64,000 nt of DNA, from the NCBI GenBank assembly GCA_017632945.1, contig JAGBQH010000001.1:6198-70197 (forward strand), read 5' to 3'. Positions 1 to 64,000 of this stretch are shown here, piece by piece. How positions within the stretch are numbered: the stretch's first letter is position 1; every line of letters starts with the position of its first letter. This stretch comes from Aeriscardovia sp. (GTDB lineage: Bacteria; Actinomycetota; Actinomycetes; Actinomycetales; Bifidobacteriaceae). A program made the position numbers and the translations under genes. Under the pieces are notes generated by a model that was not told the DNA's origin, made no database searches, and was given only the letters and a program-made list of their open reading frames with translations.

Positions 1-389
1 TACCAGACGACGTTGGAAGTAGGAGCCTGCTCATTTGGCCAGTCCTGGGCAAGGACGTTGCTAAAGCCCTGATTTTTCAAAGTATTTCTGTTTTGGCCTG
101 CAAGGCCAGAGACCTGGGTGGCATTGTAGACTATGACGACCGTCCCTTTGTCTACCGGAGAACCCATAGGCTGGAGGGCTTCCGCCCCGTGCTGGCTGTT
201 TCTTATCGCCACTTCGCTCCACACCGCCCATGCTCCGCAACCGAAGGCCAGGGCCACACACAGGGCTATAAAGTAGGGCAGGAATCTGGACCACTTGCTT
301 TTCATCCCTCTGTGGGCACCTACGGGTCCTGCGGGAGGGGTTTCAAATTCGTCGTTGAATCCGGAATCCCCCTTGGAGCTGGAAGCCAT
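1..389 (-). CDS. LytR_C-domain membrane protein, 3' end cut by window edge (not in the ORF track)
   Basis: Manual minus-strand translation from ATG at 389: MASSSKGDSGFNDEFETPPAGP..MKSKWSRFLPYFIALCVALAFGCGAWAV (TM helix)...GTVVIVYNATQVSGLAGQNRNTLKNQGFSNV. The V-Y-N-(A/G)-T..GLA...L...GF pattern is typical of LytR C-terminal domains. The frame stays open to position 1. Confidence 0.55.
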   Translation of the reverse strand, partial: MASSSKGDSGFNDEFETPPAGPVGAHRGMKSKWSRFLPYFIALCVALAFGCGAWAVWSEVAIRNSQHGAEALQPMGSPVDKGTVVIVYNATQVSGLAGQNRNTLKNQGFSNVLAQDWPNEQAPTSNVVW

Positions 390-480
390 GGGCACCTCTT
401 TCAAAGTCGAGCACTTTAATACTCTAAGCCTCAGATCTTATATTATTTGCCCTAGGAATACTAAAAAGCGAGGTTGAAAT

Positions 481-1206
481 ATGGCTGCAAGAAAAGATTT
501 GGAAGAATTGATGGATCCCTCATGGGCCAAAGCCCTCGCCCCGGCAGAAGATAAAATACGCGACATTGGCAATTTTTTGCGCCATGAGGCAAATGAAGGA
601 AAACGCTACCTGCCAGCTCCAAACCGGATTTTCAGAGCCTTTCGCATCCCCATGGACAAAGTAAAAGTCTTAATAGTGGGCCAGGACCCCTATCCCAATA
701 TTTCAGATGCCGTGGGACTGGCCTTCTCCGTGGAAAAAGGGGCCAAAATCCCGGCAAGCCTTCAAAACATATATCGGGAGATGAGAGAAGACATAGGATC
801 GTGCCCGAAAGACGGCGACCTCTCTTTTTGGGCTTCCCAGGGGGTAATGCTTTTAAACAGATGCCTTACGGTGCAGGAGGGGGTGAGAGGAAGCCACAAG
901 GGAAGAGGATGGGAGGAAGTGACGGAACTGGCCATAAGGGCCCTCGTGCGGGAAAAGACCTCCGAAGGGCAAACGAAACTTGTGGCGATTTTGTGGGGAA
1001 GGGATGCTAGAAACCTAAGGCCGGAGCTGGGAAGCTCTGTTGTAATAGAGTCGGCCCACCCTTCTCCCCTTTCGTGCCAGAAGGGCTTTTTCGGTTCTAG
1101 GCCCTTCTCAAAGGCAAATAAAGCTTTAGAGCAAATGGGGCTAAGCCCCATAGACTGGAGCGGGGAAGGAAAAGAAATTTATGCTCCGGGTCTTAAAATC
1201 GTTTAG
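481..1206 (+). CDS. ung: Uracil-DNA glycosylase, family 1
   Basis: Motifs VLIVGQDPYP and AHPSPLS; length 241 aa. Confidence 0.93.
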   Translation: MAARKDLEELMDPSWAKALAPAEDKIRDIGNFLRHEANEGKRYLPAPNRIFRAFRIPMDKVKVLIVGQDPYPNISDAVGLAFSVEKGAKIPASLQNIYREMREDIGSCPKDGDLSFWASQGVMLLNRCLTVQEGVRGSHKGRGWEEVTELAIRALVREKTSEGQTKLVAILWGRDARNLRPELGSSVVIESAHPSPLSCQKGFFGSRPFSKANKALEQMGLSPIDWSGEGKEIYAPGLKIV

Positions 1207-1252
1207 TACAAACAGAGATCGTGCAGTTAGAAAGGCTTTGTAGAGTAGAAAC

Positions 1253-2281
1253 ATGTCACTTTTTCCCTCTTCTCCCGCCTCCGAAGACAAGACCGCTTTA
1301 AGCAGTAAAGAGATCGATCGGGCCTCAATCGCGATTAAAATTCTGCGCGAAGGATTCGCTTCACAGGTTATCGGCCAAATCGATTTAAGAGAAACTCTCA
1401 TAGCGGCCCTGGTGGCAGGAGGGCACGTGCTGATAGAATCCGTGCCGGGACTTGCCAAGACTACCGCGGCCCAGACCCTGGCCCAGGCGGTTTCCGGTAC
1501 TTTCAAACGCATACAGTGCACTCCAGATCTCATGCCCTCGGATTTGGTGGGAACTCAGATTTTTGATTTTCAGACCCAGTGCCTCATTACCCAGATTGGC
1601 CCTATAAACGCCAATTTCGTCCTGCTGGACGAAATTAACCGCTCCAGCGCAAAAACGCAGTCGGCAATGCTGGAAGCTATGGCTGAAAATGCCGTAACCA
1701 TAGGAGGGGAAAGGATAGATCTGCCCGACCCCTTCATGGTCATAGCCACCCAAAACCCCATAGAAGAAGAGGGAACCTACAACCTGCCCGAAGCCCAGAT
1801 GGACAGATTTTTGATGAAGGCCGTGATGTCATACCCCTCGGAGGAAGAAGAGCAGCAAATCTTGGACCTCGTAATTTCCAGGGGAAAAGATCGCTTCGAC
1901 CCGCACTTTGCCCAGAAAATTGACACGAGCGATGTTAAGTTTCTAAGGTCCGCCGCTAAGAAAGTGCACGTCAGCCAACAAGTCATAAAATACGCCGTAG
2001 ACCTAGTAGAGACTACTCGAGGCGAAGGGAGCAAACCCATAAGGGGGCTGCACCAAATTGTAAGGCTTGGAGCTTCCCCGAGGGCTTCTATAGCCCTCAT
2101 AAGGGTAGGGCAGGCATCGGCCCTCATGCAGGGCAGAGATTACGTTGTTCCGGAAGACATGAAGTACTTTGCCTCCAATATTTTGCGCCACCGCATACTT
2201 CTTACTTTCGAAGCTCTTGCCGACGGCCTTACAAGCGATGAAGTGATAGCTAAAGTACTGGAGGTGGTACCGGTTCCATGA
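1253..2281 (+). CDS. MoxR-family AAA+ ATPase
   Basis: Walker A VPGLAKTT, Walker B VLLDEINR, ATQNPIEEEGTYNLPEAQMDRF, GASPRASIAL; 342 aa. Confidence 0.93.
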   Translation: MSLFPSSPASEDKTALSSKEIDRASIAIKILREGFASQVIGQIDLRETLIAALVAGGHVLIESVPGLAKTTAAQTLAQAVSGTFKRIQCTPDLMPSDLVGTQIFDFQTQCLITQIGPINANFVLLDEINRSSAKTQSAMLEAMAENAVTIGGERIDLPDPFMVIATQNPIEEEGTYNLPEAQMDRFLMKAVMSYPSEEEEQQILDLVISRGKDRFDPHFAQKIDTSDVKFLRSAAKKVHVSQQVIKYAVDLVETTRGEGSKPIRGLHQIVRLGASPRASIALIRVGQASALMQGRDYVVPEDMKYFASNILRHRILLTFEALADGLTSDEVIAKVLEVVPVP

Positions 2282-3195
2282 GCCAAAAGGATCCTTTAAG
2301 GGCAAAGATAGAGGCTTTCGGATCCAGGCTTTCGCTTCCAACCGCCATAAAGACCCTGGGCTCCCTAGAGGGGGAACACGCTTCTAGGCAGAAGGGCGGG
2401 GGCTATGACTACTCCGACCTTAGGCCTTACGAACCCGGAGAAAGTGTTCAGTTTGTAGACTGGAAGGCCTCCGGAAGGAGCGGAAGGCCGATAGTGGTAA
2501 ACAAGCAAAGGGAGGTAACCTCCACCCTCTGGCTCATCCTCGATGCCTCCGCCCAGATGGGGGGCACGGCCCGCGGAAGGGAAACGCTGCTTACAGTAGC
2601 TGCCAATGCACTGAGGATGTTTGCGGCGGTAAGCCTTAAAAGAAGCGACGACATTTCGCTGGTCTTAGCTGACAGCCAGACAATCTCGCGCATTCCTTTC
2701 AACGGGGGGTATCAAAAATTCGACAGCGTGCTGGAGGCAGCGCTAAAGGACTTAAAGCCGGCCGAGAGGGATTTTACTTCCCTACTGCAGTACGTTCAGG
2801 GCATAAGGCAGAGCAAGGGCCTGATAGTGATAGCAACAGATGACGGAGCTATGGACTCCAGGCACGAGCCGCTTATCGCCTCCATTTCCCAGAGGCACAC
2901 CGTAATTTTTGTTTCGGTAGAGCCCATAAATCCCTTCGATCCCGACAATCAGGATGTGCAGGACGCCTCTTCGGGAAGGTATATGCCCTCCTTCCTTCAA
3001 AGCAAGACCCTCTCCAGGGAGATAGATGCCAGAAGCAAAGTTCTGGCCAACGCTTTTGAAAAGGCGCTTGTAAGGCACGGAGACGTGCTTTTAAGAGCCG
3101 GGAGCAGTGAGGAAATGCTTTCTACCTTCATCCACTTTGTGGGCCAGAGGCTGCGCGGCCCCAAACCTCAAAGGTCTAGCCTGCTCAGGAGTTAG
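2278..3195 (+). CDS. DUF58-family protein (MoxR partner, VWA-like fold)
   Basis: DYSDLRPYEPGESVQFVDWKASGRSGRPIVVNK is the DUF58 signature. ATGA overlap with the MoxR stop. Confidence 0.85.
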   Translation: MSQKDPLRAKIEAFGSRLSLPTAIKTLGSLEGEHASRQKGGGYDYSDLRPYEPGESVQFVDWKASGRSGRPIVVNKQREVTSTLWLILDASAQMGGTARGRETLLTVAANALRMFAAVSLKRSDDISLVLADSQTISRIPFNGGYQKFDSVLEAALKDLKPAERDFTSLLQYVQGIRQSKGLIVIATDDGAMDSRHEPLIASISQRHTVIFVSVEPINPFDPDNQDVQDASSGRYMPSFLQSKTLSREIDARSKVLANAFEKALVRHGDVLLRAGSSEEMLSTFIHFVGQRLRGPKPQRSSLLRS

Positions 3196-3198
3196 AGC

Positions 3199-3693
3199 GT
3201 GAAAATAAATGCGAGTGCGGTCCCCTCTTTGGGTTATAGCCCTGCCCTTATGGCTATAGGCATAATAGCCTTAATTTTAACCGTGGCCGTTATAGCCCTT
3301 CCCCTATTAATCCCCCCAAAGGCCAAGGAGGACAATGCCGGCAGGCATAACGAGAAAAAGGATGCCTCCGAATGGGTAGAAAAAGTCGAGGAGATAAAGC
3401 AAAAGTACTCCAAAGGGGAAGTAGAAGAAGTGGAAGCCTACGCCATGCTCTCGCGCGTGGCAAGGGAATTTGTCTCCGAAGAGATGGACCTGAACCTCTA
3501 CTCCAAGACCCTTCGCGATCTTGAGTGGGCGCCGGTAGGCAATAAAAAGAGGTACGATCTGTTCAGACAGACCATTTCCGCTTTATACCCCCCCGAATAC
3601 GCGAATGCGGAAAGCGACAGGGCGGCAGATGAAGCCACGGTTGAAAGCGCAGCCAACTGGGTAGAAGACCTTATAAGCAGGTGGAACTCGTGA
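3199..3693 (+). CDS. Single-TM protein, DUF4381-like by position in a Bat-type operon
   Basis: GTG start 3 nt after the DUF58 stop; N-terminal TM helix (LMAIGIIALILTVAVIALPLLI) followed by a charged helical region. The family call rests on operon context only. Confidence 0.55.
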   Translation: MKINASAVPSLGYSPALMAIGIIALILTVAVIALPLLIPPKAKEDNAGRHNEKKDASEWVEKVEEIKQKYSKGEVEEVEAYAMLSRVAREFVSEEMDLNLYSKTLRDLEWAPVGNKKRYDLFRQTISALYPPEYANAESDRAADEATVESAANWVEDLISRWNS

Positions 3694-4835
3694 GCGGCAT
3701 TACTCTCAGGTGGCCATGGGCTTTGCTGGTGGGAGGCATACTCCTTCTGATACTTCTCGTCCTGGTTTTCTGGTTCACCAGAAAAAAGTACCTAAAGCCT
3801 GATGCCGCTAAAATCCTTAGCTCCAAAGAAAGGCTGAAAACCACCCTCCAAGCCCTGGGAAACAAGCACCGAAAACAGACGCCGGGCATACGCCTTCTTA
3901 GCTGGGGCCTTAAAACCAGGCTGAAGGGAACGGCTTGGAGCCAGTACAGGACGTACAAAGCCCTTGTGATTTCATGCACAACTTTGGCCCTTTTGGCCTT
4001 CGGATGCTCGGTGGGATTAGTTTCAAGGCCGAGCTCAGTAGAAAAACTTCAGACTTCCAGCGTATCTAGAAATATCGTGTTGTGTCTGGATGTGTCAGGC
4101 TCCGCCCTCCCTTTTGACGAACAGGTTATATCCAGTTACCTTCAGCTCGTCTCAAAGTTCAAAACGGAAAGAATCGGAATGAGCATTTTCAATTCCACTT
4201 CCAAAACCGTTTTCCCCCTGACAGACGACTACAAGCTGGTTACAAGCGAACTGGACAGCGCCCTTACAGCCCTCAAAGGAGTGGTCAACCAAACCAGTAT
4301 CAACAACATGACCACCCAGCAGTACCAGGACATAAATAATTTCCTTTCCGGCACCGATAATATGAAGGGATCTAGCTCCCTTATAGGAGACGGGCTGGTA
4401 AGCTGCGAAAATATGCTGCCGGGATTTAGCGCTTCGGCCCAGACCCAGCAGGCCAGGGTGACGCCGGCCTCCATAGTTTTGGCCACAGATAACATTCTTG
4501 CCGGAAGGCCCATCTATACTCTCCACCAGGCCGTCAGGCTGGCCAAGTTAAATTCCATCAGGGTGGACGGACTGTACATAGGTCCAAACTCCAGCCTTTC
4601 CACTCCGGACGCCCAGGCCTTTAAGCAGCAGATAGATTGGGAAGGCGGATCTTTCTTTTCCAGGCAGAACGGACAATCGGTAGAAGAGCTGGTGCAAAGC
4701 ATAGAAGATCAGAAAATAACGCAGAAAACAAAGGCGCAAACGGTGGATATAACCGATAACCCGGACATATGGGTAATAGTCCTTGTGGCACTGATCTGTG
4801 TACTGTTCCTGCTTTTAGGATGGGTAAGAAGGTGA
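3681..4835 (+). CDS. Membrane-anchored von Willebrand factor A protein (BatA-like)
   Basis: N- and C-terminal TM helices. MIDAS motif VLCLDVSGS and later ATDN. 13-nt overlap with the upstream gene. Confidence 0.8.
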   Translation: MELVSGITLRWPWALLVGGILLLILLVLVFWFTRKKYLKPDAAKILSSKERLKTTLQALGNKHRKQTPGIRLLSWGLKTRLKGTAWSQYRTYKALVISCTTLALLAFGCSVGLVSRPSSVEKLQTSSVSRNIVLCLDVSGSALPFDEQVISSYLQLVSKFKTERIGMSIFNSTSKTVFPLTDDYKLVTSELDSALTALKGVVNQTSINNMTTQQYQDINNFLSGTDNMKGSSSLIGDGLVSCENMLPGFSASAQTQQARVTPASIVLATDNILAGRPIYTLHQAVRLAKLNSIRVDGLYIGPNSSLSTPDAQAFKQQIDWEGGSFFSRQNGQSVEELVQSIEDQKITQKTKAQTVDITDNPDIWVIVLVALICVLFLLLGWVRR

Positions 4836-5863
4836 GCGGATTGGACTTTATACCCCTTTTACACAGCTGGCTTCTTACCATCCTTTTAGACATCCTCATC
4901 CTCGTTTGCTGCGGAACCGGATTTTTAATCTTTTGGAAACACAGAAATTCTTCCGATTCTACGCACTTGGACTGGCTGCGCCGCTGGCTCATAGCGATTT
5001 TCGCCATACTTTTGACTTTGGGGCCCACAGTCGTCACTTCTTCTTCTTCCAGCGCCATCTCGGATACAGACGTTTTCTTTGCGGTGGATGTGACCGGTTC
5101 TATGGCCGTAGATGATGCCCACTACGGGTCCAATCAAACTATTCCTAGAATTCAGGCAGCTAAAGACGCAGTGGAAAACCTGGTGTCGATGTACCCGGGG
5201 GCCTCTTTTGCAGGCGTCACCTTCGGAGCCTCGGCTTCTTTGGCCCTTCCCCCCACAGCGGACGTGGGGGCCGTGCAAAACTGGCTGAAGGTGCTCGAAG
5301 TAGAACCTACGGACGCCTCCAACGGAACGCAGTTAAGCGAGCCGGTAGACACCTTGCTTTTGGCAATGCAAAAGGTTAAAAGGGAGGATCCTAGAAACAT
5401 AATCGTTCTTTACTACATATCGGACGGAGAACAGACAAGGGATGTAGCGGCCTCTTCCTTCTCTCCCTTGCGCCAGTTTGTAGATGCGGGAGCGGCCCTT
5501 GGCGTAGGAAGCACCCAAGGAGGCAAAGTACCCTTTATTTCGCCCCAGGACCTTACAAGCGGTCAAGGTTCTTCCCCCCGCTACTTAGACGAACCCGGAT
5601 CTTCTACCCCAGCCATTTCCAAAATGAATCCCCAAAACCTGGAAGAAATTGCAGATCAGTTCTCCGGAACCTATCTGCACCTTGACCAAAGCACTACGGT
5701 AGCCTCCCTTTCTTCCTATACTTCCCACAGGTATCTGGTGAGGGAGACGGATCGCAAACACTCCATGCGAGATATTCAGGTTTGGCCTCTGGCCATAGTT
5801 ATGGCCCTTCTCCTTTTGTGGGAGTGCGGAGCAGATATTTTCAAGCAAAGGAAATACCAGTGA
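4820..5863 (+). CDS. Membrane-anchored von Willebrand factor A protein (BatB-like)
   Basis: MIDAS FFAVDVTGSM, YYISDGEQT, terminal TM helix. Start is either ATG 4820 or GTG 4832 (GTGA overlap); the track's 4769 start is probably too long. Confidence 0.78.
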   Translation: MGKKVSGLDFIPLLHSWLLTILLDILILVCCGTGFLIFWKHRNSSDSTHLDWLRRWLIAIFAILLTLGPTVVTSSSSSAISDTDVFFAVDVTGSMAVDDAHYGSNQTIPRIQAAKDAVENLVSMYPGASFAGVTFGASASLALPPTADVGAVQNWLKVLEVEPTDASNGTQLSEPVDTLLLAMQKVKREDPRNIIVLYYISDGEQTRDVAASSFSPLRQFVDAGAALGVGSTQGGKVPFISPQDLTSGQGSSPRYLDEPGSSTPAISKMNPQNLEEIADQFSGTYLHLDQSTTVASLSSYTSHRYLVRETDRKHSMRDIQVWPLAIVMALLLLWECGADIFKQRKYQ

Positions 5864-6432
5864 AAAAGCGGGAAAACAGGCTAAGGAGGAGCGGAAAAAC
5901 AAAACTGCCCCGCTGGAGGGCGGTGGTGTCAATAGTCGGAGGGCTGGCACTGGCCTTCCTCACCTACTTCTTCTTCTTAAACTGGAGCGTGGTCAAAAAC
6001 TTTGATGCGACAAGCGCACTCTTGAAAGGGGACATCCTCGCCTTGCAGCTGGCAAATCCAAATTTAGATTCCTTAAAGGCGTCCCAGGCCCAGGTTCTCT
6101 CCCAGCTTTACCAGGAACAGGAAACCTCCGCTCTTCAGTTTCCTTCTTCTAAAAAAGCTATAGCCAAGGCGATAGAAATAGCCAACCAGGTAAACCAGGA
6201 GATAGATCTGCGCTATAAGTCGTCCTCCCCTTCTTCCCTTTCCAGCTCTTCTGCCCAGTCCTCTTCCTCCTCCCAGTCCACTCAGCAAATGACTCAGGAA
6301 AGGCAAGAAGAAGCCCAAAGCCAGCAAAAGCTAAATTCCCTCCTTTCTTCAAACACTCTCAACCCCTCCTCTTCTTCGGCTGACTCTTCTACTGCCGTGC
6401 CTCAAAGCCAAAAGGTGACAAAGCCATGGTAG
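5860..6432 (+). CDS. Single-TM protein with a Ser/Gln-rich tail (occupies the BatC/BatD position)
   Basis: GTG at 5860 overlaps the previous TGA (GTGA). Basic N-terminus, TM helix VVSIVGGLALAFLTYFFFL, then a low-complexity SSSPSSLSSSSAQSSSSSQS region. Confidence 0.55.
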   Translation: MKKRENRLRRSGKTKLPRWRAVVSIVGGLALAFLTYFFFLNWSVVKNFDATSALLKGDILALQLANPNLDSLKASQAQVLSQLYQEQETSALQFPSSKKAIAKAIEIANQVNQEIDLRYKSSSPSSLSSSSAQSSSSSQSTQQMTQERQEEAQSQQKLNSLLSSNTLNPSSSSADSSTAVPQSQKVTKPW

Positions 6433-8855
6433 GCAAAAAAAAGGAGATCAAAGAAGCAAAGGTCGCAGATCTTAAAGGCGCCACAATCATAGACCGGGCT
6501 CCTAAGCGCATGAGAGACTGGGGGGATTTGGCAAAGCTATCTATTTTTCTCATTCTCTCCGCCCTGGTGGTTATAAGTTCTCTTTGGCTGAAAAACACTA
6601 CAAATAGCATAGAAAGTGACGTGAAGAGGGTCTCCTACCCCTTTTCATGGCTGGTCCTCCTCCCCCTCTCCCTCCTTTTCAACATAGTTTTGTCGGCCAT
6701 AGTGATAGCCGTTTTTATCCAGCTTCTTTTTAAGAGGATGTGGATTCCAGCCCTCTCTTCAGCCCTGGCGCTCATATGCGGCTTTTGCGTCTCGGTAATC
6801 TGCGCCCATCTGTTTTTCATCTACCGTCTAGACAGCTTCCTGGGGGCAGGATCGTCTTTTAGGGCCGGAAGCTCTGATGCTACTTTGACCGTCATGGCCT
6901 TCCTTACGGCCTCAAACGGAAGGAGTATGAGAAATAAGCTGGGCTGGGCATGGAAGGTGTACTACTGCGCTTTGGCGATCGTAGTCATAGCCTCCCTTTC
7001 CACGGTCCCTGCCGCCCTTATGGCTATTTTTACCGGAGCGTGGATAGGTATGGCCTTCAGGCTGGCCTTCGGAACTCCGGGATCGGGGGCATGGGGAGAG
7101 CAGCTGGCCGTGGGGCTGGCGGGATGCGGAATGCAAGTGGAAAGGCTGGAGAGGATTGAACCCTCCTCCCCGCAAAAAATCTGCTGCGACGGAGCAAAGC
7201 GCTCAAGGTATTATTCCCTTTCTTCAAAAGGGAAAAGCTACCTTATGGTCGTAAATGACGAGCAGCAGCATTCCCTTAGGTACCTAAAGCAGATGTGGGA
7301 TGCTGTAAAAATGGAAGGGCTGACCATCCGACATGACAGATCTGTAGAAGCCATGGCAGAGCGCCACTACGCAATCCTTCTCGACTTGAAAGATGTGGGG
7401 ACCCCGGCGCCCAGGGCGGCCAGGGTGGGATCTGTTTCAGATTCAGCTTTTATGGTATTCGATCTTCCTTCTTCGCCCTCTTCTCTCATCACTTCCTCCA
7501 CCATGGAAGAATCAGACATCAAATCCCTCGTTTCCTACTTAAATTCCCTTCACGAAAAGGGCATCACCCATCGAAATATTTCTCCTTCCTCTCTGGCCAG
7601 AAACGGAGATGGAGAGCCCTTCCTCATAGGTTGGGCCGGAGGAGACGTTATTTCCGGCTCAGCCCATAAAAAAATCGACATGGTTCAGCTTTTGGCCGTT
7701 TTGTCTACTTTCGGGGGAGTGGAAAAGACGGTGGAGATCGCAAAGGAGGTACTGGGGGCTTCTGCACTTGCGACCCTTTTCCCTTATGCCCAGACCATTG
7801 TTATTCCAAAATCTACAAGAAGGGAAAAGGGATGGCGAAAAAAGGTCTTAAAGCCGCTTAAAAGCGCTTTAGAGGGCATTGCAAGGGATGAAGATAAAAT
7901 GCTTCAGACCGTCAGGCTGGCCAGGTTCAATATAAGGCGCTTCATTACAGTTCTTCTGGTCACAATAGCCCTAATCGTCGTCTTTACCCAGCTCAATTTC
8001 AAGCAGGTCATAAAGGCCATAGAAGGGGCAAACCCATGGTGGTCTTTGGCGGCCTGCGCTATAGGACTTGTGGCTTGGACAGGCTCAGCTACGGCTTTTG
8101 GCGTCTTTATAGACAAGTCAAAAAGAAAAAGGCACCATCTTGGAATTTTAGGCACCCAGGCCGTGGCCAGCTTTGCTGCGGTATCTATGCCTGCCATAGC
8201 CGGCCCGATAGCTGTAAACATCACTTTCCTGAGGAAAATCGGCTACAGCAACACCGAGGCTACTGCCATAGCCAGCGCCGATACCGTCACTGAATTTTCC
8301 ACCACCATCCTGATGTTTATAATCCTCGGATTCTTTACAGGTCAAAACGTCTTTCACAACCTCATCCCCAACAAGATGATAATCATTGTCACTGCCGGGG
8401 TTTTGGCAGGGCTTGTGGCCTTGGCTATGGCGATAAAGCCTGTAAGGGACTGGATTAGGAAAAAATGCCTTCCGGTTCTAAAGTCATACGGATCCATGCT
8501 GGGAAAGCTTCTCTCCCACCCCCTTACCCTCTTAATTTCCATGGCGGGATCCATCGTTCAAAACACCGCTTTGGACATGGCCTTCTGGTTCTCCCTTCTG
8601 GCCTTTGGGTACCACCTAAACTTTGTAGAGACCCTTTTCCTGTTTCTCTTTGCAAACGGGGTGGGATCTGCCGTCCCAACTCCCGGGGGACTGGGAGCGA
8701 TAGAGACGGTGCTTTCCACTACCTTTATAGGCATAGGGGTTCCGGGGGCGATAGCGGTGTCTGCAACGCTGCTTTTCCGCCTCGCCACCTACTGGCTGAG
8801 GATGGCTCTGGGCGCCCTTTATATGAAATACATGGAAAAAAAGCAGCTATTGTAA
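6426..8855 (+). CDS. 809-aa polytopic membrane protein: N-terminal TM bundle, degenerate kinase-like domain, C-terminal LPG_synthase_TM/UPF0104 flippase-like domain
   Basis: ATG overlaps the upstream stop. The central segment has a kinase-like catalytic loop ITHRNISPSSL (7563..7595), with Asn where Hanks kinases have Asp, and no DFG. The C-terminal ~300 aa are multi-TM with GGLGAIE, typical of the UPF0104/MprF TM family. Confidence 0.7.
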   Translation: MVGKKKEIKEAKVADLKGATIIDRAPKRMRDWGDLAKLSIFLILSALVVISSLWLKNTTNSIESDVKRVSYPFSWLVLLPLSLLFNIVLSAIVIAVFIQLLFKRMWIPALSSALALICGFCVSVICAHLFFIYRLDSFLGAGSSFRAGSSDATLTVMAFLTASNGRSMRNKLGWAWKVYYCALAIVVIASLSTVPAALMAIFTGAWIGMAFRLAFGTPGSGAWGEQLAVGLAGCGMQVERLERIEPSSPQKICCDGAKRSRYYSLSSKGKSYLMVVNDEQQHSLRYLKQMWDAVKMEGLTIRHDRSVEAMAERHYAILLDLKDVGTPAPRAARVGSVSDSAFMVFDLPSSPSSLITSSTMEESDIKSLVSYLNSLHEKGITHRNISPSSLARNGDGEPFLIGWAGGDVISGSAHKKIDMVQLLAVLSTFGGVEKTVEIAKEVLGASALATLFPYAQTIVIPKSTRREKGWRKKVLKPLKSALEGIARDEDKMLQTVRLARFNIRRFITVLLVTIALIVVFTQLNFKQVIKAIEGANPWWSLAACAIGLVAWTGSATAFGVFIDKSKRKRHHLGILGTQAVASFAAVSMPAIAGPIAVNITFLRKIGYSNTEATAIASADTVTEFSTTILMFIILGFFTGQNVFHNLIPNKMIIIVTAGVLAGLVALAMAIKPVRDWIRKKCLPVLKSYGSMLGKLLSHPLTLLISMAGSIVQNTALDMAFWFSLLAFGYHLNFVETLFLFLFANGVGSAVPTPGGLGAIETVLSTTFIGIGVPGAIAVSATLLFRLATYWLRMALGALYMKYMEKKQLL

Positions 8856-8918
8856 TTTTTATCCGAAGTGAGTTTATTATGTTTATGAAAGTCGAACTTT
8901 GAAAGTAAAGGAAGACAA

Positions 8919-9212
8919 ATGGACAAGTACTACGGGAAAACCGAGATAACAGCCAGCGTGGCCGAAAAGACTGGCCTTTCTCGCGAGGAAGCGAAAAAGG
9001 CCGTAGATGCCTTCTTGGACACCCTCCTCGAATGCGCAGAGAAAGGCGTGGATGTGCGTCTGGCTGGTTACTTCAGCCTCGAAAAAGTGACAAGGGCTGC
9101 CAGAAGCGGACGAAATCCGCAGACGGGCGAGGCTATGGAAATTCCCGCAAGGGAAGTTTTGAAGATCACTCCCGGTAAAACCCTCAAGGACGCCGTACAG
9201 GGCAAAAAGTAA
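8919..9212 (+). CDS. hup: HU-family DNA-binding protein
   Basis: GYFSLEKVTRAARSGRNPQTGEAMEIPAREVLKITPGKTLKDAV is the HU beta-arm signature; 97 aa; RBS AAGGAAG. Confidence 0.9.
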   Translation: MDKYYGKTEITASVAEKTGLSREEAKKAVDAFLDTLLECAEKGVDVRLAGYFSLEKVTRAARSGRNPQTGEAMEIPAREVLKITPGKTLKDAVQGKK

Positions 9213-9245
9213 ATTTTATTAGGCTTAAAAGACCTGTAATTTAAT

Positions 9246-9280
9246 AGGGGAGAGGGCTAAAAGAATTTGGCCTCTCCCCT
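9246..9280 (+). terminator. Possible hairpin terminator after hup, overlapping the 3' end of convergent fmt
   Basis: Perfect 10-bp stem AGGGGAGAGG / CCTCTCCCCT with a 15-nt loop, 34 nt after the hup stop. There is no clear T-tract. Confidence 0.3.
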
Positions 9281-10186
9281 AATTCCTCTCAACCATGTTT
9301 CCCCGCTCATTTTCTTTTTAGAGGCGGGGGTTATTTCTGTCAGTTCCAGCCATCCGTCCCCGCAGCAGACAAAAGCCTTTCCTTTAAAACATGACACAGA
9401 TCCAGGTTCTTGGATAGGAAGATCACATCCCGGGCCCAGCCTGTTAAATTTTACGTAAGTGGTTTTTTCCCCTGCCTTCGCTTCTGCCCAGGCCATCGGG
9501 TTGGGGTTACAGGCCAAAACCTTATAAAAAATTTTCTCTTTGGGGAGAGAAAAATCTATGCGGGCAGAGGATTTATCTATTTTCCCCGCATACTTTAAGC
9601 CAGGTTCTTCTTCCTGGGCTTTAAGTTCTTCTTTCCCTTCTTCCACCTCATCTAAGGCTTTTACCAGGGCGCTTTTCCCAATTACAGTCAGCTGCTCTGT
9701 CAGCTCTCCTGTAGTGAGGGGAAAAGAGGGGGCAAAAGGGACCTTTAACAGCCACGGCCCCTCGTCTAGCCCTTCTGTAAGTTTAAAAACAGTAACGCCG
9801 CAGTGTACATAGTGGTCCAGTACACAAGCCGCTACCGGGTTAGAACCCCGAAAGTAGGGTAGAAGAGAAAAGTGGAGGTTGTACCATCCTTTGCCCAGAA
9901 GAGAGAGGAGGGAGGAAGAAATGAGGCGCCCGTAAGCCACTACAGCTCCGCACTCCACTTCCTTTTCTTTTAGTTTTTCTGCAAAGAGTGGGTCGGAAGG
10001 CTTTCCATCAAAAACTTCAATGCCTAATTTTTCTGCCTTTTCCTTCACGGGATTGGCAGATTCTTTTCTCCCCCTTCCCCGCAGAGCATCGGGGCGCGTT
10101 AAAACCAGGCATACTTCTTGCTTTTTGGCAAGTTCTTCCAGGCATTCGGCAGCTTGGAGGGTAGATCCGGCAAAAATAGTCCTCAT
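9257..10186 (-). CDS. fmt: Methionyl-tRNA formyltransferase
   Basis: MRTIFAGS.., HFSLLPYFRGSNPV (HxSLLPxxRG motif); 309 aa. Confidence 0.9.
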   Translation of the reverse strand: MRTIFAGSTLQAAECLEELAKKQEVCLVLTRPDALRGRGRKESANPVKEKAEKLGIEVFDGKPSDPLFAEKLKEKEVECGAVVAYGRLISSSLLSLLGKGWYNLHFSLLPYFRGSNPVAACVLDHYVHCGVTVFKLTEGLDEGPWLLKVPFAPSFPLTTGELTEQLTVIGKSALVKALDEVEEGKEELKAQEEEPGLKYAGKIDKSSARIDFSLPKEKIFYKVLACNPNPMAWAEAKAGEKTTYVKFNRLGPGCDLPIQEPGSVSCFKGKAFVCCGDGWLELTEITPASKKKMSGETWLRGIRGEAKFF

Positions 10187-10203
10187 CTGTCCTCTGTCTT
10201 TCC

Positions 10204-10863
10204 CTATTTTTCTCCTTTAAGGGCAGGAATTGCAGCCCCCAAATCTATGAGAGTTTTTCTTATTTGAGCAGGGCTTTTAAACTGTATTGCCTTTAGGCCT
10301 GCCTTCTCTCCAGCCTCCACGTTTTCCGGCCTGTCATCTATGAAGGCCGTGAGGGAAGGATCGACATTAAATTTTGAAATAGCGGTATCAAAAATATTTC
10401 TGTCGGGTTTTCTTTGATGGATATACCCGGAAACTACCCTGTCTTCCATCATGAATATCACTTCAGGAAGGCGGGGCAAAGCTCTTTCAAAAAGGTCGGA
10501 TGACCAGTTTGAAAGGCCAAATACCCTAATTCCGGCCTCTTTTAGATCGCTTACGAGCTGTCTAGAACCAGGAATCTCTCCAAGAATGGAATCGGGGAAG
10601 TGCGAGATGTACCACTCCATCATCTCAGCCCATACTCCTCCGTGTTCCCTCTTTACCAGATTTATTGCTTTTTCCAAGGGCTCGCCCAGATCGCATAAAA
10701 CGTTGGCATCCTCAAAACCGGAAAGTTCATTGAGACGGAATTGATTTATAAGTTCGGGAGTGTACCTGCTTATTAAAGCGCCGTATATATCCCACCTAAC
10801 CAAAACGTTGCCGAAATCGAAAATAACGTTTTGGATTTTGTCGCCAGTGTCATTATTTTTCAC
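10204..10863 (-). CDS. HAD-superfamily hydrolase
   Basis: Motif I VIFDFGNVL, motif III/IV FIDDRPENVEAGEKAG. Confidence 0.85.
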   Translation of the reverse strand: MKNNDTGDKIQNVIFDFGNVLVRWDIYGALISRYTPELINQFRLNELSGFEDANVLCDLGEPLEKAINLVKREHGGVWAEMMEWYISHFPDSILGEIPGSRQLVSDLKEAGIRVFGLSNWSSDLFERALPRLPEVIFMMEDRVVSGYIHQRKPDRNIFDTAISKFNVDPSLTAFIDDRPENVEAGEKAGLKAIQFKSPAQIRKTLIDLGAAIPALKGEK

Positions 10864-10878
10864 TTATTCAATTATCCA

Positions 10879-12756
10879 CTATCTACGACCGAAGCAATAA
10901 GGATCAATCCAAAAATGGGCGCCAGAAGCGCTCCGTAAATGAGACACGGAGGCTACAGCCTCCCCGAGGCCATCAGCAAATGGAGGGGAGACAAGAAGGA
11001 CGCACAAGCATTCCTCCGAGTTTGGAATCGGCATGGGACCCATAACTTCAAATTCTCCTTCAGGCGCCTTTAAGACCTTTAAAACTTCCTCTACGGACTT
11101 TTGCACTTCTTTTTCCGCGCCCCATATGTTTAGTGCGGTCCTAAAAGGAGGCATCCCCGCTTTTCTTTTTTCTTCTAGATCCCATGCCGGAAAAACATAG
11201 TTCCATCCTTCAAAGGAAGAAAGGAGCTCCTTTTGGCCCTCTCCTATAAGGATCACTTTTTCAGATGCGAGACTGGCGGCCTCCATCCATGAATTTAATA
11301 CTTTAGACTCCGCATCCAAATTAAGGGAGAAAAAGGAAAGCCATGCATCCAGGATGGCCACCAGAGAATACGGTCTTTGATCAATGGATGAGGCTAAGGA
11401 TACATCGACATTTTTTAGATCTTTTTCCTTTAAAAGGCCTTTAAGTTCCTCTTTTACGTGTTCGGGACCTCTTTTAAGCGCAACAAGGCCGTAGGAAGGA
11501 ATTGTTGCGCCGCATTTAGAGCACACCCATTCGTTTTGCCTTTTTCTGCACTTCGAACAAAAGATCTCTTTTCCCCTTGATATCAGACTTCCCTTGCATT
11601 TACACCTCATAAAAGCAGAGCATTTGGGGCAGAGGAAAAAAGTAATATCGCTTCCCGCCGGGCAGACCAAAAGGGATTTTTTGCCCTCGTTTCCGTTTTT
11701 TCTAAGTTCTTCCACAAGAAGGCTTGGAAGGTGGACAAATCGATCTCCCATTTCAAGCAGTCTGTCGCGGCTAAAGCATACGGGTCTGAGAGGGGCGGGA
11801 GAAGAGGGAAAAATGTGAAGGGCCGTTTTTTCTCTCAGCCATTTTTCCTGCTCTGCTGCATGGCAGTAGGATATGGAAATTCTAATGCCTCCCCTATTTT
11901 TATGCCTTATCGATAGGACGTCTCTGACATTTGCATAGGGAGCCATTCCATCCGTAAATGCCTGCCCAAGGGCATTTACATCCACCATAAGGCAGGGATC
12001 TTTCATCGGAAGGTACATCGCGCGCCTTGTGCCTAAGGCTATGGCCCCTCCTTTGCAGCAGGAAAGAAAAGATGCATAGTTTTGGGCCTTTCCCAGATTT
12101 GATCCTACAAAGAGGGGATCTAGGCCATATGTAGAAAATACATTCTTTGCCTGATCAAAAAAACGGTCGGATGGAAGGCAGGCTAGAAAGGAATATCCCA
12201 ACTTTTTAGAAAGGAGGCCTAGAAGGGCCAGGCATTCAAAAATGTTTCCCCTTTTTTGGGCCAGATCCCAGACAAAACTTTGATTTTCAAAATTTGAAAG
12301 TGACTGAGTGAGGCTGGAAAGTCCGGAGTAAAGGCCCGAAGCCTCCTTTAAGAGGTTGCAAAGAGCTGCCTCATTTTTGCCGCTCCACTTTTGATCCTCC
12401 CAGGGCCGGCTTTCTACGTTCTTTACCCTGCTGGGAAGGGCAAGATCCAAGGTGTTTGACAGCCTGCCGCCGAAAAACCTGGCCACGCTCTCCAAATCAT
12501 TTATCTGTTTTTCGTCTAAGGCCGGAGAAGGGAAAACTTCATCTAAGGACTTAAGATTTTGAAATTTGCTTTCTTTTAAAGGAAAGAGATCCAGAACCAG
12601 CCCCTCCATTCGGCGCTGTTTAACGTGGATGCGTACTCTTTTTCCTCTTTGAATTTCAGAAGAAAAAGGGAGGGGGACAAGATAATCCAAGGCGGGGTAA
12701 GGAGAAGGGGCCGGCCTAAAGGGAAGAATCCTGGCGACGAGAAAAGCTTCGTGCAT
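10879..12756 (-). CDS. priA: Primosomal protein N' (PriA) homologue with degenerate ATPase motifs
   Basis: Cys-rich zinc region CPKCSAFMRCKCKG..CSKCRKRQNEWVCSKCG, IALGTRRAMYLP (compare GTRSA), position between metK and fmt. No GxGKT or DExH motif is visible. Confidence 0.8.
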   Translation of the reverse strand: MHEAFLVARILPFRPAPSPYPALDYLVPLPFSSEIQRGKRVRIHVKQRRMEGLVLDLFPLKESKFQNLKSLDEVFPSPALDEKQINDLESVARFFGGRLSNTLDLALPSRVKNVESRPWEDQKWSGKNEAALCNLLKEASGLYSGLSSLTQSLSNFENQSFVWDLAQKRGNIFECLALLGLLSKKLGYSFLACLPSDRFFDQAKNVFSTYGLDPLFVGSNLGKAQNYASFLSCCKGGAIALGTRRAMYLPMKDPCLMVDVNALGQAFTDGMAPYANVRDVLSIRHKNRGGIRISISYCHAAEQEKWLREKTALHIFPSSPAPLRPVCFSRDRLLEMGDRFVHLPSLLVEELRKNGNEGKKSLLVCPAGSDITFFLCPKCSAFMRCKCKGSLISRGKEIFCSKCRKRQNEWVCSKCGATIPSYGLVALKRGPEHVKEELKGLLKEKDLKNVDVSLASSIDQRPYSLVAILDAWLSFFSLNLDAESKVLNSWMEAASLASEKVILIGEGQKELLSSFEGWNYVFPAWDLEEKRKAGMPPFRTALNIWGAEKEVQKSVEEVLKVLKAPEGEFEVMGPMPIPNSEECLCVLLVSPPFADGLGEAVASVSHLRSASGAHFWIDPYCFGRR

Positions 12757-13938
12757 TTAGCCTAAAAGCAGGCTTCTTAGCCTGGAAGCCCTGTCTGTTC
12801 TTTCCCAGGTAAAAAGTTCTTCTTCTCTGCCAAAATGGCCGTAGCAGGCTGTAGGAGAATAAATCGGCCTCAAAAGATTTAAGTCTCTTATAATAACTCC
12901 CGGCCTAAGGTCGAAAGTCTCTTTTACAGCCTCGAGTATGCGTTCCAAAGAAAGGCCGGGGACTTGAGTGCCAAAGGTTTCAATATCTAGCGCCACGGGT
13001 TCAGCTCTGCCTATGGCATAGGCTATTTGAACTTCCACCCTTTTTACCGCCCCAGATGCCACAAGATTTTTAGCCACCCATCTGGCTGCGTAAGCTCCGG
13101 ATCTGTCGACCTTGGAAGGATCTTTTCCAGAGAACGCCCCTCCCCCGCTCCTTCCGGCATTTCCATAAGCATCAACTATGATCTTGCGTCCGGTTAGTCC
13201 CGTGTCTGCAGCCGGACCTCCCAAAACAAAAGATCCGGAAGGATTGAAGATAAAGTTAAAAGAAGATGCGTCGACTTCGGGTGCCCATTCATCCAGTATG
13301 GGCTTGACCACTTCTTCTTTTACCCTTTCCGACAGCTCTGCCAGCTTGGCTTTGGGGTCATGTTGGGCAGAGACAAGAACAGTGTTAATCCTTTTTGGCT
13401 TAAAACCTTCATAATCTACCGTAACTTGAGATTTGCCATCAGGCCTGAGCAGAGGGAAAACTCCATGTTTTCTCAGATCTGAAAGCCTCATGGTAATCCG
13501 ATTTGCCAGAGTTATGGGCAGGGGCATGAGTACCTTAGTTTCGTCACATGCAAATCCGAAAACTACGCCCTGGTCTCCTGCGCCCTGTTCCTCTTGGCCT
13601 CCGCTCCTTCTCACGCTTTCATCTATCTCCGGACTTTGCGAAGTGATGGAGACCATAACTCCGCAGCTTTGCCAGTCAAGTCCGATGGAAGAATCGGTAT
13701 ATCCAACTTCCCTTACGGTGTTTCTAACTACCTTTTGTACATCGCAGTAGCCTCTTGAGTTCACCTCGCCGCATACCATAAACATTCCTTTGCAGGCTAC
13801 GGTTTCTACGGCCACATGGCTGGATGGGTCCTGGAATAAAAGGTCGTCTAGAACGCTGTCGGAAATTTTATCGCAGAGCTTATCGGGATGTCCTTCCGTC
13901 ACAGACTCGGCGCTCAAAGGGTGAAGGCTACTCGTCAA
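12757..13938 (-). CDS. metK: S-adenosylmethionine synthetase
   Basis: [42 protein letters not shown]. Confidence 0.97.
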
Positions 13939-14353
13939 TATCCTCTTCCCCTTCCCCCTCTTCTTCTTCGGCTTCCTCTTCCTCTTCGTCTATGTCGTCT
14001 CCTCCATCATCGGAATCCACCAGATCTTGAGCGGAGAGGGAAATCGAATCGTTTATTACCTTAGAACCGGCGTGCGAATCGGTATTGTCTTCAGAACCCA
14101 GTTTGCCCTCTATAAGGCCTTCATTTATCTCCCTAAAGGCGATGCTGAGGGGCTGCTCATTGTTGACGTAGGGCACAAGAGGGCCCACGTCCTTTAGCAT
14201 TCCCTGTTTAATCTGCAAAAAGTAGTCATTTATCTGCTTGGCCCTTTTTGCCCCAAATATCAAGAGGGCATACTTTGAATCTGCGTGATTCATGAGCTCG
14301 TGAAGCGGAGGCTTGGTGAGGCCTTCTGGCTGTGGAGATGTGCCTAGTGTCAT
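13928..14353 (-). CDS. rpoZ: RNA polymerase omega subunit with a long polyacidic C-terminal tail
   Basis: [28 protein letters not shown] is the omega core, and the gene sits in the gmk-rpoZ order. The tail [29 protein letters not shown] overlaps the metK start by 11 nt. Confidence 0.85.
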
Positions 14354-14367
14354 AAGGAATTCCTTTC

Positions 14368-14934
14368 CTAATACAGATTTTTCATCAGGTCCCAGAGAGC
14401 AGAAGCTGCCCTCTCTACTTCATCATTTACTATCACGGCATCGAATTCGCCCTCGTGGGCCATTTCTTCTTTAGCTGTCTTAAGCCTTCTAGCTTTCTGC
14501 TCGGGACTTTCGGTGTCGCGAAGATTTAGCCTGTAAACCAGTGAATCGAAGGTCGGCGGGGCGAGGAATACCGAAAATAGCTTAATGCCCAGCTCCTTTG
14601 CCCTTTTGGCCACACTCCTAGCTCCCTGAAGATCAATCTCCAACAGAGTGGGAATCTGCTCGCGAATATGGTCCAAAACGGGCTGCAGAGGCGTTCCATA
14701 ATGAGCCAGGCCGTGTACGACAGCCGTCTCCAAAAAAAGGCCCTGCTTTTCCCGATTTAGAAATTCTTCCTCGGAAATAAACCAGTAGTCGCGCCCGTTT
14801 TTTTCTCCGGCTCTGGGAGCCCTGGTAGTCGCCGATATGCTTACCCAGATTTCCGGATGCTTTTCTAAAAGAGCCTTTTCCACGGTTCCCTTGCCAACGG
14901 CAGTGGGACCGCTGAGGACTACAAGGGGCATCAT
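14368..14934 (-). CDS. gmk: Guanylate kinase
   Basis: P-loop [27 protein letters not shown]. Confidence 0.95.
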
Positions 14935-16178
14935 CGATCTACTCTGGCCAGTATATAGTTCTTTTTTCCCTTGCGAATAAGAACAAAGCGGCCCTCAAAA
15001 CTGCAGGAAGGATCTACTGTGGCTTCCAAGCTGTCTTCGACTTTTCCATTTATCGACACTGCCCTTGAAGAAACATCCTCCCTTGCCTGCCTCCGGCTCT
15101 TCTCAATTCCCGTTTCCACAAGCAGATCCACAATATTTTTGGGGTCAGCACTTATAGAAACGGAAGGAGCAGAGCCAAAAGCTTCCTCTATTTCTCCTGC
15201 GCTTAGGGAGGCTACATCCCCATTAAAGAGGAGGGTGGAAATTTTCTGCGCTCTTTCAGCCTCCTGCTTGCCGTGCACAAATGCCGTCACTTCATAGGCC
15301 AGTGCCTTTTGGGCAAGTCGAAGATTAGGCCTCTCTTCGGTTTCTTTGGCCAGATTCTCAATTTCTTCCCTGGAGAGGAAAGTGAAGTACTTTAAGTACT
15401 TATCCACATCCCTGTCGTCGGTGTTTATCCAGAACTGGTAGAAGTCATAAGGGCTGGTCATTTTGGGGTTAAGCCACACAGCTCCCCCAGCTGACTTTCC
15501 AAATTTTGTTCCGTCAGCTTTTAGAAGAAGGGGAATGGTTAGTCCGAAAACTTCTGCTTTTGAATACTTATGACGTATGAGGTCTATTCCATCAGTCAAG
15601 TTCCCCCACTGATCGGCGCCTCCGATTTGGAGGGTCACTCCCTCATCTTCAAAAAGATGGAGAAAATCTATCGCCTGCAAGATTTGGTAGCTAAACTCCG
15701 TAAAGGAAATCCCCCCTTCTATCCTGGAGGAGACGCTTTCTTTGCTCAGCATGGAATTGACGGAAAAGTTTTTTCCAAAGTCGCGCAGAAAATCTATCAG
15801 GTTTAATTTTGAGAGCCAGGAATAGTTATCCACTATTTTGAACTCAGGCCCAAAAATCTTTTCCATCTGTTCTGTCAGGCTCTTTTTATTCGCTTCCACC
15901 TGCTCGACGCTTTGAAGCACCCTTTCAGTGCTCCTGCCGCTGGGATCCCCTATGGCTCCCGTAGCTCCCCCAATAAGGATTAGGGGATGATAGCCGTACA
16001 TTTGGAACCTTTTGAGGACAATGAAGGGGATAAGGTGGCCTATATGCAGGGAGGGCCCCGTAGGGTCGGTTCCACAGTAAAGCGAAAGCTTTTCCTTTTC
16101 CAGGGCTGCTTTTAATCCCTCGGGATCGGTCTGCTGGTTTATTAGGCCTCGCCATTGCAAATCTTGCAGAATATCCAT
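14931..16178 (-). CDS. tyrS: Tyrosyl-tRNA synthetase (Firmicutes-like sequence)
   Basis: HIGH motif (SLHIGHLIPF), KMSKS variant KFGKSAG, C-terminal S4 domain. The TGA overlaps the gmk ATG (ATGA). Confidence 0.96.
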   Translation of the reverse strand: MDILQDLQWRGLINQQTDPEGLKAALEKEKLSLYCGTDPTGPSLHIGHLIPFIVLKRFQMYGYHPLILIGGATGAIGDPSGRSTERVLQSVEQVEANKKSLTEQMEKIFGPEFKIVDNYSWLSKLNLIDFLRDFGKNFSVNSMLSKESVSSRIEGGISFTEFSYQILQAIDFLHLFEDEGVTLQIGGADQWGNLTDGIDLIRHKYSKAEVFGLTIPLLLKADGTKFGKSAGGAVWLNPKMTSPYDFYQFWINTDDRDVDKYLKYFTFLSREEIENLAKETEERPNLRLAQKALAYEVTAFVHGKQEAERAQKISTLLFNGDVASLSAGEIEEAFGSAPSVSISADPKNIVDLLVETGIEKSRRQAREDVSSRAVSINGKVEDSLEATVDPSCSFEGRFVLIRKGKKNYILARVDR

Positions 16179-16184
16179 CTTTAT

Positions 16185-18026
16185 TTACTTTTCATCCTTT
16201 AGGCAGGGCTTAAGCACTTCTTTGATAGCTTCCTTTAGTTTTACCTCATAGGAAGCAAAAGATTGGGCATCGTACATCATCAAGTTCATGGCCGACGCTC
16301 TTAAGGTAGTAAGGTGCGAAGAGGAGTCCCACGGTGAAGTAATGCCAATCTTCCTTATGAAGTCTAGGCAACTGTCTCCATATTCCCCTTTAGCAAAGTC
16401 AGTGTGGCTGGTCAAAATGGGTTTTAGATAAGGCATGCCCGAATAAATGGAAGTTTGAATGAAGAAGTTCTGGTTGAGTTCATTCATGGCCTTTAGGTCG
16501 GTATTTCCTTCTATATTGAACACCCAGTCAACCATATTGAAGTCCGGGTAATAAATGGTGTGGGACTTTATCTTTTTCCCTTCTACTTCCACTTCGAGTT
16601 CTGACATGAACTTGTAGAAGTTCCTCGCCCCTTCCATGGACCTGCCGATGATCTTTCCGTAACCTGTAATGTTTAGCGGAAGCACCCTATGAGCTGCCCA
16701 TACCGCGGCTGCGGCCGCTCCGGCCTTGGATCCCTCTAGGATGTAGGGTCCAATTTGGACGGGAGGATCTATAGTCTTGTCGAAAACGTAGGAAGCGAAA
16801 TAGGAAATTGCATTCCTCATCCTTTCGTCCCTTATGACAATCCCGCCCGCAGTGTAGGGGACATATCCCATTTTGTGAGGATCTACCGTTATTGAATCCA
16901 CTTCCGAAAGTGCCTTAAGAGATTCATAGTCATCTTTGGAAATGGTGTTGCTCAAATCCTGGAAGACCTCATTTTCTCTGAGTTCATGCTCGAGATCGGC
17001 ATAGGGGATGACGTCATAGTTGGAATCTAGGATTATGGACCTAGCGTACCCGCCGTAGGCGCAGTCGGCATGCAGATAGAAGTTAATTCCCTTCTTTGCA
17101 AAGTTCTTGCGAAGGGCGCAAATCTTGTCAATGTGGTCTATTGCGCCTTCCTCGGTAGTGCCTACAACTCCTACTACTCCCAGTACCGGTATTTTTTGGG
17201 CGCCAAGATCCTCTATTGTCTTTTCCAATACGTCTATCTTCATCCTGTAGTGATCATCTACAGGAATCATTATGACTTGATCCATTCCGACGCCGGTTAT
17301 ATCGGCAGCCTTAAGCCAGCTGTAGTGCTTAGTTGCCGGAATAATCCACTTGCCCAGGTCCTCTATTCTCTTGCCGCTTCTGGCAGACTTCCTCTTGACC
17401 AGATCAAGATCTACTTCGCTTAGGCCGGACATGAGATCGATTATTTTTTCTATGGGCATATTCAAGAGTTCCCAGTCGCTCTTTCCGGCAACCAGTTCAG
17501 GCTTTACTTCCTTCATGGCCAAAGGAAGGCTCTTTACGTTTCTGGCGTACCAGAGAGCTTCAAGATTGGCTATAGAGCCGTCTGCACAGATATGTCCCCA
17601 GCCGTTGGGGAAGCTAAAGAGCTTGGCAAAATCCCTTCCCACTTCTTCCTCTAGGAAGGAAGTGGCGGGAGATCCTTCGTAGGAAACGTTGTTTTCGTTC
17701 CACAGCATTCCGAAATAGTACCCGAGCAAGGCGGGAATGAGGGTTTCGGAGTTCATGTGGCCCCAGTACCTGGCCGATTCCCACGGCACTGAGCCTTTTC
17801 TCATCCTCACCGACAGTTCTTCCATGACAGTCTTGAGCCTTTGGACCGTCTGCTGGAAGGCGGGAGAAGCCTGCTCGGTGGGAGAAATAAGAGGAGGATC
17901 TTGAGGCATATAGTTTTGCCTCCAACCCAGATGCTCGTCTATCAAATGGCTCAGGAGAGACTTAAAAAGCTCCCCGTTTTCGGATTTGCTTCCGATGAGC
18001 AACGCGTTTATGTCGATTTCCTCCAT
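16185..18026 (-). CDS. tdc: PLP-dependent tyrosine decarboxylase (Enterococcus/Lactobacillus TyrDC type)
   Basis: DEHLGWRQNYMPQDPP, YWGHMNSETL, AMKEVKPELVAGKSDWELLNMP and the PLP-lysine motif TVDPHKMGY. I prefer ATG 18026 (AAGGAG 6 nt upstream) over the track's TTG 18032. Confidence 0.9.
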   Translation of the reverse strand: MEEIDINALLIGSKSENGELFKSLLSHLIDEHLGWRQNYMPQDPPLISPTEQASPAFQQTVQRLKTVMEELSVRMRKGSVPWESARYWGHMNSETLIPALLGYYFGMLWNENNVSYEGSPATSFLEEEVGRDFAKLFSFPNGWGHICADGSIANLEALWYARNVKSLPLAMKEVKPELVAGKSDWELLNMPIEKIIDLMSGLSEVDLDLVKRKSARSGKRIEDLGKWIIPATKHYSWLKAADITGVGMDQVIMIPVDDHYRMKIDVLEKTIEDLGAQKIPVLGVVGVVGTTEEGAIDHIDKICALRKNFAKKGINFYLHADCAYGGYARSIILDSNYDVIPYADLEHELRENEVFQDLSNTISKDDYESLKALSEVDSITVDPHKMGYVPYTAGGIVIRDERMRNAISYFASYVFDKTIDPPVQIGPYILEGSKAGAAAAAVWAAHRVLPLNITGYGKIIGRSMEGARNFYKFMSELEVEVEGKKIKSHTIYYPDFNMVDWVFNIEGNTDLKAMNELNQNFFIQTSIYSGMPYLKPILTSHTDFAKGEYGDSCLDFIRKIGITSPWDSSSHLTTLRASAMNLMMYDAQSFASYEVKLKEAIKEVLKPCLKDEK

Positions 18027-18028
18027 TA

Positions 18029-19549
18029 TCAACTCCTTAATTGATCCTCAGGTTCCATCGAATCTTGAACTATGTCGCTTTCATCTCCCATTCCACGCAC
18101 CAGGCTCGGGCGCAGCTGAACGGCGGGGATGACTCTGTGTTCCCTAGTGTAGTTTTGCAGGTATTTCTGTGCCGTAAGGGCCCAGCGATCCCTGCGGAAG
18201 TGGTGGAGAATAAGCGGGAAGACGGCAAAGATTAAAGTGAAGACTATCATCACTACAGCGCTTGCCCTCGAGCTTGCAGCTATTGCCGTAACAGCTATGA
18301 ATATCAGGCCAGACCAAAGGAAGATAGCCCACATCCATGCCAGGCCGTTTCCTTTCTTACCAATTCTGTAAGGACGCTTTAATTCTTTAGCTTCATATCT
18401 GAGTCGTATGAAAGCTATGGCAATAAGAGTATAAACCACTACGTAAAACATGGTGGTGGTGTTGGTCATTAGCATGAAGATCTGGTTTACATCCGGAAGA
18501 GCGTAAAGTAGAGCGAAGAGAGTGATAAGGCTAGCCTGGGCAATTAGGATAGGCTTGGAGACGCCCAGATCATTGTGCTTGTAGAAGCGCCATGAAGAAG
18601 GAACCAAACCTTCATTTGCAACCTGAATCATGGTCTGGCTGGGGCCGGTAACCCATCCGGAAAGAGCTACGAGCACGCCTATAAAGCTCATGCAGCTAAA
18701 AACGTTGTTAAGCCACTGGGGCCAACCCAGTATCTCGCAGAACAGCACTATGGGCTGGGAAATATTGGCGAGCTGGATGTTGCTGGAAGTGACGACGTTT
18801 GCCATAAGGAAGGCGTCTATTATGTTCATAAGCACAACGGCTATCAGAGCTATCATGAGGCCCTTGGCAAAATTCTTCGTAGAGTTCTTAATCCTAGGGA
18901 TATAAACGCCCAGAGTGGAGATGCCACAGAAGATAAAGGCGATGGAAGCCACATACTGAAGGCTTTCTCCCTGCGGCAAAAGCTCCTGCCAATGGAAAGT
19001 TCCCAGCACCATTCCAGGCTTGATGCCGGTCTTAATCATGGCTCCAAGGCCCAAAACCAGCATAAAGACGACCGGAATGTAAATACCCAACCATGTGCCG
19101 ATATCGCCGCCGATTTTGGCCATATCAAACTTAAGGTTGAGGAGAGTTACGAACCAATAGATAACTATGATGCTGCACATCACAAACCAGTGGTTGTTGC
19201 CAAGGGGAATATTACTTATGGTGTTTCCAAACAACGGTCCCAGGGGAGCTGCTACCATAACCATGCCTGGAAACATCTGAGCCCATAAAAGCCAGGCCAC
19301 AACAAATCCCCATTTATCGCTTAACCCCCTGCGCACCCATCGCTGAGGTCCACCTTCGCCTGGCAGCATGGCTCCAAGCTCTCCACACATCAGCGCCAAA
19401 GGCAAGGCGAAAAACACCACGGAGATGATCATGTATATGATCATCTGCCATCCCGTGGCAGCCAATTGTGGGATGCTTCGCACGGAGGCTATAAGAGCCA
19501 TAGCTATACCTACAAAGGTACTCAGAGAGATTTTAATCTGATCGCTCAT
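18029..19549 (-). CDS. tyrP: APC-superfamily amino-acid antiporter, probable tyrosine:tyramine exchanger
   Basis: 506 aa, about 12 TM helices, GadC/TyrP-like N-terminus. The stop lies 2 nt before the tdc ATG. The substrate is inferred from context. Confidence 0.75.
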   Translation of the reverse strand: MSDQIKISLSTFVGIAMALIASVRSIPQLAATGWQMIIYMIISVVFFALPLALMCGELGAMLPGEGGPQRWVRRGLSDKWGFVVAWLLWAQMFPGMVMVAAPLGPLFGNTISNIPLGNNHWFVMCSIIVIYWFVTLLNLKFDMAKIGGDIGTWLGIYIPVVFMLVLGLGAMIKTGIKPGMVLGTFHWQELLPQGESLQYVASIAFIFCGISTLGVYIPRIKNSTKNFAKGLMIALIAVVLMNIIDAFLMANVVTSSNIQLANISQPIVLFCEILGWPQWLNNVFSCMSFIGVLVALSGWVTGPSQTMIQVANEGLVPSSWRFYKHNDLGVSKPILIAQASLITLFALLYALPDVNQIFMLMTNTTTMFYVVVYTLIAIAFIRLRYEAKELKRPYRIGKKGNGLAWMWAIFLWSGLIFIAVTAIAASSRASAVVMIVFTLIFAVFPLILHHFRRDRWALTAQKYLQNYTREHRVIPAVQLRPSLVRGMGDESDIVQDSMEPEDQLRS

Positions 19550-19658
19550 TTGCTTTACTCTTTTTCTTACTTGTGGGAACTGGGATTATGAAGTCCCTGG
19601 GCGCAAAAACCTTCCTGATTTGTGATGGTCTAAGGCAACTGCGCACCAAAACTCTCGA

Positions 19659-20114
19659 TTATACCTTCAATTCTATACTTTTTGGCCCTTCACCCTTATC
19701 TCCCCTGTTTCTTCCGGAAGCTGCACACAAAACGCCGTATATAAAGTTCACACTTTTACTATCACAATAGATTTTTGCGAGCTTTACAGATTCGTTTATA
19801 TACGCTCCCGTAGATCCGGGCTGGCCGTAAAGACACTCCCATACCCCCATACGCAGGATATTCCTGTCTACCACCCCCATCCTCTCTAACTTCCATGTAG
19901 AGTTGGCACGGATAATCCTGTCTATCTCTTCCTTATGGGCTGCCACGCCCTCCGCTATTTCTTTTGCATATTCAGGCAGAACTCTAAGATCTGTTACCAC
20001 TCCTTCTTCCTGAATTTGCAGCCTCTCTCGAAGGGCGTCTTCAATACTTTCATCTCTCTCATCGGCCTCATAAAGAACGCTGAGAGCCTCCATTCTGGCG
20101 GCAAATCTCGACAT
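19659..20114 (-). CDS. nusB: Transcription antitermination factor NusB
   Basis: RMEALSVLYEAD.., VVDRNILRMGVWE, INESVKLAKIY..SVNFIYGVL. It lies directly downstream of efp. Confidence 0.88.
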   Translation of the reverse strand: MSRFAARMEALSVLYEADERDESIEDALRERLQIQEEGVVTDLRVLPEYAKEIAEGVAAHKEEIDRIIRANSTWKLERMGVVDRNILRMGVWECLYGQPGSTGAYINESVKLAKIYCDSKSVNFIYGVLCAASGRNRGDKGEGPKSIELKV

Positions 20115-20117
20115 TCC

Positions 20118-20678
20118 CTATTCCCTGCTCAGGTAAGATCCGTCCCTGGTATCGACCTTTATTTTTTCACCCTCGTTTATAAAGAGGGGCACTTGTATCT
20201 CAGCTCCAGTTTCCAGAGTGGCAGGCTTATTTCCGGCGCTGCTTCTGTTGCCCTGAAGGCCGGGCTCGGTGTGAGTGACTTCCAGCACTACCGAAGCGGG
20301 AAGCTGCACGGCAATGGGGTTCCCTTCAAAGAAGCTAACTATGCAGTCTGTTCCTTCTACAAGGTACTTTATCTGGTCTCCCAAAAGCTCTTCGGGAATG
20401 GCAACCTGATCGTAGGAAGAAGTATCCATGAACATCAGGTTAGATCCATCTTTGTAGCTGTACTGGAGGTTGCGGTTGTCGAGAGTGGCAAAGTCCATCT
20501 TCACTCCGGCGTTGAAGGTGCGCTCTACCTGTTTTCCGCTTAGAACGTCCTTTATGGTAGTCCTTACAAAGGCAGGGCCCTTTCCAGGCTTTACATGCTG
20601 GAATTTCACCACCCTCCAAAGCTTGCCGTCGATGTTAAGAATCGATCCATTTTCAATATCATTTGTAGTCTGTGCCAT
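20118..20678 (-). CDS. efp: Elongation factor P
   Basis: [19 protein letters not shown], 186 aa. Confidence 0.97.
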
Positions 20679-20748
20679 TAAAAGTCCTTCACAGCAATCA
20701 GTAAATTTAAACCTTTAACACTTTAGATTAATTCACACGCGTGTCAAA

Positions 20749-20780
20749 GAAAAAATAAAACCCCAGAACGCCCTGGGGTT
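20749..20780 (-). terminator. Rho-independent terminator of tuf
   Basis: The minus strand reads AACCCCAG-GGCGTT-CTGGGGTT followed by TTATTTTTT, about 20 nt after the tuf stop. Confidence 0.75.
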
Positions 20781-20800
20781 TAGGGAAGCGAATCCTTAAA

Positions 20801-22003
20801 TTACTTGAGGATCTCGGTGACTCTTCCGGATCCCACAGTCCTTCCGCCTTCACGGATTGCGAAGGTCTGGCCCTTCTCGAGGGCTACGGGCTGCAGGAGG
20901 CGTACGGTGAAGTTGGCGTGGTCGCCAGGCTGCACCATTTCTACGCCTTCAGGAAGCTCGATGGTTCCAGTCACATCCGTGGTGCGGATGTAGAACTGGG
21001 GACGGTAGTTGGTGAAGAAGGGAGTGTGCCTTCCGCCCTCGTCCTTGGTAAGGACGTAGACCTCAGCCTTGAACTCGGTGTGAGGAGTTACGGTTCCGGG
21101 GGCAGCCACAACTTGTCCCCTCTCGACCTGGTCGCGGTTGATGCCGCGAAGCAGGAGGCCGGTGTTATCTCCGGCTTCTGCCATATCCATCTGCTTGTGG
21201 AAGGTCTCGATAGAGGTGACGACGGTGGTCTGGGTAGGACGCAGTCCTACGATTTCCACAGGGGTGTTGGGGGTAATCTTGCCCCTCTCAATACGCCCGG
21301 TAACAACGGTGCCACGTCCGGAAATGGTGAACACATCCTCGATAGGCATGAGGAAGGGCTTGTCAAGGTCGTGAACAGGGGTGGGGATGTAGTCATCTAC
21401 AGCGCTCATGAGCTCCTTTACGGAGTTCACCCACTTGTCGTGATCCTTGGCATCGTCGTGAAGGGCGCCGTAGGCCGAAATCTGGACGATGGGGCAGTCC
21501 CTGTCAAAGCCGTTCTCTTCAAGAAGGTCGCGGGTCTCTTCCTCTACAAGCTCGATCATCTCAGGATCGTCTACCATATCGCACTTGTTGAGGGCGACAA
21601 GGATCTTAGGAACGCCTACCTGCTTGGCGAGCAGAACGTGCTCCCTGGTCTGGGCCATAGGTCCATCATTGGCTGCGACGACGAGGATTGCTCCATCCAT
21701 CTGAGCAGCGCCGGTGATCATGTTCTTAATGTAATCTGCGTGGCCGGGGGCGTCAATGTGAGCGTAGTGCCTCTTGTCGGTCTCGTACTCTATGTGGGCA
21801 ATATTGATGGTGATGCCGCGCTGCTTCTCTTCGGGGGCAGCATCAATCTGGTCAAACTTATATTCAGGGTTTACGTCGGGGTATTCGTCGTGAAGAACCT
21901 TGGAGATGGCCGCGGTCAAAGTGGTTTTGCCGTGGTCAATGTGCCCGATGGTTCCCACGTTTACGTGCGGCTTGGTGCGCTCGTATTTGGTCTTTTCTGC
22001 CAT
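20801..22003 (-). CDS. tuf: Elongation factor Tu
   Basis: [28 protein letters not shown]. The start is set at MAEK; the track's MSRRTL extension is unlikely. Confidence 0.98.
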
Positions 22004-22107
22004 TAAAGTCCTCCTGGACAATTCAACGCTTCAGGTAAGAAGCTGATCTTATTTTATATTTTCGACTTTATTATTATCTATCTCACAGAGAACCCACAGA
22101 TCAGGGC

Positions 22108-24252
22108 CTATTCGCCCCTCTGCTGCTTTATGATTTCATCTGCGATATTCTTAGGAACCTCGGCATAGGAGTCCATCTGCATGCTGTAGACGGCCCTTCC
22201 CTGGGTCTTGGAGCGAAGGTCTCCAATGTAACCGAACATTTCGGCAAGCGGAACCTTTGCGTCTATTACCTTTACGCCGGTGGCATCGGTCATATTTTCA
22301 ATCCTGCCTCGCCTGGAGTTCAGATCTCCTATGACGTCTCCCATGTATTCCTCAGGCGTCCTGACTTCCACCGCCATAATCGGCTCAAGAAGTACGGGAT
22401 CTGCCTTGAGGGCGGCTCCCTTGAAGGCCATAGATCCGGCCACTTTGAAGGCAAGCTCAGAAGAGTCGACAGGGTGCATCTGGCCGTCTATGAGCTCTGC
22501 CTTCACGCCCACCATGGGGTATCCGGCCAAAATTCCAGACTCCATGGCTTCCTTGATACCTGCCTCTACGGAAGGAATATATTCCGAAGAGATGACCCCT
22601 CCGGTAATCTTATCGACAAAGATGAAGTCTTTGCCCTTTTCTTCGGGATTATTTTCGTCAATAGGCATGAAGTTGAGTTCCACCCTTGCAAACTGGCCAG
22701 AGCCTCCGGTCTGCTTCTTGTGGGTGTACTCGTACTCTGCCACAGGCCTTCTGATGGTTTCCCTGTAGGCGACCTGGGGCTTGCCCACGTTGCACTCCAC
22801 GTGGAACTCCCTGCGCATCCTGTCGACGATGATGTCTAGCTGAAGCTCTCCCATGCCGGAAATCAGAGTCTGTCCGCTTTCCTGATCCGTCTTTACCTGG
22901 AAGGTCGGATCCTCGTCTGCAAGCCTTGCAAGGGCTATTCCCATCTTCTCCTGATCGGCCTTGCTCTTAGGCTCTACTGCGATCTGGATCACCGGATCCG
23001 GGAAGGTCATAGACTCAAGGCATATCGGGTTCTTCGGATCGCAAAGGGTGTCTCCTGTCCCCACGTTCTTTAGGCCGACAAAGGCATATATATTGCCTGC
23101 AAAGGCCTCATCCATGGGGATTTCCTTGTTGGAGTGCATCTGGAAGATCTTTCCTACCCTCTCCCTCTTGCCGGTGGTGGAGTTAAGGATAGTGTCTCCG
23201 GGCTTTACAGATCCCGAGTACACCCTCACGTAAATCAGCTTTCCGTAGAAGGGGTGGACTGCGATCTTAAAGGCCAAAGCCGAGAAGGGATCGGAAATGA
23301 CGGGCTTGCGATCGATCTCCACGCTTTCGTCTCCGGGCTCGTAGCCGACAATAGCCGGGACGTCTTCGGGGCTGGGAAGGTAATCTACCACGGCATCGAG
23401 GAGGGGCTGAATGCCCTTGTCCTTGAAGGCGGAGCCGCAAAAGACCGGGTAGGCTTCAGAGTGTATAGTCAAAGACCTTATGCCACGCCTAATTTCGTCT
23501 TCGGAAAGATCTCCGGTCTCAAAGTACTTGTCCATGAGCTTTTCATCAGTTTCGGCTGCAGCTTCTATAAGCTCTGTCCTGTACTTTTCTGCCATTTCCT
23601 TCAGGTCTTCGGGGACATCGGTCGTCTCGTAATGTGCGCCCTGGTCGCTCTTCTTTACGTCTCCCTTCCAGAGGTAGGCCTTCATCCTCACCAGATCTAC
23701 CACTCCGTCGAAGTCGTTTTCGCTTCCCACGGGCAGCTGCATAACAATGGGCCTGGCGCCCAGTTTGGTTTTGATGGTGTCTACCGAGTAGAAGAAGTTG
23801 GCCCCGAGCTTATCCATCTTGTTGATAAAGCAGATTCTCGGAACGCCATATTTATCGGCCTGGCGCCACACCGTTTCAGACTGGGGCTCCACCCCCTCTT
23901 TGGCATCGAAGACAGCCACCGCTCCGTCAAGGACCCTAAGCGACCTTTCTACCTCAGCTGTGAAGTCAACGTGCCCGGGAGTATCGATGATGTTTATCTG
24001 GAACTGCTCTTCGGGATCGTGAGTCTGCCTGTTCCAAAAGCAGGTAATGGCGGCGGAAGTGATGGTAATTCCGCGTTCCTTTTCCTGATCCATCCAGTCC
24101 ATGGTCGAGTCGCCGTCGTGCGTCTCGCCAATTTTATAGTTGACCCCGGTGTAGTACAGAATCCTCTCGGTCGTAGTGGTTTTTCCCGCATCGATGTGGG
24201 CCATGATTCCGATGTTTCTGATTCTGTTCAAATCAGTGAGCACTTGTGGCAT
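22108..24252 (-). CDS. fusA: Elongation factor G
   Basis: [26 protein letters not shown], 714 aa, str-operon order. Confidence 0.98.
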
Positions 24253-24270
24253 ATAGCTTTTCCTTTCCTA

Positions 24271-24741
24271 CTACCAGCGATAGTGGGCGAAGGCGCGGTT
24301 GGCTTCGGCCATCTTGTGGGTGTCTTCGCGCTTCTTTACAGCCATTCCCAGGCCGTTGGAAGCGTCCAAAATCTCGTTGGCGAGCCTGTCAGACATTGAC
24401 TTTTCTTTTCTGAGCCTGGCATAGCCCGTAAGCCACCTGAGGGAAAGGGTGTTTGCCCTGGCGGGCCTCACTTCCACAGGGACCTGGTAGGTAGCTCCCC
24501 CCACCCTGCGGCTGCGGACTTCCAGAGTGGGGCGGATGTTATCCAAGGCCCTCTTAAGCACTCCCAAAGCTTCCTGATCGCTCTTTTTGCCCACTTTGTC
24601 GAGGGCAGTGTAAACTATCGTCTCCGCTACGGATTTCTTTCCGTCTTTCAAAACTTTATTGATGAGCTGGGCCACGGTGGTGGACTTATAAATGGGATCC
24701 GGCTCTATAACGCGCTTTTTTGCAGGTCCTTTGCGTGACAT
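24271..24741 (-). CDS. rpsG: 30S ribosomal protein S7
   Basis: [10 protein letters not shown]...[10 protein letters not shown]. Confidence 0.98.
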
Positions 24742-24743
24742 CT

Positions 24744-25115
24744 CTACTTAGCCTTCTTCGTTCCGTACAGGGAGCGGCCCTGCTTGCGATCTTTTACGCC
24801 CTGGGTATCAAGGGCTCCACGCACGATGTGGTAACGCACTCCAGGCAGATCCTTTACCCTTCCGCCCCTCACAAGAACTATGGAGTGCTCCTGAAGGTTG
24901 TGCCCTTCGCCGGGAATGTAGGCGGTGACTTCGTACCCGGAGCTCAGCTTCACACGGGCCACTTTCCTCAAGGCGCTGTTAGGCTTCTTAGGAGTGGTGG
25001 TGTAAACACGCGTGCAAACTCCCCTGCGCAGAGGGGATCCCTTAAGGGCCAAAGTCTTGGATTTCTTCGTCTTTGGCTTGCGTCCGTTTCGGACAAGTTG
25101 TTGGATTGTAGGCAT
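24744..25115 (-). CDS. rpsL: 30S ribosomal protein S12
   Basis: [12 protein letters not shown]...[17 protein letters not shown]. The start is set at MPTIQQL; the 19-aa upstream extension in the track is rejected. Confidence 0.97.
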
Positions 25116-25339
25116 CCGACCCCTTTTTATTTTGCGGGCCGGGAGCGCATAATGCGCCCTGTGCACAGCCAACGCCCACCGGCCCGATGGTTTTTCTAAT
25201 TTATAAAAAGAAAAAATACCTGCGCCGCGCGCAAGTAAGCCCTTCGATCTTACACTTTCCGGCCTTCTTTTGGCAATCGCAATCTATAGATATAGGGAAA
25301 ATGTAGGATATTAGTGTAATTTACACAGAAAGACGTCAA

Positions 25340-26185
25340 ATGAGCAAAATCGACATCTCCAGCGCAGCCTGTTCCGACATAGGGCTTAAGAGGGCAGATA
25401 ACCAAGACTCTTATCTTGAAGAGACGGGACTGTACCTGGTGGCTGACGGCATGGGGGGAGGAGTAAAGGGAAGACAGGCGAGCGCCACATGCTTATCTGT
25501 GATGGAGAAGTTAAGCAACTCTAAAGTAAGAACCAAAAAAGAGATCGCAGGCTGCATGCAAGAGGCCCAGGAGGTAGTGGGGGAAATAGGGGCCAGGGAA
25601 GGGGGCGTTGCCGGAACCACCTTAAGCGGCCTCATTTTAAAAGACACGGATATGGAAGAAGAAGGAAACGCGTGGTATGTGGTAAACGTGGGAGATTCTA
25701 GGACCTACCACTTATCCATGGGGGAATCCGGCCTGGACAGATCCACTTTTGAACAGATCACCCACGATCACTCTGAACAACAAAAGGCCGTAGACACCGG
25801 TAAATACCTTCCCAACCAGGCGGCAAAGCTCATTCCAAGAAACCTCATCACCCAAGCCATAGGTTCTCCTTCCCCCCTGCATCCCGATTTTTACAGAGCC
25901 GATTTGGAAGGCCGTTTTATAATCTGCTCTGACGGAATTTATACCCAGATGAACCTAAACAGGCTTGTAAACCTCTGCTCGGCCAATAAAAGCCCGGATG
26001 AAGTAGCGCATTCTCTAGTAGAAGCTGCCATAGACGGCGGGGGAAGCGATAACGCCACAGTAATAGTGGTCGACGTGAAAGTCTCAAGCCAGGAGGGGTG
26101 GCTGGTGCAAAAACTCTCTGAAGAAGAAGACATAGACTTCATGTCGGATGCCACCATGGAAAACCTGCACGTTCCAAGGGAGTAA
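25340..26185 (+). CDS. Cytosolic PP2C-family Ser/Thr phosphatase
   Basis: RADNQDSY, LVADGMGGG, ICSDGIY, GGSDNATVIVVDV. No TM segment. Confidence 0.9.
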   Translation: MSKIDISSAACSDIGLKRADNQDSYLEETGLYLVADGMGGGVKGRQASATCLSVMEKLSNSKVRTKKEIAGCMQEAQEVVGEIGAREGGVAGTTLSGLILKDTDMEEEGNAWYVVNVGDSRTYHLSMGESGLDRSTFEQITHDHSEQQKAVDTGKYLPNQAAKLIPRNLITQAIGSPSPLHPDFYRADLEGRFIICSDGIYTQMNLNRLVNLCSANKSPDEVAHSLVEAAIDGGGSDNATVIVVDVKVSSQEGWLVQKLSEEEDIDFMSDATMENLHVPRE

Positions 26186-26194
26186 GGAGAAATT

Positions 26195-26650
26195 ATGGTA
26201 GATTACGACGTCGCATGCCAGGCCGTTCAAGATGAGAACGCCGACCCATGTCTGCTCGCCCTAATAGCCTATGAAAATCCGGATTTTACCCCGAATGTGG
26301 CAAGCCATCCGAGGGCTTACCCCGGTCTTTTGGCTTGGATTGCCCGCTTCGGAAATGAAGAAGCGAAAAAAATTGTGATGAGGAGGCTCTCTACCGAATC
26401 CAACCCTCTTTCCCTCTCTTCGACCCATGAGGACTCTGTTTCTTACACTCCCCAGCAGGCGATGGAAGTAAAAGATGCCTTTGTGCAGCATGACATTGCC
26501 AAAAACTTCCCGGAACTTAGAAAGTACCTGGCGCAAAATCCCAACTGCTATGCCGAGCTTATAGAATGGCTCGCAAATCTAGATGACCCCCAGATCAACG
26601 AAGCCCTCCAAAAGAGGAGGGCCGTTCAAGAGCAAGATCCTACTCTATAG
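26195..26650 (+). CDS. Small protein with two leucine-rich-repeat-variant (LRV)-like repeats
   Basis: RBS AAGGAG. Repeats NVASHPRAYPGLLAWIARFGNEEA and YLAQNPNCYAELIEWLANLDDPQINEAL resemble the NP..P..L..LA.D LRV pattern. The family call comes from pattern memory only. Confidence 0.55.
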   Translation: MVDYDVACQAVQDENADPCLLALIAYENPDFTPNVASHPRAYPGLLAWIARFGNEEAKKIVMRRLSTESNPLSLSSTHEDSVSYTPQQAMEVKDAFVQHDIAKNFPELRKYLAQNPNCYAELIEWLANLDDPQINEALQKRRAVQEQDPTL

Positions 26651-27142
26651 AAATCTCGTAAAACTCGTCTCCCAATCTGAGCAGCAGTCCCTGCTCTAGC
26701 TTTATAGGGCAGTGGGGTTTAGATCTGCTTTCCGCTTCTCCGATTACGTAAGTCCCGTTGAGAGATCCCAGATCTTGCACATAAGCGTTCTTCTGCCCAT
26801 CAAAGTAGATGAGGGCATGAGACCTTGAAATCGTCCTCGTCGGATCCGACAGCGTAACTTCCTCCCCCCTGCCCTCAGAAGAAGGCTTGCGGCCTAAAAC
26901 AGAGTCATGGCTTATCCGGATGGTGGAATTGCTAGAGGTATTCCTCAAAATCACAGTTCCGCCCGACTTTGCCGGCGCCAAATGCTTTGGTTCGCTGTAC
27001 TTGCGCGCGGCCTCTATCCCGGAAAAATCAGATTTGTCCAGGTACTGGGTCAATCCGTGCTGCTGGGCCCAAATGCGATCTTCCGGATACCACCCAAAGA
27101 CGGGAGGTTCGGGAAAAGGCCTTACGGAGTCAGACTGATCCA

Positions 27143-27143
<1 letters not shown>
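26640..27143 (-). CDS. FHA-domain protein translationally coupled to rpoC
   Basis: C-terminal FHA signature LGRKP...TISRSHALIYFDGQKNAYVQDLGSLNGTYV. Its ATG shares nt 27143 with the rpoC TGA. Confidence 0.82.
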
Positions 27144-31294
<4,151 letters not shown>

Positions 31295-31326
31295 TTACGC
31301 GTTTCCTTATATTCCGAAGTCCAAAA

Positions 31327-34300
31327 CTAAAGATCTAAAGATTCAAACAGCGGTTTTTCTGGCCTGGCGGAGAGGTTTATGCCCAGGCTCTGGGTGCTGG
31401 AAGCGGATTTGTCTCCGCTTTCTTTGCTCAGATCTATCGGCTCTCCGCTGGAGTTGAGAACCTCGACATTCAAAGCCAAAGACTGCATTTCCTTAAGGAG
31501 GACCTTGAAGGATTCAGGAATTCCTCCCGCCATCAGATTCTCGCCCTTGACTATGGCCCCGTAGGCTTTCACCCTTCCGTCCATGTCGTCGGACTTTACC
31601 GTCATAAGTTCATGGAGGGTATAGGCGGCCCCGTAGGCCTCCAGAGCCCACACTTCCATCTCTCCAAACCTCTGGCCTCCAAATTGGGCTTTTCCGCCAA
31701 GAGGCTGCTGGGTAATCATGGAGTAAGGCCCGGTTGCCCTGGTGTGTATTTTGTCGTCTACCAGGTGGTGGAGTTTAAGCATGTACATGATGCCTACCGA
31801 TATCGGCTTGGGGAAGGGTTCTCCGGTTCTCCCGTCGTAGAGGATGGCTTTTCCGGAGGAATCTACAAGCTTTTCTCCGTCAGGGCCGGGAAGGGAGGTT
31901 TTAAGAAGGCCGTCCAACACATCGTCTTTCACTCCGTCAAACACGGGGCTGGCCACCAGCGTACCGGGTTCTGCCTTACGCGCCTTTTCGGGGATTTCCA
32001 GCTTCCACTTGTAGTTTCCGGGATCCAAATCGGCATTCCAACCCGTCTTCGCTATCCAGCCGAGGTGCAGCTCCAAAATCTGGCCCAAATTCATTCGGGA
32101 GGGGACGGAGAGGGGGTTTAGCATGATATCTACCGGGGTGCCGTCCGCAAGGAATGGCATATCCTCTTCGGGAAGGATCCTAGCCACGGTGCACTTGTTT
32201 CCATGGCGCCCCGAAAGCTTGTCTCCTACGCTTATCTTTCTGTGCTGAGCCACGTAGACTTTTATGATTCGGTTTATGCCGCTCGGGATCTCTTCTCCGT
32301 CTTCGCTGGCATTTTCGCGGGTGATTTCCTTTATTGAAATCACAGTTCCGCTCTCTCCGTGGGGCAGGCGCAAAGATACGTCCCTTACTTCCCTGCTCTT
32401 TTCTCCAAAGATCGCCCTAAGCAGCCTCTCTTCGGGGTTCAGCTCGGTTTCGCCTTTAGGCGTCACTTTGCCCACAAGGATGTCTCCGGCCTTTACCTTT
32501 GCCCCCACCCTTACGATTCCGTTTTCGTCAAGGTTGGCCAGCATCTCGTCTGAGCAGTTGGGAAGGTCGCGGGTGATCTCTTCGGGGCCGAGCTTGGTGT
32601 CTCTGGCGTCTATTTCATAGCCCTCTATGTGGATGGAACTCAAGCTGTCGTCTTTTACCAGCCTCTGGCTGATGATGGTGGCATCCTCGTAGTTGTAGCC
32701 GTTCCACGGCATGAAGGCGATGATGAGGTTCTTTCCGAGGGCCAGCTCTCCTTGCTCTATGGCAGGGCCATCTGCGATCACGCTTCCCTTTTCCACCCTG
32801 TCTCCTACCGAAACTATCGGCTTTTGGTTGTAGCAAGTGGTCTGGTTGCTCCTTTGGAATTTTTCAAGAGTGTAGACCTCTTCGCTGCTGTCGTCCTGCA
32901 CCACCTTGATGGTGTCGGCAGAGACGTAGGAAACGGTTCCGCCCTCCTTGGCTATAACGCAGTCGCCCGAGTCGTAGGCCGTTCTCCATTCGCTTCCGGT
33001 TCCCACCAGGGGCGCATCGGGCTTTATGAGTGGCACGGCCTGCCTCTGCATGTTGGCGCCCATAAGGGCCCTGTGCCCCTCATCGTGCTCGAGGAAGGGG
33101 ATGAGAGAAGATCCAATAGAGACCATCTCCCTCGGGGAGACGTCCATGTAGTCCACTTCGTCGGAAGGTACGTCAACCGCCTCTTCCTTTCCGTCTCTGG
33201 CCAGGGCGGTGGGAGTTTCAATCCTGTTTTCCTTGTCCAGCTTCTGGCTGGCCTGGGCTATTACGTGGTGCTCTTCCTGGTCGGCTGTCATGTAGGTGAT
33301 GTCGTCTGTGACCTTCCTGTTTACCACCCTTCTGTAGGGAGCCTCTATAAAGCCGTAGGTGTCGATCTTGGCGAAAGTGGCAAGGGATCCGATAAGGCCG
33401 ATGTTCGGGCCTTCGGGAGACTCTATCGGGCACATCCTTCCGTAGTGCGAAGAGTGTACGTCTCTTACTTCCATTCCAGCCCTGTCTCGGGTAAGGCCTC
33501 CGGGCCCCAAGGCCGACAGCCTCCTCTTGTTAGTGATGCCGGCGAGGGGGTTATTTTGATCCATGAACTGCGAAAGCTGGGAAGTTCCGAAGAATTCCTT
33601 TATGGTAGTGGAAATCGGGCGTACGTTCAGAAGCGAAGTGGGGGTGATTGAGGCTGCATCCTGGGTGGCCATCCTCTCCCTTATCACCTTTTCCATGCGG
33701 TTGAGCCCGCTTCTTATCTGGTTTTGTATAAGCTCGCCTACCTGCCTTATATGGCGGTTGGCGAAGTTGTCGATGTCGTCGACTTCTACCGGGATTTCGA
33801 CGCTCACCCCGTCTTTTATGCCCTCTATCGTCTTTTTGCCTGCCGCCAAAGCCGAAATATAGCGCAGGGAAGCTATGATGTCTTCCTTTGTAAGCCACCG
33901 CATCTCCGGGTCGATGGAAAGGCCAAGCTTTTGATTGATCTTGTATCTTCCCACGCGTGCCAAATCGTAACGCCTGTGGTTGAAGTAGAAACTGTCGAGC
34001 AGAATTTTTCCGTTCTCGGCAGAAGGGGTGTCGTTTGGACGCACGAGCTGGGCTATCTTTTTAAGGGCGCCGTCCCTGGCTTCTTCCTTGCTTCCGGCTA
34101 TGGCCTGCTCTTTTATAAGCTTTCTTACGGTCTCGCAGTCCTTAAATTCCTCTTCTATTTCTTCTACGCTCATTCCCATCGCCTGAAGGAAGACGATTAC
34201 GGGAACTTTTTTGCGCCTGTCTACTCTTATGTCAAGCTTGCCGGCCTTATTTATTTCAAATTCAAGCCAGGCCCCGCGCGAGGGAATGATGCGGCCGCTA

Positions 34301-34875
34301 AATATCTCCTTATCTTTTTCAGAGTCGGGAATGGATCCGCGATCAAAATAAACGCCCGGGCGTCTGACGAGCTGGGAAACTACTACCCTCTCGGCGCCTG
34401 CGATAATGAAGGTGCCCCTGGGAGTCTGGAGGGGAAAGTCTCCCATGAAGACTGTCTGAGACTTCATTTCTTCAGTGTCGTTTTTTATAAAGTCTGCTTG
34501 AACAAAGAGGGGTGCCGAATAGGTATAGCCCTGCTCTTTGCATTCTTCCCATGTGTGCTTAGGCTCGTCCAAGTGGGGGCTGTGAAATTCCAGCCTCATG
34601 GTTTTGGCGTAATTTTCTATAGGGGAGATGTCTTCAAAAACTTCTTCCAGGCCGCTTACTCGCGGTACATAGGAAGTGCCGTTTTTCTTATCTTCCTCTA
34701 CCTTCTTTTTCCAGCGCTCGTTTCCTATCAGCCAGTCAAAAGAGTCCGTTTGCACGTCCAACAGGTTTGGAAGCTCTATGGGCTCTTTTATCGTGGCAAA
34801 GCTGAGGCGCTTAGGCGCTTTGTGAAGGGATATTAAGACATTTTCGTCTTCAGAGTTATTCTGTTCGTCAATCAA
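31327..34875 (-). CDS. rpoB: RNA polymerase beta subunit
   Basis: 1182 aa, TTG start, [13 protein letters not shown] (rifampicin cluster I), [19 protein letters not shown]. Confidence 0.98.
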
Positions 34876-35012
34876 ATTGCAAGTCCTAACGAATACGGTT
34901 TTGATTGGATAAATTGACGCTTTTTATTCTCTGGTCAGGCAACCAGAGAACGCTGGCATGCCCGCTATATGACACTCTGTGCCCTGTTATTTTACCCCTA
35001 GCTCCTTAGAAA

Positions 35013-35945
35013 TCAAATTTTGGGGATTTGTTTCGAGCACTCAAGGACATCTTTTGCTATGGCCTCTTTGAGCTGGGAAAAAGAGGCAAAATGCTCCTGG
35101 GATCTGAGGCGGCCGAGGAATTTGACTTCGGCCCTGGCCCCGTAGAGGCTAAAAGGGGCCCCGTCTATAAGGTTGGCCTCAATTTTAACTTCCTTAGACC
35201 TCGGGTCTACCGTGGGGTTGGTTCCCACCGAAATTGCAGCCCTGTAAAGGGACTTTCCCAAGGCAAAGTAGCCGTAATATACCCCTTCGGCAGGAACTTG
35301 GCCCTCCACTTTTCCCCCAAGATTTGCTGTGGGAAAATCCATCTTGCGTCCGTTTTTAAGGCCCCTTACCACCAGGCCGCTTACAAAGTGGGGACGGGAA
35401 AGAAGGAGGGAAGCTTCCTTGACCTTTCCTTCTTTGATAAGGGTCCTTATGCGGGTGGAGCTTACCCTCTCTCCCCCCACTTCCACCGGCGGAGCCACAA
35501 TCAGGTTTAAAGGAAGAGAAGAGCAAAATTCCTTCATTTTTGCAATTGTCCCCTCCCCTCCCTTTCCAAGGCAAGTAAAAGGCCCTATGACAAGATCTTC
35601 TACGCCTTTTGAAGAAAGGGAAGAGAGGAAGGAGGAGTAGGGGAGGGATTTAAAATTGGGGGTAAAGTTTACGATGAAAAGCTCGTCTATGCCGAGATCT
35701 TTAAAGAGGCCAATTTGCTGCGAAAGGGAAGTGATTTCGGGTTTTTTCTCCTCCACTCTGGGATCGAAAATCATGGCGCAAGAGGGTAAGCCTTTTTCTT
35801 TAGCCCTCTTTTTTACGAGATCTATCAGGGAAAGATGGCCAAGATGCAGTCCGTCGAAACTTCCCAGAGTCAGGCTCTTTCTGCCCTCCGGGAGCTTCAA
35901 GCCTTCAATTCTGTAAACTTTCACTTTTCTTCCAAACGCCTGCAA
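35013..35945 (-). CDS. ribF: Bifunctional riboflavin kinase / FAD synthetase
   Basis: GSFDGLHLGHLSLI, FPTANL, 310 aa. Confidence 0.92.
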   Translation of the reverse strand: MQAFGRKVKVYRIEGLKLPEGRKSLTLGSFDGLHLGHLSLIDLVKKRAKEKGLPSCAMIFDPRVEEKKPEITSLSQQIGLFKDLGIDELFIVNFTPNFKSLPYSSFLSSLSSKGVEDLVIGPFTCLGKGGEGTIAKMKEFCSSLPLNLIVAPPVEVGGERVSSTRIRTLIKEGKVKEASLLLSRPHFVSGLVVRGLKNGRKMDFPTANLGGKVEGQVPAEGVYYGYFALGKSLYRAAISVGTNPTVDPRSKEVKIEANLIDGAPFSLYGARAEVKFLGRLRSQEHFASFSQLKEAIAKDVLECSKQIPKI

Positions 35946-36718
35946 AGGGAAGGCAGGCTTATTTCTTTGGCTTTTAGCTGGGCTTCGTTTATTAAAAGCT
36001 TCCTTTCCTCAAACCTGCACTCAGCGCAGTCTTTGAGGGAAAAGGGGCCGATGTGGGTGCGCTGCAGCCAAAAAAGATACGCCCCGCATCCCAATTGCCG
36101 GCCAAAGTCTCTAGCAAGGGCCCGGATGTAGGTGCCTTTAGAGCAGCACACCTGGCACTCTAGAGCCCTAGCTTCCCCCCGCCAGCCCTTCTTTAAGAGT
36201 TTCTCTTTTTCACGGGGGCTAAGCCTTCTAAGCTTTAGCAGCTTTAAAGAATAGATCTGCACCTTCCTGGGTTCTAGCTCAAAATCTTTTCCGCTTCTTG
36301 CCAGATCATAGGCCCTTTTCCCGTTAAAGTGCACGGCGCTGAAGCGCGAAGGAACCTGGTCTACCTCTCCTCTAAACTTTTCTGCGGCCTTTTCAAGACT
36401 CCTATAAGTAAGGCGCCTTAAGGAAAGGAGGCTTTTAGGGGTTTGAAAAGAAAGTTCTCCCTCCCCGTCTTCAGTACTGCTTTCGGTTCCCAATAGGAAA
36501 ACGGCCCTGTAGGTCTTTTTTAATCCCTGAAGGGAAGAGAGCGCCTTTGTGCCGCGCCCGAACCCCAAGATTAAAAGGCCTTCGGCCAGAGGGTCTAGGG
36601 TGCCGGCGTGCCCTACCTTCCTTATGGAAAATTGCCGCCTGAAAGCTTTTGTGACGGCAAAGCTGCTAACTCCTCTGGGCTTGTAGACGCAAGCGATCCC
36701 ACAGGGATCTTCCATCAT
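35921..36718 (-). CDS. truB: tRNA pseudouridine-55 synthase
   Basis: KPRGVSSF...KVGHAGTLDPLAEGLL. Confidence 0.92.
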   Translation of the reverse strand: MMEDPCGIACVYKPRGVSSFAVTKAFRRQFSIRKVGHAGTLDPLAEGLLILGFGRGTKALSSLQGLKKTYRAVFLLGTESSTEDGEGELSFQTPKSLLSLRRLTYRSLEKAAEKFRGEVDQVPSRFSAVHFNGKRAYDLARSGKDFELEPRKVQIYSLKLLKLRRLSPREKEKLLKKGWRGEARALECQVCCSKGTYIRALARDFGRQLGCGAYLFWLQRTHIGPFSLKDCAECRFEERKLLINEAQLKAKEISLPSLCRRLEEK

Positions 36719-37116
36719 CTGTACGGATTTTCTTCCCCGGCAAAGCCCTTTTCGGAACTTTGCTTCTCCATCTCTTCGTCCTGCCTTAGAGCTTCCTGGA
36801 TTCTCTCTTCTATCCTTACGGCACTGTCTTGCAGTTCGTCATAGCGAAATTCCAAGGTAGGGGCAGTCCTGAGCCCGCAGCCTTTTGCCACCCTAGATCT
36901 TAGCTTTCCTTTAGATCTTTCTAAGGCTTTTGCAGCTTCGTCCCTGTTTTGGGAAATCCAAAACACATAGGCTATGTGAAAGTCCGGGCTGACCCTGGCT
37001 TCCGTAATTGTTACGCTCCTAAGGGCCGGATCTTTAAGGTCTCTTTCGATGGCCGTGGCTACGGCTCTTTGAATAAAATCAGCCAGCCGCCCTTCTTTTA
37101 CTTCATTCCTGCTCAT
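36715..37116 (-). CDS. rbfA: Ribosome-binding factor A
   Basis: [41 protein letters not shown], downstream of infB. Confidence 0.9.
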
Positions 37117-39772
37117 CTTCAGCCTTAGAGGAAGCGCGGGAAGCCGCCTCTTTCCGATCCACTTCCTTCATTTCGTAGGTTTCGATAATGTCGCCTTCTT
37201 GGATGTCGTTGAAGCTTCCAAGGTTGATTCCGGCTTCAAACCCCGCCTTCACCTCGTTTACTTCATCTTTGAAGCGGCGCAGGCCCGTAATTACAAGGTC
37301 GTTTGTTTTCACGATTCCCTCACGCAAAATCCTGGCCTTGGAATTTCTCTTGACCACTCCATCGAGCACCATAACGCCTGCAATGTTTCCAAACTTGGAA
37401 GAGCGGAAGATCTGGCGAATTTCGGAGTGAGAGGTGGTGACTTCCTCGTAGACGGGCTTTAACATGCCTTCAAGAGCCTCTTTAACCTCTTCGGTGGCCT
37501 GGTAGATGACGGTGTAGAACTTAATCTCCACCCCTTCTTTTTCGGCGAGCTCTGCAATATTTCTATTGGGCCTCACGTTAAAGCCGATGATTACGGCCTT
37601 GTCTACGGTCGCCAGGTTTACGTCATTTTGCGTTATGGCGCCTACGCCCCTGTGAATCACGTTGATTCCCACCCCGTCGGCCACGTGTATCTTCATCAGT
37701 TCGTCTTCCAGGGCCTCTACGCTTCCAGAAGAGTCTCCCTTTATCACAAGGTTGAGGGTGTCTACCTCAGACTTCTTGAACTGCTCCTTTAAGCTTTCAA
37801 GCGAAACTACCTTGCGCTGCCTGCCCAGCTCGGCCGCCCTGGCCAAAGCTTCCCTCTTTTCCGAGATTTGGCGGGCAATTCTGTCATCTGGAGCCTGGAG
37901 GAGCAGATCTCCTGCGGAGGGGAGGGAGGTTAGGCCCAAAACGGCGACCGGCATGGAGGCGCCGGCCTCCTTTATGGGTTCTCCCGTTTCATCGAACATG
38001 GCCCTTACTTTGCCATAGGCAGTTCCCACGACTATAGCGTCTCCCGTGCGGAGCGTCCCCTCCTTTATAAGGGCGCTTACCACAGGCCCCCTGCCCCTGT
38101 CGAGTCTGGCTTCTACGGCCGTACCCCTGGCGGGAAGAAGCGGATCTGTAGTCAAATCCAGATCTGCGTCGGAGGTGAGAAGGACGGCTTCAAGCAGCTT
38201 GTCTATTCCCGTCCCATCCTTTGCAGACACGTCTACAAACATCGTGTCTCCGCCATACTCTTCGGGAACCAGCCCAAATTCCATGAGCTGGCTTCTCACC
38301 TTTTCGGGGTTGGCATCCGGCAAGTCGATCTTATTTACCGCCACAACTATCGGGACGTTTGCGCTCTTGGCGTGGTTGAGAGCTTCGATGGTTTGGGGCA
38401 TGACTCCGTCATTTGCGGCCACTACTAAGATCGCTACGTCTGTAAGCTCTGCGCCTCTGGCCCTCATGGCGGTGAAAGCCTCGTGGCCGGGGGTGTCTAG
38501 GAAGGTTATGTATCTCTTTTCGCCATCCAGCTCTATTTGCACCCTGTACGCTCCGATGCTTTGGGTGATGCCGCCGGCTTCCCTTCTTCTTTCATGGGTA
38601 TTTCGGATGGCATCCAAAAGGCTGGTCTTGCCGTGATCGACATGCCCCATGACAGTGACGACGGGGGGCCTGGGAACAAGCCTTCCCTCTTCCCCTTCCT
38701 GCTCGAGGTCGATATCAAATTGCTTTAGCAGCTGCTCATCTTCCTGTTGTGCAGAGACCACTTCTATGTTCCACCCGATTTCATCTCCCAAAATTTGGAA
38801 AAGATCGGCGTCGAGCGACTGGGAAACAGTAGCCATTTGTCCCAAATGGAAAAGCACTTGCACAAGGGAGGCTGCAGGAACATTGATTTTGTCGGCAAGA
38901 TCGGCCAAGGTGGAGCCTTGCCTTAATGTCACGGTCTGCCCATTTCCTGAAGGAAGCCTGGTGCCTCCAATGATCGGGGTTTGAAGCTCTTGAAATTCCT
39001 GCCTCTTTTGCTGAAGGCGGTGATTTTTGCGCTTTTGAGCTTTGGCGCCGGGTACCTGCCTGCCAAAGGCTCCCGCGCTATTTCTGCCTCCTCTTCCCCC
39101 TTGGCCAGATCCGGGCTTGGGAGAGGAGAAGGGATGGGGGGAAGAGGAGGAGGACCTAAATCTGGGGCCCGATGTGGGAGAGGCGGGCCTGCCGGTAGCG
39201 GGGGCGGGTCTATGTCTAAACTGCCCTCCTTGAGTCGGGGCGCCTTCTCCCCTTTTACCGCGGGGCGAGCCCTTGGGCTTTACCGTGGGCTTGGAGAGGG
39301 GATGGGGCCTTGGGATGTCGTTGGGGGTGGGGAAATGCATTCCTTGAGTGGAAGAGAAGGGATTATTTCCCGGCCTGGGGCCTTGGCGCTTGGAAAAGTC
39401 CTGAGGCATAGGGGTAGAAGGTAAAGTCGGGGCGCGAAATAGCGGCGAAGAAGGCGCGGCTGGCTTTGGTGTACTGGAAGTGGGAGCTTCCGGCTTCCTT
39501 TCTCTTGGCGCGTTTCCGGAAACCTTAGAAGCCTCATGAGAGAAGGGCTTTCTTGGGTTGGCAAAAGCCTTTTGCGGTTTAGGGGCGTGATCCTTTTGGG
39601 GTTTGGGAGATGCACTCTTTTGAAACTTTTGCTCCAATTGCTTCACTACTGGGGCTTCCACCGTGGAAGAGGCGGACTTAACAAACTCTCCCATGTCCTT
39701 GAGAGTTGACAAGATGGTGCGGCTATCTACTCCGAATTTCTTTGCCAACTCATAAATACGTGCTTTAGGCAC
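37103..39772 (-). CDS. infB: Translation initiation factor IF-2
   Basis: GTG start with GAGGTG RBS, Pro/Ser/Gly-rich linker, G domain [28 protein letters not shown]. Confidence 0.97.
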
Positions 39773-39920
39773 TTACACCTCACTTGTTTTTTATTTCCTG
39801 CAATCTGTTCGACTACGAGTTATACGCAACCCACTTAGAGCTCATGCAACACTAACAGTTTAACTGAGAATATCGCATTGCCCATAACTGATATGGCGAT
39901 AGGCTGTATTTAAGCTTTCC

Positions 39921-40883
39921 TTATTTGGAGGAGGGCTGAATTGCTATCTTCCATCCCGTCAGCCTGGCAGCCAGCCTCGCATTTTGGCCTTCTTTGCCGA
40001 TGGCCAAACGCAGCTGGCCTTCTGGCACAAAAGCCACTGCCTTTCTTTCTTCCCGGGAAAGGATCTTAACTGAATCTACCTTGGCGGGGCTTAAGGCGCT
40101 TGCAATATAGGAGGCGGGATCTTCGCTGTAATCTACGATATCTATTTTCTCGCCTCCAAGTTCTGAAACTACAGACCTTACCCTAGATCCATCAGGACCT
40201 ATGAAAGTTCCTTTTCCGCTAAGGCCTTCGACATTGGACTTTATTGCGATCTTCGTGCGGGATCCGGCCTCCCTTGCGACTTTGACTATGCTTACCTGCC
40301 CCGTAGCCATTTCAGGCACTTCTTTTTCAAAGAGCCTCAGCACCAGGTTGGGATGGCACCTAGACACTATTATTTCCGGCCCCTTAAGCCCTCTGGAGAC
40401 GGCAACCACATATACTCTCAACCTCTGGCCGTGACTGTACTTTTCCCCGGGAGTCTGTTCCCTTTTCGGAAGCAGCGCCTCCGTGTCTCCCACGGCCACA
40501 TGTATATTTTCCCCATCCCCTTTGTCTTGCTGCACGGTTCCGGTTATAAGTTTTCCTTTGCGGTTTAAGAAAGATCCGAAGAGCTTTTCGTCCTCCGTAT
40601 GCCTTACCAGCTGCCTGAGGGCGGATCTGACAATCTTTGTAGACTGCCTGCTGAAGTCTTCGGGAGTACAGTCGATTTCCGGGCCGTCTTCCTCTTCCTT
40701 GCCCCATATCGTCAACGTGCCCCGTTTGCTGTCGATCTCGGCCCTGGCGATGGGGAAGGCGTCTGGAAACTTGCAATAGGCCTGAAGAAGGGAGGTTTCC
40801 AGAACGGCTTTGAGCTCGTCCTCTTTTATTCCTTCCTCCTGGGCCAGTTCTCTTATATCCGGCACTTCCAAACTAATCGACAT
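39921..40883 (-). CDS. nusA: Transcription termination/antitermination factor NusA (short form)
   Basis: S1 and KH1/KH2 regions ([22 protein letters not shown]; [22 protein letters not shown]), 320 aa. Confidence 0.95.
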
Positions 40884-40918
40884 TCTCCCTCTCCCTCGCC
40901 GCGCAAATCAGTTCATTA

Positions 40919-42694
40919 CTATTCTAGATGGGCGCTGTCTAGCAGGTTTGAGCGCAGTTCTTCGGATAGTGCGAGAATTTCTTTTGCCGCCTCTCTGGCC
41001 TGCACTTTTCTCACTTCCCCGCTCTTGCGAATCTTTATTTCTATTTCGCCGTTTTCCATGTAGCCTTTGCCTGCTATCGCTATTATGGGGCAGCCTAAAA
41101 GATCGGCATCGGCAAACTTTACTCCGGCCGACTCGTTTCTGTCGTCTATAAGAGTTTCAAGGCCGAAATGGCTGGTTTCCACTCCGAGCCTTTCGCATTC
41201 CTCTTTGCACTCTTTTCTGGCGCAGACGATGTGCACCTTAAAGGGAGCTACAGTGATTGGCCAAATAAGGCCTTTTTCATCCCTGTAGCTTTCGGCGATG
41301 CAGGCTATAATCCTAGACACCCCTATGCCGTAGCTTCCCATCCACACATCCTTTTGAGATCCGTCGGGGCCTGCCACTTTAAATCCCATGGAGCGCGAAT
41401 ACTTGAGGCCCAGCTGGAACACCTGGCCTATTTCCACCCCTCTTCTTATAGACAGTTTCCCGGATCCGTCGGGGCTTAAATCCCCTTCTTTTACCTGGGC
41501 AGCTTCCACGACCTTGTCGCATTCAAAGTCCCTTCCGCATACCATATTTAAGGTGTGAAAGCCCTTTTTATCCGATCCGGTGCACCAGGAAGATCCTTTA
41601 AACACATGGGCATCCAAAAAGTAAGGGCATTTTGCAGGGCCCGAGGCCTGAGGCCCTACCTTTCCCACGCCTATAAATCCCTTTACAAGCTCGGGGTGGT
41701 CTTTCAGATCTTCTTCTCCTGCAATGGAAACTTCCATGGGAGAGAGGCAGGCTTCCAGCCTCTTTAAGTCCAGCTGCCTGTCGGAAGGGAGGCCCACTAC
41801 CGCCACGCTCTTTTTCCCATCGGGGGCTTTGAGGACGACGGCGATATTTTTAAGGATTTGAGAAGAAATTCCCTCTTTTTCCAAAAAGGCTTCTAACGAA
41901 GCTATGGAGCCACCGCCGGGAGTGGAAATTTCTTTCGGCAGGGGAAGAGAAGAGAAGTCTTCCTCTTTTTCTACAGTTTTCAGGGCTTCTACGTTCCATG
42001 CCTTTCCGCTCGGGGCCTGCACGAAAGTGTCTTCCCCGATTTCAAGCGGGCACAAAAACTCTTCGGACTCAGATCCTCCCATAGGGCCTGAAAAGGCGTG
42101 CACTATAACGTAGGAAATTCCCAGCTTCCTAAACACCTTTTCATAGGCCTCCCTCTCTTCGCTGTAGCACGCCTTCATCCCCTCTTCGTCGAGGGTGAAA
42201 GAGTAGGCGTCCTTCATGATAAATTCCCTGCCCCTTATAAGCCCGGCCCTTGGCCTTGCCTCGTCTCTGTATTTGGTCTGAATTTGGTAGAGGGTGATGG
42301 GAAGATCCTTATAGGAAGAGAGGAGGTCTTTTGCTAAAAGAGTGAAAGGCTCTTCGTGAGTGGGGGCAAGAAGGTAGTCTGCTCCGTGGCGGTCTTTAAG
42401 TTTGAAAATATTGTCTCCGTACTCGTCCCACCTTCCCGTAGGAGCGTAAACGGACTTAGGCAAAAGAGCAGGAAGGTGAACTTCCTGGGCTCCTATATGG
42501 GCCATTTCCTCACGTATCGCCTTCTCCACGTTTTCAAGGACTTTCAGTCCCAGCGGGAGCCAGGCAAAGACGCCGGGAGCCATCTTGCGCACATATCCCC
42601 CGCGCACCAGCAGTTTTGCCGACTCCACGTTTTCGTCAGTCGGATCCTCCCTCATGGTGCGGGTAAAAAGGGATGAAAAATAGGTGGGCCTCAT
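40919..42694 (-). CDS. proS: Prolyl-tRNA synthetase
   Basis: 591 aa bacterial-type ProRS with an editing insertion: LLVRGGYVRKMAPGVFAWLPLG, FRDEARPRAGLIRGREF. Confidence 0.95.
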   Translation of the reverse strand: MRPTYFSSLFTRTMREDPTDENVESAKLLVRGGYVRKMAPGVFAWLPLGLKVLENVEKAIREEMAHIGAQEVHLPALLPKSVYAPTGRWDEYGDNIFKLKDRHGADYLLAPTHEEPFTLLAKDLLSSYKDLPITLYQIQTKYRDEARPRAGLIRGREFIMKDAYSFTLDEEGMKACYSEEREAYEKVFRKLGISYVIVHAFSGPMGGSESEEFLCPLEIGEDTFVQAPSGKAWNVEALKTVEKEEDFSSLPLPKEISTPGGGSIASLEAFLEKEGISSQILKNIAVVLKAPDGKKSVAVVGLPSDRQLDLKRLEACLSPMEVSIAGEEDLKDHPELVKGFIGVGKVGPQASGPAKCPYFLDAHVFKGSSWCTGSDKKGFHTLNMVCGRDFECDKVVEAAQVKEGDLSPDGSGKLSIRRGVEIGQVFQLGLKYSRSMGFKVAGPDGSQKDVWMGSYGIGVSRIIACIAESYRDEKGLIWPITVAPFKVHIVCARKECKEECERLGVETSHFGLETLIDDRNESAGVKFADADLLGCPIIAIAGKGYMENGEIEIKIRKSGEVRKVQAREAAKEILALSEELRSNLLDSAHLE

Positions 42695-42695
42695 A

Positions 42696-43343
42696 TCAGT
42701 CTTTCTTGGTAACGTTGGAATAGTCTACGAGCGTAACGCCTTTCTCCTGCCAGGTTTTAAGCAGGCTGGACGCTTCAACTTCCGCCCTTGCCTCTTCAAA
42801 TCCCACGGGCCTGAAAATGGCGCGTTTATAGTACTTAAGCTCGTCTATAGATTCTATTATGTCGGCAAGGGAGCGATCGTCGGCATGCTTTACGGGCTTT
42901 TGGGCGAAAGCCTCGGGGTACCACCTTCTGCACAATTCCTTTATGGAGCTCACATCCACGCTCCTGTAACTGAGCATCGAAGACAGCTCCGGGAGGTACT
43001 TGTCTATAAATTTCTTATCCGATCCTATGGTGTTTCCAGCAAGGTAGCCTTTGCGCTCGGGAGAAACGAAGTTGGAGGCGTAGGAAAGAATTTCTCTTTT
43101 TACTTCTTCAAGCGGCCTGGCCGACTGCATAAGAGAAAGCAGGCCGTTTTTGGTGTGCATGGAGCGCACAAACTCCCCCATATTTTCAATGGCACGCTCT
43201 GAAGGTTTTATGACAAAATCGCGTCCGCAATCCAAAGGCTGGAGGGAAAAGTCGGTGGGGATGAGCGCAATCTCACACAGTTCCTCTTTTTCCACATCCA
43301 GGCCCGTCATTTCGCAATCCACCCAAAGCAGTACATCACTCAT
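42696..43343 (-). CDS. orn: Oligoribonuclease
   Basis: LLWVDCEMTGLD (DEDDh exonuclease motif I), ...LAGNTIGSDKKFI, ..HADDRSLADIIESI. Confidence 0.9.
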   Translation of the reverse strand: MSDVLLWVDCEMTGLDVEKEELCEIALIPTDFSLQPLDCGRDFVIKPSERAIENMGEFVRSMHTKNGLLSLMQSARPLEEVKREILSYASNFVSPERKGYLAGNTIGSDKKFIDKYLPELSSMLSYRSVDVSSIKELCRRWYPEAFAQKPVKHADDRSLADIIESIDELKYYKRAIFRPVGFEEARAEVEASSLLKTWQEKGVTLVDYSNVTKKD

Positions 43344-43794
43344 TTATTTCTTCCTTCCTTTCTTCCGCCTTAGGAAGCCCTGTCAAAAACACCGTAAGTC
43401 CCTCTATGGCGAGCACCCCCACGGCTCCCGCAAAAACCGTCCATGCAAATACCGCCCTGTTAAAGAAAGCAAAGCGGCTGAGGATGATTAAGGCTACAAA
43501 AACTATAATCAGCTTTAAAAACCAGCTGCCCGTAACGTAAAGGACGAATTTTCTGGGATTTATCTTTTTTCGGCTCAAGATCTTAAAGGCAAGGGGAGTA
43601 AAAAGGGCAAACACCAATAAGACTATTACGGCTATAATCGCTCCCCACAGCCCTTTTATGCCGGAAAAGACCGAGCCCAGGACTAAAGAGGCGACAGCTG
43701 TGGCAACGAAAAAAACCAGATCGAAGATGAAAATCCTGTTAATGATCTTTTTTGCTTGGATCTGACCCAGGGGGTCCATTTCCTTTCCTTTCAT
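43336..43794 (-). CDS. Small 4-TM membrane protein in the position of mycobacterial Rv1303 / AtpI-like
   Basis: Four hydrophobic helices, immediately downstream of wecA and overlapping it. The function call is positional only. Confidence 0.55.
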   Translation of the reverse strand: MKGKEMDPLGQIQAKKIINRIFIFDLVFFVATAVASLVLGSVFSGIKGLWGAIIAVIVLLVFALFTPLAFKILSRKKINPRKFVLYVTGSWFLKLIIVFVALIILSRFAFFNRAVFAWTVFAGAVGVLAIEGLTVFLTGLPKAEERKEEINE

Positions 43795-44917
43795 GCGAGC
43801 CTTTATTTCCTATTATCCCCAATTCCGTTAGCCTTTGCCTGTAATGGGGGGCTAAGGTGAGAAAAGTCAGGACCGGAACTACCCCACATGCAATTTCCAA
43901 AACGGTAAAGAAGGGAATGAAAAGAGTGAGGATGGATCCAAAAGCTATTACGAAGGCCCATGCCCATAAGATCAACACCGCCCCCACTACGCTGTGACCG
44001 ATTTTGAGCATTCTGTGGTGCAGATGCATTCGATCGGGGTGCATAGGAGACTGCCCTTTTAAAAGCCTCCTGCAGATCGCCAGGACCATATCCAAAACGG
44101 GGATAAAAAGCACCAGAAGAGGAAGGAGGATGGGCATAAAGACGGGGAGAAATGCCCCCGAATGGCGCAGGGAGGGAACGAATCGGCCCGTTAGAACCAG
44201 GGAAGCGCAGGTGAGAAGGTAGCCCAGCATCATAGATCCGGAGTCCCCCATAAAAATGCTGGCCGGATGCCAGTTGTGGATTAAAAATCCGGCGCATATT
44301 CCCACCAGGATCACGTTTAGCAGCGTAGACATGGAAGAAAAGCTGGGCTGAGACTTGGACAGCACATAACTGTAGACGCAAAAGGCCAGAGCCCCTATCC
44401 CCACAATGCCTGCCGCAAGGCCATCTAGGCCGTCTATAAAATTGACGGCATTTATGGATATGAGGATTAAAAGCACCGTTATGGCCATGGAGGAAAAAGA
44501 AGAAAGGGAGATAAGAACTGAGCCCCAGGGCAAAGAGACTAGCTGCACTCCTTTCCACGCCACAAAAATGGAGGCAAACATCTGTCCGCCAAGTTTTAGC
44601 ATCCAGTCCAAGTCAAACAGATCGTCTGCCACCCCCAAAAGGCAGATTAAAAAAGCCCCCAAAAGGATTATCCACTGTTGGTAGCCGTCCCCTTGAAAAA
44701 GGGATCTAAACCATGGAATCGCCCTGGCAAAGCATAAGGCGAGGGCAAAACCCAAAAACATGGCCACGCCCCCCATGCGGGGAGTGGGGACCGTGTGCAC
44801 GTCTCTTTTCCTTATCTGCTGGATGGCCCCCGCTTTAATTGCCAGACGCCTGACCATGGGGGTGAGGAGCGCGACAGCTAAGAAGGCGCATAGGAATATG
44901 AAGAAGTATGCCCGCAT
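43739..44917 (-). CDS. wecA: Glycosyltransferase family 4 polyprenyl-phosphate GlcNAc-1-P transferase (WecA/Rfe-like)
   Basis: ADDLFDLDW and NAVNFIDGLDGLA motifs, about 11 TM helices, follows tsaC as rfe does in mycobacteria. Confidence 0.8.
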   Translation of the reverse strand: MRAYFFIFLCAFLAVALLTPMVRRLAIKAGAIQQIRKRDVHTVPTPRMGGVAMFLGFALALCFARAIPWFRSLFQGDGYQQWIILLGAFLICLLGVADDLFDLDWMLKLGGQMFASIFVAWKGVQLVSLPWGSVLISLSSFSSMAITVLLILISINAVNFIDGLDGLAAGIVGIGALAFCVYSYVLSKSQPSFSSMSTLLNVILVGICAGFLIHNWHPASIFMGDSGSMMLGYLLTCASLVLTGRFVPSLRHSGAFLPVFMPILLPLLVLFIPVLDMVLAICRRLLKGQSPMHPDRMHLHHRMLKIGHSVVGAVLILWAWAFVIAFGSILTLFIPFFTVLEIACGVVPVLTFLTLAPHYRQRLTELGIIGNKGSHERKGNGPPGSDPSKKDH

Positions 44918-45556
44918 TTAGGCCTTGCCGGATAGGAATTGGTAGATTGCCTGTGAGCTTATTTCTCCCTCCCTTAGGATTTTTACCCCTAGGCGGGAAG
45001 CGGGGCAGGAGCAAATTACCGTAGAGGGGACGAGGGCCGGCTTTTGATTGGAAAAGGCGTAAAGGGGGATTTTGCCTCCAAAGGCCAGCGCGGCCTCCTC
45101 TGCGGTGCGGCTTGTGGGAAAAGAAGAAATATTGGCGCTGGAGCAGGCGAGGGGGCCTGCGATCGAAGAAAGCTTCAAAAGGAGGGGGAGGTTGGGAACC
45201 CTTATGGCCTGGCTCTCTTTCCCTCCTTCCTTATTTACGGTGGCAAGGGGGCAGGCGGGGCCGGCCAAAGCTATAGGGCAAAGTCCTCCCGGAAGAAACC
45301 TTTCGGCCAAACTGTCGAGGGGGGAGGGGAGGAAAAGGTCAAAATCTTTTAAAGAAGGAACGGATGGGAAAACCGCCTGAAGCGGTTTGGACAAGGGGCG
45401 CTTTTTTAGTTCATAGAGGCGAAGGACGGCTTTAGGGTTTAAGGCGTCGGCCGCCAGGCCGTAGACGGTGTCGGTGGGCACTCCTATGACTTCGCCCTCC
45501 TTTATAAGTTCTGCCGCCTCTTCTATGCAGTCTTTAAAAAGCTTTATATTCGCCAT
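44918..45556 (-). CDS. tsaC: L-threonylcarbamoyladenylate synthase (YrdC/Sua5 domain only)
   Basis: GEVIGVPTDTVYGLAADA, SSANISS; 212 aa. Confidence 0.88.
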   Translation of the reverse strand: MANIKLFKDCIEEAAELIKEGEVIGVPTDTVYGLAADALNPKAVLRLYELKKRPLSKPLQAVFPSVPSLKDFDLFLPSPLDSLAERFLPGGLCPIALAGPACPLATVNKEGGKESQAIRVPNLPLLLKLSSIAGPLACSSANISSFPTSRTAEEAALAFGGKIPLYAFSNQKPALVPSTVICSCPASRLGVKILREGEISSQAIYQFLSGKA

Positions 45557-46422
45557 TTGACCCCCTGGGTGAACCGATCCCTTCCGGACAGATCCTTCAC
45601 CGTCTTCACGCCTTTAAAACCTATGCGCGAAAAAAGGGAAAAGACCTCCTCGCTTTGCCCGCTTTCGTGCTCTATGATACACAGGCCCCCCATTTTCAAA
45701 AGCCGATAGCATACAGGAAGAAGCCTGGAAATAAATTTCATTCCGTTTTCTCCCCCCCCAAAAAGGGCTTCCGGGGGATCGAAAGAGGCCTCGGGCTGAA
45801 AGACGCCAGAAAGGTAGGGAGGGTTGGATGCCACGCAGTCAAGGGCGGAAGTAAGAGAGGGAAGGAGGGAAGGGTGAAGAACGTCAGCTCTCACGGCGAT
45901 GCAGCGAGACCCCGGAAAAAAGCCTTTTCTCAGTTTTGCGATATTTTTTTGAAGGTAGCGGAAGGCTATGGGCATTTTTTCCACTGAAAAACACTGCACC
46001 CTGCAGGAACGGCAAACTTGCAGCCCCACAGCTCCGCTTCCGGCACACAGATCCGCCATGCGGGGCCGAGGCCTTTTTGAAAGAAAGTCCGAAACAATTT
46101 GGGGCATCACTTCAGTTTCGGGCCTGGGCACAAATACGCCCCTCCCCACTTCGAGATCTAAAGATGCAAACGGAGCCGCTTTGGCAAGGTGCTGAAGAGG
46201 AATCCTCTTCCCTCTTCTTTCCAAAAGAAATTTGAACCTTGAGATTTCTTCCCTTTTGGCCACTTGGCTTACTTGGGGATCCATCACCTGCCAAATCCGC
46301 GCTTCCCCTTCGCTTCTTTGGCAAGCGAGGGCGAAAATTTTCAGGCTCTCGCTTTCGCTCCACTCAACCCCCGCCTGTTTAAGGTAAGAAGAAGAGGCCC
46401 TTAAAAGATCGCTTACCCTCAC
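45544..46422 (-). CDS. prmC: Release-factor glutamine methyltransferase
   Basis: [10 protein letters not shown] and VASNPPYL motifs. The GTG start overlaps the prfA TGA. Confidence 0.9.
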
Positions 46423-47507
46423 TCCCCCGAAATCTCCGCTTCCTCGTCCATGCGTATGCCAGAATCTATAACGTCTTGGAGGCGCCCCTCCATCACCTGG
46501 TCAAGGTCATAGGCCTTGTATCCGGTCCGGTGGTCTACAATCCTGTTTTCCGGAAAATTGTAGGTGCGGATTCTTTCGGATCTGTCCAGGCTGCGGACCT
46601 GGGAGTGGCGCATATCGGCCGCCTTTGCCGCTTCCTCCTCTTTTTTCAAAGCCAGAAGGCGCGACTTTAAAACCCTCAAAGCCGCGGCCCTGTTTTGGAT
46701 CTGGCTTTTTTCATCCTGCATGTTTACCACAATCCCCGTGGGAATATGGGTCATCCTCACAGCTGAGTAGGTAGTGTTCACGCTTTGGCCTCCCGGCCCG
46801 GAGCTCATGAAGGTATCAATTTTAAGGTCTTTGGGATCTATTTCGATTTCATCGGAATCTTCTTCCACCTCGGGGAAAACCAGAACCCCTGCCGCAGAAG
46901 TTTGAATCCTTCCCTGCGATTCTGTGACCGGAACCCTTTGGACCCTGTGCACGCCGCCTTCGTATTTCAGGTTTGCCCATACGCCCTGGGCGGGGCTGGA
47001 AATATTTTTTGATCTGAAGGCGATCTGGGCGTCCTTTATTCCTCCCAGCTGCGTGACGGACTGGGACTGAATTTGGACCTGCCAGTCTTTAAGCTGGGCG
47101 TAGCGGATATACATTCGCATGAGATCGGCCGCAAACAGGGCCGCTTCTTCCCCGCCGGTGCCGGCCTTTATCTCCATAATTACGTTCTTTGCGTCATCGG
47201 GATCTCTTGGGTGAAGCATCCTTTTAAGATCCCCCTCTTTTTGGGAGATTTTTTCTTCCGTCTCCCTCGCTTCCTCTTCAAAGGAGGGATCTTCTTTCGC
47301 GAGCTCTTTGGCGGCCTCAAGATCCTGGCACATAACCTTAAGGTCTCTAAGGCACTCTACCGCCCCTTCCAGCTCTGCGTGGCGCATAGCCAGTTTTTTA
47401 ATCTCCTTTGTGTCGGAGGTTTTCGACATTTTCTCTTCTATTTCCCTATACTCTTTTTCCGCCTTGATGGCCATAGGGTATTTTTCCTCAAAACTTTTAG
47501 CTGTCAT
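46419..47507 (-). CDS. prfA: Peptide chain release factor 1
   Basis: [14 protein letters not shown] (PxT motif region), [11 protein letters not shown] (GGQ). The start is uncertain among 47546, 47507 and 47474. Confidence 0.93.
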
Positions 47508-49086
47508 ACATCTCCTCTTCTTGGTTTGGATCGCTTGTACCGTCAAGAATATCTTGGATGTCCAAGTTGTCCTGATCTAAGAGATCTTTAATCGGCATGG
47601 AGTCGATGCCGCTCCCGGGTCCGAGAGCGGAGTTTATTCCCTTTCGTTTGTCTGTGACTTTCTTGTCGATCCTGTCTATAAGGCCGGTGGTGAAGTAGGA
47701 AATTACGGCTATGATGGCTATCACCCTAAGATCGCTAAAGGAAGTCACTTCCACTGCAAGCACAACTGCCGTAAGGGGCTTTTTTATTACAGATCCAAAC
47801 AGGCCCCCGAGGCACCCTACACCTATAAGCGAGTAGAAAGCGAGGCTTGAAGGGGCAAGGTGGAGCGCTGCAAAAATTTTTCCGCAAAATAGGCCGTATA
47901 TGATTCCCAAAGAACATATTGGAAGGAAAATGCCGGAGGGCGCTCCCGATCCATAGGAAATCTGGGCAAAAATCAACCTCAAAATTATGTATATGAAAAG
48001 AAGCCATATCGACACCTTGGCCGCTCCTACGGAAAGGTCGCGGGCAAGGAAGCTTCCATCTCCCAAAGTGGCCGGAAGGTAGAGGCCTATCGGGATGGAA
48101 AGCACGAGGGGAATAAACATGCGGAGCCTGTGGGGAATGTGGAGCTTATCGTAAATCCCAACTCCCCATGCCAGCGTTTTTTCATAGGCATATCCCAAAA
48201 TCCCGCACCCCAGCCCTATGGGTATCAATTCCCAGTAGAGATGAAGGGCGAGGTGGATGGGATGGATGAGGATAAAGTCGGGGCTGGTGCCCAAAATCAG
48301 GATGGTGATGTATCCGCTTGCCACACTTGCCACAAAGGAAGCGAGGATGGTAGAGAGTGGGTACTGGAATTTCTTCCTATTTAGGTAGTCTCCTTCGATT
48401 AAAAACAGAGTAGCCGCGATGGGCGCGGTAAAAGCTGCTGCCAGGCCCGCTGCCAGGCCCGCTGCCACGAGCTGGCGCCTGTGGGATTTAGTAAAGCCGG
48501 TAGCATCTGTAATGGCAAGTCCGACCGTGGCCCCCATTTGAATTGACGGCCCCTCGCATCCCAGGTATAGGCCCGAAGAGAGGGCTAGGGTCCCTCCAAC
48601 AAACTTTCTCCACAACAGCCTCCACCAGTTCCACCATGTGGGTTCAAACGAGTGAAGCCTGGCTTCCACGTCGGCCGCTCCCGAGTAGGCCACAAGCGGG
48701 GCGCTTCTTATGATCCAGGCTATAAAGAGGCTTACCGCAAGGCTCACAGCCACTATTAAAATCAACCACCACCAGTGCCCCATGCGTATGTATTCGTAAA
48801 GATCTCTTACATAGCCGACCAGAATGCCGGTGATAAGCCTAAACAGGCCAACTACCGCTCCTACAAGTACGCCGTCCAGCGCGGCCCAAAGCAAAATCTT
48901 TAGAGACGGATTTCCGCTGTCGAGCATTTTGGAGAGGAAAGAGTCCCATGAGGAAAGCTTTCTTCGCCTTATATGAAAGGCGGATGGATTTTTGTGGGGG
49001 ATGGGGCTGTTGGCGGGAATATCTTTGGCTTTACTGGATATAGATAAAGTGTTTTCTGCATTGGGTAAAGATGGCTTATCGCTCAT
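47497..49086 (-). CDS. ClC-family chloride channel/antiporter
   Basis: [10 protein letters not shown] and GAPSGIFLP motifs, multi-TM, no CBS domains. ATG 49086 (RBS GAAGGGAAAG) is preferred to the track's TTG 49110. Confidence 0.85.
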
Positions 49087-49150
49087 TACTTTCCCTTCGC
49101 TATTCCTCAACTGATTACCCTACAATGATATCCACCCGCAGGCATGCGAA

Positions 49151-49177
49151 ATTAAAAACGCCCCCGAAGAGGGGGCG
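49151..49177 (-). terminator. Rho-independent terminator of groES
   Basis: The minus strand reads CGCCCCC-TCTTC-GGGGGCG followed by TTTTTAATTT, about 24 nt after the groES stop. Confidence 0.8.
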
Positions 49178-49200
49178 GGGCTTTTGCAATCCAGGGCTTA

Positions 49201-49497
49201 CTACTCTTCTATGATTGCGAGCACATCCCTGGAAGAGATAATGAGATAGACTTCTCCCCTGAAGTGAATCTCGCTTCCGCCATACCTCGAGAACAGAATC
49301 TTATCCCCGGCCTTGACGTCCATGGGTATCAAATTGCCCTTCTCGTCGCGCTTTCCGGGGCCGGCCGCCAGCACTTCTCCCTGCTGGGGCTTTTCCTTGG
49401 CGGAATCGGGGATGACAAGTCCGGACTGGGTGGTGGTCTCGGCACTCGCCTGCTTGATGATTATCCTGTCTTCGACTGGTTTGAGCGCAATCGACAT
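49201..49497 (-). CDS. groES: Co-chaperonin GroES (no adjacent groEL)
   Basis: [11 protein letters not shown]...[23 protein letters not shown]..., 98 aa. Confidence 0.96.
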
Positions 49498-49597
49498 TTT
49501 GCCTCCCTATGGGTATTAATCGAATTTGGGCAACCAAACGCAAAGGCGGTGGCTGACGACACCGCGTGGTGGTTATAGGTATAGGATATCTTATTTT

Positions 49598-49624
49598 TTA
49601 GCACTCTTGCAAAATAAGTGCTAA
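49598..49624 (-). promoter_or_regulatory. CIRCE (HrcA) operator upstream of groES
   Basis: TTAGCACTC-N9-AAGTGCTAA against the consensus TTAGCACTC-N9-GAGTGCTAA (one mismatch), about 100 nt upstream of the groES ATG. Confidence 0.85.
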
Positions 49625-49634
49625 AAGCGGAAGG

Positions 49635-50096
49635 CTAAAGGAGATCGGCCTTTTCCAGATCGCTTTCTTTTTCCTGCCGGTTAAAGCCATTGCCATGGTT
49701 AAAGGCCTTTAGATCCATGCTTTTGACCCCGCTTTCAACCCGCTCCAATCGAAACTGAACTTCATCGGCCTGTTGAGCGGGCAGTATGTAAGTGGGAGCT
49801 TCATCGGATTCAAACTTTGCTTCCTTTTCCTGCCTGGATTTCTTTGCCGCCTCAGAGACCTTTTTTTCCCATGCCATGGCCTGTCTGGAAGCTCGAATGC
49901 CAAAGATTACTACAAGGGCTAATAGAAAAATGGGAATCAAAGTGAAGAAAATGGAAAAATGCAAACCCAGTGCGCAGAAAAACACGATTAGGGTGACAAC
50001 TATAAGGGATAACACAATCATCTGCCTGCGCTTGATGGCCTTCCGGCGCAGAGCCCTTATTTCCTTTACCTGCTTTTCCGTCAACTCGGGTTTCAT
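49635..50096 (-). CDS. Hypothetical 2-TM membrane protein
   Basis: Basic N-terminus, two hydrophobic helices, charged C-terminal half. No family recognised. Confidence 0.5.
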   Translation of the reverse strand: MKPELTEKQVKEIRALRRKAIKRRQMIVLSLIVVTLIVFFCALGLHFSIFFTLIPIFLLALVVIFGIRASRQAMAWEKKVSEAAKKSRQEKEAKFESDEAPTYILPAQQADEVQFRLERVESGVKSMDLKAFNHGNGFNRQEKESDLEKADLL

Positions 50097-50189
50097 GGCT
50101 CTTCATCCTAAGATTAGACGTTCCCGAGGGGAAGGTCGGCTGAATAAATCGGAAGTAATGCGGTCCTAACGAATACGCAGGCCGCCTGA

Positions 50190-50265
<76 letters not shown>

Positions 50266-50376
50266 TTAGGATACGTTAAAAAATTCTAGCACGTAAATCT
50301 GCGAAAAAATAGAAATGTTAATCCGATAAAATGGTATTCATCTAGATCATGAATTTTGACATTGCAAAGGAGAAAA

Positions 50377-50802
50377 ATGGGTATTTTTGAAGATCTTGGA
50401 TCCGATGCCAAGAAAATCTTCCTGGCAGGTCTGGGCGCAGTGAGCAGCGCTGCAGATAAAGGGGAAGAAATAGTAGACAAGCTGGTAAGCAAAGGGGAAC
50501 TTACGGTAGAAGAGGGCAGGCAGCTTAACACCGCTTTGGCTCATAAGGTGCAAACCGGAACTGAAAACCTCAGGGGCAGTGTGCTTTTAAAGTACATGAA
50601 GTCTATGACGGTAGAGCAAAGGAAAGAGTTCGTTAAAAAAGTGGTGGAGATTTCCGACCAGCTCGACAAGGAAGAGGAAACCGACTTTAAAACTCAAAAG
50701 CCTCAAGACTCTTGCACAAACGAAAAAGGGTGCGATGCGCAACCCGGGGAGGCGGCTCCCGCTCCAGATCAGGCCTCCGAAGGCGATCCGGCTGGCAAGT
50801 AA
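50377..50802 (+). CDS. Phasin-family-like helical protein
   Basis: The start is set at MGIFEDLG with RBS AGGAG 5 nt upstream. FLAGLGAVSSAADKGEEIVDKLVSKGELTVEEG resembles phasin / PHA-granule-protein-like helices. Acidic tail. Confidence 0.6.
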   Translation: MGIFEDLGSDAKKIFLAGLGAVSSAADKGEEIVDKLVSKGELTVEEGRQLNTALAHKVQTGTENLRGSVLLKYMKSMTVEQRKEFVKKVVEISDQLDKEEETDFKTQKPQDSCTNEKGCDAQPGEAAPAPDQASEGDPAGK

Positions 50803-50805
50803 AAA

Positions 50806-52479
50806 TTGAGCCTAAAACAGGAAGGCCTGTACGGCAGACTTGAGAATTTATCAGCCTCCGAGTATGAAAAACCCCCGAAAAACGGAAGGCTGAAGCGAAT
50901 CGGGGAAATAATAGGGGTCTTAAGAAGATATGATGCCCTAAGGGGTATGAGCCCTGAAAAACTATGCAAAATACTGCAGGCCCTTGGCCCTACCTTTGTA
51001 AAAGTGGGCCAGATTCTCTCCATGCGCTCTGAAATTCTCCCCCAGGCCTATTGCGAAGCTCTGGCTTCTTTGAGATCGCACGCCGACCCCATGCCCTACA
51101 GCACGGTTTTAAATACCTTGGAGCACGAGTACGGAAGAAATCTTTCCGAAATCTTCGATTTTATCGATCGAAAACCTTTGGGATCGGCTTCCGTGGCCCA
51201 GGTCCACTACGCCAAACTTGTCACAGGCGAATCGGTAGCGGTAAAAGTGCAAAGGCCCGGCGTGCGGGAAATGATGGCCCAGGACATCGCGATAATAAGG
51301 TCGGTCGTGAAATTTGCCATGCGGATTGGAAAAGACTCCCAGCTTTTCGATCTTAAGGGCGTAGTCGAAGAGATCTGGACAAGTTTTAGGATGGAGACAG
51401 ATTTTTTGGTGGAAGCCAGAAATCTGCAGGAATTTAGGGAATTTACCGACCAGTTCGCATACATGGACTGCCCCAAGGTTTATATGTCCCTGTGTACCCA
51501 CAAGGTAGTCGTGATGGACTACATCCAGGGCATCCCCCTTGCCCATACCCGGGAGTTAAAAGAGGAAGGCTACAGCCTTAAAGAAATTGGCACCAAACTT
51601 GTAGACAATTACGCTTCTCAAATTCTGGATCGCGGATTTTTCCATGCAGACCCCCACCCCGGAAACATAATAATCAGGGGCGGGCAAATTGTACTTATCG
51701 ATATGGGCATCATGGGCAGGTTAAACGCCCACACCAGAAACATATTAAGAGACATAATTTTTGCCCTTGCAGTACAGGACTCTGCCAGCATAGAAGAAAG
51801 CCTTTTAAAGCTTTCCCCTCCCGCCACCGCCGTTTCCATCAACCGGGCGAACCTTCTTTCTGATATCGACATAATAGTTTCAAACTTTGCCACGATAGAT
51901 TTGCAGGATCTGAACATGGGGGAATTCATTCTCTCCCTCCTCCAGCTCATGCAAAGAAATGGCCTTGAAATTCCTTCCAGCCTTATCCTCGTTTCCAGGG
52001 CGCTTGTAACTCTTGAGGGAACAATTTCCGAATTTATCCCCGATGTGAACATGGTGGAAATAATCGAAAACCACTTAAAAGAAAACGGCATGAGGAAGGG
52101 AATTAAAAAGGAAATTTCTACTCTAAGCGCAGAAAGCCTTCAAGCTACCCACGGCCTCCTGGAATCCCTTTCTTACTCAAAGACGGCTGTAAAGCAGCTT
52201 ACGAGGGGAAACTTGAAAATTAACGCCGAGCTGGTAGGATCCCAAACTCCCTTAAGGCAGCTAAGTTACATAATCGACCGGCTTACGATGGCAATAATAA
52301 TAGCGGGGCTTTTTGTGGGCTCTTCCATCGTTTACTACGCGCGAATCCGGCCCGTAGTGTTTGGAATACCGATAGTAGGCATGCTGGGCTACATCGTGGC
52401 TTTCTGCCTGGGAGTGTGGATAATAGTTGACAGCATGCGGAGAAACCACCAGCTGCGGAAAAAATCTAGGCATAAATAA
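50806..52479 (+). CDS. ABC1/UbiB-family atypical kinase with two C-terminal TM helices
   Basis: LGPTFVKVGQILSMRSEILP, PLGSASVAQVHYA, VAVKVQRPGV, FFHADPHPGNI; TTG start. Confidence 0.88.
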   Translation: MSLKQEGLYGRLENLSASEYEKPPKNGRLKRIGEIIGVLRRYDALRGMSPEKLCKILQALGPTFVKVGQILSMRSEILPQAYCEALASLRSHADPMPYSTVLNTLEHEYGRNLSEIFDFIDRKPLGSASVAQVHYAKLVTGESVAVKVQRPGVREMMAQDIAIIRSVVKFAMRIGKDSQLFDLKGVVEEIWTSFRMETDFLVEARNLQEFREFTDQFAYMDCPKVYMSLCTHKVVVMDYIQGIPLAHTRELKEEGYSLKEIGTKLVDNYASQILDRGFFHADPHPGNIIIRGGQIVLIDMGIMGRLNAHTRNILRDIIFALAVQDSASIEESLLKLSPPATAVSINRANLLSDIDIIVSNFATIDLQDLNMGEFILSLLQLMQRNGLEIPSSLILVSRALVTLEGTISEFIPDVNMVEIIENHLKENGMRKGIKKEISTLSAESLQATHGLLESLSYSKTAVKQLTRGNLKINAELVGSQTPLRQLSYIIDRLTMAIIIAGLFVGSSIVYYARIRPVVFGIPIVGMLGYIVAFCLGVWIIVDSMRRNHQLRKKSRHK

Positions 52480-52507
52480 GGGCTCATGGTATACTGTTAC
52501 GGTACAT

Positions 52508-52584
52508 GGTGGGCATAGCTCAGTCGGTAGAGCATCTGATTGTGGTTCAGAAGGTCGCGTGTTCGAATCACGTTGCCCACCCCA
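52508..52584 (+). tRNA. tRNA-His (anticodon GTG) with encoded G-1 and CCA
   Basis: G-1 plus GTGGGCA/TGCCCAC acceptor, anticodon arm TCTGA-TTGTGGT-TCAGA, T-loop TTCGAAT, 3' CCCA. Confidence 0.92.
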
Positions 52585-52605
52585 TTTTTTTACCCTAAAG
52601 CCGGC

Positions 52606-52637
52606 AAAAAAAGGCCCTCCCAAGCGGAGGGCCTTTT
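52606..52637. terminator. Bidirectional terminator between tRNA-His (+) and tRNA-Leu/Thr (-)
   Basis: A7 - GGCCCTCC - CAAGC - GGAGGGCC - TTTT: an 8-bp GC-rich stem flanked by A- and T-runs. Confidence 0.75.
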
Positions 52638-52665
52638 CATATGCTTTGTCTAAAATTAAGCCGGG

Positions 52666-52746
52666 TGCACGGGAAGGGACTCGAACCCTCATGTCCTAAG
52701 ACACAGGAACCTAAATCCTGCGCGTCTACCATTCCGCCACTCGTGC
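52666..52746 (-). tRNA. tRNA-Leu (anticodon TAG), class II with long variable arm
   Basis: Anticodon arm CAGGA-TTTAGGT-TCCTG, 13-nt variable arm, T-loop TTCGAGT. There is one A-C mismatch in the acceptor stem. Confidence 0.8.
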
Positions 52747-52748
52747 GC

Positions 52749-52824
52749 TGGAGCCGTTTAACAGACTTGAACTGTTGACCTTCTCTTTACGAGAGAGACG
52801 CTCTACCAGCTGAGCTAAAACGGC
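52749..52824 (-). tRNA. tRNA-Thr (anticodon CGT), CCA encoded
   Basis: GCCGTTT/AAACGGC acceptor, anticodon arm TCTCT-CTCGTAA-AGAGA, T-loop TTCAAGT. It lies 2 nt from tRNA-Leu. Confidence 0.92.
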
Positions 52825-52877
52825 GTGACGGTTTAAAGTATATCAGAACCATCCCCGGTCAAAAGAAAGAGAAGAGG

Positions 52878-54011
52878 ATGAACCCCAAGGCGAGGAACCT
52901 AAATATAGAGCTTCTCCGGTGTGTTGCTATTTTTTCAATCGCTATTTTTCACACTTTTGTCCCTTATTTCAACGCTCTAGCCTATGGAGCCTTTAGCGCC
53001 GGGGTTTCCATAGGCATGAAAAATTCCTTTATAGCTCTTTTCTGCATGGGACTGATAAATTTTTTAGGCAGCCTGGGAAACTTCATCTTCTACATGATTT
53101 CAGGATTTTTCCTGATACCCCATGCAATAAAAGAATTAGGCGCTGGGTTTTGGATAAAGCAAATTCGATCGATAGGCAGAAGATGCATAGTGATAGTGGG
53201 TTCTGTCATCGTTTTTGCAATTCTTACCATCTTTTTGCACTTTGTATGCCGCATGCCTTCCGCTAAACTCAATGGCATCCGCTGGCTGGGATCTGATTTG
53301 GAGTTCATCTGGCTTTACCTGATTTTCTGCGTTCTTTCGCCCTTTGTCGCCCTGCTTCAGAGCAAGTGGAAAAGAGGATGGGCGGCCTTTCTTGCCTGCG
53401 TTCTGGTTTTAACCTTCCTTTGCAATGCCTTTATCGCCTTCTTCTCACAAGGGGGCGTGAACCACGCGCTTGACGGATGGAGAAAACTCATGAGCGCAGT
53501 CACCTACCTTTGGGGATTTTGCCTTGCGGGCCTTGCGGGAGAAAAAGGATGGAGCAAAAATAGAAAAAGAAGTCGGGAAATTTTCCTGATCTGCCTCTTT
53601 TCGGCCCTTATTTCAACGTTCATCTGTGCCCTGGCCCAAAGTTGGAAAATGGCAGGAGATCTATCGTTCAAGTCAACCTCCCTCATCTCTTTCGGAGCGG
53701 CCCTTTCCCTTCTGTTGCTCTCAGCTTCTAAAGAGAAGAAAAATTCCGAATTTAAAGCGGCGAAAGCCATCACTTTCTTTGCAAACGGCATTTTAGGCTT
53801 TTATATCTTCCAGTCCATGCTCACCTCTTTCTGGCATCTTTTGATTTTCCCTGTAATAAACAGCCTTTCCCTTCCCGGCTTTTTCCCCTTCGTGGCACTT
53901 TTTATTTTTGCTTCCCTCCTCACTCTTATTTACACCCTCATCCTTTCGGCCATAGGATCTTGGGTGAGGCGCCCGCTTTTAGCTGCGGGATCTCGGCTTT
54001 TAAAGAGTTGA
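52878..54011 (+). CDS. Acyltransferase family 3 (OafA/YrhL-like) integral membrane protein
   Basis: 377 aa, about 10 TM helices, N-terminal NIELLRCVAIFSIAIFH pattern typical of acyltransferase_3. Confidence 0.75.
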   Translation: MNPKARNLNIELLRCVAIFSIAIFHTFVPYFNALAYGAFSAGVSIGMKNSFIALFCMGLINFLGSLGNFIFYMISGFFLIPHAIKELGAGFWIKQIRSIGRRCIVIVGSVIVFAILTIFLHFVCRMPSAKLNGIRWLGSDLEFIWLYLIFCVLSPFVALLQSKWKRGWAAFLACVLVLTFLCNAFIAFFSQGGVNHALDGWRKLMSAVTYLWGFCLAGLAGEKGWSKNRKRSREIFLICLFSALISTFICALAQSWKMAGDLSFKSTSLISFGAALSLLLLSASKEKKNSEFKAAKAITFFANGILGFYIFQSMLTSFWHLLIFPVINSLSLPGFFPFVALFIFASLLTLIYTLILSAIGSWVRRPLLAAGSRLLKS

Positions 54012-54044
54012 TTGAAATCGGCCTTGAAAATAAAATCGTCACTT

Positions 54045-54701
54045 ATGGATATCAAGATTGCTCCAAGTATTCTTTCAGCGGATTTTTGTAACCTCCAATC
54101 GGAGCTAGAGGCCATAAAAAGCGCCGATCTTGTACATGTGGACGTTATGGACGCCCACTTCGTTCCAAATCTGACGATAGGGGTTCCGGTAGTAAAAAGG
54201 ATTGCCGAAGTATCTCCCCTTCCCTTAGACATCCACCTGATGATAGATTCTCCCGACATCTTCGCTCTGGACTACGCCTTCAAGAATGTGGAAAGCATTA
54301 CTTTTCATCTCGCAACTTCTCATGCGCCCATAAGGCTTGCCAGAAAGATTAGGGAAAAAGGGATAAAAGCGTGCTGCGCCTTAAACCCTGCCGTAGGGCT
54401 GGAAGGCCTTTCGGAGATTTTAGGCGAATTTGATTCGGTTTTGGTCATGAGCGTGGAACCTGGTTTTGGGGGACAAAAATTCCTTTCTTCCCAGCTTTCA
54501 AAAGTGTCTAGGCTGAAAAAAGAGATAGAAGATAGGGGGCTAGATATTAAGATAGAAATAGACGGTGGGATCAACAGGCAAACCATAGGCCCCGCATGCA
54601 GGGCAGGGGCCAGCATTATCGTGGCCGGCTCAGCCATTTATGGCGAGAAAGACCGCGCTGGGGCCATAAAGGAATTAAGGGAAATAGCGGAAAGAGCCTA
54701 A
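54045..54701 (+). CDS. rpe: Ribulose-phosphate 3-epimerase
   Basis: MDIKIAPSILSADF, HVDVMDAHFVPN, MSVEPGFGGQKF, EIDGGIN. The start is trimmed from the track's 54012. Confidence 0.95.
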   Translation: MDIKIAPSILSADFCNLQSELEAIKSADLVHVDVMDAHFVPNLTIGVPVVKRIAEVSPLPLDIHLMIDSPDIFALDYAFKNVESITFHLATSHAPIRLARKIREKGIKACCALNPAVGLEGLSEILGEFDSVLVMSVEPGFGGQKFLSSQLSKVSRLKKEIEDRGLDIKIEIDGGINRQTIGPACRAGASIIVAGSAIYGEKDRAGAIKELREIAERA

Positions 54702-54704
54702 AAT

Positions 54705-55304
54705 ATGCCAGATTCAGAGACCCAAAACGTAGAAGTTTCTAGACAAGTTTGGACGGCCCCCAACCTCATCAGTTTTCTGCGCATCGTCTCAATACCGGTG
54801 ATTGCCTGGCTTATAGGCTCCAACCACCTGGTCTGGTCTCTAATCATCATGGCCATTTCAGGGATGTCTGACGGGATAGACGGATACGTGGCGAGACGTT
54901 TTGACCAGGTTTCCGTGCTAGGCCAAATGCTTGACCCCATAGCCGACAGGCTTCTCATTATCTGTTCTTGTATAGCCTTAGGAGTAGCCCACATCCTCCC
55001 CTGGTGGATTCTAATAGTCATTTGCTGCCGGGATTTTGTCATAGGTGTGGAAGTGCTGATTTTGGCAAACAAAGGCTATGGCCCTCTTCCCGTGCACTTC
55101 GTAGGTAAAGTGGGGACATTTGTGCTCCTGGTAGCTATTCCCTGCCTGATAATTTCGCACGTAATTCCCCTTCTTACCCTCGCTTCTATTTCCTTCTACT
55201 GCTTTGGCATGGCCAGCTGCTACTGGGGGATTGGCCTCTACTGGACAGCTGGAATAGTCTATATAGCTCAGGGGATGGGCCTGCTTAAGAAAAGGAAACA
55301 TTAA
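54705..55304 (+). CDS. pgsA: CDP-alcohol phosphatidyltransferase (PgsA-like; the exact lipid product is not determinable)
   Basis: Signature DGIDGYVARRFDQVSVLGQMLDPIADRL (DGxxARx8Gx3Dx3D), multi-TM. Confidence 0.8.
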   Translation: MPDSETQNVEVSRQVWTAPNLISFLRIVSIPVIAWLIGSNHLVWSLIIMAISGMSDGIDGYVARRFDQVSVLGQMLDPIADRLLIICSCIALGVAHILPWWILIVICCRDFVIGVEVLILANKGYGPLPVHFVGKVGTFVLLVAIPCLIISHVIPLLTLASISFYCFGMASCYWGIGLYWTAGIVYIAQGMGLLKKRKH

Positions 55305-55730
55305 ATGGACGAAGAAAAAGAGTCCGAGCGCACCATAATGGGACTGCCCCCCGTAAGGGTGCCTGCAGCCCTGGCGAAAGAAGGCTCCCTAACCGGCCAA
55401 GATCTCGAGGTTATGGAAAAACTAAAGGAGGGCGATGCCCTTCTCATAGCAGTTAGCGGATTTTCTCAAAATGTAAGGTATCTTTTAAACGAGCCCTCGG
55501 TAAGCGTGGGCAGAAGTTTGAAAGCAGATATCCTATTAGACGATCCCACGGTTTCCAGGCATCACGCCCTCTTTACTAAGCTTGGCGCCACCTACGTCCT
55601 CAAGGATTTGGATTCATTGAATGGAACCTACGTAAACGGTTCCCGTATAGACAGTCTGGAACTCAAAAGCGGAGACGCCATAATGATAGGACGCTTTAAG
55701 ATGCTTTTTTATCTTAAGGATCGATCCTAG
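55305..55730 (+). CDS. GarA/OdhI-like FHA-domain regulator
   Basis: ALLIAVSG..VRYLLNEPSVSVGRSLKADILLDDPTVSRHHALF..VLKDLDSLNGTYVNGSRIDS..LKSGDAIMIGRFKMLF parallels mycobacterial GarA as I remember it. The N-terminal ETTS phospho-motif is not evident. Confidence 0.8.
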   Translation: MDEEKESERTIMGLPPVRVPAALAKEGSLTGQDLEVMEKLKEGDALLIAVSGFSQNVRYLLNEPSVSVGRSLKADILLDDPTVSRHHALFTKLGATYVLKDLDSLNGTYVNGSRIDSLELKSGDAIMIGRFKMLFYLKDRS

Positions 55731-56068
55731 TCTAGAAGATCTTCTCCATTGGCGTGCTTTTCCAGCCTCTCTGCCAGCAGCTTTTTAAGCTCGTCTTCGG
55801 TGCGCCTTTCCAGGAGCATGTCGTAGTGCGACCTTTTCGGTTTTCCGGCTTCCAAAAGATCTTCCTCACTATTTTCCTGAACGCAGGTCCTCCCGCAGTG
55901 GCAGACCCATGTAGTGGGGGCTGAGGCTTGAATGGCGAAGGGGACGATAGTCCGGTGTCCTTCGGGGCAGACATACGTCACTTCCCTTCTGGCTGCCAAA
56001 ACCACGCCTTCGTCAGATTCAAGGCTCTTGGCGCCTATGCTTCTCCCCCTCAGACTTCTTTCGGCCAT
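55727..56068 (-). CDS. rbpA: RNA polymerase-binding protein RbpA
   Basis: MAERSLRGRSIGAKS.E.D..., CPEGH...WVCHCG (zinc-ribbon-type core), SHYDMLLERRTEDELKKLLAERL (sigma-interacting helix). Confidence 0.88.
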   Translation of the reverse strand: MAERSLRGRSIGAKSLESDEGVVLAARREVTYVCPEGHRTIVPFAIQASAPTTWVCHCGRTCVQENSEEDLLEAGKPKRSHYDMLLERRTEDELKKLLAERLEKHANGEDLLD

Positions 56069-56122
56069 CTTTTTCCTTTCATCCTATTTTGACTAGACCC
56101 TTTAATTTATATTTTTGTAATT

Positions 56123-56353
56123 TTATTCCACTCCCTCTATAAAACGCCTCATCCGTTCTAGCCTTTTTTCTCTTTTCCTTTTTTCCAATGCGCCGTGAGC
56201 CTTAGCGTACTCTTCTACGCTTTCTTCAAACGGCCTTGATATAGAGCTTTCTTTCTTGGGAGAAGGAGGATCTGCGCGAATGGGATCTATATGGATTGAA
56301 GAGAGAAGGGCCCTTATATTTTTTTTCATCCTTTTGGCACTTTTAAAAAACAT
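56123..56353 (-). CDS. Possible small basic/acidic helical protein (hypothetical)
   Basis: 76-aa ORF with a GGAAG RBS-like sequence 5 nt upstream, on the same strand as rbpA. No family recognised. Confidence 0.3.
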   Translation of the reverse strand: MFFKSAKRMKKNIRALLSSIHIDPIRADPPSPKKESSISRPFEESVEEYAKAHGALEKRKREKRLERMRRFIEGVE

Positions 56354-56858
56354 TTTTCTTCCTTTAATATGCCCTTACCTTTGTTAATTTTCTCCGCTGA
56401 TACAAGTGCTGAAATTTCCATCCAATTTGAAATCGGCTTTTTCTTACTTTATCATGCCCGGCGCTTTGCCAAATAAAGTTGGAAAAAGAACTAAAAGAGA
56501 AATAAGGGCAATAATTGCTTCAAGGGAGATTTTAAACGGCAAAGCCCTTCAAGATATGCCACCACTACAAAAGAACTCTTTTATACAACAGGCTCTCCCC
56601 TATCTGAGGGTAAGTCTACCTAGGCTAAGACGTTTTTACCTTTTGAACCAATAGGAAGAAGGCGGAGCATCTGTGCACCACATACAGGTCTATAACATAT
56701 CTATGCAGTAGAAAACAAAAAAAATCTTAAAATATGCACTACAAAATAAATTCGACGGAAAACAAGTTAAGCAGTTAAGGGCTTAGGAGGATTATTATAC
56801 TGGGTCCTGCCCTTTAGCAGTATGCGTACCCTAAGGAATTTTCCTAAACGTACTATGT

Positions 56859-59800
56859 TTAAAACCCGTGCTTCTTTGAAAAAGTGCCAGAAGAGGTATG
56901 CCTCTTCTTCCTAATTCCCCACCACACTCCTGCCCCCAAAAGGAAGAGGAAGGAGGAGGAAAGAGAAAGAGACAATATGCCTTTTCCTCCCGTTAAGGGA
57001 AGACGGGGGGTGGGAGTAGGAGTGGGAAGCGGGATACCGCAAAAATGGTCAGATCCCTTCAGGACAGAATCTGCCTTAAAGGCAGAAGAATAAGAAGACT
57101 GATTTATTATTCCAAGATATCCATCTTGAACCTTCCACTGAAAAGAGCCCGGCACGTTACCAGTACCCTGCTCATTTTCGGTATTATCAATCGATCCCTT
57201 TCCCTCCAAACTTTCCGGCGAGGAATAAGAAAGGGAACCGGTAAAGGAAATCGCGGGATACTGGGTGCTCTTTACAGTGTATGTCCCGTCTTGCAATCCC
57301 CCAAAGGAATAGATCTCACTTTCAAAACTAGTGCTCTTCTCAACAAAGTCGTAAGGGGAAGAAGAAAACTGCCAGCCTTCAAAAGTACCGCCGTCTTCTA
57401 CAGGAGTGAGGTACTGGCCCGAAGAATTTTGAACTGTAAACTGTGTCAGATTGGCCATTTCAAGATCGCACTCAGACACAATAATGAGGTTTATAAACCA
57501 GAGGCCCATAGAAGAAGAAGGGGAGGAAGTGGGGGGATTAGGGGCGGATGCACTATTGGTATTTGCCCACTGGGTCATAGAATTGACATACTCTGAGAGG
57601 GCGGAGGGGAGGGAATTGTCTGCAGGGCCGTTAGTTTCAACCTCCGGCGTCAGGAGAAGGTTGGAATAAGACTTGGGCGGTATATACTTTAGACTGCTTG
57701 AGTTAGAGGCAAGTATCGGATCCATTTTATATGTGAAATTGTAGGTGGAAGAGGCTGAGGAAGTAAAGGAAGTGTTCAGGTAGGCCTGCCACTCTATGGA
57801 GAGGGTGTGGTTGGTCACCCCGTTTTGAGTAAGCATACCCGAAGAAGGCAGAGGAAGACTTCCCTTGCTGATTATTTCCGCTATGGCCGCAGGGTTTAAA
57901 GTTACTTTGAGGCTGGAACTTGAAAGCGAAACCGAGGCCCCCTGAAGGGAGGAAATGGGAAGTCCATTTGCCTTAAGGCTGCTTTGAACTATGGTTTGAC
58001 CAGGGATCGAAAGGGAGAAGACGACGTCAGTTGCATTGGGTACCGACTGCAGATGATCGCTTCCCTTCAATATAGATCCCCTTTCATTGGCAAAAGCGGA
58101 AGAAAACTCTTGCTCAAAATTTGCATTGCCGTATGGAAGATAGGCTTCAGCCTGGTAGGTATAGGGAAAGTCTGATCCTACTGTGGAAGTGAAGTTGGAA
58201 GAAGAAAGGGAAGAATCTTCCACTCTGGATACTGAGGGATTTTCGGCTCCTACAACGACCTGTTGTAGATAAGCGTCACCAGGGGATGACGAAATGTAAT
58301 TTAGAAATCCGTTAAAAGTCAGACCCCATGAACCAGCATAAAAACTGTCAGGATCTCCTAGATTTTCTAGGGGAGACGAATACTCTATAGTGGGAGCCTG
58401 GTAGTAGGAACCGTAAGAGACGCTCTGTCCTTCCTGGTTTACTCCTGATATAGGGGTTATGTTACAGGTTACATCCCGATCTGGAGTTACAAATATCTGC
58501 ACTTCGGATCCCTCAAAGGTAAGGGTGTCGCCCTGGGAGGAAGTTGCAACTTGGGTTCCCGAAGGGACTCCGATGTCTCCGAGCGGGACATTGGAATTTG
58601 AATCCGTATATACGTAGGGTATGGAGTTTGTAGGATTGCCCATGTTATAGCTATAGGTAGAGTAACTATCAACAAGCACCGTTACCGACTTTAAGGGTTT
58701 CCCATCTTGTCCCACGGCAGGAAAAGACATTTCCCCGTTTGCCGCCGCTTCGTTTATAGTCTCCCTTCCCCTAGGCGCCTTTTTCGTCAGCACAGTACCC
58801 TGGGAAGGTTTGGACACAAGAGAGCTTTTTAAACCAGAAGAATTAGGAGAAGACTTGCCGTCGGGAGCGGAAGATGAAGACACCTCAGGCGCCAGCCCCA
58901 CTTTTTTCCCTTCAGGGTTCTTCTCCCCCCATGCTTCGTACTCAAATTCAAAAGACGAAGAAGGGGATTCTTTGGAGGAAGGGTCTAAATAGGCCTCAAA
59001 GGTTATGGCTATTTCCCTGTTTGCATTTCCCTCTTGGGTTAGGGGGGAAGTGGAAGGGAGGGGGACTTCCCTTTTTTCCTCTATGGTTTCAAGCGCCAGA
59101 GGGGAAAAGGCAATGGAGGAAGAAGAGGAGGAGAGGGAAGCCCCCTTTAATGATGAGAGAGGAATCCCGTTTACTTTTATGCTTCCTTTTACAAGAGTTT
59201 GAGAAGAGAGGAAAAGGGAGAAAACGAGGGGAGTCAAAGAAGCGACCTTCCCCTTTGCATTCTTTCCCGCTTGAGCGAAAGGAAGGAAGCTTTCGACTTG
59301 ATAAGTGTAAGGGTGGGAAGAGCCGGGCAGCGAAGTGAAAGGAGAAGAAGATGCTTTGCTCCCCTCTATCCTTTCCGAAGACGGGTTAAGGGACCCCACA
59401 GTAACTTCCTTTTCCTTCGCATTTACAAATCCGCAGGGGTCAGAAACCGAAGTCAGGGTTTCAGAATTTGAAGAGAGGTTTACTTCAAATGTGGGAGAAA
59501 GAAAATAAGAGCCGTAAGAAAGAGTCTTTCCGCTTTCGCTTTCTCCCCCCTGCACGGTAAGGTCGTACTTCCCGGGCTTTGCCTCAAAGGAAAACGCCCC
59601 GTTTTCCGTATGCGTTAAATCTATCAAGTCTCCCTTTTTGGAGTAAGAAACCGTCGATCCCTTTGGAACGCTAAAGGAAGAGGGGGAGGGGGAAAGCGAG
59701 GAAGCGTTGGAAGAGTTGGTAGAGGGGGAAGTTAAAAGCAGCTTCACCTCCTTAACTTTTTGTCCGTTTTCTCCTTCCGCCCTAAAGTAGAGCTCTTTAA

Positions 59801-59978
59801 AGTCAGAATTGGCGGCGGAGGAAGAAGGAGAAACCGAGGGCGTCTGCGGGGAAGACTTCTTTACCGCAGCCATGGCCGCAAAGGCTACCCCAGTCCCTAT
59901 ACCTCCGGCCACCAATACGGCTACTGCAGAAAGCAGGGCTATTAATTTCTTTCTTTTTTTAATTCTCCTCTTTTTCAT
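56859..59978 (-). CDS. LPXTG-anchored serine-rich surface protein with duplicated ~320-aa modules and a C-terminal SpaA/Cna-B-like domain
   Basis: Signal peptide MKKRRIKKRKKLIALLSAVAVLVAGG. Sortase signal LPLTG (56988..57002) plus TM helix plus basic tail. FTVQNSSGQYLTPVEDGGTFEGW...GLQDGTYTVKSTQYP resembles pilin/adhesin prealbumin-fold domains. Confidence 0.85.
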   Translation of the reverse strand: MKKRRIKKRKKLIALLSAVAVLVAGGIGTGVAFAAMAAVKKSSPQTPSVSPSSSAANSDFKELYFRAEGENGQKVKEVKLLLTSPSTNSSNASSLSPSPSSFSVPKGSTVSYSKKGDLIDLTHTENGAFSFEAKPGKYDLTVQGGESESGKTLSYGSYFLSPTFEVNLSSNSETLTSVSDPCGFVNAKEKEVTVGSLNPSSERIEGSKASSSPFTSLPGSSHPYTYQVESFLPFAQAGKNAKGKVASLTPLVFSLFLSSQTLVKGSIKVNGIPLSSLKGASLSSSSSSIAFSPLALETIEEKREVPLPSTSPLTQEGNANREIAITFEAYLDPSSKESPSSSFEFEYEAWGEKNPEGKKVGLAPEVSSSSAPDGKSSPNSSGLKSSLVSKPSQGTVLTKKAPRGRETINEAAANGEMSFPAVGQDGKPLKSVTVLVDSYSTYSYNMGNPTNSIPYVYTDSNSNVPLGDIGVPSGTQVATSSQGDTLTFEGSEVQIFVTPDRDVTCNITPISGVNQEGQSVSYGSYYQAPTIEYSSPLENLGDPDSFYAGSWGLTFNGFLNYISSSPGDAYLQQVVVGAENPSVSRVEDSSLSSSNFTSTVGSDFPYTYQAEAYLPYGNANFEQEFSSAFANERGSILKGSDHLQSVPNATDVVFSLSIPGQTIVQSSLKANGLPISSLQGASVSLSSSSLKVTLNPAAIAEIISKGSLPLPSSGMLTQNGVTNHTLSIEWQAYLNTSFTSSASSTYNFTYKMDPILASNSSSLKYIPPKSYSNLLLTPEVETNGPADNSLPSALSEYVNSMTQWANTNSASAPNPPTSSPSSSMGLWFINLIIVSECDLEMANLTQFTVQNSSGQYLTPVEDGGTFEGWQFSSSPYDFVEKSTSFESEIYSFGGLQDGTYTVKSTQYPAISFTGSLSYSSPESLEGKGSIDNTENEQGTGNVPGSFQWKVQDGYLGIINQSSYSSAFKADSVLKGSDHFCGIPLPTPTPTPRLPLTGGKGILSLSLSSSFLFLLGAGVWWGIRKKRHTSSGTFSKKHGF

Positions 59979-60010
59979 TCCCTTCTCCCTTCCGTGTACC
60001 TATAACACTA

Positions 60011-60019
60011 CCCCCCCCC
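60011..60019 (-). repeat. G9 homopolymer (C9 on + strand) in the 5' leader/promoter of the 56859..59978 surface-protein gene
   Basis: Direct read: ...ACTACCCCCCCCCTTCC... on the + strand, 33-41 nt upstream of the ATG at 59978. Confidence 0.9.
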
Positions 60020-60147
60020 TTCCGATCTCGGAAAGTGGGAAAAGAAAAGGATGGATCTTAAAGGCAAGGGCGAAAAGGAGAAAGAGGCAGCGCAAAACTC
60101 TGCGGAAAGTTGCAGGCTTGACCGGTTTTATATTTTTCAGCTTAATT

Positions 60148-63100
60148 TTAGAATCCGTGCTTCTTTGAAGAAGAGTCTAAAGAGGCATGGCTCCCTCTCT
60201 TCTTTTTAAGGCCCCACCACACTCCTGCCCCCAAAAGGAAGAGGAAGGAGGAAGCCAAAGAAAGGCCCAGAACTCCCTTTCCTCCCGTAAAGGGCAGGTG
60301 GGAAGGAGCGGAGGGAGCAGGAGCAGGAGTCGGGCCGCCGGGGTTTATGTAGCAGGCAGATGAAGCGCTTCCCTTTAGATTTGACGTAGGAAGGGGAGGA
60401 GGACCTGACCAATCTGTTTCTCCTCCCTGTATATCGGAGTAATCCAGATATCCTCCGGAGATATACCAATTAAAGGACCATGCCCCTCCACGGGCTTCGG
60501 GATGTCCCCAAGTTACACTCGCCGTCCCTTTCCCTTCAAGGATCTGGGGAGAAGAGTAGGAAAGGGAGCTTGTAAAGGATAGGGAGGAAGGATACTCCAC
60601 GCTCTTTACGGTGTAAGTTCCGTCTGCAAGCCCTCCCCACTCGAAGTCTCCTGAAGAGTTTCTTTCTTTAAAGTCGTAGGGGGAACCCGACCATTCCCAT
60701 CCCTCAAAGGCCCCGTCGCTTTCCACAGGGGTTAAGTACTCTCCCGAGGGGTTTTGAACCGTAAATTCAGTGGGAGAATACGAATCCGAATCAGCAATGC
60801 TGCATCCTTTATTGTTATCCTTGGGGTTTTCAAAGGTGTTTTCAAACCACAGTCCCGTAGCAGAAGAGGGGTCGGAGGCGGAAAGGGAAGAAGGGAGGGA
60901 GTCGTCGGAGGGTCCGTTGGTGTAGATCTGGGGGAGGGGCACATTATTACTACCTGTCTCTTCTGTACGCCAAATACATTGTAAATACTTTTTACCCTCA
61001 AAAAGGTCGAAATCTGGCTTCAAGTATGCCTTGAAAGTCACGGAAAGGATCCTTCCTCCGTCCAAGGGGGAAGAGCCTACGGGAGATGTGGCAGTGGCGG
61101 GCATAAAGCCGTGCGAAGCAATATAATCAAGCACTGCTGGACCCAGAGCCAGATGCAGATACAGAGAACCTGATGAGGTAACGTTGTTATAGCCTTGCTG
61201 GGGAAATAATTTTTGGAGAGTAGAAAATGGGATTCCATCAACTTGCATATCCGAATCTATCAAACCAATTGCTTGTGGATTTACGATCATAATTAGGCTC
61301 CATATACCGGCAAGTTGAAGAGTGCCTCCATCCGGTGCCGTGACTGCCGAGTAAGGGAGGACAGTTTGGTATTGATAGGTGAAAGAGTTGTCCTCTCCCA
61401 CGGTTTCAGTGGGGTAATCAGAGGAGTCTACCTTTCCATTTGGGAGAAGAATTTGGATAGAAGGATCATCAGCCACAATAACCGTTCTTGTGACTGGGTT
61501 GAAGAGTCCGTTTCCACCCGAGCCGCCAGTAAATCCAAGAGCACCCGTGACTGCAAGATCCCCGTTTATAACGCATAAGTCCCGTGCGGTGCCCTGAGTG
61601 CACATAGAAGCATTCTGGGGAACCCACATGGAAAACATCCATGTATAGCCATACGCGTTTTCATAGGGCCGCCCTTCCCATACCGCTACGGTAATTCCCG
61701 TAGTCTTTATATCGTCAATCAATGAAGAAGGCAGGATAAAGAGACCTGGATGTCCGGCAACAGAGGTAAGGGTCACTGAATTATATGAATTATTTACTTC
61801 ACTATGGAGGTTATAAGGTGCATTAACCAGAGATTTACCCAGGCCCCACTTTATGGTGATTTTTTCAAGTCCCTTCCCATTTTCCGAAATTGCCCGAAAC
61901 CACGGCTGATATGGCTGGTATAGTGCAGACCCTTTTGCAAAGTCTCCCGTGAGAGTCTGTCCCTTTTCCCCTTGGGCGGAGTTGGAGTAGGAGGCGGACC
62001 ACCCTATTTCGTCTCCCGCCTTAAAGGAGGAAGCGAAGTATGCCGGGATCTCTATTGACAGGGTCCTGTCTGTAACGTCCCCGGAAGTGAGCTTTACCTT
62101 GCCCCCGGGGGAAGAAGAAGTGGCGGGCATGTACCCGTTTTCCTCTATGTAGGAGAGGGCCTCGGAGTCCAGGGAAATGGAGTTTCCGCTTAGGGAAGCG
62201 CCCTCCCCCTCAAGAAGGGAAAGGGGGAGGCCTGAAATAGAGGCCTTTGAAAGGTCCAATCCGTAGCCCTCTCCCGGATTAAAGGAGAGGGTCAAAGGAG
62301 ATGAATAGGGGAGGAAGGTTGAAAGCTGGTAAGAAAAGAGGTGGCTTTCCCCCGTCTCGGCCTTTGGGGCGTTTTGGGTTTCCTCCCCTTGGGAGTTTAA
62401 GGGGGAGGAAGAGGGGTTGGAAGAGTCTGTCACCACCGTATACGAAGAGGCATCTACAAAGCCGTCGGGGTCGTTTTCCGAAGTGAAAGATTCAGATCCA
62501 TTTGTTCCCAAAGTAATCTTAAAGGAAGGGTCCGCGAGTTCGGATCCTTCGCCAGCAATAGTCACGGTATATGTGCCAGGAACGAGATATGGAATATCAA
62601 AAGTGCCTGGTTCTCCAGAAATGGAGTTTAGAGTGACGAGGGCACCGTTGAAATTACCCTCCCATCCGAAAAATCTGTAGGGGGAGGGAGGAGAAAGGTT
62701 GAGGGAATCCGAGGCATCTTCTACGGCGGAATTATTTAAATCTTCCGGATCCCAATAAGCGGGAACAATATCAGCACCAATCCAATTTCCGTTCAAGCCT
62801 ATAGGCCACGGGTATGAATCGGGCATAATAGTTACAGACACCTCTTTCAAGGGTTTTCCGCTCTGAGATATTGCTCTAAAATGCGCGGAAAATTGCTGGA
62901 ACACCCATGGATAGGATGCTTCCTTCTTTCCCACATAGGAAATTTGGTAAGAAGGAGGAGTATATACCTCTACATCGTCGAAGAAGTAAGCTGGGTCGCT
63001 TTGAGGATATCCTAACCCAGAGGCCAAAAAATACATCAGGGTCTTGGAGAGCCCCAGCGTCATTATTACCGGTCCTTCAAGCCCCGGGCCCTGGTAGCCG

Positions 63101-64000
63101 GTCTCTCCGTTTGAGGGGATGGCGTAGTCGAGTATGGAAAGCAGAGAAGAAAGGCCCTGGTAAGTAAGAAGGTTATAGGAGGAAGAGCCCACCTGTGCCA
63201 CGGCTTCGGCGTTCTTCTGGAAGGCGGCGAGGCACGAAGAAGGGGAAGGGGAAGAGAGTCCAAGGGCATGGGCGGCTCCCTCACCGTTAGGGAGGGAAGA
63301 ATTACTGATACAGGAAGAAATTACATAGGCTTCAAAGCTCGGCTCATAGTTATCTATTCCACTGTTGTAGCCAGATAATGATGTTGACACTACGCCTGTT
63401 TGAGGATTTACTCCTCCGAAGAATGCAGCTCCAATTTCCTCTTTTGGGGGTTTGTATGTGGACTCATTATAGGGGGTTACCCCCTCCCCACTGCTTTGAA
63501 GTCCCAGGCTAGTTCCAGAATAAAAGTTCCCGCTTAAAATCCAATTTTGGATTTGACTTTCATCAAGAGCGCCTGAAGAAGTGACGGGGATTGGGTCGAA
63601 GGTGGAGAGATCAAATGGAATTAAGTAGATTCCGGAAGATAGGGAAAGGGCACCTGAATTTTGACTGGGGATTGAGGCGGAACCGATTTGTGAGGAAGAG
63701 ATTGAGGTGGAACTGCTGTTCACCCTTCCTTCTGAGCTCGTTGAACCTGGCAAGACTCCCGCAGGGAGTCCTATAGTAGGGGCATCTGCAAATCCGGAAG
63801 GCGCGGAAGAGATAAGTATCGGATGAAGCCCTATCGCCTTTGTTTCGGATGTCGACTGGAATGAAGCTTTTTTTGAGCCTCTGTCCCCTTCGGCCTCAGC
63901 TTTTCGCCTTCCCTTCAAGGACGGTGAAACTTTTGATGAAGAAGAGGCAGAAGACTTTGCCGCGGCCATGGCGAAGGCCGCCCCTATGCCCCCTCCCGCC
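60148..64000 (-). CDS. Paralogous LPXTG-anchored surface protein (>1283 aa), N-terminus beyond the window
   Basis: LPFTG (60283..60297) plus TM helix plus tail. The frame stays open upstream of the track's Met: 63970..64000 translates AGGGIGAAFA, matching the signal-peptide end GGIGTGVAFAAMAAVKKSS of the neighbour. The true start is therefore beyond 64000. Confidence 0.85.
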   Translation of the reverse strand, partial: AGGGIGAAFAMAAAKSSASSSSKVSPSLKGRRKAEAEGDRGSKKASFQSTSETKAIGLHPILISSAPSGFADAPTIGLPAGVLPGSTSSEGRVNSSSTSISSSQIGSASIPSQNSGALSLSSGIYLIPFDLSTFDPIPVTSSGALDESQIQNWILSGNFYSGTSLGLQSSGEGVTPYNESTYKPPKEEIGAAFFGGVNPQTGVVSTSLSGYNSGIDNYEPSFEAYVISSCISNSSLPNGEGAAHALGLSSPSPSSCLAAFQKNAEAVAQVGSSSYNLLTYQGLSSLLSILDYAIPSNGETGYQGPGLEGPVIMTLGLSKTLMYFLASGLGYPQSDPAYFFDDVEVYTPPSYQISYVGKKEASYPWVFQQFSAHFRAISQSGKPLKEVSVTIMPDSYPWPIGLNGNWIGADIVPAYWDPEDLNNSAVEDASDSLNLSPPSPYRFFGWEGNFNGALVTLNSISGEPGTFDIPYLVPGTYTVTIAGEGSELADPSFKITLGTNGSESFTSENDPDGFVDASSYTVVTDSSNPSSSPLNSQGEETQNAPKAETGESHLFSYQLSTFLPYSSPLTLSFNPGEGYGLDLSKASISGLPLSLLEGEGASLSGNSISLDSEALSYIEENGYMPATSSSPGGKVKLTSGDVTDRTLSIEIPAYFASSFKAGDEIGWSASYSNSAQGEKGQTLTGDFAKGSALYQPYQPWFRAISENGKGLEKITIKWGLGKSLVNAPYNLHSEVNNSYNSVTLTSVAGHPGLFILPSSLIDDIKTTGITVAVWEGRPYENAYGYTWMFSMWVPQNASMCTQGTARDLCVINGDLAVTGALGFTGGSGGNGLFNPVTRTVIVADDPSIQILLPNGKVDSSDYPTETVGEDNSFTYQYQTVLPYSAVTAPDGGTLQLAGIWSLIMIVNPQAIGLIDSDMQVDGIPFSTLQKLFPQQGYNNVTSSGSLYLHLALGPAVLDYIASHGFMPATATSPVGSSPLDGGRILSVTFKAYLKPDFDLFEGKKYLQCIWRTEETGSNNVPLPQIYTNGPSDDSLPSSLSASDPSSATGLWFENTFENPKDNNKGCSIADSDSYSPTEFTVQNPSGEYLTPVESDGAFEGWEWSGSPYDFKERNSSGDFEWGGLADGTYTVKSVEYPSSLSFTSSLSYSSPQILEGKGTASVTWGHPEARGGAWSFNWYISGGYLDYSDIQGGETDWSGPPPLPTSNLKGSASSACYINPGGPTPAPAPSAPSHLPFTGGKGVLGLSLASSFLFLLGAGVWWGLKKKRGSHASLDSSSKKHGF

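Follow-up and report, generated by a model that had tools for sequence, protein, structure and literature searches.

A Lactobacillales-type tyramine cluster, probably an old acquisition, in a housekeeping gene string of ruminant Aeriscardovia

Aeriscardovia (Bifidobacteriaceae) from the ruminant gut carries a variant of the well-known tyramine system. We consider it quite probable that an ancestral Aeriscardovia took up this Lactobacillales-type cluster in one old acquisition, ameliorated since, and that it now forms an acid-resistance module within a housekeeping operon. In the window, which is the whole stretch of DNA analysed (64,000 nucleotides), three consecutive open reading frames on the minus strand at 14931-19549 encode an APC permease, a PLP decarboxylase and a tyrosyl-tRNA synthetase (TyrRS). 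Reading frames and family matches agree with a preliminary description of the locus, which listed an APC antiporter, a 613-aa PLP decarboxylase and a TyrRS, and the decarboxylase peptide motifs quoted there are present in the translation. That description also proposed horizontal acquisition into a housekeeping operon; origin and site hold up, but the compositionally foreign island does not, giving way to a single old, ameliorated event.

Gene organization and operon context

All features described here lie on the minus strand. The cassette sits between nusB and gmk, as had been claimed, and both flanks were identified. Its first gene, tyrP (18029..19549), encodes a tyrosine/tyramine antiporter-like APC permease of 506 aa; it is followed by tdc (16185..18026), for a predicted PLP-dependent tyrosine decarboxylase of 613 aa, and tyrS (14931..16178), for a Firmicutes-type tyrosyl-tRNA synthetase of 415 aa. 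The junctions are exactly as tight as previously described, with a 2-nt gap between tyrP and tdc that places the tdc Shine-Dalgarno (SD) sequence inside tyrP, a 6-nt gap between tdc and tyrS, and an ATGA stop/start overlap of tyrS with gmk (14368..14934). Upstream lie nusB (19659..20114; TIGR01951, 101 bits) and efp, encoding elongation factor P (20118..20678; TIGR00038, 250 bits). The slot had been described as that of relatives' pyrimidine genes, and other Bifidobacteriaceae indeed have the order efp-nusB-carA-carB-pyrF-gmk, with carA-carB-pyrF in exactly the position of the cassette and no tdc there. We found no integrase or IS among the genes around the cassette in the window, the flanks being efp, nusB and gmk, and a search for flanking repeats around it found none.

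Signals around the gene string are consistent with co-transcription. A terminator-like hairpin 3' of tuf (20758..20781; 10-bp stem with 5 GC pairs, then TATTTTTTCT) is likely the end of the transcription unit upstream of efp, and a promoter-like site upstream of efp (20720..20747; TTGACA-16-TAAAGT, matching at 10/12 positions) is likely the start of a unit running from efp and nusB through the cassette to gmk. No terminator-like site was predicted on the minus strand from this promoter-like site to position 13500, the cassette included. The 109-nt spacer between nusB and tyrP (19550..19658) possibly holds an internal promoter and a leader: its column identity is 80% over seven species, though synonymous sites in nusB are saturated, and an invariant TATAAT (19658-19663) overlaps the nusB stop codon. 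The spacer carries a weakly supported GGYGCG/GCGCC stem in which no compensatory changes were seen over the seven species, and its fold z-score (-0.63) is not significant. Conservation is still more pronounced from the SD region of tyrP to about codon 60 (19370..19575), where the DNA is nearly invariant in the seven species. Of the degenerate codons whose amino acid is conserved there, 75% are the same in every species, which ranks first among 329 windows taken from 12 genes. With a fold z-score of -2.66, this segment may form an mRNA structure that sequesters the tyrP SD.

The decarboxylase, antiporter and synthetase

The maximal tdc reading frame comprises 615 aa from TTG 18032; the true start is likely ATG 18026, which has AGGAG 7 nt upstream and yields 613 aa. 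The protein appears to be an Enterococcus-type tyrosine decarboxylase (TDC), with tyrosine the probable substrate: it scores 925.4 bits against TIGR03811 (tyr_de_CO2_Ent), above the curated trusted cutoff of 905.3, over profile positions 1-605 of 608. Its domains are PF00282, the group II PLP-decarboxylase core, and a C-terminal PF21391 (146 bits), and it aligns end to end with the solved enzymes of Enterococcus faecalis (7cwx, 803 bits) and Levilactobacillus brevis (5hsi, 796 bits), to which it is 57-59% identical. The C-terminal domain is kept, as is the PLP-lysine motif DPHKMGY, which is intact at residue 384 and aligned with that of 7cwx. Across 225 positions invariant among 19 classical TDCs, 201 are retained and 24 altered, some non-conservatively (H85E, G113E, Q233A, E337S, K508E and P584L).

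For TyrP, the by far best family is NF040513 (561.9 bits, positions 3-464 of 465), although the score is below the equivalog cutoff of 630; GadC models come second, at 218 bits. TyrP is extended at its C-terminus by about 40 aa and would exchange tyrosine for tyramine electrogenically, by analogy with its characterised relatives. TyrS is an intact TyrRS (TIGR00234, 420.8 bits against a cutoff of 113.8) with domains PF00579, PF22421 and PF01479, the last a C-terminal S4-like tRNA-binding domain, and with the class I motifs HIGH (in SLHIGHL) and, of KMSKS type, KFGKS. The preliminary description saw no room for a T-box before tyrS, and none was detected in the window, either at the gathering score or with the limit relaxed to E<=10, nor in four other Aeriscardovia loci (L003, L008, L081 and L086), whereas positive controls upstream of tyrS scored 99.6 bits in Ligilactobacillus aviarius (L007) and 96.3 bits in Enterococcus (L085). 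Because the T-box is absent and tyrS shares its stop with the start of gmk, tyrS probably serves as a housekeeping gene with constitutive expression.

Relationships and distribution

The Lactobacillales affinity noted earlier for the proteins is borne out by identities of 50-66% and by neighbor-joining (NJ) trees, in which TDC, TyrS and TyrP all fall inside the tyrS-associated Lactobacillales clade. Outside Aeriscardovia, the nearest relatives belong to Lactobacillaceae and Enterococcus, at 54-59% identity for TDC, 61-66% for TyrS and 50-57% for TyrP (54-57% with Lactobacillaceae TyrP). TyrP lies within the classical tdc-linked clade (98% bootstrap) as sister to TyrP of Ligilactobacillus, Limosilactobacillus and Companilactobacillus (74%). 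Among solved structures, TyrS is closest to those of Staphylococcus aureus (503 bits) and Geobacillus (498 bits), with Mycobacterium tuberculosis at 353 bits, and the named entries among its best 120 matches, a minority of them, include no actinobacterium other than Aeriscardovia. Even the nearest possible donors in the databases reach only about 55-66% identity, and thus taxonomic distribution is the basis for both the donor lineage and the transfer direction.

The insertion between nusB and gmk recurs in at least 10 Aeriscardovia assemblies from two deep clades. Clade A, which includes the window, has tyrP-tdc-tyrS, in the string efp-nusB-tyrP-tdc-tyrS-gmk-rpoZ-metK-priA-HAD-fmt in loci L001-L006, and six Aeriscardovia MAGs recovered from the stomachs of goat, buffalo and yak encode TDCs 89-97% identical to that of the window. 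Clade B has tdc-tyrS (efp-nusB-tdc-tyrS-gmk in L008 and L086), and partial contigs agree (efp-nusB-tdc in L009, tdc-tyrS-gmk in L081); no linked tyrP is present at the site, and a complete pathway in this clade is a candidate only.

Comparison with known systems

The operon of Enterococcus and L. brevis (tyrS-tdc-tyrP-nhaC, with a tyrosine-responsive T-box before tyrS; L085 is our Enterococcus control) has the same three families, adjacent and co-oriented, and is characteristically induced by tyrosine and low pH. The classical system couples electrogenic tyrosine/tyramine exchange to proton-consuming decarboxylation (PMC12607914), and the same chemistry is expected in Aeriscardovia. Differences concern arrangement and setting: the Aeriscardovia order is tyrP-tdc-tyrS followed by gmk, the T-box and the Na+/H+ antiporter gene nhaC are absent from the cassette locus, the genes are embedded in the efp-nusB...gmk-rpoZ-metK string rather than forming a regulated operon of their own on a plasmid or island, and the host is an actinobacterium. 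The gene order is therefore non-canonical, as the preliminary description stated, but the contrast it drew with Enterococcus is less sharp than it suggested, since several Lactobacillaceae have tyrS downstream of tdc. Ligilactobacillus, Limosilactobacillus and Companilactobacillus (tdc-tyrP-nhaC-[T-box]-tyrS), which supply some of the nearest relatives, by sequence, of each of the three Aeriscardovia proteins, share this placement on one strand; in these loci, however, tyrP and nhaC stand between tdc and tyrS, whereas the window has tyrP ahead of tdc and no T-box. The L. aviarius locus is the one member of this group whose T-box reached the gathering score, and L. reuteri has retained a housekeeping tyrS apart from the cluster.

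The tdc-tyrP pairs of Bifidobacterium dolichotidis, Eggerthellaceae, Nakamurella and Microbacteriaceae share phylum or family with Aeriscardovia and the same decarboxylase and antiporter families, but they fall into other TDC and TyrP clades (at 49-53% identity), lack a linked tyrS and lie elsewhere in the genome; in the NJ tree, TDCs of B. dolichotidis, Eggerthellaceae and Nakamurella form a clade of their own. The Aeriscardovia cluster is an acquisition separate from these pairs. The GadB/GadC, AdiA/AdiC and HdcA/HdcP modules follow the same logic of an APC precursor/product antiporter with a proton-consuming decarboxylase, but differ in decarboxylase family and substrate and include no tRNA synthetase. 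Xenologous replacement is established in the evolution of aminoacyl-tRNA synthetases, and a Firmicutes-type TyrRS under strong purifying selection in an actinobacterial core operon resembles it. The present case is a candidate, and hitch-hiking with a catabolic cluster would be an unusual route.

Base composition, selection and alternative explanations

The 38-40% GC given in the preliminary description for tdc and the permease gene is incorrect; we measured 47.7% and 48.8%, respectively, with 47.3% in tyrS, 53.9% in rpoC and 50.4% over the whole window. The description left the transfer undated, recency being implied only by its low-GC evidence. GC3 of tyrP, tdc and tyrS is 0.57, 0.57 and 0.51, against 0.562 ± 0.056 in the other genes of the window, and codon-usage z-scores are 0.00, 1.35 and 0.07; by these two measures the cassette shows no anomaly and cannot be told from its flanks. 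Between Aeriscardovia lineages GC3 varies from 0.27 to 0.90, cassette and flanks moving together, and amelioration is thus complete. All three genes are under purifying selection (dN/dS 0.01-0.05), with function retained. A host-like composition and an arrangement conserved over related genomes, both of which the preliminary description would have counted against transfer, are what we found; as to a third such observation, nesting in actinobacterial clades, the proteins do not show it. Horizontal origin stands as an old event in the Aeriscardovia ancestor because the proteins fall outside actinobacterial clades, their genes match the host in composition and the arrangement is conserved.

A low-GC foreign island that a Lactobacillus or Enterococcus had donated only recently would fit the affinity of all three proteins, and classical tdc clusters do travel on plasmids in Firmicutes (Staphylococcus, Lactiplantibacillus and Tetragenococcus). 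Such recency is nevertheless extremely improbable: GC is 47-49%, with GC3 and codon usage within the flank distribution, the best identity outside Aeriscardovia is only 54-66%, two deep clades have the insertion in common and its GC3 tracks theirs, and integrase, IS and flanking repeats are missing. The chimeric joining of a Lactobacillales fragment to an actinobacterial contig deserves practically no credence; although the related genomes are MAGs and the window is probably metagenome-derived, identical junctions are present in 10 or more independent assemblies from different hosts and projects, host-matched GC3 and actinobacterial genes on both sides accompany them, and the TyrS cluster is found on contigs of up to 340 kb. 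The unremarkable composition and the conservation in many Aeriscardovia would equally suit native, vertically inherited actinobacterial genes whose Lactobacillales likeness reflects reverse transfer or slow evolution. This is very improbable in view of carAB-pyrF without tdc at the site in other Bifidobacteriaceae, the separate clade of actinobacterial TDC/TyrP pairs without tyrS, the TyrS scores against S. aureus and M. tuberculosis and the taxonomy of its named best matches, and the spread of the classical cluster, with its own T-box, over many Lactobacillales genera.

Whether one acquisition or two took place turns on the clades. Two independent insertions at nusB/gmk from different Lactobacillales donors, tyrP-tdc-tyrS in clade A and tdc-tyrS in clade B, are unlikely. 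The clades differ in gene content, and single-gene NJ trees, whose deep nodes are weak, do not recover A+B as monophyletic: TyrS of clade A groups with the housekeeping TyrS of Lactobacillaceae (78%), that of clade B with tdc-linked TyrS of Companilactobacillus/Limosilactobacillus (79%). Only two derived residues shared by A and B were found. However, the two clades have the same insertion point and tdc-to-tyrS orientation, the T-box and nhaC are missing from both, and a concatenated TDC+TyrS tree joins A and B with 94.5% bootstrap, a grouping that long-branch attraction could have aided. Divergence between the clades (TDC 58%, TyrS 69%) is also in line with that of the housekeeping genes metK (60%) and gmk (62%). 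With regard to function, there is a small but somewhat greater chance that enzyme and transporter act mainly on another aromatic substrate (phenylalanine or L-DOPA), or serve mainly energy or host signalling instead of acid resistance. The altered TDC positions, the long stem branch of clade A TDC (0.30, NJ tree), and the sub-cutoff score and extension of TyrP would suit this, and L-DOPA and Phe are already among the substrates of classical TDCs (PMC12607914). In the other direction, TDC exceeds the trusted cutoff of the tyrosine decarboxylase equivalog, and the long-retained linkage to a tyrosine-specific tRNA ligase argues for tyrosine as the metabolite.

Acquisition, function and implications

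Under a single old acquisition, the ancestor of the ruminant Aeriscardovia group would have received tdc and tyrS, and also tyrP, from one donor group, and the cassette would have come to occupy the slot that holds carA-carB-pyrF elsewhere in the family. Vertical inheritance through clades A and B would have followed, the genes fully adopting each host's base composition, the donor-type T-box leader and nhaC being lost, and the cassette becoming packed into the efp-nusB...gmk-rpoZ-metK string. Its most likely function is tyrosine/tyramine antiport and decarboxylation for acid resistance. As in the characterised Enterococcus and Levilactobacillus systems, TyrP would swap external tyrosine for internal tyramine and TDC would decarboxylate tyrosine, consuming a cytoplasmic proton. 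The combined effect would be a higher internal pH and a proton-motive force, an advantage in the abomasum and proximal small intestine. In goats, the duodenum and jejunum are sites where Aeriscardovia is prevalent (PMC11144141). More tentatively, the cassette could have become a domesticated core function, in which the tdc-linked TyrRS displaced the native enzyme and is now the sole TyrRS, loss of carAB-pyrF led to pyrimidine and arginine auxotrophy, and an element of about 200 nt in the tyrP leader and 5'-coding region replaces T-box control; we regard this as possible but doubtful.

The retention of tdc-tyrS adjacency across deep divergence, despite loss of the T-box, bears on why tdc clusters carry tyrS at all. 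Amelioration here offers a clean case in which composition-based island detection misses an old transfer. For the bifidobacterial family, these results document the classical lactic-acid-bacterial tyramine pathway as a long-standing trait of Aeriscardovia, a lineage found in the acid stomach of ruminants or immediately after it and a candidate producer of tyramine in the ruminant gut, possibly also of dopamine from L-DOPA.

Gene layout and protein identities

The minus strand of the window encodes, in order, fusA, tuf, efp, nusB, three cassette open reading frames (ORFs), gmk, rpoZ, metK, priA, a HAD hydrolase gene, and fmt. The three ORFs encode an APC permease (tyrP, 18029-19549, 506 aa), a PLP decarboxylase (tdc, maximal ORF 16185-18032), and a tyrosyl-tRNA synthetase (tyrS, 14931-16178, 415 aa), all on the minus strand. 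The most likely tdc start is the ATG at 18026, because an AGGAG lies 7 nt upstream. This start gives both the 613-aa decarboxylase and the 2-nt gap after the tyrP stop reported in the preliminary description, whose 6-nt tdc/tyrS gap and ATGA overlap of tyrS with gmk were also measured here and whose quoted peptide motifs were found in the translation. No integrase or IS element was present at the locus, and a search for insertion scars in the form of direct or inverted repeats at its edges returned short chance matches only.

TDC scored 925 bits against TIGR03811 (cutoff 905), carries the family-specific C-terminal domain PF21391, and aligned end to end with the solved enzymes of Enterococcus faecalis (7cwx, 803 bits) and L. 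brevis (5hsi, 796 bits). Its PLP-lysine motif, DPHKMGY, is intact, and it retains 201 of the 225 positions invariant among 19 classical TDCs, that is, those of tyrS-associated Lactobacillales-type tyramine clusters. TyrP scored 562 bits against the tyrosine-tyramine antiporter family NF040513, which is under the 630 cutoff but by far its best family, the second-best being GadC (218 bits). TyrS is a complete synthetase (TIGR00234, 421 bits) that has an S4-like domain and both the HIGH and the KFGKS motif. Among solved structures, it matched those of Staphylococcus aureus (503 bits) and Geobacillus (498 bits) better than that of Mycobacterium tuberculosis (353 bits). Values of dN/dS were 0.01-0.05 for tyrP, tdc, and tyrS, and all three genes are therefore functional. 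No second tyrS, tdc, or tyrP was found elsewhere within the 64-kb window.

Conservation of the locus in Aeriscardovia

A genome scan for the decarboxylase, with one genome per species, recovered six Aeriscardovia sp. MAGs whose TDC is 89-97% identical to that of the window; they come from stomach compartments of goat, water buffalo, and yak and, together with the window, form clade A. All six share the order efp-nusB-tyrP-tdc-tyrS-gmk-rpoZ-metK-priA-HAD-fmt. Among clade A species, identity is 95-99% for TyrP, the same 89-97% for TDC, 84-98% for TyrS, 64-98% for nusB, and 56-90% for priA. A far more divergent clade B has efp-nusB-tdc-tyrS-gmk at the identical site, lacking tyrP there; the full string is seen only in L008 and L086, and two partial contigs cover efp-nusB-tdc (L009) and tdc-tyrS-gmk (L081). 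Clade B proteins are 58% (TDC) and 68-69% (TyrS) identical to those of the window, comparable to housekeeping identity between the clades (metK 60%, gmk 62%). Conservation of the arrangement in related genomes, which the preliminary description held would speak against its reading, was thereby seen in clades A and B. An assembly artefact was excluded, at least 10 independent assemblies having identical junctions.

The "Aeriscardovia" label probably covers several genera, since GC, GC3, and priA/metK identity range very widely for one genus: the genomes so named (L001-L006, L008, L081, and L086, one of them a "Bifidobacteriaceae bacterium") have a locus GC of 42-67% and GC3 of 0.3-0.9, and priA is only 24% identical between the two clades. 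Four independent clade A MAGs (L001, L002, L004, and L005) have contigs that end inside tuf, ~3.6 kb upstream of tdc, where assembly probably broke off at a gene that is duplicated or strongly conserved. Two short contigs of ~60% GC carry an orphan tyrP 75% identical to that of the window (L082:1584-3011 and L083:1791-3218), with no tdc or tyrS nearby. The orphan TyrP branches as the sister of clade A TyrP (100% bootstrap). Clade B genomes have no tyrP at the nusB/gmk site, and these genes may represent their unlinked copy.

Gmk alignment in a metagenome scan recovered many Bifidobacteriaceae contigs (Gmk 57-65% identical), and every one spanning both nusB and gmk has ~5.8 kb between them. In the three contigs where this segment was identified, it is carA-carB-pyrF; within the efp-nusB-...-gmk-rpoZ-metK string conserved in Bifidobacteriaceae, the tyramine genes thus stand precisely where other members have carAB-pyrF. 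Integration into a core operon, as originally proposed, is borne out. The expectation of pyr/car genes at this slot was right in substance, although Bifidobacteriaceae carry carAB-pyrF and not the pyrR-pyrBC-carAB-pyrF set that had been suggested.

Origin of the cassette

The best matches outside Aeriscardovia were from Ligilactobacillus, Limosilactobacillus, Companilactobacillus, and Enterococcus (TDC 54-59%, TyrS 61-66%, and TyrP 50-57% identity), and among the named entries (a minority) of the best 120 TyrS matches, no actinobacteria besides Aeriscardovia were found. Neighbor-joining (NJ) trees placed TDC, TyrS, and TyrP inside the classical tyrS-associated Lactobacillales clade, which together with these matches upholds the foreign origin first proposed. 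In contrast, other actinobacterial TDC/TyrP pairs (B. dolichotidis, Eggerthellaceae, Nakamurella, and Microbacteriaceae) form a separate clade without linked tyrS. Several Lactobacillaceae have the order tdc-tyrP-nhaC-[T-box]-tyrS, the T-box being a tyrosine-responsive leader; because tyrS lies downstream of tdc there, as in Aeriscardovia, the gene order is less exotic than comparison with Enterococcus alone suggests. The tdc-linked TyrS of L. reuteri is a second copy, distinct from its housekeeping TyrS. Classical tdc clusters were found on Staphylococcus, Lactiplantibacillus, and Tetragenococcus plasmids, and the family is therefore mobile.

A single acquisition in the common ancestor of clades A and B is the best reading, and separate acquisitions by the two clades are a minor alternative. 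Single-gene NJ trees, in which deep nodes are weak, leave the clades unjoined, as two acquisitions would predict. Derived residues common to both clades (two in TDC, none in TyrS) were too weak alone, so a concatenated tree of linked TDC and TyrS (1027 columns) was built, and 94.5% of its 200 bootstraps united clades A and B. This support, with the identical insertion point, favors one acquisition over two.

Two NCBI TyrS proteins nearest clade A (P0221 and P0157) were considered as further Aeriscardovia and rejected as housekeeping genes in Lactobacillaceae-type contexts. A 2.8-kb contig of 52.5% GC (L084:1-2758) encodes a permease C-terminus, TyrS, and an MFS protein. Outside Aeriscardovia, this TyrS is the nearest relative of clade B TyrS (85% bootstrap), and the tyrS-MFS order is that of L. 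aviarius; the contig may come from a lineage near the donor. Elsewhere, two to three TDC-family paralogues, some with their own permease, occur within ~10 kb in Limosilactobacillus coleohominis, Dialister, Clostridium tarantellae, and a Clostridium MAG (L012, L031, L041, and L053), and TDC homologues of 50-54% identity are also present in Thermotogae/Petrotogaceae, Chloroflexi, and Christensenella.

Base composition

The cassette had been described as low in GC, implying a recent foreign island, an argument that fails on composition. Measured GC is 48.8% for tyrP, 47.7% for tdc, and 47.3% for tyrS (window 50.4%, rpoC 53.9%), and GC3 (0.57, 0.57, and 0.51, respectively) is like that of other genes (0.562 ± 0.056), as is codon usage (log-likelihood z = 0.00, 1.35, and 0.07). 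No signal of foreign composition was found by sliding GC, per-gene GC3, or codon log-likelihood. In every lineage examined, cassette GC3 tracks that of the flanking housekeeping genes, from L008 (0.27-0.28, flanks 0.31) through the window (0.51-0.57, flanks 0.48) to L081 (0.90, flanks 0.83), which requires long co-residence.

Candidate transcription signals and a conserved tyrP 5' segment

The T-box search detected the leader upstream of tyrS in L. aviarius at 99.6 bits and in Enterococcus at 96.3 bits; in the Aeriscardovia loci examined, it gave no match even at E ≤ 10. At the same threshold, no Rfam family was found in the cassette or its spacers, nor any degenerate remnant in the 120-165-nt clade B tdc-tyrS spacers. 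Between tuf and efp lie a terminator-like hairpin (20781-20758, minus) and a promoter-like site (20747-20720, minus). No minus-strand terminator was predicted from this site through gmk, and read-through into the cassette from efp-nusB is plausible; in clade B, L008 has a strong terminator after nusB, before tdc. An invariant TATAAT (19658-19663, minus) overlaps the nusB stop codon; together with the 109-nt nusB-tyrP spacer (19550-19658, minus, 80% conserved), it may serve tyrP-tdc-tyrS as an internal promoter and leader. A conserved structure in this spacer was considered and rejected: the small stem GGYGCG/GCGCC (5 bp) has one-sided changes only, no compensatory change, and z = -0.63.

From the tyrP Shine-Dalgarno (SD) region to about codon 60 (~19575-19370, minus), the DNA is nearly invariant in the seven clade A species, among which synonymous sites of the flanking genes are saturated. 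The segment holds a 56-nt identical run using AT-rich rare codons even in GC-rich genomes. Among its degenerate codons with conserved amino acids, 75% are identical in all species, the top of 329 windows (40 codons) across 12 genes, compared with 10-17% in typical genes and 48% in tuf. The few differences follow the species tree, and the orphan tyrP of L082 varies freely at these sites; this looks more like a clade A-specific constraint than like a recent exchange. Across tyrP, dS to the most distant clade A species (L003-L005) is 0.9-1.0, like tuf and efp, despite the gene's unremarkable codon usage. The segment folds better than shuffled sequences (z = -2.66), and in the consensus structure the SD (AAGAGU) is base-paired to GCUCUU of codons 17-18, a predicted fold that may sequester the SD; covariation offers no proof of this pairing because the segment shows no variation.

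Proposed function

As inferred from characterized systems, TyrP would exchange tyrosine for tyramine and TDC would consume one proton per decarboxylation, which together would raise cytoplasmic pH and generate proton-motive force (PMC12607914). Acid resistance would be a sensible selective reason for the cassette, since the clade A MAGs are largely from abomasum samples and the duodenum and jejunum of goats show a high prevalence of Aeriscardovia (PMC11144141). In clade B, L086 has an ornithine/lysine/arginine-type decarboxylase gene (OKR_DC domains, L086:203-2338) directly upstream of efp-nusB-tdc, and a second amino-acid decarboxylase beside tdc fits this theme. In Escherichia coli, ClC proteins contribute to extreme acid resistance based on decarboxylases. 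The window encodes a ClC-type chloride channel/antiporter (47497-49110, minus; PF00654, 224 bits) that, by analogy, could cooperate with the cassette. Two large minus-strand ORFs in the window (56859-59978, 1039 aa, and 60148-63969, 1273 aa) have no Pfam match at E ≤ 1e-5 and an unusually high GC at the second codon position (0.49-0.51), and may encode surface or secreted proteins.

No paper linking Aeriscardovia with tyrosine decarboxylase was found in the literature searched; NCBI annotation already names the cassette proteins. With its gene lacking a T-box and overlapping gmk, TyrS is probably expressed constitutively. The cassette is an architectural and regulatory variant of the well-known tyramine system, in a new phylum-level host.

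What the first reader, a model, noticed from the sequence alone, without database searches (positions are those of the whole stretch)
26640..27145. FHA-domain protein translationally coupled to the end of rpoC
The ATG of a 167-aa protein overlaps the rpoC stop (TGATG, shared nt 27143). The protein has a C-terminal FHA phosphothreonine-binding domain (GRKP..SRSHALI..DLGSLNGTYV). It should therefore be made from the rpoB-rpoC mRNA, in step with RNA polymerase. I know of no described rpoBC operon that ends in an FHA protein. The N-terminal ~80 aa (PFPEPPVFGWYPEDRIWAQQHGLTQYLD) match no family I recognise. The protein could be an RNAP- or ribosome-associated phospho-signalling adaptor.
Basis: partly seen in the sequence, partly recalled or inferred. 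Interest (0 to 1): 0.65.

Follow-up and report, generated by a model that had tools for sequence, protein, structure and literature searches.

The report
PFNA-cluster FHA gene captured by rpoC
A small phosphothreonine-binding (FHA) protein gene really does start on the stop codon of the RNA polymerase gene rpoC, but it belongs to a known bifidobacterial kinase/phosphatase gene cluster, and one Aeriscardovia lineage fused it to rpoC by losing the terminator that separates the two genes in all other relatives examined.

Summary
On the minus strand rpoC (27143-31294) ends in TGA, and that stop overlaps the ATG of a 167-aa ORF (26640-27143) with a C-terminal FHA domain (Pfam E 7e-12). The ORF is under purifying selection (dN/dS 0.06-0.13). 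The TGATG/TAATG junction is kept in all six related Aeriscardovia genomes.

The protein is the orthologue of 'fha', gene 8 of the bifidobacterial PFNA cluster (pkb2-fn3-aaa-duf58-tgm-prpC-hypothetical-fha). In every locus whose downstream flank I could read, it sits next to an LRV_2 repeat protein, and usually a PP2C phosphatase as well. Here these are 26195-26650 and 25340-26185, convergent to the FHA gene. Some B. longum-like contigs carry an LRV_2-FHA fusion ORF.

Nine relatives outside the window clade were examined. One does not show the rpoC end, and one places the FHA gene away from rpoC but still beside LRV_2/PP2C/PFNA. The other seven have a strong terminator hairpin after rpoC, and in four of them other genes also lie between rpoC and the FHA gene.

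The coupling is therefore a derived, clade-specific operon capture. It is not evidence of an RNAP-bound adaptor. The most likely role is a phosphothreonine adaptor of a Ser/Thr kinase/PP2C module. That biochemical role is untested.

The parts
27143..31294 (-). rpoC (RNA polymerase beta' subunit, 1383 aa) with a long acidic C-terminal tail. Its TGA stop is at 27145-27143.
   Evidence: ORF list and translation. 84-97% identical to rpoC of L001-L006. Pfam RNA_pol_Rpb1 domains on the orthologues.
27141..27145 (-). TGATG stop/start overlap between rpoC and the FHA gene (shared nt 27143).
   Evidence: Read directly. TGATG or TAATG at the same place in L001-L006.
26640..27143 (-). The FHA gene (167 aa), orthologue of the PFNA-cluster 'fha' of Bifidobacterium.
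   Evidence: Pfam FHA E 7e-12. dN/dS 0.06-0.13. The family profile finds about 20 full-length 50%-identity clusters, and every cluster whose source names an organism is from Bifidobacteriaceae.
27069..27119 (-). Family-specific N-terminal motif, residues 9-25 (PFPEPPVFGWYPEDRIW). P11, P14, G17, W18, Y19 and D22 are invariant in 63 family members. A short helix (residues 20-28) follows.
   Evidence: Alignments A2 and A4. pLDDT 75-82 with the deeper alignment. No Pfam match. Unique in the window.
26952..26957 (-). Thr63-Val64, kept in at least 90% of the family, immediately before FHA strand beta-1. Candidate phospho-acceptor or pseudo-substrate (inferred only). It corresponds to the D-W-D-[GS]-T-V-L motif of Bifidobacterium members.
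   Evidence: Alignment A4. Sequences.
26643..26960 (-). FHA domain (residues about 62-167) with all canonical phosphothreonine-binding residues: G84-R85, S106-R107-x-H109, S127-x-N129-G130.
26195..26650 (+). Convergent gene for a 151-aa protein with two LRV_2 repeats (equivalent to PFNA gene 7, BLGT_RS02790). Its last 11 nt overlap the 3' end of the FHA gene (26640-26650).
   Evidence: Pfam PF25591 E 9e-34. Adjacent to the FHA gene in every locus whose downstream flank is held. Fused to FHA in P0232/P0234/P0235.
25340..26185 (+). PP2C-type Ser/Thr phosphatase (281 aa; equivalent to PFNA gene 6, prpC), directly upstream of the LRV_2 gene.
   Evidence: NCBIfam Stp1/IreP model E 1e-39, but 136.5 bits is below the curated cut-off of 230. 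Pfam PP2C scores 22.5 bits against 20.3. Conserved in L001-L006, L008, L010-L012.
26603..26622 (-). Hairpin GCCCTCC-N6-GGAGGGC, then TTCGTT, starting 17 nt after the FHA stop and lying inside the LRV_2 coding end. The only candidate 3' end signal for an rpoBC-fha transcript, and a weak one.
   Evidence: Kept in L001-L003, degenerate in L004-L006. Not called by the terminator scan.
24744..25115 (-). rpsL (123 aa from the MPTIQQL start), first gene of the rpsL-rpsG-fusA-tuf block that bounds the locus.

Best explanation
The ORF is a functional gene for the Bifidobacteriaceae-specific FHA protein that the literature calls 'fha', the eighth gene of the PFNA cluster.

Architecture (shown):
- An invariant N-terminal P-x-P-P-x-x-G-W-Y-x-x-D motif followed by a short helix.
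- A variable, disordered linker.
- A near-invariant Thr-Val.
- A canonical FHA domain with an intact phosphothreonine pocket.

Functional neighbourhood (shown): it is always next to an LRV_2 repeat protein and usually a PP2C phosphatase. In Bifidobacterium these continue into tgm-duf58-aaa-fn3-pkb2, where pkb2 is a Hanks-type kinase.

Ancestral state (shown in 7 of 7 outgroup loci where the rpoC end was examined): rpoC ends in a strong intrinsic terminator, and fha is either a separate unit with its own Shine-Dalgarno sequence or, in B. longum, the last gene of the PFNA operon.

Derived state in the window's Aeriscardovia clade (shown): the terminator/promoter spacer is gone, and the fha ATG overlaps the rpoC stop.

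Inferred:
- In this clade fha is made from the rpoBC mRNA by termination-reinitiation, so it is expressed constitutively and scales with rpoC transcript level.
- The protein acts as a phosphothreonine adaptor or switch in a Ser/Thr kinase-PP2C circuit. The FHA pocket would bind a pThr on the kinase or a substrate. The N-terminal motif would bind a partner, with the LRV_2 protein as the best candidate. Thr63 may serve as a GarA/OdhI-style intramolecular phospho-switch.

The link to rpoC is one of gene order and expression, not evidence of a physical link to RNA polymerase.
For: - Identity. A profile of the window clade plus one relative finds about 20 full-length clusters that share both the N-terminal motif and the FHA domain. 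Every cluster whose source names an organism is from Aeriscardovia, Bifidobacterium or unclassified Bifidobacteriaceae; several clusters carry no name. A family profile finds 280 proteins at E <= 1e-10, including B. longum at E 1.9e-62.
- B. longum locus. It reads fn3-aaa-duf58-tgm-(62 aa)-LRV_2-FHA, convergent on rpoC. This matches the published PFNA gene order, with fha = BLGT_RS02785.
- Constant partner. LRV_2 is adjacent in the window, L001-L006, L008-L018. In L016 the FHA gene is unlinked from rpoC but still beside LRV_2/PP2C/tgm. LRV_2-FHA fusion ORFs exist.
- Derived coupling. Hairpins of -27 to -59 kcal/mol follow rpoC in L008, L010, L011, L012, L015, L017 and L018, with a T-run in L008, L010, L011, L012 and L015. 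L014 has inverted-repeat hairpins in the convergent spacer. The window clade has a 0-nt spacer.
- Shine-Dalgarno. Most stand-alone orthologues have an SD-like purine run about 6-10 nt upstream; the window clade has none nearer than 13 nt.
- Functional gene. dN/dS is 0.06-0.13, and the pThr-binding residues are invariant.
Against: - No transcript or protein data exist for Aeriscardovia. An internal promoter in the 3' part of rpoC cannot be excluded: one weak promoter-like match lies 600 nt upstream, at chance frequency.
- No Hanks kinase and no PFNA core gene was found among the 10 large ORFs of the window that I scanned, so the cognate kinase in this organism is unknown.
- The FHA gene lies within about 5 kb of rpoC in every locus examined but one. 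That leaves some room for a transcription-related role.
- The LRV_2 interaction and the Thr63 switch are inferences from adjacency, fusion and conservation. I could not run a co-fold: the mixed alignment A3 was misaligned, and the tool reports no contacts.
- The fusion ORFs could be read-through mutants or sequencing errors in metagenome contigs.
Confidence: 0.72

Rival explanations
1. The FHA protein would be an RNA-polymerase- or ribosome-associated phospho-signalling adaptor. It might bind a phosphorylated site on RpoC, such as the Ser/Thr/Asp-rich C-terminal tail. The coupling to rpoC would then exist to co-produce the two partners.
For: - The FHA gene lies within 0-5.3 kb of the rpoC 3' end in the window, L001-L008, L010-L015, L017 and L018.
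- The overlap is kept across a clade whose synonymous sites are saturated, with dS > 1.
- The PFNA review states that in vitro Pkb2 substrates include transcription and translation proteins.
- RpoC tails in this family are long, acidic and Ser/Thr-rich.
Against: - A strong terminator hairpin follows rpoC in every relative outside the clade where that end was examined.
- Unrelated genes (GDPD, CmpB-like, FtsX/ABC/luciferase) are inserted between rpoC and fha in several lineages.
- The orientation is reversed in B. longum.
- fha is fully unlinked from rpoC, but not from LRV_2/PP2C, in Bifidobacterium sp. ESL0775.
- From my own knowledge, not tested here: the rpoC-rpsL interval is a conserved-synteny region in Actinomycetota where lineage-specific genes sit passively.
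Confidence: 0.1
2. The protein would be a GarA/OdhI-type metabolic regulator: a small FHA protein that inhibits or activates a central-metabolism enzyme. Kinase phosphorylation of an N-terminal Thr would switch it off, with the phospho-Thr folding back into its own FHA pocket.
For: - Same overall plan: about 60 disordered N-terminal residues plus a C-terminal FHA domain, 167 aa.
- A near-invariant Thr lies just before the domain.
- GarA and OdhI are among the sequence and fold hits.
Against: - The NCBIfam OdhI model scores 24.5 bits against a cut-off of 200.
- No ETTS motif is present.
- The invariant PxPPxxGWYxxD motif has no counterpart in GarA.
- The conserved neighbours are LRV_2/PP2C/PFNA, not metabolic genes.
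- From my own knowledge, not tested here: bifidobacteria lack the 2-oxoglutarate dehydrogenase target.
Confidence: 0.1
3. The overlap would be neutral genome compaction with no effect on expression. fha would still be transcribed mainly from a promoter now embedded in the 3' coding part of rpoC, and translated independently.
For: - Genes are tightly packed around the locus: the fha/LRV_2 3' ends overlap by 11 nt, and similar 7-nt overlaps or 11-nt gaps occur in relatives.
- A purine-rich GAAGGAAG/AGGA stretch lies 13-29 nt upstream of the ATG.
Against: - There is no promoter-like match within 600 nt upstream, and promoter matches in the region are at chance level.
- The Shine-Dalgarno spacing is poor.
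- With no terminator, rpoBC read-through into fha is unavoidable whatever else happens.
Confidence: 0.08

Closest known systems
fha (BLGT_RS02785), eighth gene of the PFNA operon of Bifidobacterium longum GT15 (pkb2-fn3-aaa-atp-duf58-tgm-prpC-BLGT_RS02790-fha)
   Same: - Same protein family: N-terminal PYPxPPExGWYxDD motif, linker, (D)WD[GS]TV, FHA domain. Profile E 1.9e-62.
- Same neighbours: an LRV_2 protein and a PP2C.
- Same chromosomal site next to rpoC.
   Different: - In B. longum fha is co-directional with the PFNA genes and co-transcribed with them, and it converges on rpoC across a 158-nt spacer that contains inverted-repeat hairpins.
- Here fha is inverted relative to LRV_2/PP2C.
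- Here the five core PFNA genes are absent from the locus.
- Here fha overlaps the rpoC stop codon.
- The window protein is shorter (167 aa against 212), with most of the linker deleted.
GarA (Mycobacterium) / OdhI (Corynebacterium) FHA regulators
   Same: Small actinobacterial protein with a disordered N-terminus, a C-terminal FHA domain and an intact pThr pocket. A conserved Thr lies N-terminal to the domain, so a phospho-switch is plausible.
   Different: - Fails the OdhI model (24.5 bits against 200).
- No ETTS motif.
- Different conserved N-terminal motif.
- Different genomic partners.
FhaB/FipA (Rv0019c) and FhaA (Rv0020c) of the mycobacterial pknB-pstP division/cell-wall cluster
   Same: FHA proteins encoded beside a PP2C phosphatase and Hanks kinases. 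The FhaA FHA domain is among the best fold matches (3po8, 3oun, 2lc1).
   Different: - The FhaB model scores 27.4 bits against a cut-off of 125.
- The locus has no pknA/pknB/rodA/pbpA neighbours.
- The N-terminal region is unrelated.
Translational coupling by overlapping stop/start codons (TGATG/ATGA type) in bacterial operons
   Same: A one-nucleotide overlap of the upstream stop and downstream start, with no Shine-Dalgarno sequence at normal spacing. This is the classic termination-reinitiation layout.
   Different: The upstream gene is rpoC. In the relatives examined here rpoC is the last gene of its transcription unit and is followed by a terminator hairpin.

Membership tests
FHA domain (Pfam PF00498) | Profile match above the gathering score | tested here: met
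   46 bits against a cut-off of 20.7, E 7.2e-12, residues 91-158.
FHA domain (Pfam PF00498) | Conserved phosphothreonine-binding residues: Gly-Arg, Ser-x-x-His, Asn-Gly | tested here: met
   G84-R85, S106-R107-S108-H109 and N129-G130 are invariant in 63 family members.
FHA domain (Pfam PF00498) | 11-strand beta-sandwich fold | tested here: met
   The AlphaFold models give 11 strands with pLDDT 80-90. Foldseek hits FHA structures at probability 1.0 and TM-score (target-normalised) up to 0.76.
FHA domain (Pfam PF00498) | Actual binding of a phosphothreonine peptide | not testable with these tools
   Needs biochemistry.
PFNA-cluster fha family of Bifidobacteriaceae | Full-length homology to B. 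longum fha, including the N-terminal motif | tested here: met
   The B. longum protein P0314 scores E 1.9e-62 against the family profile and carries LPYPPAPELGWYSDD and DWDGTVLS. P11, P14, G17, W18, Y19 and D22 are invariant.
PFNA-cluster fha family of Bifidobacteriaceae | Adjacent to the gene-7 protein (LRV_2) and prpC (PP2C) | tested here: met
   LRV_2 at 26195-26650 and PP2C at 25340-26185. Same neighbours in relatives.
PFNA-cluster fha family of Bifidobacteriaceae | Linked to the five core PFNA genes (pkb2, fn3, aaa-atp, duf58, tgm) and transcribed in the same direction | tested here: not met
   At this locus PP2C is followed directly by rpsL. No core gene was found among the 10 large ORFs of the window that I scanned. 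fha is convergent to LRV_2/PP2C. Whether the core genes exist elsewhere in the genome could not be tested.
GarA/OdhI (NCBIfam NF041660) | Equivalog model score above the cut-off; N-terminal ETTS phospho-acceptor motif | tested here: not met
   24.5 bits against 200. No ETTS in the sequence.
FhaB/FipA (NCBIfam NF049868) | Equivalog model score above the cut-off | tested here: not met
   27.4 bits against 125.
Translationally coupled gene pair | Overlapping or abutting stop and start on the same strand, with no intervening terminator | tested here: met
   TGATG. No terminator-like site on the minus strand between 27145 and 26640. Conserved in 7 of 7 clade genomes.
Translationally coupled gene pair | Downstream translation depends on upstream translation | not testable with these tools
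   Needs reporter fusions with a displaced rpoC stop codon.

The most novel reading that the evidence does not exclude
The FHA adaptor physically connects Ser/Thr-kinase/PP2C signalling to RNA polymerase. It might do this by docking on a phosphorylated threonine in the long acidic Ser/Thr-rich C-terminal tail of RpoC that Bifidobacteriaceae carry. On this reading, the near-universal placement of fha next to the rpoC 3' end, which culminates in translational coupling in this Aeriscardovia clade, reflects selection for co-production of the two partners.
Probability: 0.07. Interest if true: 0.75.

Novelty: new variant of a known kind. Interest (0 to 1): 0.33.

Why it matters
The finding is a clean natural example of operon capture: a signalling gene is placed under the RNA polymerase operon by loss of a terminator.

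Three points bear on bifidobacterial biology.

- It revises the published picture of the PFNA cluster. The review (PMC8430577) reports all eight genes, fha included, only in four species. In fact fha is widespread in Bifidobacteriaceae but usually inverted, convergent on LRV_2. The review describes the cluster genes as transcribed in one direction, which may be why inverted copies were not counted.
- The PP2C-LRV_2-FHA trio persists in Aeriscardovia at a locus that lacks the kinase, fn3, aaa, duf58 and tgm genes. This suggests the trio is a self-standing signalling module.
- It gives concrete, testable handles for a protein family with no known function: the invariant PxPPxxGWYxxD motif, Thr63, and the LRV_2 fusions.

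It does not open a long-standing question about transcription.

Tried and rejected
- A word-index homologue search with the single protein found only close Aeriscardovia relatives plus one 34%-identical protein. The exhaustive profile search was needed to see the family.
- The genome-contig scan used exact peptide patterns, so it returned only the window clade. The cap then prevented a second scan, so broader contexts came from the look-up of encoding contigs.
- I tried to prepare an AlphaFold run of the natural LRV_2-FHA fusion with a mixed alignment (A3). MAFFT placed the second LRV_2 repeat under the FHA half, and the structure tool reports no contacts. I dropped this and used the last structure job for a deeper FHA-only alignment.
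- I tested whether the N-terminal GWYP[ED]D motif is a DUF2510-like or other known domain. There was no Pfam hit at E <= 10 for four family N-termini.
- The built-in terminator scan missed the L010 terminator, probably because A-T pairs let the stem extend into the T-run. RNAfold shows the hairpin at -27.5 kcal/mol followed by TTTTT.
- I looked for a terminator after fha in the window and found only a weak hairpin inside the LRV_2 coding end.
- Pseudogene or chance-ORF readings are rejected by dN/dS and the domain match.
- Rfam found only tRNAs in the window.
Full report
**1. What is in the sequence**

The window is from an Aeriscardovia species (Bifidobacteriaceae). The finding's protein is 96% identical to that of a goat-abomasum MAG, and five further ruminant MAGs carry it. 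On the minus strand the gene order is:
- rpoB (31327-34875)
- rpoC (27143-31294, 1383 aa)
- the 167-aa ORF (26640-27143)

Further along the minus strand come rpsL, rpsG, fusA and tuf. Between the ORF and rpsL, two plus-strand genes converge on it:
- a PP2C-type Ser/Thr phosphatase (25340-26185). The NCBIfam Stp1/IreP model gives E 1e-39 but 136.5 bits, below its cut-off of 230; Pfam PP2C scores 22.5 bits against 20.3.
- a 151-aa protein made of two LRV_2 repeats (26195-26650; PF25591, E 9e-34).

The rpoC stop and the ORF's start overlap as TGATG. The ORF cannot start further upstream, because an in-frame TGA lies 15 nt before the ATG. It has no alternative Met before its conserved motif.

**2. 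Is it a real gene with a real FHA domain?**

Yes.
- Pfam FHA matches at E 7e-12.
- Two AlphaFold models give an 11-strand sandwich for residues about 62-167 with pLDDT 80-90.
- Foldseek returns FHA domains (FhaA, GarA/OdhI, MDC1, ArnA) at probability 1.0.
- The phosphothreonine-binding residues G84-R85, S106-R107-x-H109 and N129-G130 are invariant in 63 relatives.
- Within the clade dN/dS is 0.06-0.13 while dS reaches 1.3-1.7, similar to the LRV_2 gene and somewhat less constrained than PP2C and rpoC.

**3. Is the junction conserved?**

All six related Aeriscardovia genomes keep rpoC-FHA, then the convergent LRV_2 and PP2C, then rpsL-rpsG. All keep TGATG or TAATG at the junction. No terminator-like site lies between rpoC and the ORF's end. 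The nearest Shine-Dalgarno-like purine run ends 13-15 nt before the ATG. Most stand-alone orthologues with a recognisable SD have it about 6-10 nt upstream. Termination-reinitiation from the rpoBC mRNA is therefore the simplest expression route in this clade. This is inferred, not shown.

**4. What family is it?**

An exhaustive profile search found about 20 full-length clusters at 50% identity. They share:
- an N-terminal motif, consensus [IL]P[YF]PxPPExGWYx[ED]D
- a variable low-complexity linker
- a (D)WD[GS]TV[LI] element
- the FHA domain

Every cluster whose source names an organism comes from Aeriscardovia, Bifidobacterium or unclassified Bifidobacteriaceae; several clusters carry no name. 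A second profile search found 280 proteins at E <= 1e-10, including B. longum, B. catenulatum, B. pseudocatenulatum, B. commune and bee-associated species. In a 63-sequence alignment P11, P14, G17, W18, Y19 and D22 are invariant, and T63-V64 are kept in at least 90%. With that alignment, residues 11-30 reach pLDDT 75-82 (helix 20-28), and residues 41-60 stay below 50. The N-terminal region matches no Pfam family.

**5. Genomic context in relatives**

This is the decisive evidence.

| Locus | Organism | Arrangement from rpoC to the FHA gene | Beyond the FHA gene |
|---|---|---|---|
| L010 | other Aeriscardovia lineage | 119-nt spacer | convergent LRV_2, PP2C, then rpsL |
| L011 | other Aeriscardovia lineage | 194-nt spacer | convergent LRV_2, PP2C, then rpsL |
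| L012, L007 | unnamed Bifidobacteriaceae | GDPD gene in between | L012: convergent LRV_2, PP2C, then rpsL; L007: contig ends |
| L008 | B. pluvialisilvae | CmpB-like gene on the opposite strand | convergent LRV_2, PP2C, tgm, duf58, aaa, fn3 |
| L015 | B. catenulatum subsp. kashiwanohense | 209-nt spacer | convergent LRV_2, tgm and onward; no PP2C |
| L017, L018 | Bifidobacteriaceae | FtsX/ABC and a luciferase-like gene in between | convergent LRV_2, PP2C, tgm and onward |
| L016 | Bifidobacterium sp. ESL0775 | rpoC not nearby; LacI, GH32 and ABC transporter genes upstream | convergent LRV_2, PP2C, tgm and onward |
| L013, L014 | B. longum | FHA gene converges on rpoC across 158 nt | fn3-aaa-duf58-tgm-(62 aa)-LRV_2-FHA, all co-directional |

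In L008, L010, L011, L012, L015, L017 and L018 rpoC is followed by a hairpin of -27 to -59 kcal/mol. A T-run follows it in L008, L010, L011, L012 and L015. The B. longum convergent spacer contains inverted-repeat hairpins. L007 was not examined for a terminator.

The constant neighbour of the FHA gene is therefore the LRV_2 gene, usually with PP2C. The terminator-less overlap with rpoC is confined to the window's clade, so by parsimony it is derived.

**6. Link to the literature**

The B. longum arrangement is the published PFNA operon: pkb2, fn3, aaa-atp, duf58, tgm, prpC, BLGT_RS02790 and fha (BLGT_RS02785). The review reports that all eight genes are co-transcribed in strain GT15 (PMC8430577, PMC10688814). 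[quoted passage not shown] It states that all eight genes occur together only in four species and that the cluster genes are transcribed in one direction. The contexts above show that fha is much more widespread but usually inverted. I found no paper describing an FHA gene coupled to rpoC.

**7. Further hints on partners**

Three contigs encode LRV_2-FHA fusion ORFs of 387-396 aa. In these the LRV_2 stop is read through into the in-frame 15-nt spacer. They could be real fusions or errors. If real, they argue that the two proteins work together.

The window's locus lacks the PFNA core. None of the 10 large ORFs of the window that I scanned is a Hanks kinase, MoxR ATPase, DUF58 protein or transglutaminase. 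In Aeriscardovia the PP2C-LRV_2-FHA trio therefore stands alone at this site.

**8. Most likely mechanism**

*Shown:* an intact FHA pocket; an invariant N-terminal Pro/aromatic motif; a near-invariant Thr-Val before the domain; constant adjacency to LRV_2 and PP2C; and loss of the rpoC terminator in this clade.

*Inferred:* the protein is a phosphothreonine adaptor or switch of a Ser/Thr kinase-PP2C circuit.
- The N-terminal motif binds a partner, with LRV_2 as the best candidate.
- Thr63 may act as an intramolecular phospho-switch as in GarA/OdhI.
- In this clade the protein is made constitutively from the rpoBC mRNA, at a level set by reinitiation efficiency.

Membership in GarA/OdhI and in FhaB/FipA was tested and failed, at 24.5 against 200 bits and 27.4 against 125 bits.

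**9. Rivals**

An RNAP-bound adaptor remains possible, because proximity to rpoC is frequent and Pkb2 is reported to phosphorylate transcription and translation proteins in vitro. The terminators, the inserted genes, the reversed orientation and the unlinked L016 locus all argue against it. I give it about 0.1. A GarA-like metabolic regulator and purely neutral compaction with an embedded promoter each get about 0.1 or less.

**10. Verdict**

The gene is a member of a family that is named in the literature but functionally uncharacterised. The coupling to rpoC is a new, lineage-specific arrangement. Interest is modest at 0.33. Most of the value lies in redefining the PP2C-LRV_2-FHA trio and in the handles it gives for experiments.

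Noticed in passing
window 26640-26650 (both strands); hairpin 26603-26622: The FHA gene and the convergent LRV_2 gene overlap by 11 nt at their 3' ends, with no intergenic terminator. The two mRNAs must therefore be antisense to each other over at least this stretch. Relatives show a 7-nt overlap (L017) or an 11-nt gap (L010). The only hairpin after the FHA stop lies inside the LRV_2 coding end.
   Followed up: partly
window 25217-25276 (-), upstream of rpsL: A promoter-like TTGCCA-18-TAAGAT is followed by a GC-rich hairpin and a T-run (TACTTGCGCGCGGCGCAGGTA TTTTTTCTTT), and then by the conserved rpsL leader (CCATCGGGCCGGTGG...). The layout is kept in L001-L006 with compensatory-looking changes in the loop and stem. 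It could be an attenuator in the rpsL leader, or a stop for antisense read-through coming from rpoBC-fha.
   Followed up: partly
P0232, P0234, P0235 (B. longum-like contigs): Natural LRV_2-FHA fusion ORFs of 387-396 aa. The LRV_2 stop codon is replaced, and the in-frame 15-nt spacer becomes a KDGII linker.
   Followed up: partly
L013/L014 9144-9332 (B. longum): In these B. longum genomes the PP2C (prpC) position between tgm and LRV_2 holds only a 62-aa ORF. It matches the last roughly 49 residues of the window's PP2C, so it looks like a remnant rather than an active phosphatase.
   Followed up: partly
L008, L015, L016, L017, L018: In several Bifidobacterium and Bifidobacteriaceae genomes fha is present but convergent to the PFNA genes. 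The published statement that all eight genes, fha included, occur only in four species probably undercounts fha.
   Followed up: yes
window 56859-59978 (-) and 60148-63969 (-): Two very large adjacent ORFs (1039 and 1273 aa) have no Pfam match at E <= 1e-5.
   Followed up: no
window 16185-19549 (-): A tyrosine-decarboxylase-type PLP enzyme (615 aa) sits next to an amino-acid permease (506 aa). This is the layout of a decarboxylation/antiport acid-resistance system, which would be plausible for an abomasum inhabitant.
   Followed up: no
window 50806-52479 (+): An ABC1/UbiB-type atypical kinase (557 aa; PF03109, E 3e-70). It is the only kinase-like protein among the 10 large ORFs of the window that were scanned.
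   Followed up: no
window 27146-27330 (-), and the rpoC 3' ends of L008, L010-L012: RpoC in these Bifidobacteriaceae ends in a disordered tail of about 80-120 aa that is strongly acidic and Ser/Thr-rich. It differs in sequence and length between lineages. Its function is unknown.
   Followed up: no
P0009 (ENA contig, 987 nt): A 146-aa predicted protein whose last roughly 57 residues are 98% identical to the window's FHA C-terminus, while its N-terminus is unrelated (PF28588). It is probably a chimeric or rearranged metagenome contig.
   Followed up: no
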